Shown piece after piece: positions 1 to 64,000 of a DNA stretch of 64,000 bases. The stretch is from Amphiscolops sp. MND2022. Lineage: Eukaryota. How positions within the stretch are numbered: the stretch's first letter is position 1; each line of letters opens with the position of its first letter. Under the pieces are notes generated by a model. That model did not search any database and was not told where the DNA came from. It was given only the letters and a program-made list of their open reading frames with translations. The DNA lies in contig OZ076411.1 in NCBI GenBank assembly GCA_964187785.1, forward strand, positions 34,968,001 to 35,032,000. The letters are read 5' to 3'. The translations under genes were made by a program, and so were the position numbers.

Positions 1-165
1 TAGAGGATGTTGCAGTTGACTTCTTTTTGAGGAAGTTTCAGAGCCCGATGAAATGACAGATGATGACTCCACTTTTAGTCCGTGAGAATTGAAAATTGAA
101 TTTATATCAAGAAAGTTCATTCAATTGACACTTATTGAACTTTTATTTTCTTTTATTTTTCTAAA
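1..165 (+). repeat. Dispersed repeat, copy 1 (copy 2 at ~51626-51788)
   Basis: GTTGCAGTTGA...GAAGTTTCAGAGCC...ATGACAGATGATGACTCC...GAGAATTGAAAATTGAATTT...CAATT(G/T)ACACTTATT is shared with ~51626-51788. ORFs 89..337 and 51715..51987 begin with near-identical MKIEF peptides, an artefact of the repeat. Confidence 0.85.
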
Positions 166-654
166 GTGCGTTTCCAAAAATTTTGGTAGGTTAAAACGAG
201 TCATTTTGTATTCTAGAAGGAGTTTGCTCTCTTTCCATTTTTCAATTCGCTTCAAAATTTTGTTTACCACTCATTTGTTCAACACTATTCGTTCACTCAG
301 CACAATTGGAATGAACCTGACGAAAGTGTCAATTTAGTAAACTTGTGTGCAAATGTAGTGGTATAAAACAAAACTGTTACATAAGTTTACGGAACCGAGA
401 ATGCTAATTCGATTTTGATTGGCTGCCGAAGTGGATGTAGGAAATGTTCTTCTAGTTCAGGAAATTGATTCTTTGTCGTTCGATCTTTCAATTCAACAGC
501 TTGCTAGTTTTGTTTAATTCAAGATACATTCGTTAAGCCCTTCTCTTACCTTTGTCTAATTCTAGATTCCCTAAACGTTGTCTGCTTCCTCATTCCACAA
601 TGGTTAGTTTCTTTCTTAAGAATGTTTTACATCTACAATTTGGGATACGAAGTA

Positions 655-1115
655 AAAATTTCAGTTTTAGTTGGAAAAAATTGAATATCCACTGTGAGTA
701 TAAAAAAACTGTTTTAATACACACCGCTTTGGTTTTGGTACTTACCGTGAGTAAGTTATTGTACTCGTTTTTGGTATCCACCGTGAGCAAAGTATTATCC
801 TGCATTTGTATAGAAAATTTTTGTATCCACCGTGAGTAGTGGAAAAAACTTTAGTTAGAAAAAAATTGTACACACTGTCAGCAAAAACGTTAGTTTCAGT
901 TGGAAAAATTCGAGTATCCACCGTGAGTAAAAAAACTCAGTTTTAAGAAACACCGCTTTGGTTTTGGTACTTACCGTGAGTAAATTATTGTACTCGTTTT
1001 TGGTACACACGGTGAGTAAAGTATTGTCCTGCATTTGTATAGAAATTTTTTGTATCCACCGTGAGTAGTGGAAAAATCTGAGTTAGAAAAAAAATTCTAC
1101 ACACTGTCAGCAAAA
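655..1115 (+). repeat. Two tandem ~230-bp units rich in the motif (G/T)TATCCACCGTGAG
   Basis: Units ~655-885 and ~886-1115 align (ACACCGCTTTGGTTTTGGTACTTACCGTGAGTAA...CACACTGTCAGCAAAA). Each has several CCGTGAG sub-repeats. Confidence 0.9.
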
Positions 1116-1256
1116 CTGCTCTTGAATTTTCATCCAAAATTTTTGGTTTCCCCCGAGTAGTAAAAACGAAACTGAGTTTGAACTGCCATCCTTTGAACAG
1201 GCCTGAGTGAAAAACTGTTCACAATTTGCAGAGAAACCTGGGAGTAAAATATTGTT

Positions 1257-1529
1257 ATCGAATTCGTGGGTCTTTTCTGCTACAAACCCTCCGCCCCTCC
1301 CAGAAGTTTACTCCCATCCCACTCAATTCACTAAGAAGTGAATCAATATGAAGTCAATCTTATACAACAATTCTTGTCCTAATTTTTGAAATGTTGATAG
1401 GTGTTCATCATTAAGAAGTGAATCATTAGAGAGTGAGTCAAATACCTCGATTCTTATCCTGACAAAAAATATTGGAGATACTTTTTAAAGAATAGAGTGG
1501 GGGAATAACAGAAAAGACCCGAATTCGAT
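1257..1529. mobile_element. Putative MITE (~270 bp) with ~22-bp imperfect terminal inverted repeats
   Basis: ATCGAATTCGTGGGTCTTTTCTG (1257-1279) versus CAGAAAAGACCCGAATTCGAT (1509-1529). Non-coding interior; no clear TSD. Confidence 0.45.
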
Positions 1530-1783
1530 CTCTATCTCGTTTTAAGGGAAAGCAATCGAATACCCATGTCAAAGACTAATTTTTTTTGATACTCAACTGT
1601 TGTCAGATGAAATCAGAAAGCAATGATACGATATGAAGAAAAGATTAAAAGTTGTTGTTAACATAGACAATCAAAATAAATTTCGCGATAGGAAGATCAA
1701 AATTTTTACATATTATTTGAAAAATTAGGTATACTCAGTTTTTCTGAGATAACATAGGCTGTAAAAAGTCGACTGTAAAAAGC

Positions 1784-1856
1784 CGACACGATAGAGATTC
1801 GAACCCACGATCTTTGGCTTCATAGTCTAGTTGCTTACCACTCGGCCATAGCGCGT
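1784..1856 (-). pseudogene. tRNA-derived pseudogene or SINE head
   Basis: Reverse strand reads GCGCTA-TGGCCGAGTGG(A box)-TAAGCAACTAGACTATGAAGCCAAAGATCGTG-GGTTCGAATC(B box)-TCTATCGTGTC. Anticodon and acceptor stems are mispaired. It is followed by a repeated T-run tail (TTTTTACAGTCGACTTTTTACAGCC). Confidence 0.75.
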
Positions 1857-2118
1857 TGTGATTTGTTTGTTTTTATTTACCCATATTGTTAAACAACCGA
1901 GATATTTATCTCCATTTTAAAATGATGGCGTTCTAAATTCATTTGTGGTTTGGCATGTTCTGTTTTTTTTTGCTTGTTCGCTTCCTCTTTTTTCTGATTG
2001 GAAAAACAGGTCTTTATTTGAAATGGGAGGTTGTAATATCTTTTAGCGGTTTGAAATTTTGGCGTTTACATGTAAGACGCTTCGAGGATAAACTATAATG
2101 TTGTTTTTGTTTCTACAG

Positions 2119-5107
2119 ACTGAATACAGCTGCCCCAACTGTTCGTACAAGTCGAACCGCCGCACGAATTTTGAGAGGCACCAAAAAACCTGCGGTACAA
2201 AGCAGCCGCAAAACAAAGCCTGTCCCCGTTGCAAGAGGGTCTTCGCCACCCTTGTAACGCTCAAGCGGCACATCGAGAAAGCGAGGTACTGCACGACAGA
2301 CATACCCCAAAATGAAAGAAAGTACAGTAAGTAGATCAACTATGTCAACTATTTGCGGCTCTTCTCGTTCCCCCCACCACATTTTTCATGGAAAAAATAG
2401 TGAAAAACTTATATCACAAAGACATGAATACAAACCAGTAAAGCCTCAAATTTATATTTTTTCTTAGTGTGACAGTTTAGGATTTAGATACAAATAAATA
2501 CGAACATAATACTAACATAAAACGAACATAAGTATAGTCTGCAAGTTTTATATAATCTGCGTTCGTTAGTTTACATTTTATTCAATAAAATTTTATAGGA
2601 ACTGCCAACCCCAGCAAGAAATATCCTGGCACATCCTGTAGTGAGGAATTTGCCCGGAGTGACTCCCTACAGAGACACCTGGAACGATTTCCCCTCCACA
2701 AAGAAAGCGACATGGCAATGACGAGCGAGCCTAGTCGACGGGCGTACGAAGGGTCAAGTCTCTTCGTAAAGTACCTAGAGGACATGCCGCTATCAGAGGA
2801 GCCGTGGAACTGCTGCAGGTGGGAAAATCAGCAAGAAGACGAAAACGGCATGGTCTTGAAAGCACTCTCTCGTGGCCAGCCGATATTATGGAAGAACGGG
2901 GCTATGAACTCGCGAGGTTTGAAGCCCCCAGTTTTGCCCGCTGAGGACTTCGTCCACCAAGTGGAGTTCTTGCTGCAGCACTTGGCTAATCCTGCAGCGA
3001 AGCTTGCTGCAAAGTCATCACGGCTGCCACAAGAACAACAGGTGATCATATCCCGCCATTCTTTGTATTTTTCGAATTTCACAAACTTCATTCAAGTATA
3101 GCGTTTTACCATTAGTGATAAAATTTATTGTATACGTTGAATCAAAACATATTGAGATTTAGTATCCACTAAGTCATCGTTGGCAGTGGATTTCACTGTA
3201 AGTTATCTAAACATTGGTAAAGCAATTTCAAAGGAGTATGCTTGAAATATTTGTTTTTGAATTTTAGGTCAGGTCTTTAACAGTGAGAGAGTACCTGGAC
3301 GAGCAGCGAGCCCTCAGCAGCACCCACGGGAACATTTCCTGTCAATGTCATTGACATTGCACTCGAACGGAATGTAAGTTTTTTATCATATCTTGGAAGG
3401 GCTCATATTGGAAAAAATTACTCTTTGAATTTGATGTCTTTACAGTGCCAAAAGTCAGTGAAATACATGATGCACCCTTCTATTGTTCAAATTTTTAGCA
3501 ACTAAATGGATGTTGAAACTGGCGACCACTGTAAGGAGTCTTTGTTCTGAAACCGTTTGCTGAGGTGTTGTCGTTTTGGTTTAGTTTTTCCAAGTACCGG
3601 ATTTCGTCAGACACTGTGCGGTCGATCATCTGGCAGATGAGTGTGTGGATGCAGCAGGGCACTTCACCGAGGCTACATCCAATTATTTGCTGGTCTCAAA
3701 TGACCAGTGTCTCACGCCGTGGCATGTCGACTTCTCCAGCACGACTGCCTTTTATACTGTCGCCCGAGGACAGAAGACCTTCTGGCTGGTGGAGCCGACA
3801 AGCTCAAATTTGCAGCTCTTTGAGGAGTGGAGCAATATCCCCACAAAAAGGTAAATGTACTCAGATCATGCACTGAAAACATACTCATCTCAAAGTCATC
3901 ATTTTGCGAAGAACACATTATCAATCATGCACATGATTCAAAATCATTGAACCAGTTGTTTCGTTTAAATTTATACTAATTTGTTTTTATTTAGACCAAC
4001 TTCCTTCGGGAACCTGAAGGCCCTGACAGGTGGGGTCCACAAACTTGTGGTGGAAGCAGGCGACATCCTCGTTTTGCCTGCACGCTGGCCACATATAGTG
4101 GCAACAAAGGGAGACGCCATTGCTTTTGCCTCCAACTTCCTCGCTGTCACACATTTCCCTCTGATTGTGGACAGTCACCTCAACGCCAGTCAGCAGGAAA
4201 TAGACGACGAAGAGGTTTTTCCCGGAGTTGTTCGTGTGTATGCTGTGCTACAGTTTAAAATACGACAACTCCAGCGGAAACTCAATTCCCTGAGAGGATC
4301 ATGGAGCCCCCTCTTCTCCAGCCCACAACTGACTCTTCTGAAAGAGCAGATCAGCAGTGAGCTCGACGCCATCAAAATGGTAATCAATGTTTGTTAATTA
4401 TGAATGGTAACTGATAATGTAGAAAATGTAGATAATGTAGAAAAGAACTAATCTCTTCCACGGACTGGGTTGTAAACTACGGATTTTAAGGGTTCTCGTT
4501 TCGAACTGCCTAACAATTTAAACGTATTTTTTCAAATGTAATTGTAATTTTGCACATTTCTCATTGAATTCGCTCTATTCATCATTGTCAATGGCTTTTG
4601 TTACCAGGTGTATCCAGCTTTCAATTTGAATCAGCTGGGAGTGAGGGGTCCGGAGAAGCCCTATTGCGACCCAAAAGGGCCAGTGTACGCCTTCACAGGG
4701 ACTGTGAAGGAAGTCCGAATTGGGCCTACACACCAGGCCGAAATCCCCGAAATGTCACAGAAGGGAAGGAAACGTGACCGCAGCATCCTTCAACAGGAGG
4801 AGGACGTCTTCGATATAGGTTAGAAGCAGCAATTGTTGATGTCATAATTTTCGAAATCTTGATGTTAAACCTTTCATAGATAATTGACCACTAGTCTATC
4901 GGAAAACCTTGAAATTGTATCTGTTGAAAGAAAATCACAAACCCCATCGTTATCATCTGTTTAGACACCCTGCCGCCTCTCATTGCAAGCTGCGACACTT
5001 TCAAAGAGTTTTTGAGCAAGAAAATTGCTCTCTACAAGAAGGCCTTTCCAACGAGCCTACATTGCAAAAGAAGCCTCTGCAAAAGAAAAATTCACTCTGG
5101 TAAATAA
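2119..5107 (+). pseudogene. Spliced gene: C2H2/C2HC zinc fingers + KDM2/KDM7(PHF8)-type JmjC demethylase + ELM2-like motif; apparently disrupted
   Basis: Inferred GT-AG exons 2119-2326, 2599-3041, 3268-3373, 3446-3530, 3595-3850, 3995-4379, 4608-4818, 4965-5107. Motifs: CPNC..RH, CPRC..RH, VNVIDIAL, NYLLVS..TPWHVDFSSTTAFYTVARGQKTFWLVEPT..NLQLFEEW, LVLPARWPHIVAT..AFASNFL, EVRIGPTHQAEIP. One frame change near 3310-3325 and an in-frame TAA at 3503-3505 in my model. Confidence 0.8.
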
Positions 5108-5199
5108 AGAAGCTGCCTGGAGCAAACTTTTATAGTTTATTGTTTTTTATCAAACTTTTAAGTTTAGAATTGAACAGAATTTAGTTTAGAATTTACTCC

Positions 5200-5640
5200 T
5201 TTATATTGGTTTGCAAATGTTCGAGCATTAGTTTGTAGAACTCACTTTTAATGTATTGAAATACGTCTGTCGATTCCGCATATCGCCTTTCGCAGGATGA
5301 AGTATTTTTTCCAGAATAATGGAATCCACTACAATAGAAACTTGAGTCTATTTAGAACTAATAATTTACTGAATATACCCCTTTTGGATTGGTTTGCAAA
5401 TGTTTAAGAATTTGTTTGTGGAATCCACTGTCAATGTATTGGTATATGTTAGTCAATTCCGCATATCGCTTTTCGCAGGATGAAGAATACTTTCCAGAAT
5501 AGTGGAATCCACTGCAATATAAATTTGTGTCTATTTAGAACTAATGCTTTACTGAATGTACCCCTTTTGTATTGGTTTGCAAATGTTTAAGCATTTGTTT
5601 GTGGAATCCACTGTCAATGTATTGGTATACGTTAGTCAAA
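5200..5640 (+). repeat. ~2.5 tandem ~182-bp units between convergent genes
   Basis: TTGGTTTGCAAATGTTT recurs at ~5207, ~5389 and ~5572. The units share CCGCATATCGC.TTTCGCAGGATGAAG and GGAATCCACT. Confidence 0.85.
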
Positions 5641-5967
5641 TCCACTTACTGTTTCTGGCTAGATGCATTTAGGTTTAGTAGAACGTTTGTACCAAAAATC
5701 TGAATGTGCAAAAACCAAAGTAACAAAGCATTATTACGTATCGGGAACAGTTCTAAATAATAATTTGAAATTATCTACTGGGGAGAATTTTTCAAGAAGT
5801 AGTCGCAAGTGAAAAAAGTTTTTTGACATCATTTATTGTAACAAGGACAATATTACTGTAACAATCGAATTAAGAGAAAGAATTTTATCAGTGCAATACC
5901 AACAAAAATACCATTGAATTTATTTAGGGTAACAAAACAGACGCTTTTTGAAGATGTATTTGCACAT

Positions 5968-7308
5968 TTACTCACGATGGATACCAAAATTACTACCCCT
6001 ATTGGTCAACAAAGTATTCAATGTGCGCATGTTGAATGTTTTGCCTGAAGCTTTGTCGATGGTCTCCATTTTTTTGTAGTGGCCTTCAGTTGTAGTTATG
6101 TGGCACCTGAATGAGAACATCATAAAGTCGCGATGTTCCGTGAATTTCAAAGTCTTGATCAATGTTGCAGGCTCATCTTCAAGCCTATCTGGAATGATGT
6201 CCCAGTTCTGGCCCAATATAAAATCTAAGCTGTTGTAGCTTCCCAAGTTTCCCGTTTCAACTTCTATTGAAAATTTCACGTTTTCTCTGCTTGAGTCCGA
6301 CTTGAACCCACAGACACGTTTTGTGAGCTCTGTTGCAGGTACCATGTTTGTCACAGTTGATGACTTCTTGAACGACAAACCAACACATCTCTTAATTGCA
6401 GAAAAGACTGCAAACGTTCTATCAACATCATTATCAAGAGTGAAATAATTGATTTCCACGTTTTTTAAATAGTCCGAGATCTTTAACGAACAATTGTTTA
6501 CTGGCATCCTAAGTTCGCAGTCTTCGTCGTCCATGGATACCATTATTGCAAATGGTTTCAACTTCTGTGCACTGTAGTACAAATCCTCCACTTTGAATTC
6601 CATTCCAGACAAAGTAATAATGGATCCTTTTTGACAAATTCCATTGACACATGGTACATAGCTTAATTTGACATCAACATCGGTTTGCGGTATCAATGCT
6701 GAAAAGTCTATTTCTGGTATTTGTGTTTTAGGTCTTTTCTGTTTTGGTTCTTCCCGATGTTCCTGCTTCGTCTCTTCAGCTTCCTCGTCGTCTTCTGCTT
6801 TCTCATCGTGAACATGGGTATCTTCCACTGAGTTCTTCAAATAGCAATAGGGGATAAATCTATACATTTTGTCCATCTCCACGACACACTCATGGCTAAA
6901 TGGGTCATTCGTCGAAATAGTTCCCGTTTTGATTTTTCCATGGGAATCAATAAAACAATGCCCCACACACTCACAATCGGGTAGCCAGAATGTCACAGGC
7001 TCGTTTTTTTGCAGTCGGTGTGGGTTATACGACAGGGGTTTAGAACGCTTTTTCGACAAGACTGGTTGCGAATGTCGTGCTTTTCTAATGTTCAACCTGT
7101 TTGGGTCAGGACGCAATTCTAGGGGAATTTCAATTTTCTGCAGACGATTGTTCCAGTCGATCCATTGGATTTTCAGAGACCAATCACTTATGAACGCTAT
7201 TATCTTCGCAGACTCCCAAATATAGGTTTCAGGGTCGAGGATTTGGACAATTTCATTTAATTTAAAAGTTTGCAGAAGCATTGTAGTGGAGATTAAAGTT
7301 GACTTCAA
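5968..7308 (-). CDS. Uncharacterised 446-aa intronless protein; possible Tudor/chromo-barrel-like N-terminus
   Basis: Uninterrupted 1341-bp ORF in AT-rich DNA (non-ATG start in the track). N-terminal IVQILDPETYIWESAKIIAFISDWSLKIQWIDW has the beta-rich aromatic pattern of royal-family domains. Acidic/basic linker EDDEEAEETKQEHREEPKQKRPK. Confidence 0.7.
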   Translation of the reverse strand: MKSTLISTTMLLQTFKLNEIVQILDPETYIWESAKIIAFISDWSLKIQWIDWNNRLQKIEIPLELRPDPNRLNIRKARHSQPVLSKKRSKPLSYNPHRLQKNEPVTFWLPDCECVGHCFIDSHGKIKTGTISTNDPFSHECVVEMDKMYRFIPYCYLKNSVEDTHVHDEKAEDDEEAEETKQEHREEPKQKRPKTQIPEIDFSALIPQTDVDVKLSYVPCVNGICQKGSIITLSGMEFKVEDLYYSAQKLKPFAIMVSMDDEDCELRMPVNNCSLKISDYLKNVEINYFTLDNDVDRTFAVFSAIKRCVGLSFKKSSTVTNMVPATELTKRVCGFKSDSSRENVKFSIEVETGNLGSYNSLDFILGQNWDIIPDRLEDEPATLIKTLKFTEHRDFMMFSFRCHITTTEGHYKKMETIDKASGKTFNMRTLNTLLTNRGSNFGIHRE

Positions 7309-7704
7309 CAGAAAGAAATACTTGAGCTTACTCTGAGCATAAACTGTTCAAATTTGTGCAAAGTGATTACCAGGTGTCAACACATAAACTGCGCGAAAAA
7401 GAGGCTAATTTTACGGTGATGATCCTAAAAGAAGGTGTCATTCCGTTTTGAGCGCTCAATAAAAGAAATTATTACTAGCAATTAGTTTTTAAACTCATCT
7501 CGTGAGTGTTAATATATTTGAATAGACATTTGAGTCCCGAAAGGACTCAACCACCGTAATAAACCTGATAACACTTACTGGTTGAAATAATTAATTTAGT
7601 CACTGTGAAGTGCAATGGGTGAAATCGAGTCTCTGCTAATTATGAAAACGACGCTTTATCGAAAAAATTAATTTCAAAATTGTCATTTTTTTTACATCAT
7701 AATT

Positions 7705-9268
7705 TTGATTCATTCAGCGAAATCCACTCTCAAGATTTGTTCTCCTAGTTTCATGAATACTTCTACCATGCCTGAAAAAATTTCAAATCTAGAATCGACA
7801 CGCTTGTGTCCATCCCAGACTTCTACACCTGTGCAACAGTCACATCGACGATCTACCGACTGGAATGTGCCGCCAGATTTCCTCAGTAATGCATCCATGT
7901 TTTGTCCGCCATCTTATTCGCCAATTTCATCGGCCCCCGAGGAGGGTTTCTTCAGTGCAACTAGAATGATGAACTCTGATGGGGTCGAGCACTTGATTGA
8001 ACATATGCCCACAGAAGCTCTAGAACATTTACTGCAGAATTCCTTTGCCGCCTGAGAACCCACTACAACAGGACCCCCTGTCACAGAATTCACTGCCTCA
8101 CCAGAACTTGCCACCCCAGAGCAATGTGCCCGTGACCAATGTGCCACCCCAGCTCAATGAGCCACCCGGGAAGCGTCCATTTGACTCCCAGTGCAGTGAG
8201 GATAATTCAAGTAACAGTCAATCCAAGTGTGCGAAAGTTACTCACTTTGACAACAACATGTACGAAAGAACGTTGGCTAAACATGTCCAGGCATCGAAAG
8301 AAAATGTGGGACTAGTACAAAAAGCTAAGTTGGAACTCTTTCGATGCATAATTACAACCCTGTTCATGTATGCGGTACCACCTATGCTTGAAAGTTCCAT
8401 CCGGAATGTCTCGGTACACTCAGTTGTGCAAATCGTGATGGATCACGAAGAAGATTCACTGAGCGACGCCTTCAATCTCTGTGTGGAACACACAATTGGA
8501 TCATCGGAACGAACAATTCACAAAGTATCCGGAAGTCTTGTTGAAGCATTGAAAGTATATTTTACACAAATTCGGCCATTTTTTGTTACCAATCACACCA
8601 AGTTAGCCATTGTTCGATACGAAAAGGCCGACAAACGTCCAATTAATACAGAGTTATTCTTTGTGAATTCAATTGGTAAAACGGACTTCCGCGTTAAATC
8701 TGTTGTAGATCTTTTCATTTCAAGCAAAAAAGCAGAAACAAAAGATCAATATACATTGAAAGGTAAAGTCGCGGAACTGATGCTCCTTTCCAATGACCCA
8801 TGCTTCAAAATCACCAAGCTGAAACATGCAGTGAATTTGGTTCTTTCGAATGTTGAAGGTTTCGACAAAGACGATGTGAGAAACGCTGTTCGCGCCCGCC
8901 AAGACCAGCAAAGGTACACTCGCCAGTCAGCCAGGGCCTTGCTATACTTTGAACACGTTTCTGGGAAAGTTGCTATTAACTGTCTTGAGTCAAGAGTGGC
9001 GGCATTTTTTCAGCGACAAAAGTGGACTTCGCTGGAGGATAAGAACCAGGACGTGAAAAAAGTGACAACGCAGTTATTGATTCTCTCTAACAACCAGTCA
9101 ATTAGAAAATCTTCGCAGGTACCTGAGAGCAGTGGAATTCGGTATGCTGGACTTGCTCATAATTTGCCATATGAAGAACAAATTTTGTTGTCGCGAACAA
9201 ACGATGTGAGACGCAGCTGTGGCCTGGAATCTGTTTGGCCAAAATGTCAAAATTTGGGAGATGTGTGA
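7705..9268 (+). pseudogene. Low-complexity N-terminus plus degenerate tyrosine-recombinase-like domain (ORFs 7705..8055 and 8045..9268 joined by a 1-nt shift)
   Basis: Removing one T at ~8043-8045 gives LLQNS-LPPENPLQQDPLSQNSLP, continuing a QNSLP repeat. LKVYFTQIRPFFV...ELFFVNSIGK and ITKLKHAVN...QQRYT have the spacing of eukaryotic YR-like domains, but the canonical catalytic residues are mostly missing. Confidence 0.5.
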
Positions 9269-9672
9269 TTGCCACACAGAAATTTTCAAAGGACGACATT
9301 TTGATGGATTACCATGGCGAGGTGTATTTAAACATGTCATTGAGCCAAGTCCTCGAGATAGAAGGTGTGGAGCAAGAGTTCGTTCTGGAGGTTAAAAGTG
9401 GCGCCTCTAGAAGAATAATTGATGCCTCCAAAGAGATTTGCCCCCTTCACCCAAATATTCGCTGCCCTGGACGTCTTGCCAACCACTCGCAGTTGAAATC
9501 AAACGGCGCCAATATGAAGCCAACAGTGATCGAATTGTTTCAAAATGGCAAAAAGATTGTAGTGTTCCGAGCTACACGTGATATTCTACCATTTGAGCAG
9601 CTCCGTTTTGATTACAATGACCCCATTGCCAATCAACTTTTCCATGAAGATTCTCAACCGATGTTTGACTGA
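9235..9672 (+). CDS. SET-domain lysine methyltransferase, PR-Set7/SETD8(KMT5A)-like; probably the C-terminus of the preceding ORF
   Basis: GRCVIATQKFSKDDILMDYHG...IIDAS...GRLANHS...RATRDILPFEQLRFDYND parallels SETD8 GRGVIATKQFSRGDFVVEYHG...CVDAT...GRLINHS...IASRDIAAGEELLYDYGD. Confidence 0.9.
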   Translation: MAKMSKFGRCVIATQKFSKDDILMDYHGEVYLNMSLSQVLEIEGVEQEFVLEVKSGASRRIIDASKEICPLHPNIRCPGRLANHSQLKSNGANMKPTVIELFQNGKKIVVFRATRDILPFEQLRFDYNDPIANQLFHEDSQPMFD

Positions 9673-9899
9673 TGGAATCGTCAGAAAACTCCGTTTACAA
9701 AACACGTTTCTTTGTTGTGTATTCAATTTTTCACTACTTTCGTTATAATTTCACTTGTATGTAAACACTGAATGCTACAAGTACAAATGTTTGTTTTTCG
9801 TAATATCGAAACAAAACACCGTAAATTACATTTTCCCTTGCAACGTCTTCTTCACTCGAATTTAGATTTCCATTCATCATTCGGCTTGTAATTCATTTT

Positions 9900-10170
9900 G
9901 AAATTTTGGTATCCGCCTTGAGGTATTTGAAAAATGGAAACTAGTTGTACCTAAAATACACTAAAATACACGAAAGAGCTGTGTGTGGAATTTGATGTAG
10001 AAATGATAAGGTCTCCGTTGCAGTCAGCAGTATGCTTGAAGTGAGTTTTCCGGAACCAAATTTTGGTATCCACCATGAGGTAAATGAAAAATGAAAGCTA
10101 GTTATACCTAAAGGTATGTGTGTATAACTAGGTAACTAGCAGGAACTGTGTGTGAAATTTTGATGCCCAC
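9900..10170 (+). repeat. ~157-bp tandem duplication carrying TTTTGGTATCC(A/G)CC.TGAG
   Basis: 9904-9955 and 10061-10112 align (TTTTGGTATCC.CC.TGAGGTA...GAAAAATG.AA.CTAGTT.TACCTA). Confidence 0.8.
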
Positions 10171-10414
10171 TATGATTCAATCAAAGTATGAAAAAATAAC
10201 AGCCAAACTAAAGCGGTAAAACGGTGCGTGATTGCGGTAAAAACTCACTGGGAATAATTTGTCAAAAGAAGAAATTCTGAATCCTTCTTTTTGTGACACT
10301 TGCTGATTCTGAAAAAGTTTCTCATTTCAAAACTGAACTCGTGAAGGAAGGGCACTGAAGTACATGAACTCCACTTTTTTCGATGGTTGATAGTTTTTGT
10401 GAGTTGGTATTGAA

Positions 10415-10750
10415 ATAATTCAGTGAAATAATTAGGTGAAGAAATTCAGTGAAATAATTCAGTGAAATAATTCAGTGAAATAGTTCAGAGAAATAACTCA
10501 GTGAAATAATTCAGCGAATTCCACTAAATACTGCAGTGGAAATAATTAGGTGAAATAATTCAGTGAATTCCACTAAAACACTGCAGTGTGAGTTGGTATT
10601 CAAATAATTCAGTGAAATAATTAGGTGAAATAATTCAGTGAAAAAATTCAGTGGAATAATTCAGTGAAATATTTCAGTGAAAAAATTCAGTGAATTCCAC
10701 TAAATACTGCAGTGGAAATAATTAGGTGAAATAATTCAGTGAATTCCACT
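10415..10750 (+). repeat. Minisatellite of ~13-bp GAAATAATTCAGT units with higher-order duplication
   Basis: Roughly 20 variant copies. The block GAATTCCACTAAATACTGCAGTGGAAATAATTAGGTGAAATAATTCAGTGAATTCCACTAAAACACTGCAGTG occurs at ~10516 and ~10692. Confidence 0.9.
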
Positions 10751-10754
10751 AAAA

Positions 10755-11035
10755 CACTGCAGTGGAGTCCACTGCAGCTGATAGTGGATTCCACTGCGGC
10801 CATCGGTGGAGTCCACTGCAGCGTTCAGTGGAATCCACGACAGTGTTTTGTGGAATCCACTGCAAGATCCGAATGTTTAAGGTATTTGATAGTGGAATCC
10901 AATGCTTTGCAGCGAAATTCGCTGCAGAAAAATCGCCAAAAGAGTGGAATCGACTGCAACGTAATAGCATTTGTTAGTGGATTACGCTGCACGCTTTCCA
11001 AAACTGCCGTCCAGCGAAATCCACTGCAAATTTTC
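10755..11035. repeat. Cluster of palindromes CTGCAGTGGA-n-TCCACTGCAG and variants
   Basis: Perfect 10-bp arms at 10757-10777, with further degenerate GTGGAnTCCAC copies up to ~11035. Confidence 0.8.
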
Positions 11036-11189
11036 AAAATACCCACTTTTGGCACTGTAATGTTGAAAACATTTAACATGCCCGTATTCATCTCGATATC
11101 ATTATCACTGCAGAACAAGTTCAAATGAAAAAACTATTGAAGAAACGCCACGAAATTTCAACTAATGAAGGTGTTGCTAAAAACGACCT

Positions 11190-13790
11190 ACGTATTCGAA
11201 ATTTGGGGCTTTTCCATGGACCCAATGAAATTAAAGTCAACTGGCTACAAACCACCATCCTATCTACGCTGAATAATGCCCATATTCTAATATCTGCTCC
11301 ACAACGTCATAGGCTGGACTCTACCTTCATCAAACGCAACCTGTCCTAATATTTGTAAGCGGCACCTGGCTTTACAACGATATCGAAGACGATGAGTTGT
11401 TTCCACATTCGAATTATAGACTAATTGATAGAAATGACAGAAAATCTGGTGAACATGGTGGTATATTAGTTGTCAAGGATAAAAACTCCTGCTTAAAAGT
11501 CATCCACAAAATTCACTACGGCGATTTCAGCTCTTCTTGTTTACTTCAACATGGATACAAATACGTCGCTTTTATTCTTATTTACACCCAACAACATCCG
11601 ACTATCGTATTGCTCTCGATCAATTGCTGTTCTCTTTTGAGTTTCATTTGGAGCAAATACGAAGGAACGCACTATCAAATCAGCTCAAAAGTTTTGTACT
11701 AAGTGAATTCAACCTACCTACAGCCTTCGACAATTTCTCCAATTATGAACATTCAATCTTCACACGTTTTTTGAACAAAAAGATTTTGCGCAGATGGTCG
11801 AAAATCCTACACATAAGTCAGGTAGCACTTTGGACTAATCTTCACTAACTCAACAGCCTTCAACACCTATCCCTCGTCTTCGTTATACTCCGATCATTAT
11901 GCAGTCCTTGGCGAGTTCGCTCGCCTTAATGACCCTCAAAATAATAGTCACTATCCTCGACCGTTCTCAAGTAGCAGTCTTAACAAGGAATTGTTCAATG
12001 CCTTATCAGACAGTCTTTACAAAAGAAAGTACTGCAACCCACAGCCCGGTTTCCTTAACCATTTCACAAGCAACATTCTATCTTGCCTTCCCCTCTGTTG
12101 CTCCAAGAAGTCTAAACGACGCATGGAATTGCCTTCTTATTATTCATCTCACTCAATACATATTTGTAATAAAATCAGAACGGTAAAATCCAAACTGAAC
12201 ATGTCGCCTTATCTCTTGGCGAAGCTGGAAAATGATCTCAACGTCAGTGTAACCCTAGACAGAACATTGATGTTCAACATTATACACACTAACTTACATC
12301 AACTCTGCTTTTATATATCTTCAAAGATTCAGGAAAAATGCAGATATTCCCTTAACTGTCTCCTACAAAGGAAAAATGCTCACTCTGATAATAGCATTGC
12401 AAAATTATTCATCAAATACTTTGAGTTTTTAAATCTGCAACTCAGTCCTTCTTAGTACCGACAGTTAAAGAGTCAATTTTCCTTGCAGACATCGTCATCC
12501 TTCCTTCAACCGTTTCTGAACTTCTGGGTAAATGCAAATTCTCATTGAGTGCTGACCCTATTCCACCTTTCGTGTACCATGACTGTGCTGAAGTTATTGC
12601 ATCACTAGTTTGTCAAATTTAAAACGACGTGATAAAATGCTGTACATGGCCTGATGAATGAAAATGTAAATTCATCACACACATTCTTCAATCTGGAAAA
12701 TCCAATGACGTTTAAAACTATCGCCCAATCAGTATCCTACCTCCTTTATCTCTCATTCTGGAGAAAATATTGTTCATGTTCTTGTACCCGAAATTATCAA
12801 CCCTCCTAAAAAGCTGTCAACATGGTTGTAGAAAACGACGCTTGATTAGTACGCAGTTGTTCACGTATTTAGAATCACTATACAGTATTGCTGACCGGAA
12901 CATGCATTCTGGTTCTATCTACTTCGATTTTTCCAAAGCATTCGACACTGTAGCTATTGATATTCTGCTACAAAAACTTTCCATTTTTGGTCTAGATGAT
13001 GGTTTTCCATACAATACTCATCATATTTACAAAATTGAGTGCAAAAGATAAAAGTCAGAAATAGCGTCTCGTCTGCAAAACACATTAGCAGTGGTGTTCC
13101 ACAAGGTAGCATTTTAGGTCCTCTGCTGTTCCTGATATATAATAACAATTTACCAGAACATATTAATTCTCAAGTCTACTTCTTTGCTAACGACCCCAAA
13201 ATACTGGGTAACGTTCCGAAAGTTTTTAATGCTGTCATTGGCCACTTTACCGACTGGAGTGGCACAAACAAGCTGAGTATCAACCTTCCAAAGTGTCAGT
13301 ACTTTGTTCAAGCTCTGTTTCCAAACAGCTCAACTGTCTTGGGTCCAAAATCGAAGAGTCTTCACAAGTTAAATATCTTGGTCTTTATATCTCCAAAAAT
13401 TTAACCTGGGACAAACACTTGAAGACGTAATTGGACGCATTTTACCGGAATTTTCACTTCATCATACGTACAGTTCTCTTCTTGGTCAACATCAATGTTA
13501 GGAAATCTTTAATCAACTCCTGCGTTATTGAATTGTTATTGTATTGTTTTCACTGTTGGTCACCTTCAATCATTTCACTGAAGAAATTATCTAGTATGCA
13601 TCGAATGTGTCGGTCTTCATGACAACCATCAGCGGCTCCAGATTTGCAATATCCTACCAATATCATTCTAAGTTATGTGCAGAGACGCAATGTTGTTCTA
13701 CGAACAATATAATGGTCTTTACGATCTACAGTTTTATGACTATTTCACTGTTTCAGCTGAAAGACGGCGTATCTACGTGACGCCTACCTA
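11190..13790 (+). mobile_element. Decayed non-LTR retrotransposon ORF2 (CR1/L2/Jockey-group), APE + RT
   Basis: APE remnants (FPHSNYRLIDRNDRKSGEHGGILV). RT remnants (QHGCRKRR..STQL, IYFDFSKAFDTV, SGVPQGSILGPLLFLIY, YFFANDPK for YADD). Many stops and frameshifts. Confidence 0.9.
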
Positions 13791-14039
13791 CAAGTTCAAG
13801 CAATGGAAATTCAACAGTACATAGATGGGGAAAAGTACCTAAACTATTTTAAACGCTTTGCAGGAGCAAAAACCTAGCAAAAACTGAACAATTTGATGTC
13901 AAAATTTTCGATCCATTATCGATCTTGCTTTTTGCTCACACAAAAACTCGATCCAAACATACCCCTCCTTCGGAGCTTCGTAAGAAGGAGTCCCAAGACC
14001 CCGAGCAATCCTCAATTACTGGTGAACTTTCTGAATTGT

Positions 14040-14498
14040 GTCCAGTTTGTGGAATACCAGTTTGTAGAATTCTACAAACTGGTCCTAGGTGGTCCAGTTT
14101 GTAGAGTTCTTTTTTCTACAAACTGGACATCCTTTACTCGAGATCCTGAGAGCTCAACCGCCTAAAATTTAAAAGAATAAGATCTAAAAACTGAATTGTG
14201 GGGCTTATCCAGTGAATCCTCGCTCGCTCTCACCGTCGCAAAGACAAGCTTCCACTACGATCGCTTCGCGATATCTTTTCCCGCTAGGTTTTTGCTCCTG
14301 TGTTCGAACTCGCTCAGCAAGACTGTTTTTCTTCTTGTTTTTCTTCTTGAATTGATGATTTCTAAAAACTGGTATTCTACACTTTGGACCTAATTCAAAA
14401 TAATACCATGGTCCAGTTTGTAGTAAAAACAATTCTAAGAACTGGACCTCACATTTCTACAAACTGAATTCAACAAACTGGTGTTAGACAAACTGGTT
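14040..14498. mobile_element. MITE-like element with inverted termini and internal CCAGTTTGTAG repeats
   Basis: CCAGTTTGTGGAATACCAGTTTGTAGAATTC (14042-14072) is nearly the reverse complement of GAATTCAACAAACTGGTGTTAGACAAACTGG (14466-14496). More copies of the motif occur inside in both orientations. Confidence 0.65.
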
Positions 14499-14519
14499 CC
14501 ACACCATCTTTCCAGCCTA

Positions 14520-16660
14520 TTCAATGGAAATTCTAACGAGCAGTATGGAAGGCGAGATAATGTCAGAATATTCGGAGTGAAAGATGAAGCCGTCGAGTAT
14601 GTCTACCAAAAACTGTTGATGTTCTTATGGAAAAGAGACACCAACATTCAAAAACAGACATCAGCATATGTCACCGGGTACCTAGGAGAAACTTGAAAAA
14701 AATGAAGGGCGTCCTACTGTTGTGAAGTCAGACAATAGAAAAAAGGGCAGATGGCGAATAAAAAACCCTTGAGAGATTGTGAAGAGAAAAGCGATATCAA
14801 CGACATCACTTTGTTGAGGGTGCGATTAGCCAGAGCGTTGAGATTGCGAGTCGATATGTTAAATGAGGAAGTAGTCATTTATGAAACTGGTGATCCCAAA
14901 AATACTTTTGAGAATCTGTTCAAGTTATATGAATAGAATCCAGATTTCAAATATTCTGTTTGCAAGACGAGTTTACATTTTTGTTAGGGGGCCTTCTCAC
15001 TTATACACTGAAACCTAAAAAAATAACATCGTAAACTTGAAAAAAATTGGAAAAGTGCTACATTCGATTGGATTCTGCACCTAAAAGAGATATCAATCAA
15101 CATCTATTTTGAGGAATTGGAAACATAGGTAGAATCTTTTGGACTCAATAAACCATTCCTTGTTTGCTGCTCCGAAATGTGGATGGTTGAATCATCCGCT
15201 GAAGACCTTTATGTCTTAGATAATTATGCACCAATGAAATTTCAACCAGGAAAAACTAGAAATGATGGTGTGGCAATGTACTTGCATGCATCATTCTCTT
15301 TCGAGATAATAGAACTTGACAATAATTGTACCAATCAAAAAAGGGAAAAAAATATTGTAATTTGTTTATACAACACCCCTCGGTCAATAAACAATACTTC
15401 TTGGAGCACTTCCATGTTCATCTTGGCGGTCCTATGAGCAACTGTTTTTTTGTTGTTGACATGAATATCGATGTACTTGAAACATCAGCGACTGGTATTA
15501 GGTATTTGAACTCATTGAAATTGAATGGGTGTTATCAAAGGGTGGTATAAAAGAACCTACGCGTGTAGCAAGCTTGCAAAGTACAAGTTACAAAGTTTGC
15601 AAAATCGAATAAAACTTGGTTTGAAAAAGATGTAAAGGAAAGCAGATTCCGACGAATCTTCGCATTTGACAGATACAAACGATATCGCACTTCGTCTAAC
15701 AGAACTAAATACACGAAAAAGAGAAATCGTGTCTGTGAACTCCTGTGGTCGAAGAAACGATAATACTTTGATGATCGACTTACCTCCAATAATTCGCGAT
15801 ACTTCTCAGTTTTACGCTTTTCAGCCTCGATGGCGGTGGTTCCCGGGTTGCATAAGGAGCCTTCATTCAGGCCACAGGGTGCAAGAGCATTCACAACCGT
15901 CGGATCTTCAATTCGACTGAACGCTTTTTAAATGAATTGAATCGACTAATCGGTAGAAAGAAGAAGAACCGTAACCTCATAATTGCGGACAATGAAAACA
16001 AATTGAACAGAGATGATTTTGCCGTATCAAACTTGTTCAATGAGAAGTTCGTTCCAAAAACCAAAGCTTTAGCAGCTTGAATTCCTACTGTTCCATTCAC
16101 TACTGAAGGATTCGCTAATACTGAGAAGTCTCGTTTTTTCTATCCAACAGACTTCCAGGAAATTTGTAAAACTTTACGAACCCTAGGAACCATAAAGCTG
16201 CCGAATTAGATGGGCTGCTGACGTTTTAAAGGTTAGTCTTGATGTGATTCGTGATACACTGACCTACCTTGTCAACGAATCATTATCAAGTGGTGTCTTT
16301 GTGAAAGCTGCAAAAGTGGTTCCAGTCTTTAAGTCTGGGAGAAAGAGCAATTGTGAGAAGAATAGAACCATATCACCTTTATGAGATCTCGAGCAACTGT
16401 ATAAATTCAAGCAAGTAATCAATCGTTTCAATTACTGTCAATTCGGATTCAGATCAGAAATGAGTACACTGCATGCACTAACGGACATAACGGAACTGAT
16501 CCGGAAGAATACCCATCTTGACGGATCCTGTGTTAATAGATCTAAGTAAAGCGTTCGATAAAAAAATCATGAAGTCTTAATTTTCAAATTGGAAAGCTAT
16601 GGTGTGAGAATTATTTGCTTAGAATTGTTCAGGTTGCGTCTCAATGATCGTTCCCAATGC
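14520..16660 (+). mobile_element. Second decayed CR1-group LINE (ORF1 remnant, APE, 5' part of RT)
   Basis: ORF1-type EQYGRRDNVRIFGVK. APE remnants (CCSEMWM, PGKTRNDGVAMY, DMNIDVL, KEPTRV). RT remnants (KAAKVVPVFKSG, QFGFRSEMSTLHAL, DLSKAFD, KLESYGVR). Truncated at ~16660. Confidence 0.85.
15575..15915 (-). mobile_element. 3' fragment of a restriction-like-endonuclease (CRE-type) non-LTR element nested in the LINE
   Basis: Minus strand reads DPTVVNALAPCGLNEGSLCNPGTTAIEAEKRKTEKYRELL, matching the CRE-clade pattern D.T..DTLA.S....PG.AA..AE..K..KY..L. It interrupts the host LINE between APE and RT. Confidence 0.6.
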
Positions 16661-19330
16661 GTTGCTGTTTTTCATATGGTAAAAGTGGATAATGAACAAA
16701 AAAATGGACCGATCGTGTTGAACTGACGAACTGAAGCGAGTTAACATTTGAGTCCCTTTGAATAGGAAAATGACGTAACTGCGAGCAGTACGCCCGAATT
16801 CCTCTTTGTATTTGTTGGAAATTGCTTCTAGTGTGAGCCCTTCCTTCTTCTTCTCTCCCTTTTCTGCATCTGTTTTAGCCTTACAAGCAATGTCGAGCCG
16901 AGAGTCCAGTTCAGACCGTGACAGGAAGTCGGTTATGGTCAGAGCCTTGACGTCGGGGATCGAAAGTTTCAGGACTCCTTGATGATTGTTCTCGGCAGGA
17001 AGATTTGCGGGCCGAATACGTCTCCTTCCCACATTGAAGAGGAATTGACTCAGCTCACGATACACATGAAACCCTGGGTCGCGGCGCTGATTAAAATTTA
17101 AAGTGAAGCTGGTGGTGTAATCACGGACTAATCGATAAAATAGCTCCAAGCGGGTCGGAAAGACATCGTCATACACCTTGAACCAGTCCAGACTTTGCGG
17201 CTGTGACAACAGGAAACCCGCTTGATACCTTAAGTCCAAGAAACTAGATCATGTAGGAACATGCAAGATTTGTGAAACTGAACGCTAGACTCAAGGTCCT
17301 ACCGTCTACATGTCTGAATAGTAAAAAAAAGTCGTAGGGCCCTAGTGATTAAAGTGAATTCTACCTGTTTCCGGACTCCCTGCTTTTCAAGTGTAGCAGA
17401 GTTTTGCATGAAGTAATTGGTGACCTTTGTCCAGTGCTTCAGCAAATCCTTGCATAGCGTAGGCACACTGTTTATTTCCAACTGGCAAGTTCTAAGGGTA
17501 TACAATACAAACATGTTACAAAGGGAAGGAAGTTAGAGAAAACCAGTGATCATATAAAGTAGCAATAACCTTAGATAATTCTGGTGAAAGCATCACCCAT
17601 TTCAGCTCAAGACTTGACCCGAAGAATACGACACAATGAAGAACACTGCGAAGAAGTCTATACGCCCGAAGACACTAGAACTCATTTTGTGCATTAGGGT
17701 CCGCTTTTGAAGTTCTTCAAAGCATGGCGGATTTTGAACTGCATGTTGGCCGTATTGGCTTTTGTCCATTAGCTGTACAGTGTGAGATGTACTCCCGGTT
17801 CCTCTGACGATTTGCGGACCTGTTGAGATGGTACCGATCACGTGAGAAATCAAGGTAACTTCTGCTTGGCTCTGCCGTTGGGTCCTCCCAGTCCTCTTAA
17901 GGAATGCTCTGCACAGTTGGTCACCTTGCCAGAATCGTATGAACACGAGTAGGAAAATTCCATCACAGGCGAACTCCAATGCACATTCATTGTTTGCGAC
18001 CACGTGGTGTCCGACGTCATTGAGGATTGATTCTCTGATGAGGAAGACTTGTCGGCTCCAGCAGTGAACACATCATAGAAGGGGAGCTTTTCCCCAATGT
18101 CAATCAATTCCACATCCTTGAATTTCGGCAGCTCAAGGGCCAATTGATAGGGGGTAAGGAGCTTGCCGTCTCCGCCTCGGAGTTGGGGAACGCGGGCCTT
18201 TGTGATAGGGTCAATTTTATACTGATACTCGTACCTCCAGCGTTGGTCCTTTCTGAAATGCTTTTCGGTAGAGTGTCGGAGTATCTCCCGGGCCCCTTTG
18301 GAACAAACAGAAATGCTTGCCTTGCAGATCTGGCAGTAAAACTTGTACTTATTCCGTTTGGGATCTACAGGGCCAGAAACAAAGGTTCAAGTCAACTCCA
18401 TGCCTTTTAAGTAGGCTCCATGCCTTCCTTCATAAACTTACATGTCCTCGACTTATTCTTGCGCGTTCAAGAACCTCTATTTGATGTAGTTTTAAACCGT
18501 CCGTTTGGGTTTCTTACCCGTTGTTGGCAATCTTGCACGGCTTCTTGCTTCAATGCGGCTCGTGTTTGTGCTCCGGGACTGTCCGCATTGAAGGCAGCGT
18601 AAGCCGACCTGGGTCCATTTAACTACAAGTGGGCTGGGACAAAGACTGGGGCGGATCTATCATTACACCTGGCTCTGAGTAATTATACCAATAACCGAAG
18701 CTTCCATTGTAATCATTACTTCTTATAGCGCCGCTAGTGTCACTACAACCTCCAGATGACGAAACTTGATTACGACCTCCGATTGTGACTACGGAAAACC
18801 CTCTCCTCGCAGAACCCTTCATGTTGGTCTTACTTCCAACTGGCTCAGTAGTCAAGGACGAACGGATAGCACGATGGATCAAATTTTCAAACATGTCATA
18901 CGGTACTCGGGCTGTTTCATCTGTCACAACTTGTAACACAGTGGACATTTGGGAGTCTGTGGAAGCTATGGTCTGGTGTCAAGGCGGTAGACGGAAGGAA
19001 TTGCTGGCTGCAAAATACGCGTCAATTAGAGCGCGACTTCCGCCTCCTAAAGGTGTAATCCTAGGTTCAGCAGAAGGGTTAACAAGTGTGCCCACACTGG
19101 ACTGGTCGCTTGCTTCTGGAAGCAGACAGTGGATGGTGGGGTTCAAAGCATCCGCCAAGGTTGAACCGACATGCTGTCCAGATACATACTCAGAAACGTG
19201 TCCTGCTTCAGAATAACCGTAATTTTCAAATGGTTGTAAAATGGTTACCTGGTTGTCTTCCTCTTGAGCTGTTAAAGACTTCTTGTTTGATGTTTAGAGT
19301 TAGTTCTTTTGGGAGCACATAAGAAGTCGA
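16660..19330 (-). mobile_element. Unclassified coding repeat (family Y), copy 1, degenerate
   Basis: Peptides align with 56600-59300: FNQRRDPGFHVYRELSQF vs LNNKPDAGFYVFRQLSRF; PTLCKDLLKHWTKV vs PHLCHELLTHWTEV; LPP.HQTIASTDSQMSTVLQVVTDE vs LPKDHTTVAFREDQMYNLIRVACDE. No RT, integrase or transposase motif recognised. Confidence 0.65.
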
Positions 19331-19361
19331 GAAGTCCTAACAGAATATCGCTTGTTTGGCT

Positions 19362-19722
19362 AGCTAGTTCTAGTTTCACAGTTCTTTGAGATCTCAATCA
19401 GATTTTTCTAGTTTCTTTTCGAAAAAAAACATATTTAACAGATCAGCATCCAATTTCTCTTTTTTTTTCGGAGCGGTATATCGTTAGCAATTCCATCAAT
19501 GATTACAGGGATTAAATATAACTCTAATTATTCTAAAACGACAATATTAGGATTCTAAAGTGACACCAATAAGATCGAATACTAATGATGTTATCACCAA
19601 ATGTCAGCAATCTAATAATGAAGTCCTAAATTCGAAATGATGTGACATCTGTCGTACTATCTGAGTTAAAAAAATTATTTAATCATTTGAAAGTGTTTGA
19701 GGTCATGCATCATGGCATCACA
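19362..19722 (-). repeat. LTR-like repeat (putative 3' LTR, partial)
   Basis: Aligns with 43986-44360 from AGCTAGTTCTAGTTTCACAGTTCT to GGTCATGCATCATGGCATCACA and starts TG on the minus strand. No clear polypurine tract upstream. Confidence 0.65.
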
Positions 19723-22700
19723 ACCAACCGGGAATTTTCGAAATATAAAAGTTTATATCTGCACTTTGAAGGTGAGGAGTTCATAAGGTTTTTGTTTCAG
19801 ATGTTGTATGCATGTTTTTGTTCTAGAGGCGTACCATACTTAAGGAGTGAGAACAACCTTTGACAATTTGACTTCGTTTGAAGGTGACGATTCAAATTGG
19901 TGCAAAAGTTTCCGTTTAAAATGACTGACATATTGTTCAAGTTATTACTGACAATTATTCTACTTTTTACTAATTTTTCGTATCTGCCATAGCTTTTTGA
20001 AAAATTTGTGTTCTTCAACTTGAGTAATTCGAAGTTGAAAACTTTTTGGAATTGAAGCGTCAATCTTAAAAGTTTGTCAATGAGTTGTGAACAAACAATG
20101 GCGGATGTTTGAACCAGGAGTGACGAAGTTTTGAAAAGTCAAGGTTATAGTTCGAGTCGAGTTCATTTTCAACAAAAGTGACTAGCAAAGTGGAAACAAA
20201 GAATTTGTTCTGCATTGAAGTGTTTCAAACTTTTTGAAAAGTTAGTGTAAAACTGTGGAGTTTTCTATGTTGTGTAAATTTTGTATCATGGGAAGGACTT
20301 TTGTACTGTAAAAAGAAAGTAGGATAAGATTGTATTACGCTCAATTTTACGGGTGATTAAATAGTTGTAGGTTTTACACAAGAACATGGGGTATAAAGAT
20401 TAAAAAGTTACTATGAGATAACTAGACTTTTGCGGTTACAGGATTATAATGCGGGTATGAAGACACAATTATTATGAGGGTTTACTTATACTAGCACTAG
20501 CAAATGAGTTACTTAGAGATTACAATTAGGTTTACAATGGTTAAATAAGATTACAAGTTTGTATTATTGAGGTTACAAGTGGTCAAAATTGAAACTATTA
20601 TGAGGGTGTATTAAAGAATTAAGATTAAAGTTCAAAATATTACACGAGTCAGTTCAAGTTTGAAACATTTACATCCTAGTTGATTTCTGAGTTTGAAGAC
20701 GGGTATGACCAGTGACCAAACGAGTGGTGAAGAAGACCAGTGACGTGATGAAAAAGACCAATGACGTGATGAAGAAGAGCAGTGATCATTGGGTTGAGAG
20801 TGGAGACCAGTTGAGTGGGTTGTGACCAGCAGTTGACCGGAAGTGACGAAGCAAGTGACGATTGGTTGAAGACTAATGACGATGGATGATGGTGACCAAT
20901 CGAAAAGAATGTGCGGCAAAGCAGTGAAGCAGTTTGCTTGTGTGGAGGTTTGGAGGAGAAGTGAAGAAATTTCATTTCAACTACGTTCATCAAAGGAGGC
21001 TAAAGGGTTGTCAAGCAGTGAAATGAAGAGAGACTGTAAAGTGATTTCAAAAGTTTGTAGAACGGATGTTGTTGTGGAGGATGAATTTGTTGAATTTGCT
21101 TGCGGATCGGATCATAGATTTCCAATTTTTGGGAATAATCAAAATCAAGCATCATTGCGTTGAAGGCTGAGCAAGCCTCGTCTATAGCAACGCGGAAATA
21201 GTTGTCTTTTGTTGTAAATAAGGAATTTAGGACAAAAACCGTGTCCGATACAGTTTCACAAGTGGGTATTTTTGGGCCGTCCAAATGAATGCGAGCCTGC
21301 AGTCCGGAATTGATTTGCTTCTTTTTGATTTTGCAAACATCATACAAAACCTTAAGAGAGGATCATTTGGAAGAACCTGTTACTTTATCGTTGTTGATTT
21401 CGAGTGATAATATAAAAGCCAGTATATGGAAGATCGCAACTTTTAAGTTGAGCATCTGTAGTAGAGAGAAATTTGCTTTTGTTTTTACGATCTTGAGGAG
21501 GAGTCATTTTGATAGAAATCTTGACAGAACAACGATGTGACAGTAAATGGAAAAGTTTGGGAGAAATCTTAAAAGAACGACGTGACAGTGGTAGGAGTTA
21601 ACCAAGGAGGCAAAGTTGAAGGAGGTGGAGGAATTGAAGTTTCTAAAACAAGAAGAATCTGAGAACAGAAATATTCTTCATTTTATTCAACATTTTGTGC
21701 TATGAAGATTATGTGCTGTATATTGTTTTGTTTGGGGGCTAATATTTATTCCAGTTTCAGAAAGTAGAAACATTTTTGAATATAAAATAAGAGGAGTATT
21801 GCATGTACCATAAGTTTAGAGAGTGAAATAAATGTAGCAGAGGGTGACAGAGAAGAACATAAAAATGTTACCTGTTTTCATGTATGATCCAAGTGTCTAT
21901 TATTGTTCTCTAGGAGGCAAGATTAAAAAATTTGTTTTACCTGTGTGGAGATTTAATGAAGATTAGTTGAGTTCAAAAAAGTAGTCATAGAATCGAGAGC
22001 AGATTGTTTTCCTTGTGATGATTGTGTAATACGTTGTGAGTCTAAATCGAGTGATTGTAAAAGTTTGTGTGATCTGTCATAGCAGTGTATGAGGTGTGCG
22101 AGAGTGGTGATAAGAGAGTCAGATGGGTTGCTTTTGAATGGGTCTAAGTATGTAAGATTGCGAATAGTACGATTTTATAGAAGACAAGAATGTTTTTAGG
22201 AGTATTGCGGACAGGTGATGTATGTTCAATAGGTGGAGGTTTATGTTCAAATTTGTTTTCATCTTGTACCATATAAGAAATGAATTCGGCAGAAATGAAA
22301 AGAAATTGGTTATCAAAATGTGGTTGTTTTGAGAAAGCAGTATAATAGGATGTATCTTTGTCTGTTAGCGGGGAGGAAACAAAATGTTTGATAACAGCCA
22401 GAGGTTTCACATTTTGTGTCGGAATGTTGCAGGGAAACAAAAACATGTTTCAAATGTATGAGATATTCTTAAGGTACAATAAGTGGACGTGATGTATCAT
22501 TGTGGAAGTAAACAGAAATACTGTTTAATTGGATCATAGTTACGTAAATAGCCAGTTGTTCGAGAATGATCTAGTGTATATTATAAGTTTGTGATTGTGA
22601 ACGGTGAAGTGTACATGTAATTGGCGAAATTGCAGTTCTGTGGTTTAGTGTGTTGAAGAAATTTAGTGTATGTTTGATGATGAGTACTTTTTTGTGCAAT

Positions 22701-23989
22701 TGAGAAAAGAAAGGATCAGTTTTATCCGTTTTCATATCGCAGATGGATGAGCGAAGAAAATTAAACTTTAGAGAAAAATTTTTACACCATTTTTAAGCCA
22801 CTATTGATAGGGAGACGTTATTTTTGAAGCATTGGATGTAAAGAAATCCTAATTTTTGTCAAATAAGCGAAAAGTATAGTCAGTTGGATGCATATAAAGG
22901 AAAGTCATTTGTGCTTTGAACCTGAATCTGTTATGTGAGGGGATTGGTATGAGATGGTCATCACAATTTGTAGAAAGTGAATGTTTGGAAGCTAAAATAG
23001 GTGGATATATAGGTGAAGAGAGGAGCATACGATCTTTCATGATCTCATATTTTTTCCGGTGGTAGTGGTGGTAATTCATGTGAGTTATCTGGAGGATATT
23101 GATCTTTTGAAGAAATGGTATAGCAGAATTGTTAAAAAGAGGTTGTGTTGTGAGATCAGAAGGAAATTGTTCTAGTTGTGTTTGAAGATCAATTTTTTGA
23201 AGATCAAGCTGTGCTTGTGTCATTTTGAAATTGTTCTGTGAAAAAAAATTATCACACTAACGAGTGGCTTTATCAACTTTGGTTGGTGTTGGTGCCAACA
23301 CAGGAACTTTTAATTTAGGATTTTGAGGACGATTAGTAGTTGTTTGTATGACGGAATTTATTTCGAGTGGAGGAAGGAGCTGAATTTTGAAATTCTTTTC
23401 AAGTTACTAGAGAAGGAAAAGTTATATCTGAGTAAAAAGGAAGTTGTTTTTCAAATTATTTTTTTTCCAAGTGGCAGTCAAGTGTTCTGTACGAATGGTA
23501 TGAGGCAGTATGACTGGAGTGTAAAAAGATGGCGGAATAAAAGGGTCATTTGTTCTGGAATTATTTTTGACAGGTCTTTCATTGTCAATATTGCCAAAAG
23601 TGGTGTCAAAAGGATAATCATTTGGATTTGTATTGACAGTTGATTAATTTGGTAATGTTGGATTTTGTACTGTTGATGGTTGAAGTGTGGAAGTATTGTG
23701 ATTAGTTTTGTGATGAAGGGATTGTTTTTGTTTTAGAAGGATTTAAATCGTGTCCTTGTGTTAAGTCTAGTTGGACGTTTTGTATAAAAAGGTGGTGGTG
23801 AAATAATATCTAAGGGGTTGACAGTTATGTTTGTCAGAGGAAAAGATTCAGAACCTCTAAGTGCTAATTTGGGTTTGTTATAGTGAATTTCATTGAGGTC
23901 ATTTACCATCTCAGATTATTAAAGAAACCATGTGCTATAGAACTAAATAGGGTCATAGTTTGTTTGAGATTATATTCAATGGAAATTGT

Positions 23990-25345
23990 TTCATGGAGTT
24001 TGACTATGAGAGTAATAGTTGAGAGAAACATATATTCGACATTGAGTTAGAATGAAACATGGGTATCCAAATATTGCGATAAAAGCATCAGAAAACCATG
24101 TAGGTGTAGAAAGAGGAGTTAGATTGATTAGTTTGTCTTGTAAACCAAAACGTAATGTATTATAGGGATTTTCATGAGGTGAGTTTGCATCATAGTCAGG
24201 TGTATTAGAAGAAACAAAGGAATATCTAAGAGCTTTTCCTAAGAACTGGAGGGTCAAGTCAAAATGTTTCGAAAATATAATTCTGTTCCAGAACTGATTT
24301 CATTCAGCATTAGAATATATTCCAGCATCTTGAGCTGTGAAAGTATTTGGGCGTATTGTAGTTTCGATTTGAGATGGTGTGATCATTAATGGCGGTTTTC
24401 TACTAATAGGTTATGGTCCAAGAATGTAAAAATCTTGATCAACAGAGTCAGGATCTAGTTCAAAAACATTACGAGGATTATTATCACAAGCAATAGGAGT
24501 AGCATAGTCAAAAATTTGTTTTGTAATTGGGTGAACATACATGAGAGTATATTTAAAATGTATTGGTATACAATCGGAGCATCGATCCACTTTGTATAAC
24601 GGAGAGAGAAAATGTGGACAGTCGTAAAACCAAGCTGTTGAGCCTTCGACATATGAGAAATTACTACGGTTTCCTGTTAAGAGGAATCTGGCAAGTTGAG
24701 GATTTTGTACTGACATTGCAAGTATTGTAAAAAGTTCATTTCGTTCTACTTCACAAACTGTATGAAGGGTGTTTGTTATCAACTACTGAATTTGTTATTA
24801 GAGGTATTTAATACAATTTTGGCAGAGATATATTCGTTGATTATAGATTGAGGATTTGGTTGTCCTGTATGCATATTAAAACCATCTGTATATGTTACGG
24901 AAAGGTCAGAGTATTGTGTTGAATATAGAGGTTGGGGTTTACTACAAAAGGTTTGCGCATTTGGAAATATTTCAAAGCGTGAAAAACTAGGATTATGTGA
25001 ATTTTGTGTGTGTGGAGCATGTACATAAAGTATGAAGATCCTTCAATACCAGAAATTTTTTTAAGTTTTGATGGGTGTGAAGAATGTACAAAAGAATTTA
25101 ATTCAATCCAAAATCAATATACTATTTCAGTCATTCGTCCAATAAAGTCTTGTAATGTAAATATTAGGCAAAAACCATCGCTAAACCAAACGAGAGTAAA
25201 AGGAGTCTTTGAGGTTGGTTTACAGAAAACATCTGCAAAATAGCATGGAATATTGTGTCCGTCAATAAGTATGACGTTTTCTGTATCATCGTAAGTTAGT
25301 TCATTTTCAGAAACTTCTAATCGCCAACTAACAAGGTTGACTTCA
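23990..25345 (-). pseudogene. env: Envelope glycoprotein remnant, class III fusion-protein-like (copy B)
   Basis: IDGHNIPCYFADGFCKPT.KTPFTLVWF; VCEVERNELFTILAMSVQNPQLA..LLTG..GSTAWFYDC..RC.D.IPIHF....YVHPIT....ATPIAC; C-terminal hydrophobic FSDAFIAIFGYPCFILTQC. Broken by stops and frameshifts. Confidence 0.7.
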
Positions 25346-27270
25346 AATTGATGATGAGCAGGACAGTCGTGATAGGGGTTTTTTGATGGTCATGAATCTA
25401 ATCTTCACCTGCAGGCATAAAATTGAAGGTGCCTGTGTACAATTTGGTTGAATGAAATACAGTAAAAAGGAAATTGATATTGTTCTAATTTCTCTTGGAA
25501 GTAATGATATTCCAAAAGTGTGAAAGTTTTTTGTATTGTAGATTGTTCGATTTTTTGTTATTTGTACAATTAAGATAAGGATAAGTACCATAAGATAATA
25601 GGATGTATCTTTGTCTGTTAGCGGGGAGGAAACAAAATGTTTAATAACAGCCAGAGGTTTCACAATTTGTGTCGGAATGTTGCAGGGAAACAAAAAATTA
25701 TTTTAAATGTTTGAGATATTCTTAAGGTACAATAAGTGGACGTGATGTATCATTGTGTGGAAGTAAACAGAAATACTGTTTAATTGGATCATAGTTACGT
25801 AAATAGCCAGTTGTTCGAGAATGATCTAGTGTATATTATAAGTGTGTGATTGTGAACGGTGAAGTGTACATGTAATTGGCGAAATTGTAGTTCTGTGGTT
25901 TAGTGTGTTGAAGAAATTTAGTGTATGTTTGATGATGAGTACTTTTTTGTGCAATTGAGAAAAAGAAAGGATCAGTTTTATCCGTTTTCATATCGCAGAT
26001 GGATGAGCGAAGAAAATTAAACTTTAGAGAAAAATTTTTACACCATTTTTAAGCCAATATTGATAGGGAGACGTTATTTTTGAAGCATTGGATGTAAAGA
26101 AATCCTAATTTTTGTCAAATAAGCGAAAAGTATAGTCAGTTGGATGCATATAAAGGGAAGTCATTTGTGCTTTGAACATGAATCTGTTATGTGAGGGGAT
26201 TGGTATGAGATGGTCATCACAATTTGTAGAAAGTGAATGTTTGGAAGCTAAAATAGGTGGATATATAGGTGAAGAGAGGAGTATACGATCTTTCATGATC
26301 TCATATTTTTTCCGGTGGTAGTGGTGGTAATTCATGTGAGTTATCTGGAGGAGTTTGATCTTTTGAAGAAATGGTATAGCAGAGTTGTTAAAAAGAGGTT
26401 GTGTTGTGAGATCAGAAGGAATTTGTTCTAGTTGTGTTTGAAGATCAAGTTTTTGAAGATCAAGCTGTGCTTGTGTCATTTTGAAATTGTTCTGTGAAAA
26501 GAAAAACATCACACTAACGAGTGGCTTTATCAACTTTGGTTGGTGTTGGTGCCAACACACGAACTTTTAATTTAGGATTTTGAGGACGATTAATAGTTGT
26601 TTCTATGACGGAATTTATTTCGAGTGGAGGAAGGAGCTGAATTTTGAAATTCTTTTCAAGTTACTAGAGAAGGAAAAGTTATATCTGAGTAAAAAGGAAG
26701 TTGTTTTTCAAATATTTTTTTTCCAAGTGGCAGTCAAGTGTTCTGTAGGAATGGTATGAGGCAGTATGACTGGAGTGTAAAAAGATGGCGTAATAAAAGG
26801 GTCATTTGTTCTGGAATTATTTTTGACAGGTCTTTCATGGTCAATATTGCCAAAAGTGGTGTCAAAAGGATAATCATTTGGATTTGTATTGACAGTTGAT
26901 TAATTTGGTAATGTTGGATTTTGTACTAGTGATGGTTGAAGTGTGGAAGTATTGTGATTAGTTTTGTGATGAAGGGATTGTTTTCGTTTTAGAAGGATTT
27001 AAATCGTGTCATTGTGTTAAGTCTAGTTGGACGTTTTGTACAAAAAGGTGGTGGTGAAATAATATCTAAGGGGTTGACAGTTATGTTTGTCAGAGGAAAA
27101 GATTCAGAACCTTTAAGTGCTAGTTTGGGTTTGTTATAGTGAATATCATTGAGGTCATTTACCATCTCAGAATATTAAAGAAACCATGTGCTATAGAACT
27201 AAATAGGGTCATAGTTTGTTTGAGATTATATTCAATGGAAATTGTTTCATGGAGTTTGACTATGAGAGAA

Positions 27271-28560
27271 TTAGTTGAGAGAAACATATATTCCACATTG
27301 AGTTGTAGGTGTAGAAAGAGGAATTAGATTGATTAGTTTGTCTTGTAAACCAAAACGTAATGTATTATAGGGATTTTCATGAGGTGAGTTTGCATCATAG
27401 TCAGGTGTATTAGAAGAAACAAAGGAATAACTAAGAGCTTTTCCTAAGAACTGGAGGGTCAAGTCAAAATGTTTCGAAAATATAATTCTGTTCCAGAATT
27501 GATTTCATTCAGCATTAGAATATATTCCAGCATCTTGAGCTGTGAAAGTATTTGGGCGTATTGTAGTTTCGATTTGAGATGGTGTGATCATGAATGGCGG
27601 TTTTCTACTAATAGGTTATGGTCCAAGAATGTAAAAATCTTGATCACCAGAGTCAGGATCTAGTTCAAAAACATTACGAGGATTATTATCTCAAGCAATA
27701 GGAGTAGCATAGTCAAAAATTTGTTTTGTTATTGGGTGAACATACATGAGAGTAAATTTAAAATGTATTGGTATACAATCGGAGCATCGATCCTCTTTGT
27801 ATAACGGAGAGAGAAAATGTGGACAGTCGTAAAACCAAGCTGTTGATCCTTCGACATATGAAAAATTACTACGGTTTCCTGTTAAGAGGATTCCGGCAAG
27901 TTGAGGATTTTGTACTGACATTGCGAGTATTGTAAGAAGTTCATTTCGTTCTACTTCACAAACTGTATGAAGGGTGTTTGTTATCAACTAATGAATTTGT
28001 TATTAGAGGTATTTAATACAATTTTGCCAGAGATATTTTCGTTGATTATAGATTGAGGATTTGGTTGTCCTGTATGCACATTAAAACCATCTGTATATGT
28101 TACGGAAAGGTCAGAGAATTGTGTTGATCATAGAGGTTGGGGTTTACCACAAAAAGTTTGCGCATTTGGAAATATTTCAAAGCGTGAAAAACTAGGATTA
28201 TGTGGATTTTGTGTGTCTGGAGCATGTACATAAAGTATGAAGATCCTTCAATACCAGAAATTTTTTTAAGTTTTGATAGGTGTGAAGAATGTACAAAAGA
28301 ATTTAATTCAATCCAAAATCAATATACTATTTCAGTCATTCGTCCAATAAAGTCTTGTAATGTAAATATTAGGCAAAAACCATCGCTAAACCAAACGAGA
28401 GTAAAAGGAGTCTTTGAGGTTGGTTTACAGAAACCATCTGCAAAATAGCATGGAATATTGTGTCCGTCAATAATTATGACGTTTTCTGTATCATCGTAAG
28501 TTAGTTCATTTTCAGAACTTTCTAATCGCCAATTAACAAGGTTGACTTCAAATTGATGAT
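27271..28560 (-). pseudogene. env: Envelope glycoprotein remnant (copy A)
   Basis: Near-identical motifs to copy B (ORFs 27691..27987, 27271..27462). The segment encoding WFSDAFIAIFGYPCFIL is deleted. Confidence 0.7.
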
Positions 28561-31267
28561 GAGCAGGACAGTCGTGATAGGGGTTTTTTGATGGTCATAA
28601 ATCTAATCTTTACCTGCAGGCAAAAAATTGAAGGTGCCTGTGTACAATTTGGTTGAATGAAATACAGTAAAAAAAGGAAATTGATATTGTTCTAATTTCT
28701 CTTGGAAGTAATGATATTCCAAAAGTGTGAAAGTTTTTTTTGTAATGTAGATTGATTGATTTTTTTTGTTATTTGTACCATTAAGATAAGATGTCTGATA
28801 GTGTTTTTGCATTCAAGAGGTTCAAGTGTAACAAGGAGCGGCATTGTGTTATGATTCCATACAATTCTATCAACACGTCGATGTTTAACGGAACCTTGGA
28901 AACAACTTTATCTCTTTTTTTTAACGTAAGCAACACTAGTGTATGCTTTATTTCGTTTAACCTTTGCTTCAACATCGACTCGGGCTTTATCATTAGCGTG
29001 TTCTTTGTTAGACGTAGCTTCTGTGCATTGTTTTACGTTAATAAAAATGAATTGTCAAAGGTTATGTTTTTTTCCACAACCATAGTGAGAATTCATAAGG
29101 TTTGTAAATTTTGGGTCATCTGATCGGAGGTAATTTTCTGTATTAGTTGGTGTTACATGGATAGTGGATGTGAAAGTGAGGATGAATGAATATAGTATGA
29201 GATTTGTTATATAAAGGAAAGTATGTAATGTAAAAGGACGTTGTACACTTAGGACTTGAGTATGGATTGTAAAATACGATTCTGCCATATGCTAAAGTTG
29301 GAAGTTTTTTCTCAGATTCTATATGAGTGACTTCGAATGGAGCAGGAGTAGTTTTGTGTTCTATTTTTAAACTTGAAGTACTGGATGAGAATTCAAACGT
29401 TGAACTTGAATTTACCTTCAAATTTTAATTCTTTAGTTAAAAGTTTGAAGGCGTTTGAATTCTGTTTCTTTTTTGTTCGATAATAAATCGTTAGTTGTGA
29501 TAAAGCGTTCTGTAAGAATTGGAAAGCGTGGATCAATTTTGGATCGTATGTAGCAATACCGTCAACTCTTATTGGATAGTCTGCAAAATTTGGAGTTGCA
29601 GGTCGAGAATGTAATATTCAGGTAGTCTAACATGTGAGGGAACAGGAGTAGGTATCAATACTTCAGAAAAGTCATTTCCTGAAAGAAATGCGGTTTGAGC
29701 GTCAGAACAAAGTTTTGAAGCAGTATCAATGCCAGATGTAAAATATGATTAAGGAACAAGTTCAGAACAATGTGTATCAGAAGATAGAGGTTGTGCTTGT
29801 TGTCTTGGAAGTCTTATTGCAGAATTGCTTGAAAGCGCAGAAAAATTGAATGTTTAAGTATTTGTACTTCGTGTAGGAAGGTTTCGAAGGTTATATCTCT
29901 GATGAGGAACAAAAAGTGAGCTTGTAGAGATTCTGGTCATGGTGTATATTCAGAAGAATCTTCTTAGAGATTTGATAGAGATGTAGATGATTTTTCAAAA
30001 GGTTCTAGTAAAAGATTTATATTTGAAGTTGTTCTGTTTAATTCCGATGGGAGTTGTAATGAAGGTATTGGTGTATAATCAGTATCAGGAATGCGGTCAA
30101 GATTTAGTTGAGGTTGAAGTCCAGCAGTGTTGATAGCTGTGGGTTGTTTATAAATTACGTATCTTTCAACAGATTCAGGGTTTGGTATATGTACTAAAGG
30201 AGTATGAGTTGGTGATGGTTGAGAACATGTAGTAACAGGAATTTCCAATATGGGTGGTCTACTTGTATGATATAAAGACGTAGATGCTACAGAAGAGGTA
30301 TCAGTAATTTGTGATTGTGGTCTTTTAGAAGGAGTTACAGGAGTTACATCACGAGTGTGTGAAGTATTGGTGGTTTGAGATTCAGAATTAGAATGTAGAC
30401 TTGAAGAAGGCGATGTATCAGAAGAAGAATCCAGGGTTGTAGTTTTGTGAAATAGAACTAAGTTCAGTGAGGGCTATGTGTTTGTTATTTCAATTTAACC
30501 AATACCATTTGGCGAAATGGAACCAGGTTCAGTTATGGCTATGTTTCAGTGTTGCCAATTTTCATTGAGCTGTTCCAGTGTTACCAACTTTCCTTGAGCT
30601 GCTCACGGTAGTGAATGATTGTTTCAATGTATTGAAGGTGGTATGAAAAGACCATAATCCTTTTTTGGTTGGTGTCTGAGACTATAATGAGTTTTAATGT
30701 TTCTGTTAAATGAGTTGTTAGGTAAAATAGAACTATTTTGAGATGGATGGCGTGGTTTGTTAATAGGTATTTCATTTTGATGGGTTTTAAATAGTAGTTT
30801 GAAAGATGAGTTGTCATTCGTTATGTTAGAGGAATTGTTTTTTGAGAAGAGATTTTTAGAAGATGAGAAGATGTAGTAGGTGGTATCAAGTGTTTTGACA
30901 GTTGAGGGGAAGTAGGATCATTTTATGATGGGTTTCTGTCAGATAGGGATTCATCAGAATTGAAAGGGGAAGAGTCACTATTTGCGTATTTACTTGGTTT
31001 TGGAATGTCATGATGTGTTGAGTCTGAAAAGCGCAAGAAATGCCGAACATGAGGGTACAGAAAGGTTCTTTTGGATAATAAGGGATTATGTGGTTTCTAT
31101 GAACGTGAAGTATGGAACCATCTTGTGAAAGGAGTTCATATGTAACATAGGATAATCTGTCGAGTATTTTTTAAGGTCCAATCCGGAAGGGTTTAAGTTT
31201 GTCAGAAAATTGAACGTCCGAAAAGTTATGTTTGAGTACAAAAGTACCAAGAGGAAGTGGTTTACCT

Positions 31268-32050
31268 TCACGACAGGTTTTTGTGATATATGCGTGAGAA
31301 TTTGTTTTTTTTTGCGTGAGGAGTATGTTCATCTACTGTAGAGTAAATTTGTAACATTGCGGTTTCCACTACAAGGAACCATTGGCGAATAGGTTTTGAA
31401 AGACTTTTGTAAAAGAACGGATTCAACTCCTTTTTACCATAATGTGAGTGTTCAGGCAGTTGAGAGCAATATTGTGAAATACACGTTTTGGATGTGTTTC
31501 GATTAAGGTTTAAATCAAAGGTAAGGGGGAATCGTGTATGGAAAACAATTTCATGAGGAGAAACATTGAGTTCTGAAAGAGGTTGTGAATTGTGTGCGTA
31601 GGCATACAAGTGGACTTGAAATGCCGAGTCTTTAGGAGTATTGTGGAGGAACATACGGCGATGAGTGGCAAGATTTCTGTTTTGTACTTCCAAAAGACCT
31701 TTTGTCCAAGGAGAACAAGCTGTTCTAGGAGAATGTCTGATTCCGATGAGTGTACAAAGTTGTGCCATATCGTTATTTATGTATTCTGATCCTCGATCTG
31801 TAACAAGGTGATTAAGTGGGCCAAATTTTGTAATCCAATGATGTAAAAGAGTTTTTACTGCGGTTTTAGCGTTATTTGATTTGATGGAGACTGTTCCAAC
31901 AAATTGACTGAAAGCGTCTATTATTACGTGATTATAGGATTTGAGTTGTGAAGGAGTTTTAATAGACCCTTTTGTATCCATAGAGATTCTATAATTTAAA
32001 AAAGGAGCATGTCCCGAAAAAAATTGTGTAGGAGCTAACTGTATTTTCAT
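31268..32050 (-). pseudogene. pol: Integrase core, copy 3
   Basis: ISMDTKG...HVIIDAFS...LVTDRGSEY...PWTKGLLEVQN gives the D,D(35)E pattern. Confidence 0.85.
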
Positions 32051-33601
32051 ATTGAAGTGTTTATTGCGTTGATAATCAAGACAATCGTGTATAAAATTGG
32101 ATAATTATTTTTCAGAATATAGTATAATGTAATATAGGGAGCAAGTATTTTAGGTGATTTTAATACCGGTGTGGGAGTGTTCATGAAGTTTGTTAAAGAC
32201 AGTTTTAAACATTCCAAAAGTGAGACAGAATCTAAAAGTATTGTGTTTTATCTTTGGAAGTGGATTGGGATGTGTTTCAGAAGAACAGATAGTTTTTGTG
32301 TATATTTGTATATAGGCTAATGAGGTTTGTAGAATCATCAAAAAAGTTGTTAGAAGCGTTTGTAATATGCATGGAGAAAAGGAGTGGTAACTATCAATGG
32401 TGTAATGAATTCAAGTTTTCCACTATGAGTTAACCAAGCGTAGACTGTTCTTAAAACAGGATCTTGAGATTGTTGTTGTTGAAGTGTTTTAAGGTCTAAG
32501 GAATAATCACCAGGAAGAAAAAAGCCTTGAAAATAATTTGGTATTTGAAAAAGGATGTATCGTAAAAGAGTATGATTTGTGAACAGTGTGTAGAAGGTTG
32601 AGAGTTTGTTTGTACATCTTTTGCACAAGTGGATTCTGGTATTGTAATGGATTTTGTTTTGTTTATAGTGGAGAAAGTTTCTTCAAGTAAAGTATTGTCA
32701 TTAGAAAAAGTGGATTCGGGTTTGGGAATTCTACAATATATATATGTTCTTCATCATCGCTTGTGATAACAGTATCACTGAGTAAAAGAGTTTGATGGTG
32801 AAGAGTTTTGTTGTGCTTGTTAATGGGTGTTTTGAATTTGGATTGAAAAGGAGTAACAGATATAAAGGAAAAAGAGTTTAGAGGTTTAACAACAATATCA
32901 TTGCCTTTGTCTTTTATGCGTATAGAAAATTGGTCTATACCATCATCGGCAAGTATTGGATGAGAGTCATGTTTTTGATGTGGTAGCACTTCTTCATGTT
33001 TAATTAGGTAATGCACGGTTTTGAGTGTATTATGTTGTAATATTGCAAAGTCAATTTGAGGTGGAAGTTGTTTTTGTTTCAATTGATTGATTTGTATTTC
33101 AGCTTTGGTAAAGGAACGACTTAACTTATCATCCACAGAGACTTTTGTTTTTTTTTGCATTTGAGCTTTGTAAAATAGTGGACTAAGGTTTCCTTTTTTG
33201 TAAAACAATGTAAGAGGGGTGTATGATCAGTGAAGATGTGTATCGGATGTGGAGATTCAATAATGAGAAATTCATAAATTTGAAGAGTATGTACTATACC
33301 AAGGAGTTCACGGTCGAGTGTGTATAGTTTCTGTTCTTGTGGATTCAATAAACGAGTGTTGTATGATATTATTGTCAATTTATTGTCTTCATTAAGTTGG
33401 AAAAGGACAGCGCCTAAACCAATAAGCGAAGCGTTTACAGTGATAAAAAAGGGTTGTTTTGTATTAGGAATAGTAAGTTCTGTTTAAGAAGTAAGAGAAG
33501 ATTTTGATATTTGAAAAAGACGTTCATGTTCTTCAGTCCAATCCCATGGAGCGTTTTCATGTGAAAGATCATAAAAGGTTTTAAAATTTTCGAGTAGTTT
33601 T

Positions 33602-34393
33602 CTATAAACTTGGTGTAAAAATTGATTGATATATGCGTGAGAATTTGTTTTTTTTTGCGTGAGGAGTATGTTCATCTACTGTAGAGTAAATTTGTAACAT
33701 TGCGGTTTCCACTACAAGGAACCATTGGCGAATAGGTTTTGAAAGACTTTTGTAAAAGAACGGATTCAACTCCTTTTTACCATAATGTGAGTGTTCAGGC
33801 AGTTGAGAGCAATATTGTGAAATACACGTTTTGGATGTGTTTCGATTAAGGTTTAAATCAAAGGTAAGGGGGAATCGTGTATGGAACACAATTTCATGAG
33901 GAGAAACATTGAGTTCTGAAAGAGGTTGTGAATTGTGTGCGTAGGCATACAAGTGGGCTTGAAATGCCGAGTCTTTAGGAGTATCGTGGAGGAACATACG
34001 GCGATGAGTGGCAAGATTTCTGTTTTGTACTTCGAAAAGACCTTTTGTCCAAGGAGAACAAGCTGTTCTAGCAGAATGTCTGATTCCGATGAGTGTACAA
34101 AGTTGTGCCATATCGTTATTTATGTATTCTGATCCTCGATCTGTAACAAGGTGATTAAGTGGGCCACATTTTGTAATCCAATGATGTAAAAGAGTTTTTA
34201 CTGCGGTTTTAGCGTTATTTGATTCGATGGAGACTGTTCCAACAAATTGACTGAAAGCGTCTATTATTACGTGATTATAGGATTTGAGTTGTGAAGGAGT
34301 TTTAATAGACCCTTTTGTATCCATAGAGATTCTATAATTTAAAAAAGGAGCATGTCCCGAAAAAAATTGTGTAGGAGCTAACTGTATTTTCAT
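33602..34393 (-). pseudogene. pol: Integrase core, copy 2
   Basis: Same D,D(35)E motifs as copy 3; near-identical peptide. Confidence 0.85.
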
Positions 34394-35969
34394 ATTGAAG
34401 TGTTTATTGCGTTGATAATCAAGACAATCGTGTATTAAATTGGATAATTATTTTTCAGAATATAGTATAATGTATTATAGGGAGCAAGTATTATAGGTGA
34501 TTTTAATACCGGTGTGGGAGTGTTTATGAAGTTTGTTAAAGACAGTTTTAAACATTCCAAAAAAGAGACAGAATCTAAAAGTATTGTGTTTTATCTTTGG
34601 AAGTGGATTGGGATGTGTTTCAGAAGAACAGATAGTTTTTGTTTATATTTGTATATAAGCTAATGAGGTTTGTAGAATCATCAAAAAAGTTGTTAGAAGC
34701 GTTTGTAATATGCATGGAGAAAAGGAGTGGTAATTATCAATGGTGTAATGAATTCAAGTTTTTCACTATGAGTTAACCAAGCGTAGACTGTTCTTAAAAC
34801 AGGATCTTGAGATTGTTGTTGTTGAAGTGTTTTAAGGTCTAAGGAATAATCACCAGGAAGAAAAAAGCCTTGAAAATAATTTGGTACTTGAAAAAGGATG
34901 TATCGTAAAAGAGTATGATTTGTGAACAGTGTGTAGAAGGTTGAGAGTTTGTTTGAACATCTTTTGCACAAGTGGATTCTGGTATTGTAATGGTTTTTGT
35001 TTTGTTTATAGTGGAGAAAGTTTCTTCAAGTGAAGTATTGTCATTAGAAAAAGTGGATTCGGGTTTGGGAATTCTACAATATATATATGTTCTTCATCAT
35101 CGCTTGTGATAACAGTATCACTGAGTAAAAGAGTTTGATGGTGAAGAGTTTTGTTGTGCTTGTTAATGCGTGTTTTGAATTTGGATTGAAAAGGAGTAAC
35201 AGATATAAAGGAAAAAGAGTTTAGATGTTTAACAACAATATCATTGCCTTTGTCCTTTATGCGTATAGAAAATTGGTCTATACCATCATCGGCAAGTATT
35301 GGATGAGAGTCATGTTTTTGATGTGGTAGCACTTCTTCATGTTTAATTAGGTAATGCACGGTTTTGAGTGTATTATGTTGTAATATTGCAAAGTCAATTT
35401 GAGGTGGAAGTTGTTCTTGTTTCAATTGATTGATTTGTATTTCAGCTTTGGTAAAGGAACGACTTAACTTATCATCCACAGAGACTTTTGTTTTTTGCAT
35501 TTGAGCTTTGTAAAATAGTGGACTAAGGTTTCCTTTTTTGTAAAACAATGTAAGAGGGGTGTATGATCAGTGAAGATGTGTATCGGATGTGGGGATTCAA
35601 TAATGAGGAATTCATAAATTTGAAGAGTATGTACTATACCAAGGAGTTCACGGTCGAGTGTGTATAGTTTCTGTTCTTGTGGATTCAATAAACGAGTGTT
35701 GTATGATATTATTGTCAATTTATTGTCTTCATTGAGTTGGAAAAGGACAGCGCCTAAACCAATGAGCGAAGCGTTTACTGTGATAAAAAAGGGTTGTTTT
35801 GTATTAGGAATAGTAAGTTCTGTTTAAGAAGTAAGAGAAGATTTTGATATTTGAAAAAGACGTTCATGTTCTTCAGTCCAATCCCATGGAGCGTTTTCAT
35901 GTAAAAGATCATAAAATGTTTTTTAAAAATTTTCGATAGTTTTCTATAAACTTGGTGTAAAAATTGATT

Positions 35970-36729
35970 GATATATGCGTGAGAATTTGTTTTTTTTTGG
36001 AGTATGTTCATATACTGTAGAGTAAATTTGTAACATTGCGGTTTCCACTACAAGGAACCATTGGCGAATAGGTTTTGAAAGACTTTTGTAAAAGAACGGA
36101 TTTAACTCCACATTACCATAATGTGAGTGTTCAGGCAGTTGAGAGCAATAGTGTGAAATACACGTTTTGGATGGGTTTCGATTAAGGTTTAAATCAAAGG
36201 TAAGGGGGAATCGTGTATGGAAAACAATTTCATGAGGAGAAACATTGAGTTCTGAAAAAGGTTTTGAATTGTGTGCGTAGGCTTACATGTGGACTTGAAA
36301 TGCCGAGTCTTTAGGAGTATCGTGGAGGAACATACGTCGATGAGTGGCAAGATTTCGGTTTTGTACTTCGAAAAGACCTTTTGTCCAAGGAGAACAAGCC
36401 GTTCTAGGAGAATGTCTGATTCCGATGAGTGTACAAAGTTTTGTCATATCGTTATTTATGTATTCTGATCCTCGATCTGTAACAAGGTGATTTAGTGGGC
36501 CAAATTTTGTAATCCAATGATGTAAAAGAGTTTTTACTGCGGTTTTAGCGTTATTTGATTTGATGGAAACTGTTCCAAAAAACTGACTGAGAGCATCTAT
36601 TATTACGTGAATATAAGATTTGAATTGTGAAGGAGTATTAATAGACCCTTTTGTATCCATAGAGATTTTATAATTTAAAAAAGGAGCATGTCTCGAAAAA
36701 AAATGTGTAGGAGCTAACTGTATTTTCAT
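35970..36729 (-). pseudogene. pol: Integrase core, copy 1
   Basis: ORF 36283..36729 has the same motifs; a premature stop follows and homology continues to ~35970. Confidence 0.85.
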
Positions 36730-38129
36730 ATTGAAGTGTTTATTGCGTTGATAATCAAGACAATCGTGTATAAAATTGGATGATTATTTTTCAGAATATG
36801 GTATAATGTAATATAGGGAGGAAGTATTACAGGTGATTTTAATACCGGTGTGGGAGTGTTCATGAAGTTTGGTAAAGACAGTTTTAAACATTCGAAAAGT
36901 GAGACAGATTCTAAAAATATTGTGTTTTAGATTTGGAAGTGAATTGGGATGTGTTTCAGAAGAACAGATAGTTTTTGTGTATAAGTTAATGAGGTTTGTA
37001 GAATCATCAAAAAAAGTTGTTAGAAGCGTTTATAATATCAATGGTGTAATAAATTCAAGTTTTTCATTATGAGTTAAGCAAGAGTAGACTGTTCTTAAAA
37101 CAGGATCTTGAGATTGTTGTTGTTGAAGTGTTTTAAGGTCTAAAGAATTTTCATCAGGAAGAAAAAAGCCTTGAAAATAATTTTGGTATTTGAAAAAGGA
37201 TGTATCGTAAAAAGGTATGATTTGTGAACAGTGTGTAGTAGGTTGAGAGTTTGTTTGTACATCTTTTGCAGAAGTGGATTCTGGTATTGTAATGGATTTC
37301 GGTTTGTTTATAGTGGAGAAAGTTTCTTCATGAAAAAGTGGAATCGGTTTTGGGAATTCTACAATATATATGTTCTTCATCATCGCTTGTAATATCAGTA
37401 TCATTGAGTAAAAGAGTTTGATGGTGAAGACTTTTTTGTTGTGCATGTTAATGGGTGTTTTGACTTTGGATTGAAAAGGAGTAACAGATTTAAAGGAAAA
37501 AGAGTTTAGAGGTTTAACAACAATATCATTGCCTTTGTCCTTTATGCGTATAGAAAATTGGTCTGTACCAATATCGGCAAGTTTTGGATGAGAGTCATGT
37601 TTTTGATGTGGTAGCACTTCTTCATGTTCAATTAAGTAATGCACGGTTTTGAGTGTATTATGGTGTAATTTTGCAAAGTCAATTTGAGGTGGAAGTTGTT
37701 TTTGTTTCAATTGATTGATTTGTATTTCAGCTTTGGTAAAGGAACGACTTAACATATCGTCCACAGAGACTTTTGTTAGTTGGATTTGAGCTCTGTAAAA
37801 TAGTGGACTAATGTTTCCTTTTTTGTAAAACAATGTAAGAAGGGTGTATGATCAGTGAAGATGTGTATTGGATGTGGGGATTCAATAATGAGGAATTCAT
37901 AAATTTGAAGACTATGTACTATACCAAGGAGTTCACGGTCAAGTGTGGATAGTTTCTGTTCTTGTGGATTCAATAAACGAGTGTTGTATGATATTATTGT
38001 CAATTTATTGTCTTCATTGAGTTGGAAAAGGAAAGCGCCTAAACCAATAAGCGAAGCGTTTACTGTAATAAAAAAGGGATGTTTTGTATTAGGAATAGTA
38101 AATTCTGTTTCAGAAGTAAGAGAGGATTT

Positions 38130-39100
38130 TAATATTTGAAAAAGACGTTCTTGTTCTTCAGTCCAATCCCATGGAGGGTTTTCATGTAAAAGATCATAAA
38201 AGGATTTAAAATTTTCGAGTCGTTTTCTTTAGATTTGGTGTAAAATTTGAGTGCGCCAATGAAACTCATTAAAGCGACTTTTCCAGTGAGAGAAAGAATT
38301 TTGTGAAAAGCTGCAATTTTGGAATGTGTGGAATTATCTGTATTGTAACCAATTTCATAACCGAAAATTTTAACTTTAAGAAGCATGAAAAAGGAATTTT
38401 CAGGAGCGTGTTTAAAATTGTTTTTTTGTACTTATAATGTGTAATTGTTCAATAATATGAAACATATGTTCTTTTGAGTTTGATAGAGGTAAAATATCAT
38501 CTATATAAACAAGAGCGAAACCTTGTTCTATAACAGTTTGAAAGGTTTGACAACTGTTTTGTAAAGAAATTTGGAAGTACTTTAATGCATAAAAGCCACG
38601 TTTGAAGCGAAGAATTTATCACCAGATGAAAAACTGGTCAGTTTTATGGTTTCTTCGTCAAGAGGGGTATGTGCATAGGCATACATGAGGTCTATTGCAC
38701 ATTTGTATTTTTTGTTTGGGCGTGCCAATTGGGGAGCAAGAGGTTTAATAGGCCAAGATTCATCAGATTGTTCTGTATTTGAGGTAAGGTGTCGAGCGTC
38801 TAATACGCATTTGATAGAATGTCCTTTTGTATTAGAAGGAGAGGATTCAAATATGTTGTGCCATAAACCGGTTTGTCTTGTGGAGAGGAACCAATTTGTT
38901 TTATGATGTTATACATTTCAAGTTTTTTGAGAAGGGTGTTTAAATTGTCACGATAATGGATTGGGACTTTAGAAGGACGTCGTGTAATAAGTTGAACAAT
39001 AGGTTTTGGTCTAATACGAAATGGGGTTGCAACCTTACCAACATCATGTTTATGTGTAGCATAGCAAGTTTTATAACTGAGTAAATTATTACAAAGAAAA
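38130..39100 (-). pseudogene. pol: Gypsy reverse transcriptase remnant
   Basis: LRLVIDARHLTSNT, YIDDILPLS (YxDD, ~38480-38510), VKIFGYEIG, ALMSFIGALKFYTK. Confidence 0.85.
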
Positions 39101-39399
39101 ATATATTCATTGTCAGTGAGGTCTGAGAAATGAAAGTCGAATTTATTTATGAAATTGAGAATTTCTGTAGTGTATGGTAAAGGTTGAAAAAAAAAACACG
39201 AGGTTTGGAAGTGGGTTGTACATTCTAGAGGGATGAAGTTACAGGTGGTGTTTCAGAATTTGTCATATAGACTTGATGTAGTGAAAAGTGATGAGAAGGA
39301 ACAGACTTATTAATGTCTTGCAAAGAATAGTTTGTTTGTGGAATGAATTCTGTAATATCTGGATGGTATGTATGAGTAACGTTGTGCATAAAGGTATTA

Positions 39400-39620
39400 A
39401 TTTCATTTACTCGAAAATATTTGGGTTTTCGTTTGTGATTGGAATTTCTATGTATCCAAGAACTTCTGTCTGATTTGCGACAGTTAAAGTTTTTGATGAA
39501 TTAGAAGTATTAGTTTGTTCAATATCATGAAGTTTTGCAATAGTAACATAGGTGGGATAGTTTAATACAGAAATGGAAGCACCACTATCCAAAAGAATTA
39601 AAGTTTCTAATCTTGATGGA
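39400..39620 (-). pseudogene. pol: Retroviral-type aspartic protease remnant
   Basis: LILLDSGASISVLNYP at ~39556-39600; VANQTEVLGYIEIPI. Confidence 0.85.
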
Positions 39621-40199
39621 AAATCACGTTGAGTTTGATTTAATGGAGTATGTGTGTATAAAGAGTAAAACTAGCTAGTAGGCGTTACAGCGTTTGTCAT
39701 TTCGGTTGGGTGATACATATGTACTTCAAAGGTAATTGGATCAGATTCGGCTTGTGGTTGGATTGTATTAAGTTTGTTTCTCATAATTGAGTGTGAGCGA
39801 GATGTAGAAATCCCAGAATCTCATGGTCTCGAAGTTGGTGTAACGGAAGATGTGTAACGTGTGAAGTTGTTGTCTCTAGAATATGAGCGTGATCTATATC
39901 TGTGACGAGAGTCATGTCTGTAAGGTGATTTGTAGGAGGATCGATAAGGAGAGCGATAAGATCGAGAATCTCTTTTATAATGGTCATGCCGTGAACGAGT
40001 GTATTGTGGAGGACTAGGTATTTGCCATAACCGAAACTATCTTTAGAGGTAGAGCGATATCTGTTTTGTGAGTTGTAATTTTTGTTATTGTTATTTCGCG
40101 ATGTACTTCTACTTCGAAATCGTGTATCATATCGTTTTGTTCTATCATTAGAGGGAGAACTAAAGTATAGTACAAAAGATTGTTGAGGAGATTTTGATC

Positions 40200-41000
40200 T
40201 AGCATAAGCTTCTCTTTTGTCTTTGCCGTCGCGTTGTTTCTTGAAACAAGTTGAGATGGAATGATTTTTTCTGTGACAAACTAGCGAAGCTTTTTAAACG
40301 CAGTTTCTTCTGTTATTTGGATCTCGAGGTTGTGTAAAGATAGGTTGTTCTTGTTGTGATGTATCAAGAGTTTCTGTCTGTAGTTGTTTTGTAGCTTTGT
40401 TTACTTCGAGTGTAAGATCATGTGTTCGAATTTTGTCGTTTGCTATTTCTTCGGCATCTACAAGTTTACTAGTGTATGAAAGGTAATAGAAGGTTTTAAA
40501 ACCGTAGAGGTGTGTTTCACTTGTCTTTTTTTAGCAAAATCTTTAAGATTTTTTGGAAGACCTTTTGTGAAGATTTCGTTGCATTTTAGGTTTATTGTGG
40601 AAGCGTTTCCGTTGCACTAGCCTTTTTCACCTAATTGTTTAACTTTAAGGGCAAAACGACGATTTATTTCATTTTCCTTTTCAGTTAGATTAAGAGCTTC
40701 TACATGGGCATAGTAAGCGTTTTTCTGAGAAGAGAATTGTTTTTTAATTGCTTCTACAAAAGCGTGCCAATCTTGTTTATAGGTGTCATTTAAACGAATG
40801 TACCAACTGAGAGCTGTACCAGTTAAAGAATATTGTCTGGGAATGTAGCACGTGCCTCAATATGTTGTAAATATTCTTCTGGTGTATAAATTTGGTCTAA
40901 ACCGTCAAAGGGTTTGATAGGTTCAGAAATGGATGTGGATGAGTTATTATTTGTTGGAGTCAAAATTGTGGACTGAGGTACTGTACTGTAAGTAGGTGTA
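40200..41000 (-). pseudogene. gag: Gag remnant
   Basis: FDGLDQIYTPEEYLQH...DWHAFVEAIKKQFSSQK...FALKVKQL...EIFTKGLPKNLK is a retrotransposon gag pattern, located upstream of PR. Confidence 0.7.
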
Positions 41001-42938
41001 ATTGAAGGATTGCGAAGTATGTTTTGTGGATTTGTAAAAGGTTGAGTGTATTAATGTGAGGATTTGCTCTTATAGTTGTGAATGAAAGGTTAGATGTTTG
41101 AGATCGTGGGTTTGGTAATATATTAGATGAATGAGATGTCGAAAAAGGATTAGTATTTTGTTGATTATGAGTTATTGAAGGATGTTGTGTATTATTGGGG
41201 TTTGTACTCGTAAAGCTAAACGATAGTTATTAGGAATGATTCGTAATGGAGTTCTAAAAAGATTTCCAGAAGTTATAGAAATTGGAACTGTTTTGGAATG
41301 AAAAATGTTAGTAGTTAAACCATGCTGTGTATATTGTGTTTGAGTGTTTTGAGCTGGAGTATACGATAAAGTTTGTAAAGTTGGTTGTCTTGTTACAGTG
41401 CCTTGTTTGAATTTGTACTTCACGTTAAGTCTGGACTGTAGTCGTACCATGTGTATTAGAAGAACATTGTTATGGAGAATTATGAGGAGTAGTACGAGGC
41501 GAAAACTGTGAAGGAAGAGGAGGTGGATCATAATTGCAAGCTGATGTTTGGTATGTTTGAAATGGGTGAGTTATAGTAGTGTGGGATGTAAATAATGTGG
41601 ATGTATTATCTTAGTTTTTACCATCGTTTGTGTTTTGAGTTACCTGTCGTACGGAAACTTGTAAAACATTTGAATCATTAGTTATTGTAAAACTTTGTGG
41701 ATTATTGGTATTTATATCGGATAGTTTGAATACATTTTGTATTGAATCAGTGTCAGAAGAACCTGGTAGGTTTTTAATGTTGTGTCTTGTTGTTGATCAT
41801 GTGTGGTGTTCTCTTGTTGTTGGGGTTGTGGATTTTGAAAGATGTCTGTGTTGTCAACAGGATTGAGCTGGAAGAATTGTGATCAGTTTCAGATTGTAAA
41901 ACGTTTTGATCATATTCGCTAAACGGAGTTTCAGAAATGATATTAGAAGCAGTGTATGGTCTGTTGTCTGATGTTTCAGAATGTTCCACTATAAAATTAT
42001 CATCAACACAAGTTTGATTAGTTCAAAAACTATGTGTATTGAATGATTTAGGATCTCTATAATGGAGATGTTTATTTCCATTATTAATTATGAACGGTAA
42101 GAATTCAACTTCTGTTAATGTTTGGGGGATGTTAATATATGCATTTTGATGTTGTCGTTCCCAAAGTAGTTGATAATTGAATCGAAAAAAAAATTAATAC
42201 AAGTGGGAAAAATCTTTATTTGTGGTATTTTATTTTCGTTGAGAAAAATGTTCTGAAAAAGTTTGTATTGGAAGTGTTTAATTTGTAAGATATCTTGTTG
42301 TAACTAGTGATGAGGATTGTTATGTCGTTGTATCTTTGTTTCAAGATCTGGTACTTCAACGTAATCATGTTTTTCTTTAAAACTTTCTAAGTGAGAAGGG
42401 AGATATAATGGTAGATCTAAAAATTCATTGTATTCTATCGATTTATCGATATAAGTAGTGAAAACTCCTTGAATAAATATTATGATATTTTGTGGGTGTA
42501 TTGTTTTATAAAAGATATCTGTGTTTATATCGTGGACTGGATTAAAAATAGTTTGAAGAGGAAGTTGTGACAGTGTTATTTTAGTGTTTCATTCGAAGGT
42601 AATACAGGTAAGAGTCACAATGCCCTCGAATTAAAGGAATAGTATGTATAGTATGGGCGTCTGTTTCAAAAGAAAGAGGACCTGAAAGATGATGTTATTT
42701 AAAATGGGAATACATCGTGAGTAAAAGAACGTTTTTGACGTTGGTCAGATGATAAGAAAAAAGGTGTGCGGAGCATTGTTTTGTTTCATATTGCTTTGTT
42801 CTATGATATTAGTGTTATTTAGAAAAACAGGATTGCCATAAAGGGTACATGTATTGGAATATAAAACATTTTGTTTTATTTTTAGATATATATGGAAATA
42901 TTAGATCCACAATAGTGATTCGAAGGAAAATTACGAGG

Positions 42939-43138
42939 NNNNNNNNNNNNNNNNNNNNNNNNNNNNNNNNNNNNNNNNNNNNNNNNNNNNNNNNNNNNNN
43001 NNNNNNNNNNNNNNNNNNNNNNNNNNNNNNNNNNNNNNNNNNNNNNNNNNNNNNNNNNNNNNNNNNNNNNNNNNNNNNNNNNNNNNNNNNNNNNNNNNNN
43101 NNNNNNNNNNNNNNNNNNNNNNNNNNNNNNNNNNNNNN
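42939..43138. other. Assembly gap (200 N)
   Basis: Run of Ns. Confidence 1.
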
Positions 43139-43604
43139 AATCCAATAAGAGGTAGTATTATACTTGTAAGCATAAGGATTTTAAGAATTTTATATGGGAT
43201 AAAGTACAATGTAAGGTTAAAATTTGGGTATGAAAGGTACTTAAAATTTGTCAAAGAAAAGAGCAGGACCAGCAAGGAGTCCAAAGGAGAACCAAAGGCA
43301 TATAACGAACTTTACTATCTATATCATCAGCTGAAGGCATTTATAGAAATGTTAGAATTGAAAGTGTCTCGTATAATATTTGGAGTTGTGAGATCAAATC
43401 TTTGTATGTGTATTTTGGATCAGATGTTTTTGTATAATGTTTTTGTATAAAATTTGGAGTGTTTGTATAATATTTGGATATCCGTGAGACTGTTAAAGAA
43501 GAGTTAAAATGTGCTTGGATTAAAGGGTGTGTAAGAGGAGGTTTGTTTTAAAATCAAGTTTTCAGGAAAAATTTGGGTGTTATATGTGTGCCAACTTTAA
43601 AGTT

Positions 43605-43624
43605 GATCCAAGCGGCTAGAACCA
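43605..43624 (-). promoter_or_regulatory. Putative primer-binding site TGGTTCTAGCCGCTTGGATC
   Basis: Begins with TGG (complement of tRNA CCA) and ends GGATC (complement of a T-arm GATCC). Lies between the LTR-like repeat and gag. Confidence 0.6.
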
Positions 43625-43707
43625 AAGTATTTTTACTAGCAGGAATCACTGGAGAGCACTGTAGAGAATCCAAGACGTATCGCAAGTCTGCGGTTGAAAC
43701 GAGAAAA

Positions 43708-43850
43708 AAAACCAACACGAATTACTGAGGTAGTGGTTGGAACGGTGGAGAAATTACCAACACGTATCACTGTTATGTGGTTGGAACGGAAAAAGTTAAC
43801 AACCAACACGTATCACACTGTGTTGGTTGGAACGGAGAGGTTTTTAACTG
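43708..43850. repeat. Three ~46-bp tandem units in the putative 5' LTR
   Basis: ACCAACACG(A/T)AT(T/C)AC...GGTTGGAACGG repeated three times. Confidence 0.75.
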
Positions 43851-43985
43851 ACAGTAATTTCCAACGGTTGTTGACGTAGTCAGAACCATACCAACAAAAA
43901 TAAAATCAACTTTGAAGAAAATTGGATGGAACGTACAGTTAAGAACGGTAGATGATGAAAAGAGGAGGAGAAACGGTGTGTCGAA

Positions 43986-44360
43986 AGCTAGTTCTAGTTT
44001 CACAGTTCTCTGAGATCTCACGTAGGCCTTTCTAGTTTCTCTTCGAAGAAAACTATTCAACAGATCAAAATCCAATTTCTCTTTTTTTTCTGAGTATATA
44101 TCATCAACAACTTTACCAATAATTACAGGGATTAAGTTTGATTCTATTTTTTCTAAAGTGACAAAAATAGGATTCTAAAATGACACCAATATTAATTAAA
44201 TACTAATGATATTCTCAACAATTGTCAGCAAATTAATAAAAAAAGTCTTTTCTTCAAAATGATGTGACAACTGTCTTATTTTCAAAGTTAGAAAAGTGGG
44301 CGCCTTTCAAAGTTATATAAGTATTTGAGTGTATTTGAGGTCATGCATCATGGCATCACA
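43986..44360 (-). repeat. LTR-like repeat (putative 5' LTR; may extend to ~43626)
   Basis: Direct repeat of 19362-19722; starts TGTGATGCC on the minus strand. Confidence 0.7.
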
Positions 44361-45799
44361 CTCTCTTGGATCGACTTGTCTAGAGTCGGTCGCGTCAGGG
44401 AACGCTTGGGCACGTAAGGCAGCCTCGACAGTTGAACTGTAGGTTGGAGATACAGTTCGAATACGCTTGGCAGCAGACTCCACACATTCGATCTCAGGGT
44501 TATTCAGGCTTCTTTTGATGTATCAAGAAAGACAACTTCAGGATGGCTACTTCCTTGCAAACGACTATACTCGTAATGCTGGGAGCGAGCATGATAGAGG
44601 TTCACTAATGCTTTCCGTTGGGCCAGTTCAGTTACCTCCGGGATTTCCTTGGCAGCCGCTTCCTCCATCTGGCTCATTTTGCACGTAATCTACGTATGTA
44701 AGTTAAAATCAATGTTTCAATATGAACACATTTCACGATGGAGGAAGTAATATTCGTCGAAGCTAAACCCTGATCAAGTTTATGCTAAAATTAAATTCAA
44801 AAAAACCAACCTGATGCTGTTTCCATATCGAATAGGCAGAATTTAAGACACAACGCTGAGTCGAACTTTCGAATACCACGAAAATGTCCTCTTTGAATTG
44901 ATTCTGGTCTGGGAGGTTGCTACTGATTAGGAATGTAGACGGCGATACTGAAGGTCCAATGAGGATAGTTTGCAAGGGACTTGAGTTCACAATAAAATTC
45001 ATTCGGAGAATCGGAAATCGATACGTGAAGAATCAGTAGGAAGGAAAGCTGATTTGTCCCAGGAACGAGTAGACAAAGCTGTTCCACAAGCACGTATTTC
45101 AGTATATTGTTCAAATTCTTTCTGGTCAAAAGTGCTAATCGATTCGCCCAGACTAAACTAGACTGCTCACAAACGTAACACTTCAGAACGTTTAAATGAA
45201 ATTACACAATCTGGATGTCGTGGTTGAACTGTATCTTAATTAGTGTCAACTATAATAAATACTACCTATTACCAATCTTTCATGTTTGTGACATGCCAGT
45301 AGCAACCATGAAAGTTGGCTTGATTTCGATATTTTAAGTGTTTCATTGTGTTTATTATACTGGCAATTATTCAATTTTCACCATCTTTATTCAGTCTCTT
45401 GACGAATTTGTTGATTTATTCATTGCACCCATCTCAGTGCACAACGCATTGGTTGTAGCCGCACGCTTAGAGCGGTGGCCTTTGATGGTTTTATTATTTA
45501 CCAGTAGTTTTTACAAGTCAACAAATTCATTGATAATAATCAACTCACTAGCTGGTGGACAAATAGACTAAGAAGCACTTAAGGTCCTATTAAGCAACGT
45601 AACAAATCATTGACATGGTTTACCTAATATTGAAGCTTACTTGTATTTAAAAGTATAGGAAATTTCGAGAAACCCAATGACTGTGTTTTCCCGCATAAAT
45701 GCTTCCCGCGAAACCGGGGAAGACTCAGGGTCGATTGGGCAAGAGCGAATCATTCTGCCCATTTTTGCTAACAGGATCAAGTTGACTCAACAACCAATG

Positions 45800-47500
45800 C
45801 AAAAAACGTTTTCTCATCACGCTATCAAAACGAAATGTCATTGAAATTCAACGTCGAAGAAATTATCCGTCCTCTAGTCAGTACAATGTATGAGTCTTCG
45901 GATGAAGTCATGGGGATCAATATACAATCAGCGACTGAAATCGACAAAAGTCACGACGAGGACAGTGATATAGCGGTAATAGTTTGCTACAGGGAGACAC
46001 CAGTGTACCCCCCTCAATTGGTAGCGAGCGGGACGGGCGATGACTCCGGACCTTAGTGCAAGCAAAGAGGAACAGGATCGGTCACTGTATGGACAGTCAG
46101 GACCAATTGACTCTTTCGATCCATCGGACAAATTAGTCGATTGATTCATCGGGAGTCCTCCCCTACGGGTTTACGCAGAAGATGATCCTAATCACCGAAT
46201 GGCTAATTGTAGCTGGATAAAACCTATTCCCTACTCACCCATGTCAACCCCTTTACCTGATCAGGGGCCTTCAAGCAGCGCGAATTATGTCCAGTGGCCA
46301 ACAGAGCAAGAGGACGAAGATGCAAGGATGACAAACCCACACATAACGGGATTGGCTATAAGCGCCAGTGGAATCTATGGACAGCCAAACTATAATCAAC
46401 ACGACGATTGCATCGTATGTGGAAAACCATTCGCTACGAATCAGAAAGAAGTTACTCTTGGGTATTTGAAGAAAACACACGTATCCGAAGAAAACTTCCC
46501 AAAGAATCCGAAAAAGAAATGCACTTCAAGCTGGTATGAGAGCCGTTAGTGTCGTTCTTGTCCCAGAGGAGTGTCGCTGGCTGCCGCCTGTGACGGAGTC
46601 TATAATCAAATACCAGCAGGAAAAAACGCACCTATCCCTCCACCGGGGGAATTTCCATTTTGAACTTTGAAGACTACCGGGACGAGCGGCTATACATAAT
46701 CTAACCCCTGACAAGAGAGGAGCTAATTTTACCACGAGAGACCGAAGGTCGATCCGGTTACAGTAAACTTTTGGGCTCAAACCTAATATTATGCAATTAT
46801 TAATTATCATCTAGCTAACTATTCTGTAATTTAACTGTTCTGTGTTTGTGTTACCTGGTTTTTGTCAATTGACTAGAAATTAGCAAAGTGATTATCTGAA
46901 TAATTTCAACAATGTAAATTATTGCGATTTGTTAGTTGAATTGACAAGCAATTGTACGCAGTATAGGAAACGAGTTCGAACACTTGTTTCCTGTAGCAAA
47001 CCCTACACGTAGTCCAGCGTTGCAGCAGCCAATCACAATGCAAAATTCTTTTGATTGTAGCCGCGCGGACGATGAGTCCGCCATGGTATTAAACATCAGT
47101 GCTAGCACTGACGTTATTGTGCTGTAGCTGTTCAGGTTTTAAGTCTGCTATGATGTTGTTTATGCAATAGGTTGTTCGTCATCATATTTATTCACCGTCT
47201 AATGATTATATTATTTGAATAAGCATGTGAATAGTAATTTGATGTATACTAGACCCAGAAGTGTGACCTAAAATCATTGCCCCACTACGCTTTGATGCTA
47301 TTAATAAACAGTCGCTAAGTGATGTAAACATGATGTCAATACTCAGAGTTATTCTTAGAATACCCCAAGTCTAATTTTGACATCATGAGAAGATAAATTA
47401 TGCGTGTCATGCAATGTGCAATACATATAGCAGGGACGCTCCGTCCTGGGGAGATAATAATCACCTGACTTCAAACTGACCAGCTCGCTATCTTGAAATT
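45800..47500 (+). mobile_element. Unclassified repeat (family X) with a CxxC-containing ORF remnant
   Basis: DCIVCGKPF...GMRAV..VLVPRGVSLAAACDG (46400-46620) matches DCMICGELF...GMRAVTYYLVPRGMFQAAACDGNVY (61745-61910) and the sequence at ~55640. Ends ...TTGAAATTCA. Confidence 0.55.
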
Positions 47501-47603
47501 CACACGAATCTATTCTGATTTGATTTGTACTACTACTCCAAACATTATACTTTGTTTCATCACTTCGTTCTACAATCCATTGTTAATCCAAGAGACTCTC
47601 TAA

Positions 47604-48130
47604 ATGCTTTCAACTAGAAAGCAAAGAGCCAAGGAGAGACGCTCTAGGCAATTTGACATGATGATCGATGTCGAAAATGTCGATATAATGTTAGGCAGGT
47701 GTTCAAGGGATAAAGAAAAGGATGATCAGTGTGAAAATGAACTAAATCTGGACTCAGGGTCCAGTAGGGCACAACAAAGTTCCAACTTGGTAGGAGAGGA
47801 TTTTAGATCACTACTCAATACCAATAGTAGCGAAAACAGCGAGGAGGTGACATAGAGACAACTAGATTGATTAGTGATATAATTGCCAATCAAGTCACAA
47901 GAAATTTCAATGATATCAGTTCTTGCTTAAGTTTGCAAATTCAGGATGCCATCCACACTACAATCACTGAGAATGTGCTGCCATCAATTCAAAACAGTTG
48001 TTACGCAGAGGAGAGCTAATTTAACTATGAAGGACCAGAGGGCCAACGGGCTACAGAAGAGCCCAGGAGCGCCTAATTTCACCACTGTGGACCAAGAGTC
48101 CAGTGAGCTACAAAAAACTTCGAAGCCGTA
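47604..48130 (+). pseudogene. Truncated 5' ORF stub MxxTRKxKxxxRxSR...DxENxDIMLG (gag-like), copy 1
   Basis: Homologous N-terminal peptide at 55026 and 62608. All three decay after roughly 150-200 codons. Confidence 0.6.
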
Positions 48131-48399
48131 AATCCTCAGAAATTATAGGAAAATCACCACAAAATAGGTTTTTTAAGTTTAAAATTGAAAGGAAGGATCC
48201 ACGACCTGCATTGAAAAAACACTGCATTTTGTTTGTGCCGATTGTAAAAATGCAAATTGAGATCTGATAGTTGAGCTTTTCCGTCACAATTGATAGCCAA
48301 TGTTCTCGTGTTTTTGTCGCATTTATTGTCTCGTAATTTGTTTGCTTTGTTCAAAAAAACTAGAAATGTAGCATTCTTGTTGATAATTAGTAACTTTCT

Positions 48400-49150
48400 G
48401 TCTTTGAATTTTTGCTCTATGAGAGTGGGGGTGAGTGCGACGTCGTAGACGTTTTTGATCGGCGCTTTTGTTCAGAAAAGAACCGACTATTGCAGTGCTT
48501 TTTTGAGACCATCGAACTGACAGATTTCTACGAGCATTTCTTTAGGTTGTAACTTCTAACTGCCACTCGGCCCAGAGGTTAACCCGATTCCAGTCTCGCA
48601 CTAAATAAAAACTTGTTATGCTTGCAAAGGTAGAGGGAAGACAAGATATCCACTTTCGTTTTTTTTTCGGTTTTAAGTTACATCTTCTGATGCTTTTACC
48701 AACTCCCTCTTGCTGGATTTTTAGCAGAAACAAAGCGGTCTGCGAGCATAAAGGGCCATTTTGTTTTTTTGGCTCAATACCGAAGAATTTGAAAAAAATC
48801 GTTTCGAGAAAATTTTTAAAAAAACTATTTTCACACTTTTTTTTGTTTTTTGAGGTTTACTGCAGGGAAAGCCCTTTTCCGAGTCGTAAGAATAACCGCT
48901 TGGATCATTTTTGGTCCTGTGGAGAAGACCTATATTTTTTCGGAATTGTGCGACTTTTCTTCGGAAAGTAAATTCGGTTAAAAAGTGCCCCTTTCATTTC
49001 CATAAACGTTTTCTGCATGAAAAGTTTTGTGAGCTTAAAGTTACACTTTCTGAAGAAAAAAAACTTATCGAAAAAAAATTCATTTTCAAAAATTTGTAGC
49101 ATATTTCTGAAAAACTGTTTTTTTGAACCTTGAGCGGGGCGCCGACGTGG
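48400..49150 (+). repeat. Non-coding repeat family Z, copy 1
   Basis: Shares AAAAG..CCGACTATT(A/G)CAGT and TTTTTCGG.ATTGTGCGACTTTT with 63150-64000 and the reverse complement of 50020-50520. Confidence 0.6.
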
Positions 49151-49471
49151 GCCGTTCCCGGCTTTTTTTAAAAGAAACATAACTGTGGTACGAAATTTTC
49201 CTTTCTTCTCATTAAATTTAATGAAAAAGTATTTATTAGTAATTGATTTCCCATTCCTTTGAATTATTCAGATAATTTTCCCAGTCTTCATAATTTTGAT
49301 GCGTTTTTCTTATATGAGTTCAGTTGGATGCCTAAATTAAAGTTGACGAACCGGCCGCTGATGTTCATTCGTTGTCTGACGACCGTCTAGGCCATAAATA
49401 AATTCGGTCTTTGAAAAAACGTGTTCTTAACGAACTTGCTTGTCAAAATCTGATTTTCACAGATAGAAAAA

Positions 49472-52400
49472 ATGGATTTCTTCAGTCTATGTTCGAATCC
49501 GGAAAAACTTGATTTTGGAAATGAATCAGTACCGGAGAACTCAGTGGGTCAAGAGATCGAAGACAGCGATGCCATTTTATCTCAAATTCTATTGGTTACC
49601 AATAAGTATGTGATACCAGCTGTAGGGATTATTGGAGTAGTTCTCAACATGTGCGGGGTTGCGACAGTAGTTCACATGGGGGTCACATCATCCTCATTGG
49701 TGTATTTGATCATCCTGGCAATCGGAGATGCTATTTCTGGATTTGTTGATTCCATACTCGTAGCTGGGTAAGAATCATTCATTTTTTTTCAAAAAAACAG
49801 ATTCATTAAAAATCTGAAGGGAGAGTTTTTTTCGATTTTTTCTTTATCTTTACATGTTGATAACATATCGCATGGTTGTAGATAAGTTTAAACAAGACGG
49901 GAACGTCTAAAGTCGGCGCTATATCTAAGGCTCAAGAAGCTCAGTTTTCTAAATATGCCCAGGATGTATTCATGAAAAGCTTTGAAAACACTTTCGAGAC
50001 ACCCAAAGTGTGCCTTTCATGCTCGATATGACTGGAAAATCACTTTTCTCGACTGGAAACAAAAAAAATTTTGAAAATTTTTTTGAAAATTTTTTTGAAA
50101 AAATTTTTTGAAAAAAACTTCGAAAACGTCGCATAGTGCCGAAAAATGAAAAGGGGGGACCCTTTGGGATTCATTAACATATTTTCTGTTGCAAAATATC
50201 AAAAAATCCGAAGGGGGGACTCTTTTGAAAAATTGAAAATTTTCGAAAAAAAAATTCGCACAGTGCCGAAAAAAAATTGAAAGGGGGGACCCTTTGGAGT
50301 CTTCCGGTTTTGTAGGTTACGTAAAAAAGGTAAAAAACGAAAGGGGGGACCCTTTGCAGTAAGTTTGCATTGGTGGAACTTGGCCTGAGTGAACTTATCA
50401 GTTTCTGTAAAAAGTGGTACATACGCGATGAGCTCTGTGGTCTGACGAAAAAAAAAGAAAAAAAAACTAGCCACTGTAATAGTCGGGCTTTTTTCCTTAA
50501 AGGAAAATGCGCCGACTAAAAACATGAATCAACCTGCATTGAAGACGAGAATGCTTGACCGTCTTCAAGTCACAAAGAGTTATTGAGAGCGGTCAAAAAA
50601 TAAGCGGGCAAATGACGATGTACATTTGAGATACAAACTTAATTTTAGGCTGCCCAGCTATGGTTTCAATATTCACGAAATGGGACGTTGGGGCTGCAAA
50701 ACCCTCAAGTGGCTCAATTACGCAACGACATTCAGCACCCAATTCATTCTTGTGTCCTTCACATTCGATTGCCTCCTAGCAGTCACCTTTCCTCTGAAGT
50801 ATCAGCTTTTAAAGGTAAAAGTTCTTTAATCTCTACAGTATTTGTTAAAGTGTGTCTGGTTACCAACTGCCAATGGTACAAAAACAAGGTTTCTATGGTA
50901 GATGATCTTGTACCGTAAAAACAATGTTTCTGAATGTTCAGATCCAATTACCTACAGCAAAACCGAACATCTAACAATATCGATAAACGTTCAGAATACG
51001 ACAAAAAGCCCAATGCGCAATTTTTAGTTGAGGAAACGATTGACTTAACAATTCAATCCGTCGTTAATTTTAACCAGATTTTTGAATCTGCAGTCAGGTT
51101 GTTGAGGGAAATTCAATAATTTTTTCAAAATTACACAAAATGATCACTTTGTTTGAAGGTTAATTTGAAATATCCCGTGATGGTGTCAATGCTTACATTT
51201 CCCCTCTTCTACCTGCTGACCGCTGGAAACTTGTACGTGTTCGACCTGGAAAACGGCGAGTGTGTACAGGGCAGCTACATATCGGAGTTCGGTGGAAAGG
51301 TGTACTTCCATTACACCGCATCTCTTCTTTATTGCGCAATACCGTCAGCTTTGATGTTCACTTTCAACATCATAATCATCGTTAAAATGAGGCAAGTTGA
51401 ACAACGGACTGTGCAAATGGGTCAATGAAGAGTAAAAAATTGATATCAATTAAAGTCAATTATTAGCAATATACCGTCATATTCCGGCATATAACCCCTC
51501 CTTTTTTGAATTTCTGGTGGTCAAAGGTTTGGGGAGGGGGCTTATACGATGAACATAAAACGAAGACCGTTTTTTTCAGAATTAAAATTTTGGCATGATC
51601 ACTATTCACCCATTTGATCACGAGTTGGATGACGTTGCAGTTGATTTTCTTTTCGACGAAGTTTCAGAGCCAGAGTAAATGACAGATGATGACTCCGATT
51701 TTAGTCCCTGAGAATTGAAAATTGAATTTACACCACGAAAATTCATTCAATTTACACTTATTAAACCTTTATTTTCTTTTATTTTTCTTGATTTATGGGG
51801 GTCTTATATGACGAACATACCGCAAATCAACAATTTCCCTTTCAAAATTGGTAAGGGGGGCTTATACGGAGGGGGGGGGGTTTATACACCGGAACATATG
51901 GTAATTAACATCAATAAAATGAAAGCACAAAAGTACAATTTCATATCTACTATACCTGTACTGAAAGAATTGGACACATTATTGTAAAAAAATGACTTGT
52001 ACTGAAAACAAACTACTAGCTCGAAACCTGAGTTATTTTGGAGCTAAAAAATGTTTAAACAAACATCATGATGATCCAATTTGTGAAGGCACTTCAGAAT
52101 CAGGTTTGCGAAACATTTTGTAGCTTGCTAATATCACCTTTGACGTCTTATATTTACTTCTAATTCCTTATCAAACACGAAGGTAACAAAGTTTTTAGTT
52201 CCCGAGGCTGTTGGAATTTGACCGTGACTAAATTTGACTAGACAAACTGAATAGAGGTTTTTGTGCTACCCCAGAATTTCCAAACAAATATGTTTGTAAT
52301 CTGCATGAAAAATCGATAAACAATTAATTTTGCAGTTTTTGAACATCGTTTTTCATTCAGAAGTGATTGGACACTTTTATTCGAGTCCAGTTCTTTTTCT

Positions 52401-52840
52401 ACAATCAGGGGTCCTATTTATTCATTACAGTACTGTAGTTCCGGCAGCTTTTACCAAACATAGTATTGTTTTCACTGGATCTCTTGCGTTCAAAACAAGT
52501 TTCACTTGAATTATTCAGAAAAAGGGCCGGAGAATCCGAGGAGAGAAAAGGCAGAGAACGGACAGTGACTCGAATTCTGTTGATAGTGTCATTTGCGTTC
52601 CTGTTTTTCACCACCCTCAACATAATCCCGCTGTACGTGGCGCTGTTCTATTTGGCCCCATTAATGAACAGCGAACCATGGGCTGAATGTTGGTTCAGAA
52701 TTCTGCTGCAAGTCAACGAGCTACCCGCTGTGGCCAACGTATCTTTCAATTTTCTTTTCTATATTTTGGGCAGCAAAATTTTCAGAGATGGTTTCAAGTC
52801 TATGATAAAAACTCACTACGTAGCTTTGAGTAGAAAATAG
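49472..52840 (+). CDS. Spliced class A (rhodopsin-like) GPCR, peptide-receptor type (FMRFamide/sex-peptide-receptor-like)
   Basis: Exons 49472-49767, 50649-50814, 51159-51420 and a last exon within ~52466-52840 (acceptor unresolved). TM1 VIPAVGIIGVVLN, TM2 VYLIILAIGD, TM3 C..LKWLNY..FTFDCLLAVTFPLK, TM5 LYCAIPSALMFTFNIIII, TM6 VTRILLIVSFAFLFF, TM7 ANVSFNFLFYIL, helix 8 SKIFRDGF. Confidence 0.9.
50020..50520 (-). repeat. Family Z repeat, inverted, in GPCR intron 1
   Basis: AAAGGGGGGACCCTTT units (~50150-50355) are the reverse complement of AAAGGGTCCCCCTTT units at 63300-63960. ACTGTAATAGTCGGGCTTTT at ~50473. Confidence 0.75.
51626..51788 (+). repeat. Dispersed repeat, copy 2, in GPCR intron 3
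   Basis: Aligns with 1-165. Confidence 0.85.
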
Positions 52841-55025
52841 AGTCCAATGGAAGAATCAAATGAATGCATGATACATCTATCCAATTAAAATCCACCTTTT
52901 ATATTCGGTCGATTTTCTTGTAAATTTCAGCCATCTATTCTTTACAAGGTGAAATTTGATTTTCAATCATTCAAGAGGTTTTTAACGGAAAGGAAAAAAA
53001 GAACTGCAAGTAACAAATATTAAACAACCTAAATTTGGATAGATCAAAATAAATTGAAGGTTAATCACCTTTCAGAAAGTTGAAAGTACCACAGATATAT
53101 GCAATATTTCCCACCGAGACTTGCATACGAAGTTTGAAAGCAAATTTTTTTGGGAAACTTTTTCGTCAAGAGTTCTTTTTTAAACAATTCAGAAATCTCC
53201 AAAAAAGTACGTGATATGATACGAACCGCGTGATACGAAGTTTTTGAGATTAAATTTAGCAGGAATTTTATTTCTTCTGAGGATAAAATCGCAATATGGT
53301 CAAATAAAAAACAGGCCCGACGGATTGTCGTGCTTGGCTTCGAGCAGAAACGTTCAATGGCGTGCAGAAGGTGCTACGATATGTGTATGTTCCAGGGCCC
53401 GAAGCCATTTGAACTTATCCAGTCTCAGATCAGGAATTTTTCTCGGAGTTACAACGATTTTAGTTGACTGTTTTTGTCAGAGAAAGCCATTACATTGACA
53501 AGTTCTTTTGTCCAGACCACAGACTCACTTAAAGGTACTTTTTTTCCATTTCCTTGAGAAACAAAAAATCTTGGATTTACCACAGGAATTTTTTATTTCC
53601 CTACACCAGTTTCTGCCAATAGCTACCGATGCTGGTTAACCTGTAAAGTACTTTCCACATGGCTTAGTGGTTAACTAAATTTTTCCTACATTGTGAATGT
53701 TTCAACTTTTTATGACTGCAAAGGTAGAGGCTAGACCAAAGAATCACTCTTTAAGTTGTTTCGCCACAATACGACTGACCGACAAAATGTTTTCCTCAGT
53801 TTTCGACTTTTTGAGGTCTTCTGTAAAGAAAAACCGTTTTCCGAGTTTTACAATTGAATTTTTTGGTAATTTTTGGCCCCGAGGGACTGATCAACATTTT
53901 ATCAACATTTGTGGAAAAGACCTACGTTTTTGTCACTAGGTGTCGCAGGCTGCAGCCTGTGACGGAATCAGGTATACGACTTCCGCAGATGATCAGGAAA
54001 TTGCACCAGGAACACTCCTCATTTATTAAACTGAAACTTTTCTTATTTGAAAATAAAACTGTTTGCCTTCTTAAGTTGATAATGCTACGTTTTAGAGTGT
54101 TAGTCTGTTAACAATTGTTTGGTGATTGATTTGGACGTGATTACAATGAAAGCAATATAAGAAGCTACAATGCAGTGTAAAAGAACCGCGTTCGAATACG
54201 CAAACGTCCCTCCTCGACGTCGTAACAACCAACCAATCAGAATGCAGCATATATATGGTATTACTTTGCAGTATTTTTCATTAAACCGGTTACAGCCATT
54301 TCACCAAACAACGCTGCTACTCAAGTAACATACGTCAAACGGCCGGTTTCTGCCGATAACTTTTATTTCAGATTGCTTTACTTAGTCAGTAATAATGTAC
54401 CTTTTCATGTAATTTGATACGCAATATTTGTTAGTAATGATCCGTTGTTTGTTGTTGTCACACATGTGAAGTACCCATCTTTTTGCCTACTCTGGTTAAG
54501 CTGTCAAAACCAGACTTGGTCTAAAGGCCCTTTCTGGCCATGATTTTGCAGAAGTTCAACATGTTAAATTGTTGCAGTTCAGTTAAAATATCATCAGCCT
54601 GCGTGTGCAGGAACGTGCTCACAAAAGATTGTTTACATTCCTGTGATTCTTAGAGTGTAATAACTGTTTAATGTGTTTTGCCGCCAATTGATATTTGATG
54701 CTTCATTCAAGAAGATGTTTGAGACGTCATGTGATATAAACCACGACGTTCCTTTGATGCTTTGATATAAGTCATATGACCCGATCATGTGTTGATTCAG
54801 GAATTTGCCATTGGAATCTATGATAATCGCATAAAATGTAAAACTTGGTAAAAAGCCATGCTTATTCAAATATGTAAAAAATGTGAGTGTCATGTTGACG
54901 GGAGTATATATACTATCTACTCCCCGAAGCTGTCTCAGCGATCAGAAAACTTGCTACTGTTCAAACCGTTTAAAATTCATGTTTTGCAATTAAAATTATT
55001 CACTATTCAAAATTGGGACTTTTTG

Positions 55026-55615
55026 ATGCCTACTACAAGAAAACAAAAGAAAGCTAGAAAATCTAGAGGAACAGATATGTTATCTGATTTTTAGAACCTT
55101 GACATAATGTTCGGGGAAATCACCTAGAAAAAGACGAAAGTGAGTTCAGTATATCTGGCAGTAGTCCGATAGTCCTAGTTATAATACTGTGATAAACACC
55201 AAGAGACTAAGTTTCACTCCAACTCCCGGGAAGGTGAGATTAGGGATTATTCCTAAAATGGACCAAACTTGAGAGAAACTGATTCTAGCAGTAAAATTAA
55301 TAGACTGTCAGGAGAATTAAACCAAATGATCACCCAAGAGATGAGCGATCTTATGAATAGCGTGAGCTCGCAAATACAAAGAGCTATAAACGAGGTAATG
55401 AGTGAAAAAGGTAATAAGTGAACAAATCTTGCCGCAAATCCAAGGTAACATGAGATGCGCGCAGGAGCTGGTACATGAAAAATGGTGAGAAGTTCCGGTT
55501 AGAAGACAGGGATGCAGATCTGAAGAAGCTTTGGACCGTAGATTTAGGAGCAGCTCAAGAGATGAGTTTCCTGGAGTTTATAATGAGAATGAAGACCTAG
55601 AGAACACTCATGACA
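55026..55615 (+). pseudogene. Gag-like ORF stub, copy 2
   Basis: MPTTRKQKKARKSRGTDMLSDF*NLDIMFG; later ITQEMSDLMNSVSSQIQRAINE, paralleling MNSQIENAISSAISE at ~62940. Confidence 0.6.
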
Positions 55616-55619
55616 CTAG

Positions 55620-56346
55620 GAGTTCGTAGCTTCGGCGTCCCAGGCGGCCGCCTGTGATGGCAACGTGTATGCAATCCCTCAAGGAGCAGTACTGACGAAC
55701 GCCACCCCTACCAATCTACACCTTCTCTGAATAAGGAGAAAGCTCCAACAAATTAGAAAACATTGAATTATTAATGTCATGTAATACAATCATAATGCCA
55801 TATGTTGTCTCAATGAGACTGTAAATGCATATAAAACTAGCTGGAACAATTCATACGTGATGTCATCTAGAATGTTCATAAGACATTAATGGACAAAGCT
55901 ACCATACCCACCTGTGCAGTTTGTATTAGTTTATATCGTTGTTCAAGTGGGCATGAAACCAATACTGGAAACAAGTCCATGAACATGAGGTGCTAAGTGT
56001 TCCTAAGCAGTAAATTGATAAGATGAGCGTCTTGTTGCTATTTATAGCTGACTCTGAAATAACTCTTTGAAGGCGTCTTCGACGTCCTTGGTTAGTCAAG
56101 CCCGCTTTACCTTGATAGGGCTATAAATAGAATTTGATCATGAAGATGTCACATGAATAGGCTATTTTTAGACAATGATGTGACCTAAAACTGAAAGTCA
56201 TGCAAAGTAAAGTATATATACAAGGTTCTCCGAGCAGGAGACAACAATCGCGAAACTTACAATCAGCGTAACAATAAAGTGAAACTTGTAACATTACACC
56301 CTTTCAACAATTGAACGCTTGTAATATCGGGATATGAAATTCAATT
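55620..56346 (+). repeat. Family X 3' portion
   Basis: Colinear with ~61870-62580 (GATGGCAACGTGTATGCAATCCCTCAAGGAGCAGTA ... AATTGAACGCTTGTAA ... GAAATTCAA). Confidence 0.85.
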
Positions 56347-56359
56347 CAACGAGTTACGT

Positions 56360-56598
56360 AAATTGAATTTCTCAATCCCGATATTACAAGCGTTCAATTG
56401 TTAAAAGGGTGTAATGTTACAAGTTTCACTTTATTGTTACGCTGATTGCAAATTCCATTTATAGCCCCATCAAAGTACGGCGAGGTTGACTAACCAATGA
56501 CGTCGAAGCTGCCTTCAAAGAGCTCTTTCAGAGTCTGTTATAAATAGCAACATAACTCTCATCTTATCAATTCAGTGCTTAGGAACACCTTAGCATCT
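56360..56598 (-). repeat. Inverted, internally deleted copy of the family X terminus (tail-to-tail with 55620-56346)
   Basis: 56360-56448 is the reverse complement of ~56260-56346. 56449-56598 is the reverse complement of ~55985-56135. Confidence 0.85.
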
Positions 56599-56599
56599 T

Positions 56600-59500
56600 A
56601 TGAGTACCTTTGGTCCCCGAACCTTGGGCTGTCGTGGGCTGGCTCGTGACTCAAGAAGTTTCTTGTAACTGGGCGAAAGCCTTTTATGAATCCTTGCTCG
56701 TCCAAAAAGGTCGACGCTACGCCAAGGATGATAAGATGCGTCAAGTCTCCTGTCTCCAAAATCAATACTCAGGGTATGGAAATCCTCAAGTGCACCGTCA
56801 GACGTACATACAGGATCCGAGTAAGGAAGGTTAGCAAGGAGAGTCTGTACGGGCAGAAAAACACCCGTATAACGGCAGTTGAGAACACCAGTCACCAGTC
56901 CTAACTGCTCCGAAACTAACAACTGGGAATGCAGGAGACTTATCGATTAAACATAAACAACTACGTTAAAACAAATGGTGTATATGTCTGCGTTCTTTAA
57001 GAGCTGGCAAATTAGACAAAAAAGTCAACATTGTCATGAAAGGCACTAGGGCTTGAGGTCAATGAGACATGAGGTGAATTCATCCTCGAAGTCTGAATGC
57101 ACAATAGAGATCAGCAAAACATCGGGTGGCAAAAACAAGGGGCTTCTCAAACGTGACGTAGGGATCAAAATTGGCCATATCCCGAACATTTTTGGTGGTC
57201 ATTGTTACATGTTTTCTGACTCCCCCGATTAGAAAAAGATAGTAATGTCGAATTCCAAATTGCAGAATTCTGTCTTGAATTCGGCAACTAGACTGTCAAC
57301 TCTAACCCGATCCAGCTTTTAAACGCTGAGCTCAGCAGCCACTCTCCTCTTCAAGGCCTGTTCCATTTTCTGGCATAAGTTGAGGCGGTGTAGGAAATCG
57401 TCGGGCAAGATTGCTTCCTGAACTTCGAGGTGTAGAGACAATAATCCGATCCAATCGTCATCAGCAGGGACACATCGGTCGATTAGGCAGCAGACGCACA
57501 ATTTGTGGACAAAGCGGGAGAGCTGCCTGAACACATAAAACCCAGCATCGGGTTTGTTGTTCAGAGATCGGTCGAAGCAGGAATCAACTGAAACCATGTA
57601 CAAAAGGCACCATGATCGAACCAAGATGGAAACTGTCTGATAAAATACTCACAATCATGGACAATCCGGGAGAAAACCTCAAGACGCACTGTGAAGAGAT
57701 CATCCATTCAGATATCCAATCCAGAGATTGAGGCTAAAATACAAGATGAAGGAATAAAGCAATGAACAAGTGGATGGTAAAGAGTTATGGGAAAGGTATC
57801 CAAATTAACCATTAACCTTGTTCCTAATTCCTTCCTTGCATCGCTTGCTTCCGACTGTGTTTGCGGAGAAAAGTGGAAACTTCTGTCCAATGGGTCAAGA
57901 GTTCATGGCACAAGTGTGGCAAGGAAGGTATGTCGAACTTGCAAGCGATGATGGCCTAGAAAAGATAAAGGTCTGAATAGAACAGATTTTCTATGATAAA
58001 AGATTGATCATAACATAAGACTGGATGATATAAACTGTAAGCTACTTAGATAGTTCAAGGCAATCTAGAGTCAGCCAGACTGTGGTAGGCCAGACTGTCA
58101 ACAAGGGACACGACTAGGCTCTGCAAAACGGAGTCCGTTGGGAGACGCTATGACTGTCCCGGTGCATGATAGCCTGAAGATCCACGCTCTCAAAGCGGAA
58201 AGGGGATTGCAAGGTCCGTTTAAGTATCCCTGATAACTGTTTCCACGAAATCGGCAGGACAACCTAAACAGGCTACAAACTGTGGCTTTGTGGACACCAC
58301 AGACAGAATGCGGGACAAGGCACCCATTTCTGCTGCCAATGGGGGACTTCGCACTCCGTAACGGCAAAGGAAGACTTTTATGAGATTGTCGTCTTTCCAG
58401 AAACGCACATATATAGAATTGCATTGCCCAGATTCCCCAATCTCTAAAGCAAAGTGGCCGGTGATTAGTAGGTGTCGTCCCAAGTCTTTCATAAGACATA
58501 CAAAGAAGTGATGGAAAAAGACCTGGAAAAACAGAACACAAATTACAACAATACGAAATCATAGCAGCAAATAGACCTAACAACACGACTTAAGAGTCAT
58601 GTAGCGGGAAAGCATTTATTACAAAGAAAGCGACGGTAGGTGATAACAGTAGAAACGTAGATACTTACAGTGATTCTCTCATAGCTCCAGTCGAAATCGC
58701 AGAAAAGACTCTGGTGATTGGTGAAGGTACCAACATTTGTCCAAAGACTGCGTAACTGAGGAAAGTCTCCTCCTATTTCAAGGTAATCACCAACAAGGCA
58801 CAACTGGGTCCCTGGCGTTACACTATTCCTTGAAGCTTTGAAATCTTCGTAGAAGGGAAGATTGTCTCCTATCCCTACTAACTCTTCGTTGATAAATTTT
58901 AGTAACTCCAATTCTAGCTCAAGGTGTCCGAGTAGATTGCCGTTCTTGTCTCTGACGAAATGGCTGACGTTCCCATTAAAAAGGTCAGTCTTGCTAAGAT
59001 GTGTGTAACGCCATTTCTGATCTCTTCTGCAGTATTCACGGGAGGAAAAATGGCGTGAACCAATCTCGTCACAAGCGACTCTAATTAAATTATACATCTG
59101 GTCCTCCCTGAAGGCTACAGTGGTGTGATCTTTAGGCAAGTTGACGGGATGACTTTGGTCAAAATACTTTTTCAAAAGAGAACGACTTGGCCCACTAAGC
59201 CGCGTCAAAAGTGGAAACGGATCCAAAGAGTGTAAAAGGGGATTACCTCTCAAGTTTTCGACATCGGTCTGGCTGCCATCAGCTGTATCCGTATCCAGGT
59301 CCTCCACTCGACCCGCTAAGTGATGGGGACAATGTAATACAGTAAAACACGGCTCCCCTGGGCTGCCTCTGCATGCATTAGTTGCTCAGCAAAAAGTGGT
59401 TTAGGATTAGGGAGCCTGGTACAATCCCCCAAACTGAGGACATCACAGTCACTGTCGCGAAATAGGTCGTGGACGCGAGAAGTAACAGTAGCAGATGGAT

Positions 59501-60200
59501 TGTTTAGTAAGCCAATCGTTTATGGAGGAGAGGAGTATACCTTGGTTAAAAAACTACTTTTCCCTTCTTGTAGTGTGTCCCACTGGTAGGAATGATGACG
59601 AAACAGAGGATAAGACGGCATCTGTAACGGTGAAAGGAAAAACTAATCTCTGTCTGGGGAATACCCTCATGATGTGGATATAAAGTCTGGCTGACCTGTA
59701 CTTGGGCTACATAGTCACAGGCGTACAGGTTCACGTCCTCCTGTGAGCTCCCACTGGAAGCGAATAAGGTAGAATGAGTGCTAAAGATTTCAGTATTGGC
59801 TACATCGGCTAGTTCTTCCGTCTGTCTTACGGTTTCTTGTTGAGTTTTGTTTGTTGAAGTCACGACTGTTTCTTTCCCTGAAACGAAAAGGAATAAAATA
59901 ACGCGGAACACTTCCATTTTGCCGCGTTAGAGAGCTTCCTTAAGCCAAAATTGAAATTTTTCCACGTGTTCGAAACGTGTTTCATGGAGGGAGTCATTGA
60001 GTAGAAAAACCCTGATCAAGGTTTGACTACACAACATGGAAATGTCAAAAGAGAAACTCACTTGATTCCGGATGTAGTAGCGAACATATGAAGTAAAGGC
60101 TGTTGGTTCTCCCAGAAGATTAAGCTCAGATGTCTCTGAGCAGACAAAAAACAAGTCTACCCAAGCAAGTAGAATACAGTAAGGGAATTGGAAAGATTAA
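56600..60200 (-). mobile_element. Unclassified coding repeat (family Y), copy 2, degenerate
   Basis: ORF remnants 58597..59307, 57708..57890, 57319..57624 and 56590..56922; several align with 16660-19330. The 3' end runs into an X-type terminus. Confidence 0.65.
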
Positions 60201-61079
60201 ATGAAGGCTCAGGATTGCTCTAAGCAAAGGACAAAAGTTGAAGTCAAATGAACCGATGAGAAGACTGCTTTATGGTGTATGAATGAAGAGTTATTGGCAA
60301 ATTACTGAAATACTAAACTAAATAGTAAATGGGGCAACAAAGGACGATAATACTAAATAAAGAGATAAATGGATATTTCGAAATAGTACGAGGTACAAAT
60401 AACAAGCAGCAGCGCAAGCAATTCAAGTCAACTGAACAATAGAGCAAAGGCAATAAGCAAGCGAATAAATGAACAAGTTAATATAACAAAGGCGAAACGT
60501 GAACAAATTAGAATGGTTGACTGGAGTTTGTGGCAGTGAGACAAATAAATGTACATGTATACTGTTGGAAGTAAGTGCGCTTATTCTGCCAGCTGAGTGC
60601 ACTTCAATTTGTCCGTCCAATGTCTATTTGGACACAGTCAGACAAAGAAATTTAGAGAAGGAATATTAGCTAGTATGAGAGAAATAATTGAAATTATTTC
60701 GACATAAAAAATAAATTTAGCTTAGGTTGAAAAGTGAAAAAAAAAATTTATCAAAACCACGTGATTGGTTGAAAGTAGTGGCTGCTCAACCTGAAAACAA
60801 ACTTTTAATTACCCACTTGAGATTCGGTAGATGAGTGAAAATGAGTAGTAAACAACTATAAAGGTAGTTGAAGAGGGTTGAGGTGTTGTTGTGAAGCTCT
60901 TGAGTTAGGGTAGAAGAAGCGTTTGAAATTCCATTCACAAGAGGCATGCTGGAAAGGGAAACTTTTGCCGCTCCGATAACCTCAAAGACAAAGCAAATGA
61001 GGGAAGTTAGCCACGGAAAACCAAAAATAAGACAGTCCCCGTAATAAAGGAACACCTCTGAGATCAATCATTCGAAAAG

Positions 61080-62580
61080 TGAAGAAGTTACATTTCAGTT
61101 ACTGCTTGTATCAAAATTGCGAAGAAATTCTAAAAGAAATTGCGAAATATTCCTAAAGAATCCTCAATTTCATCTTGAAACTGAGCAAGACCCAATCTAC
61201 TCTGAGCTAATTCTGATCTCCAGCGACGAGGAAGAAACGTTCAGCGACAGTGTTTCGATACTCAGAATTCAAAGGAAATATGATGGACATGGAAGCGCAA
61301 TTGCTGTGGCTGTCAGAGGCGAACAAATGACAGTATAATACCCAGATGATGATACCTCTGTCTCTTTACACTGTGTGGGTCCATACTCGGGATATAAACC
61401 ACCTGGAACGAGTGGACAAGGGCAACAAACCGCAAAGGGAAGCACTCTATGGGATCAACACCCTATGGCTGAGTGTTGTAACTTGATACTTTTTGTGGAC
61501 GCTAACTTGTCTCCCCCTGCTCACGAGAGAGATTTCATGGTCACTCCTCTAAATGAACAGTCCAAGTCTTGCTGCCAACCACAGTTGGTGTCAGTGGGTG
61601 TACAAACGATGCCCACACTAGGAGACGAGCCATCATCAACTCCGTCAATTCCTCACCCAACTCCGATCAGGATGAGAAACTATGCATATTTCCCTTCTGG
61701 ACAGCAACTGCAGGTGCCCAGTGGATCTTCGACAGGATATTTAACAGACTGCATGATATGTGGTGAGCTGTTTGAGCAAATATTTGATTGAATTGACATT
61801 GAAGCAAGAAGGAGGGCATTTTTTGAAGGTATGCGTGCAGTAACTTATTACCTCGTTCCCCGGGGAATGTTCCAGGCGGCAGCATGTGATGGCAACGTGT
61901 ATGCAATCCCTCAAGGAGCAGTAGTGACGAACACCACCCCTACCAATCTGCCCCTTCTCTGAATAAGGAGAAGGTTCCAACAAACTAGAAAACTTTGAAA
62001 TATTAATGTCATGTAAAACAATCATAATGCCATATGTTATCTCATTGAGACTGTAAATGCACCTAAAATTAGCTGGAACAACTCATACGTGATGGCATCT
62101 AGAATGTTCTTAAGACATTAATGGACAAAAAAGCTACCATACCGACCTGTGCAGTTTGTATAAATTTACATCGTTGTTCATGTGGGCATGGAACCAATAC
62201 TGGAAACACGTCCTTGAGCATGAGGTGCTAAGGTATTCCTAAGCATTGAATTGATAAGATGAGCGTCATGTCGCTATTTAAAGCTCAATCTGAAATAGCT
62301 CTCTGAAGGCGACTTCGACGTCATTGGTTAGTCAAGCTCGCCCTACTTTGATGGGGCTATAATTACAATTTGATCATGTAGATGTCACATAAATGTACTA
62401 TTTTAGTCAATGATGTGACTTAAAATTGAAAGTCATGCAAAGTAAAGTATATATACAATGTTCTCCGAATAGGAGACAACAATCGCGAAACTTACAATCA
62501 ACGTAACCATGAAGTGAAACTTGTAAAATTACACCTTTTTAACAATTGAACGCTTGTAAAATCTGGATTGAGAAATTCAA
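61080..62580 (+). mobile_element. Family X copy with ORF remnant
   Basis: ORF 61375..61791 ends TDCMICGELFEQIFD; the downstream 700 bp matches 55620-56346; ends GATTGAGAAATTCAA. The 5' limit may be ~60750. Confidence 0.65.
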
Positions 62581-62607
62581 CCTACCAAGATACCACGTTT
62601 TTCTGAG

Positions 62608-63050
62608 ATGCCTTCAACGAGAAGCAAGAAAGCTAAAGCAAGGAGGTCAAGAGAAGCAGACATAATGTCGGACATAGAGAATATGGACGTTATGCTGGGT
62701 AGTAGTGAGTACAATCAGAAAGAGAGAGATATTGACCAAATGACAGGCTTTTCTAACATGTTAAAGAGAGGTTATATTGAGGAACGACACTCAATGAGAG
62801 GTAATTCCTCACAGGATATTGAAATCAGAAAAAAGTCTGAAAGTAGGAAAAATCCTAGCCTAACAAGAGACTTGGACATGTTGTCAGGTGAGATAAACTA
62901 AAGGAACTCTCAAGAAATAAATACTCTTTTAAATGGGATGAATTCCCAAATAGAGAACGCAATAAGTTCCGCAATATCCGAAAGAATCATCCCCCAGATG
63001 CAGGGAGTTGTAGAGGCTATATTAAACAGGCAGGGGACCTCAAAATATGA
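62608..63050 (+). pseudogene. Gag-like ORF stub, copy 3
   Basis: MPSTRSKKAKARRSREADIMSDIENMDVMLG. Confidence 0.6.
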
Positions 63051-63059
63051 AAAGGGATG

Positions 63060-64000
63060 AACGTAATGTGGATGAAAACTATTTACAAAATAGGAACTCC
63101 AGTAACTAAATGGAACCTGAGGACGGTAGTCCTTACATTCGGCTCTTTAGTCAGCGCGTTTATTGATAAAAGAGCCCGACTATTACAGTCACGCGTTTTT
63201 TTTCTTTTTTTTAGGACAGACTCGAAGCGACGAACGTTAAAATTAACGTTCGACTTCTAATTACAGTGCTACTAAAATACTGGCATCGCATTTAAGATAG
63301 TGCAAAGGGTCCCCCTTTCAGTTAGTCCATTTTTATCGTAAGATACAAAACTGGACGAGACTATAGGGTCCCCCCTTCGAGTTTTTTTCGGCATTGTGCG
63401 ACTTTTTTCGAATGTTTTTGTCTCGAAAGGGCGAAAGGGTCACCTTTCAAGTCTTTTGATATTTTACAGCAAACTGAACTTTCAAAAAGCCCAAAGGGTC
63501 TCCCTTTTTAAGTTTTTCAGCACTATGAGACTTGCTAAAAATTCTTATTTTTCGTTTTTTTCTCGAAACTTTTTTTAATGTCTCGAAAGGGTCTCCCTTC
63601 AATTTTTAAAACGTTTTGTAACATAAAAGATATTAAACAATCCCATAGGGCCCCCTCTTTTAGATTTTTCGGCACTTTGAGACGGTTCAAAATTGTCATT
63701 TTTCGTCTGAAATTAGGTTTTCTCAGGATAGATTTACTAATAATTTTTTCAAAAACTATCTGAAACTTGGACGTATTATCCTGAGTAAAACGCTATATCC
63801 GAATTTTTGACGTTATATCCGAATTATACTTCGTTTTACCAAGGAGGAGGCGGAGGCTGAAAAAGCGCTCCCATTTGGGCCAGCACGCTCGATCCGAAGT
63901 TTGAGACGTTACACTCCGCAACAAATTGGATTTAAAAAAACCCAAAGGGTCCCCCTTTTATAATTTCAAAAAGTTTTAGCTTTTTGAGCCTTAGATATGG
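63060..64000 (+). repeat. Family Z repeat with an array of AAAGGGTCCCCCTTT-type motifs
   Basis: Motif at ~63305, 63365, 63495, 63588, 63647 and 63946, each followed by T-rich TTTTCGGCA.T.TG.GAC. Confidence 0.75.

Follow-up and report, generated by a model that had tools for sequence, protein, structure and literature searches.

Structure and Mobility of the Element

The window (the whole 64,000-nucleotide stretch of Amphiscolops sp. MND2022 DNA that was analyzed) contained three closely spaced genes near its left end. These were a zinc-finger-JmjC gene, an orphan gene on the opposite strand, and a gene joining a predicted tyrosine-recombinase (YR) fold to a SET domain (Table 1). All three had been described in a sequence-only reading and were confirmed as real. 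That reading placed them in an element of ~9.5 kb with three genes, whereas the actual unit was a cut-and-paste DNA transposon (family A) of 16,611 bp with four genes, in which they formed the cargo and occupied the right two-thirds. The remaining 5,549 bp lay left of the window, in the neighboring stretch L069 from position 2452.

Table 1. Features of the family-A element and its insertion site (positions in the window unless prefixed L069).
Feature	Position	Strand	Remark
Left terminal inverted repeat	L069:2452-2472		Preceded by TT duplication
Left subterminal motif cluster	L069 about 2547-2865
Transposase gene, predicted RAG1/Transib-fold DDE, with BRCT region	L069 about 4194-7203	+	Outside window
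183-bp repeat block left of window	L069 about 7361-7757		Inverted partner of the 5189..5643 block
Family-A element, in-window part	1..11062	.	Whole element G000:C3:34962452-34979062
Two 229-bp tandem units, internal, upstream of JmjC gene	651..1115	+	Seven of the first-noted motifs (735-1065)
C2H2x3-JmjC (KDM2/7-like)-ELM2-like gene	2119..5140	+	Spliced; frameshifted in this copy
Internal 183-bp repeat block	5189..5643	.	2.4 copies
Orphan gene	5968..7281	-	437 aa from first ATG, 459 stop to stop; open in this copy
Predicted degenerate tyrosine-recombinase-fold domain fused to SETD8-like SET	7753..9672	+	Open 680-aa frame in other copies
Two 55-bp repeats with first-noted motif, internal	9901..10112	+	950 bp inside true end
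Right subterminal repeats (13-bp, 22-bp and 176-bp arrays)	10398..11025	.	GTGGA(A/T)TCCACT motif
Right terminal inverted repeat, 21 bp	11042..11062	-
TT target-site duplication	11063..11064	+	Insertion within LINE-like host repeat

Homology with other copies extended from L069:2452 to position 11062 of the window and ran past the motif blocks that had been taken for the termini. This copy was 93–98% identical to nine other family-A copies. The element was bounded by terminal inverted repeats (TIRs; CATTACAGTG), which were 21 bp long in family A and had related counterparts in B, I, and G. The termini read CATTAC, with 5'-CA..TG-3' ends, and an internal ACAGTG was found within the TIR.

A target-site duplication (TSD) of 2 bp was present in 18 of the 20 copies with both ends, one of the others having 3 bp and one having none; these 20 pairs leave out B_C3a, B_C3b, and I_C3, for which one end was missing in the fetched range. 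When the flanks were paired by shuffling, the mean number of 2-bp TSDs was 2.5, and 0 of 20,000 shuffles reached 18. The rearranged copy C7b was not extended, and in lineages C, D, and H the element ends lay beyond the sequence covered. Both flanks were contiguous without the element at six of seven paralogous LINE loci, five of which had a single TT. The family-A end gave 275 exact matches compared with 0 for the control, and relatives of the element were located at >100 places in the genome. The dispersed copies with different flanks, together with the empty site in the paralogous LINEs, bore out the earlier proposal that the unit is mobile.

The copy was also partly decayed, as had been suspected. 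A 5-bp deletion near 3309 shifted the frame of the JmjC gene; the YR-SET gene had lost 20 bp near 8037 and gained 5 bp near 9195, which broke it; and the transposase gene had four 1-bp deletions and had lost its start codon.

Transposase and Affiliation

Sequence searches of Pfam, PHROGs, and PDB gave no name for the transposase, and none of its 25 aligned members matched a transposase family in Pfam, which leaves room for a family unlisted there. An ESM Atlas search returned no usable match. The fold was taken from the family-B protein, which was 48% identical to that of family A, and the model was mediocre (pLDDT 60.7). In Foldseek, the listed matches of this model down to rank 32 were all RAG1, HzTransib, or BbRAGL (best E 2.3e-4). 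With VIA-align, the model was superposed on RAG1 at Z 11.3 (395 aligned, rmsd 5.8), and its C-terminal region on BRCT at Z 11.9 (93 aligned, rmsd 2.2). The D, D, and E motifs were conserved. These models indicated that the element is moved by a DDE transposase of the RAG1/Transib fold. In nine of the ten family-A copies, the transposase core is separated from the BRCT tail by a shared break; family A has spread recently although these copies carry it.

The CMCT clade (EnSpm/CACTA, Mirage, Chapaev, and Transib, as well as Plavaka, ESTA, and Lanisha) has 5'-CA..TG-3' ends and TSDs of 2–5 bp (PMC12730594). The element resembled this clade in its ends, in a TSD within that range, in a RAG1-like DDE transposase and in its subterminal repeats. 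However, it possessed a C-terminal BRCT region, a transposase with no Pfam or PDB sequence match, a length of 16–19 kb, and three chromatin cargo genes, and neither C(2)C nor H(3-4)H occurred in it with canonical spacing. The Cys and His conserved in the span of the CMCT motif (298, 331, 336, 341, 483, 493, 552, and 554) included none with C-x2-C or H-x3/4-H spacing. The element works like the CMCT transposons and is structurally related to them, but it was not filed as a canonical member.

A CACTA-like terminus, a short TSD, and subterminal repeats are the hallmarks of CACTA transposons. The CATTA terminus, the 2-bp TSD, and the motif clusters at both ends agreed with EnSpm/CACTA. In structure, the best matches were those to the Transib/RAG1-like transposons. 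Compared with Transib, however, the TSD was 2 bp and sequence-unspecific rather than 5 bp, the terminus was CATTA rather than the CACAATG heptamer, the TIR was not RSS-like, and no RAG2-like gene was seen. Some Transib with 3-bp or TA TSDs have been reported (PMC1131882; bioRxiv 10.64898/2026.08.26.747230).

Cargo Genes

Pfam recognized zf-C2H2, JmjC/cupin, and ELM2 pieces in the JmjC gene. Its exons were inferred at 2119–2326, 2599–3041, 3268–3373, 3585–3850, 3995–4379, 4608–4818, and 4965 onward, and the first exon and ATG were not placed. This GT-AG model, accepted on the basis of frame, splice sites, and length match to family B, encoded at least 585 aa in three of nine aligned copies. A model with an extra exon at 3446–3530 was dropped because it had a stop in all copies. 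The H-x-D...H iron ligands were conserved in 9 of 9 lineages, and the best PDB matches, KDM2A (5e-11) and PHF8 (3e-10), were about equally near. The product is a predicted histone demethylase of the KDM2/KDM7 type, and the comparison with host KDM2/7 agreed with the original view that the gene is not the host orthologue.

The SET domain of the YR-SET gene was detected by Pfam (E 9.5e-10), and its predicted structure matched hSET8 at Z 16.9 (149 aligned, rmsd 3.1). The equivalents of Y245, N298, H299, and Y336 were kept in 29/30, 26/27, 21/27, and 22/24 rows, respectively. This domain is thus a SETD8-like, predicted histone methyltransferase. At the position of the SETD8 Tyr334 switch, Phe was found in seven of eight lineages (17 of 26 rows), matching the structure of the SET8 Y334F mutant. 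Tyr at this switch marks a mono-methylase, and the Phe would probably take methylation past the mono-methyl level. An H4K20me1 writer-eraser pair had been proposed for the two enzymes; this pairing was not upheld, given the Phe at the switch and a JmjC domain no nearer to PHF8 than to KDM2A.

The domain in front of SET was unnamed in sequence searches of Pfam, PHROGs, and PDB, and its fold came from structure prediction. It matched XerH at Z 9.3 (126 aligned, rmsd 4.1) and XerD at Z 8.2, the match ending at XerD residue 237, and it aligned to other YR-SET-like proteins with an HH E of 1.3e-5 (0.75 for the reversed control). In 23 of 27 rows, Glu or Asp occupied the position of the first catalytic Arg, which was placed by motif, and the His and Tyr positions were replaced in the HH alignment. 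With a YR fold lacking the catalytic residues, the element is not a Crypton. Cryptons and YR-SET-like proteins (P0115, P0179, and P0184) resembled the gene in having the YR fold, the order YR-linker-SET, and C-x-x-H-P inserted in SET; in contrast to Cryptons, the gene here had lost the catalytic residues and rides in a DDE element. An earlier case of a DDE transposon that contains a YR is MarCry-1_FO (PMC3212892).

The orphan reading frame was confirmed, but not the 446 aa first given for it (Table 1), and Pfam, PHROGs, and PDB sequence searches left it unnamed. Its N-terminal ~60 aa were weakly Tudor/Agenet-like (Agenet E 0.007; PHF20 Tudor E 0.06–0.3, in one lineage), the alignment profile reached only a sub-threshold E of 0.39, and F6 and W21 were invariant in eight rows. 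These matches, all below significance, fell short of the Tudor-like reader that had been claimed, and a methyl-lysine reader is a possible role for the protein.

Repeated Motifs

The motif first noted at this locus had 10 matches with at most three mismatches at 735–10079, compared with 0.08 expected by chance. The enrichment of the shared flanking motifs was therefore real, but their direct-only orientation was not, one reversed copy being found at 5971. Since the 183-bp block has an inverted partner left of the window, the two blocks flank the JmjC gene. The enriched internal motifs differed by lineage: one was found in A, one was common to B, I, and C, one occurred in G, and one in H. The subterminal repeats of CACTA-type elements can be mere transposase sites.

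Lineages and Selection

Nine lineages were sampled, and their transposases were 30–88% identical. All four genes were present in seven lineages (A, B, I, C, D, G, and H), arranged in five orders, while lineages E and F had one and two of the four genes within 20 kb, respectively. The elements were 16–19 kb long, except for >25 kb in lineage H. Every complete lineage thus kept the predicted eraser, the predicted writer, and the possible reader. B, I, C, and D formed one group in each of the four gene trees (support 61, 94, 56, and 87). Lineage H was placed differently in the JmjC tree, which indicated some cargo swapping. In metagenome data, the orphan adjoined the transposase in two of nine short contigs.

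The pooled dN/dS values between subfamilies were 0.20 and 0.26 for JmjC, 0.25 and 0.24 for YR-SET, 0.07 and 0.28 for the orphan, and 0.26 and 0.30 for the transposase (all p < 2e-4); taken singly, short JmjC exons of family B did not reach significance (w 0.50 and 0.59). By this measure, the cargo is under purifying selection like that on the transposase. Changes private to single family-A copies were neutral (dN/dS 0.82–0.94). This neutral decay after insertion suggested that the host does not preserve the copies and that selection acts along the transposing lineage. Such purifying selection points to cargo in use and does not indicate the direction of its effect.

Possible Function of the Cargo

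We lean toward the view that this transposon of the RAG1/Transib fold, with its three conserved cargo genes, uses eraser, writer, and possible reader on its own chromatin to stay both expressed and mobile. The transposase would bind the TIRs, excise the element, and insert it. The repeated motifs specific to each lineage, which occur near the ends as well as between genes, would serve as docking sites for the JmjC protein via its C2H2 fingers and for the SET protein via its dead recombinase fold. A repressive or restrictive mark (KDM2/7-type substrates) would then be demethylated by JmjC, SET would add methylation of the H4K20 type, probably past the mono-methyl level given the Phe at the switch, and the orphan may read the mark laid by SET. 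The scheme would resemble VANDAL/VANC anti-silencing, but act via enzymes. Anti-silencing of the element's chromatin would be the likely role of the cargo. More tentatively, the element may represent an unnamed RAG1-related lineage with a self-contained writer/eraser/reader toolkit, each part aimed at lineage-specific repeats within the element, by which it would determine the state of its own chromatin, and in which the writer came from a Crypton-like YR-SET element and the recombinase was turned into a DNA-binding anchor.

Several other explanations were considered. The cargo could steer break repair rather than transcription, with H4K20me2 laid by SET near excision and insertion sites, Tudor-like and BRCT modules reading damage chromatin, and JmjC tuning H3K36me2, so that end joining is favored. 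H4K20me2, 53BP1, and H3K36me2 are linked to end joining, and the BRCT domain of the transposase, the Phe at the SETD8-like switch, and the PHF20-type of the best Tudor matches all suit this explanation. However, the C2H2 fingers, the ELM2-like piece, and the family-specific motifs fit targeting of the element's own promoters better, and family A spread recently despite the core/BRCT break in 9 of 10 copies; we thus consider it unlikely. It seems less probable again that the enzymes work chiefly on targets other than histones (the transposase, one another, or host checkpoint proteins) or as effectors in trans throughout the genome: SETD8-family enzymes methylate non-histone proteins, according to published abstracts, and viral SET proteins exist, but both enzymes here are fused to predicted DNA-binding modules, which points to chromatin.

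Nearly as improbable, if not slightly more so, is that the cargo restrains the element, in a self-silencing that limits host damage, or benefits the host, instead of releasing the element. Purifying selection signals use rather than direction, and H4K20 methylation can be, and often is, repressive, so that the net effect might be self-restraint and not activation; yet the neutral decay of copies after insertion (0.82–0.94) argues against their preservation by the host.

The first idea, in which a tyrosine recombinase moves a Crypton-like or virus-derived element of ~9.5 kb between direct-repeat ends, drew some color from the YR fold (XerH Z 9.3) and the YR-SET-like relatives. It is hardly tenable, because the element is in fact bounded by TIRs with TSDs at a distance of 16.6 kb, whereas Cryptons have short terminal direct repeats and no TIRs (PMC3212892), the catalytic R-H-R-Y positions are replaced, and no relative of the transposase was encoded in viral contigs. 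Mobility by a tyrosine recombinase was accordingly rejected in favor of the DDE transposase, and the viral origin was not supported. Phage records held no match to the YR-SET DNA, and the significant matches in a viral fold search were SET domains or unnamed entries. No capsid, polymerase, or packaging gene was recognized among the long ORFs of complete copies, a minority of which were scanned against virion profiles.

Comparison with Other Cargo-Bearing Transposons

SET-only and TET-only transposon cargo is already known. HarbingerS and oomycete MuDR carry SET genes (cited in PMC12730594), and are, as far as described there, DNA transposons with a SET methyltransferase gene like the present one; they differ in transposase superfamily, and here a dead YR fold is joined to the SET domain, with JmjC and the orphan alongside. 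No transposon with JmjC plus SET cargo was found in the literature; Repbase and subscription journals lay outside this search, and an entry may exist there. The accessible portion of PMC11071296 held nothing on SET or JmjC cargo, and that of PMC9406493 no cargo case.

The published anti-silencing transposons have one cargo gene each (VANC, TET/JBP, or SET). Here, a predicted demethylase, a predicted methyltransferase, and a candidate reader stay as a set even where the transposases are just 30% identical, in five gene orders and under the selection level of the transposase. This opens to testing the long-standing question of whether transposons rewrite their own histone marks. As every lineage combines a motif of its own with enzymes predicted to bind DNA, specificity can be tested by swaps, and small chromatin editors directed by sequence might result. 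The transposase is a divergent relative of RAG1 that has a BRCT tail and leaves a 2-bp footprint, and it bears on the history of Transib/RAG and CACTA.

Fungal transposons carry TET/JBP (PMC12730594), and the targets of VANC in Arabidopsis VANDAL are family-specific tandem motifs inside the element (PMC5735166). Like the present element, both encode modifiers of epigenetic state, for which a role against silencing has been proposed or demonstrated. In contrast, their target is DNA methylation and their cargo a single gene, while the element here has a predicted histone writer and eraser and no CpG hypermutation. CpG transitions were not in excess (40/6560 vs. 186/30781), which suggested that silencing here does not proceed via germline CpG methylation.

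Element boundaries and mobility

Ten close copies were fetched from the source assembly (eukaryotic, 1.07 Gb). Their homology exceeded both ends of the ~9.5-kb unit proposed by the sequence-only reading, stopping sharply on the right and continuing leftward outside the window. Nine of them were extended and compared with the window copy, and all ten elements open with a 21-bp terminal inverted repeat (TIR), CATTAC(A/T)GTGCCAAAAGTGGG, slightly altered in the window copy. These TIRs, instead of the motif blocks of that reading, terminate the element. At 16,611 bp, the window copy begins 5,549 bp before the window's left edge and shares 93–98% identity with the nine extended copies.

A 2-bp target-site duplication (TSD) of varied sequence was found in 18 of the 20 two-ended copies of families A, B, G, and I (3 bp in one, none in one), compared with a mean of 2.5 after shuffled flank pairing. 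The window copy is inserted into a LINE-like repeat, whose left part presumably holds a PHD-bearing ORF1 and whose right part holds what we take to be endonuclease and reverse-transcriptase fragments. Both flanks were contiguous in six of the seven other loci of this repeat, five with a single TT. Both the empty site and the dispersed copies expected of a mobile element were found (at least 97 genome matches for the orphan gene; ten close copies). It is nearly certain that the window element is a transposon. The family-A end had 275 exact genome matches, and some were paired 0.2–2.5 kb apart, suggesting non-autonomous derivatives; these short TIR-to-TIR pairs are probably MITEs. A TIR-like sequence was also present inside a JmjC intron of the family-A copies checked.

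Positions of the features described (plain numbers, window; L069, neighbouring stretch to the left; G000, contigs of the same assembly)
Feature	Position	Strand	Remark
Left start of window copy	L069:2452
End of copy homology	11062
Spliced C2H2-JmjC gene	between 2119 and 9672		first of three genes
Orphan gene	between JmjC and SET genes	-	437 aa
Gene ending in SET domain	between 2119 and 9672		third of three genes
Transposase frame break	L069:6440-6480		A-run
Inverted repeat blocks, family A	L069:7361-7757 + 5189-5643
TIR-like sequence	3439-3460		JmjC intron
Short TIR-to-TIR pair	G000:C1:5002016-5002245		probable MITE
Short TIR-to-TIR pair	G000:C1:12576915-12577368		probable MITE
Short TIR-to-TIR pair	G000:C1:40843794-40844008		probable MITE
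Canonical KDM2/7 gene	G000:C4:53.02 Mb
Split LINE-like repeat, presumably host	L069:1500-2451 + 11063-13400
Decayed Gypsy-like sequence	20000-44000	-
Other DNA transposon-like fragments	16600-18400 and 58600-59400

The four-gene module and its internal motifs

The genome contained at least 150 matches each to the JmjC exon and the transposase core, and 48 of the 150 JmjC matches listed belonged to family A (71–100% identity). Nine lineages were sampled, E and F each by a single stretch. All four genes existed in A, B, I, C, D, G, and H; the E stretch showed one and the F stretch two. The dispersed copies shared gene content in seven of nine lineages but not gene order, with five orders found: A, Tpase+ JmjC+ orphan- SET+; B and I, JmjC+ Tpase- orphan- SET+; C and D, JmjC+ orphan- SET+ Tpase+; G, JmjC+ SET+ Tpase- orphan+; H, orphan- SET+ Tpase+ JmjC+. 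Transposase identity between lineages was 30–88%. All four gene trees recovered (B,I), (C,D), and a group joining both pairs. Support for these groupings was modest in two of the trees, and in the JmjC tree H changed position. The lineage H copies (L110-L112, L107-L109, and L100/L101/L106) exceeded 25 kb and were 99% identical to one another. Outside this genome, the transposase was found on nine metagenome contigs (33–50% identity), adjoined by the orphan on two; no JmjC or SET was found on these contigs of only 1.1–7.4 kb each.

The motif first noticed in the repeat blocks occurred 10 times (≤3 mismatches; 0.08 expected). Its 14-base core had 183 exact genome matches, and each of the 100 listed had a family-A orphan gene within 10 kb, which indicated that the motif belongs specifically to the element and not to an unrelated abundant repeat. 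Each lineage group had its own enriched internal motif. The window copy contained 24 occurrences of a family-A near-palindrome, concentrated toward its two ends and in the intergenic stretches; the remaining 53 kb of the window had none. Inverted internal repeat blocks flanked single genes in families A and B (copy L079/L051/L052). Recombination between such blocks could have shuffled the gene orders; the aligned family-A copies showed no inversion polymorphism.

The transposase and its classification

The fourth gene (~1,000 codons) lies left of the window. In the protein collection, 35 relatives, all unnamed, were found at E ≤ 0.001, and sequence searches with its protein revealed no named family apart from a weak BRCT match. 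In a structure model of the family-B protein (pLDDT 60.7), matches to RAG1, HzTransib, and BbRAGL ranked above Hermes and P element; VIA-align gave RAG1 at Z 11.3 (residues 98–610) and BRCT at Z up to 11.9 (residues 669–812). Three acidic motifs were kept across the aligned relatives. In nine of ten family-A copies, the reading frame was broken at a shared site separating the transposase core from the BRCT tail, and the relative P0010 reads through this site. Possible explanations are that family A relies on a transposase lacking BRCT, on ribosomal frameshifting or on a helper copy.

The CA..TG ends and 2-bp TSD fit the definition of the CMCT clade in PMC12730594, although neither the C(2)C nor the H(3-4)H motif occurs with its canonical spacing. 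The 5-bp TSD and CACAATG end given for Transib in PMC1131882 are both lacking here; labile TSDs in Transib are described in bioRxiv 10.64898/2026.08.26.747230. We read the transposase as a divergent RAG1/CMCT-related lineage and place it in no named superfamily. The Crypton-like identity proposed earlier was abandoned, because Cryptons lack TIRs and require R-H-R-Y (PMC3212892), whereas these elements have TIRs and TSDs and the catalytic positions of their tyrosine recombinase (YR) fold are replaced.

The cargo genes

A profile search with the YR-SET protein gave 503 matches at E ≤ 0.001, many via SET alone. In its structure model (59 sequences; pLDDT 91.5), residues 311–473 matched hSET8 (Z 16.9), and residues 1–175 matched XerH, XerD, XerA, and an integrase (Z 7.8–9.3), ending at XerD 237, which we take to precede the H-x-x-R, His and Tyr region. 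An HH alignment of the YR-like domain to other YR-SET-like proteins (probability 80%, E 1.3e-5; E 0.75 for the reversed control) showed their R-R, His and Tyr positions to be replaced here; in 23 of 27 rows, Glu or Asp occupied the position of the first Arg, as located by motif. This indicated that, as modeled, the YR fold is real and that recombinase catalysis is predicted to be lost; the domain would presumably bind DNA. YR-SET-like proteins of other records (P0115, P0179, P0184, and P0187), which we take to keep the catalytic motifs, may mark a Crypton-like donor family. The SET domain retained the SAM-binding and catalytic residues, and the equivalent of SETD8 Tyr334 was Phe in seven of eight lineages, as in the Y334F structure. 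This change permits dimethylation by SETD8.

The JmjC exon was closest to KDM2A and PHF8, and H-x-D...H was kept in all nine lineages. It is not the host orthologue: the sole JHD match in a search of the genome was a separate KDM2/7 gene of canonical type, 34–43% identical to the element copies. In three of nine family-A copies the exon model gave an open frame of at least 585 codons; it was frame-shifted in the window copy, in line with the partial decay noticed at first. The orphan N-terminus showed a conserved F...W pattern (eight rows) and weak Agenet and PHF20-Tudor matches, a sequence lead toward a possible Tudor/Agenet-like domain.

For fixed differences between two B subfamilies, dN/dS was 0.26 (transposase), 0.07 (orphan), 0.25 (YR-SET), and 0.20 (JmjC); between C and D it was 0.30, 0.28, 0.24, and 0.26, respectively. 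Pooled p values were <2e-4 throughout, with some single exons non-significant. Private changes of single family-A copies gave 0.82–0.94, with stops present (orphan, YR-SET, and transposase). Together, these values indicate that the cargo is maintained in the line of transposing elements and decays once a copy has inserted, a pattern that argues against host domestication as well as passive hitchhiking.

Possible role of the cargo

We propose that the cargo enzymes would act on the element's own chromatin and counteract its silencing, with substrates and targeting that we infer at every step. VANC anti-silencing proteins target family-specific tandem motifs, which the lineage-group motifs here resemble (PMC5735166), and fungal TET cargo was proposed to do similar work (PMC12730594). 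No CpG hypermutation was found in the elements, which makes histone marks a plausible battleground. On these grounds self-directed anti-silencing is favored over its rivals, at slightly better than even chances. That the cargo steers break repair is rather unlikely, non-histone or trans effects are improbable, and self-restraint of the element is slightly less probable still. SET cargo is already known from HarbingerS and oomycete MuDR (cited in PMC12730594); no transposon with JmjC plus SET was found in the literature searched.

Neighboring sequence

Farther right, strong G/C skew extended over the decayed Gypsy-like retrotransposon sequence, in which the integrase region was tandemly duplicated. 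The fragments of another DNA transposon-like family showed a zinc-finger-like N-terminus.
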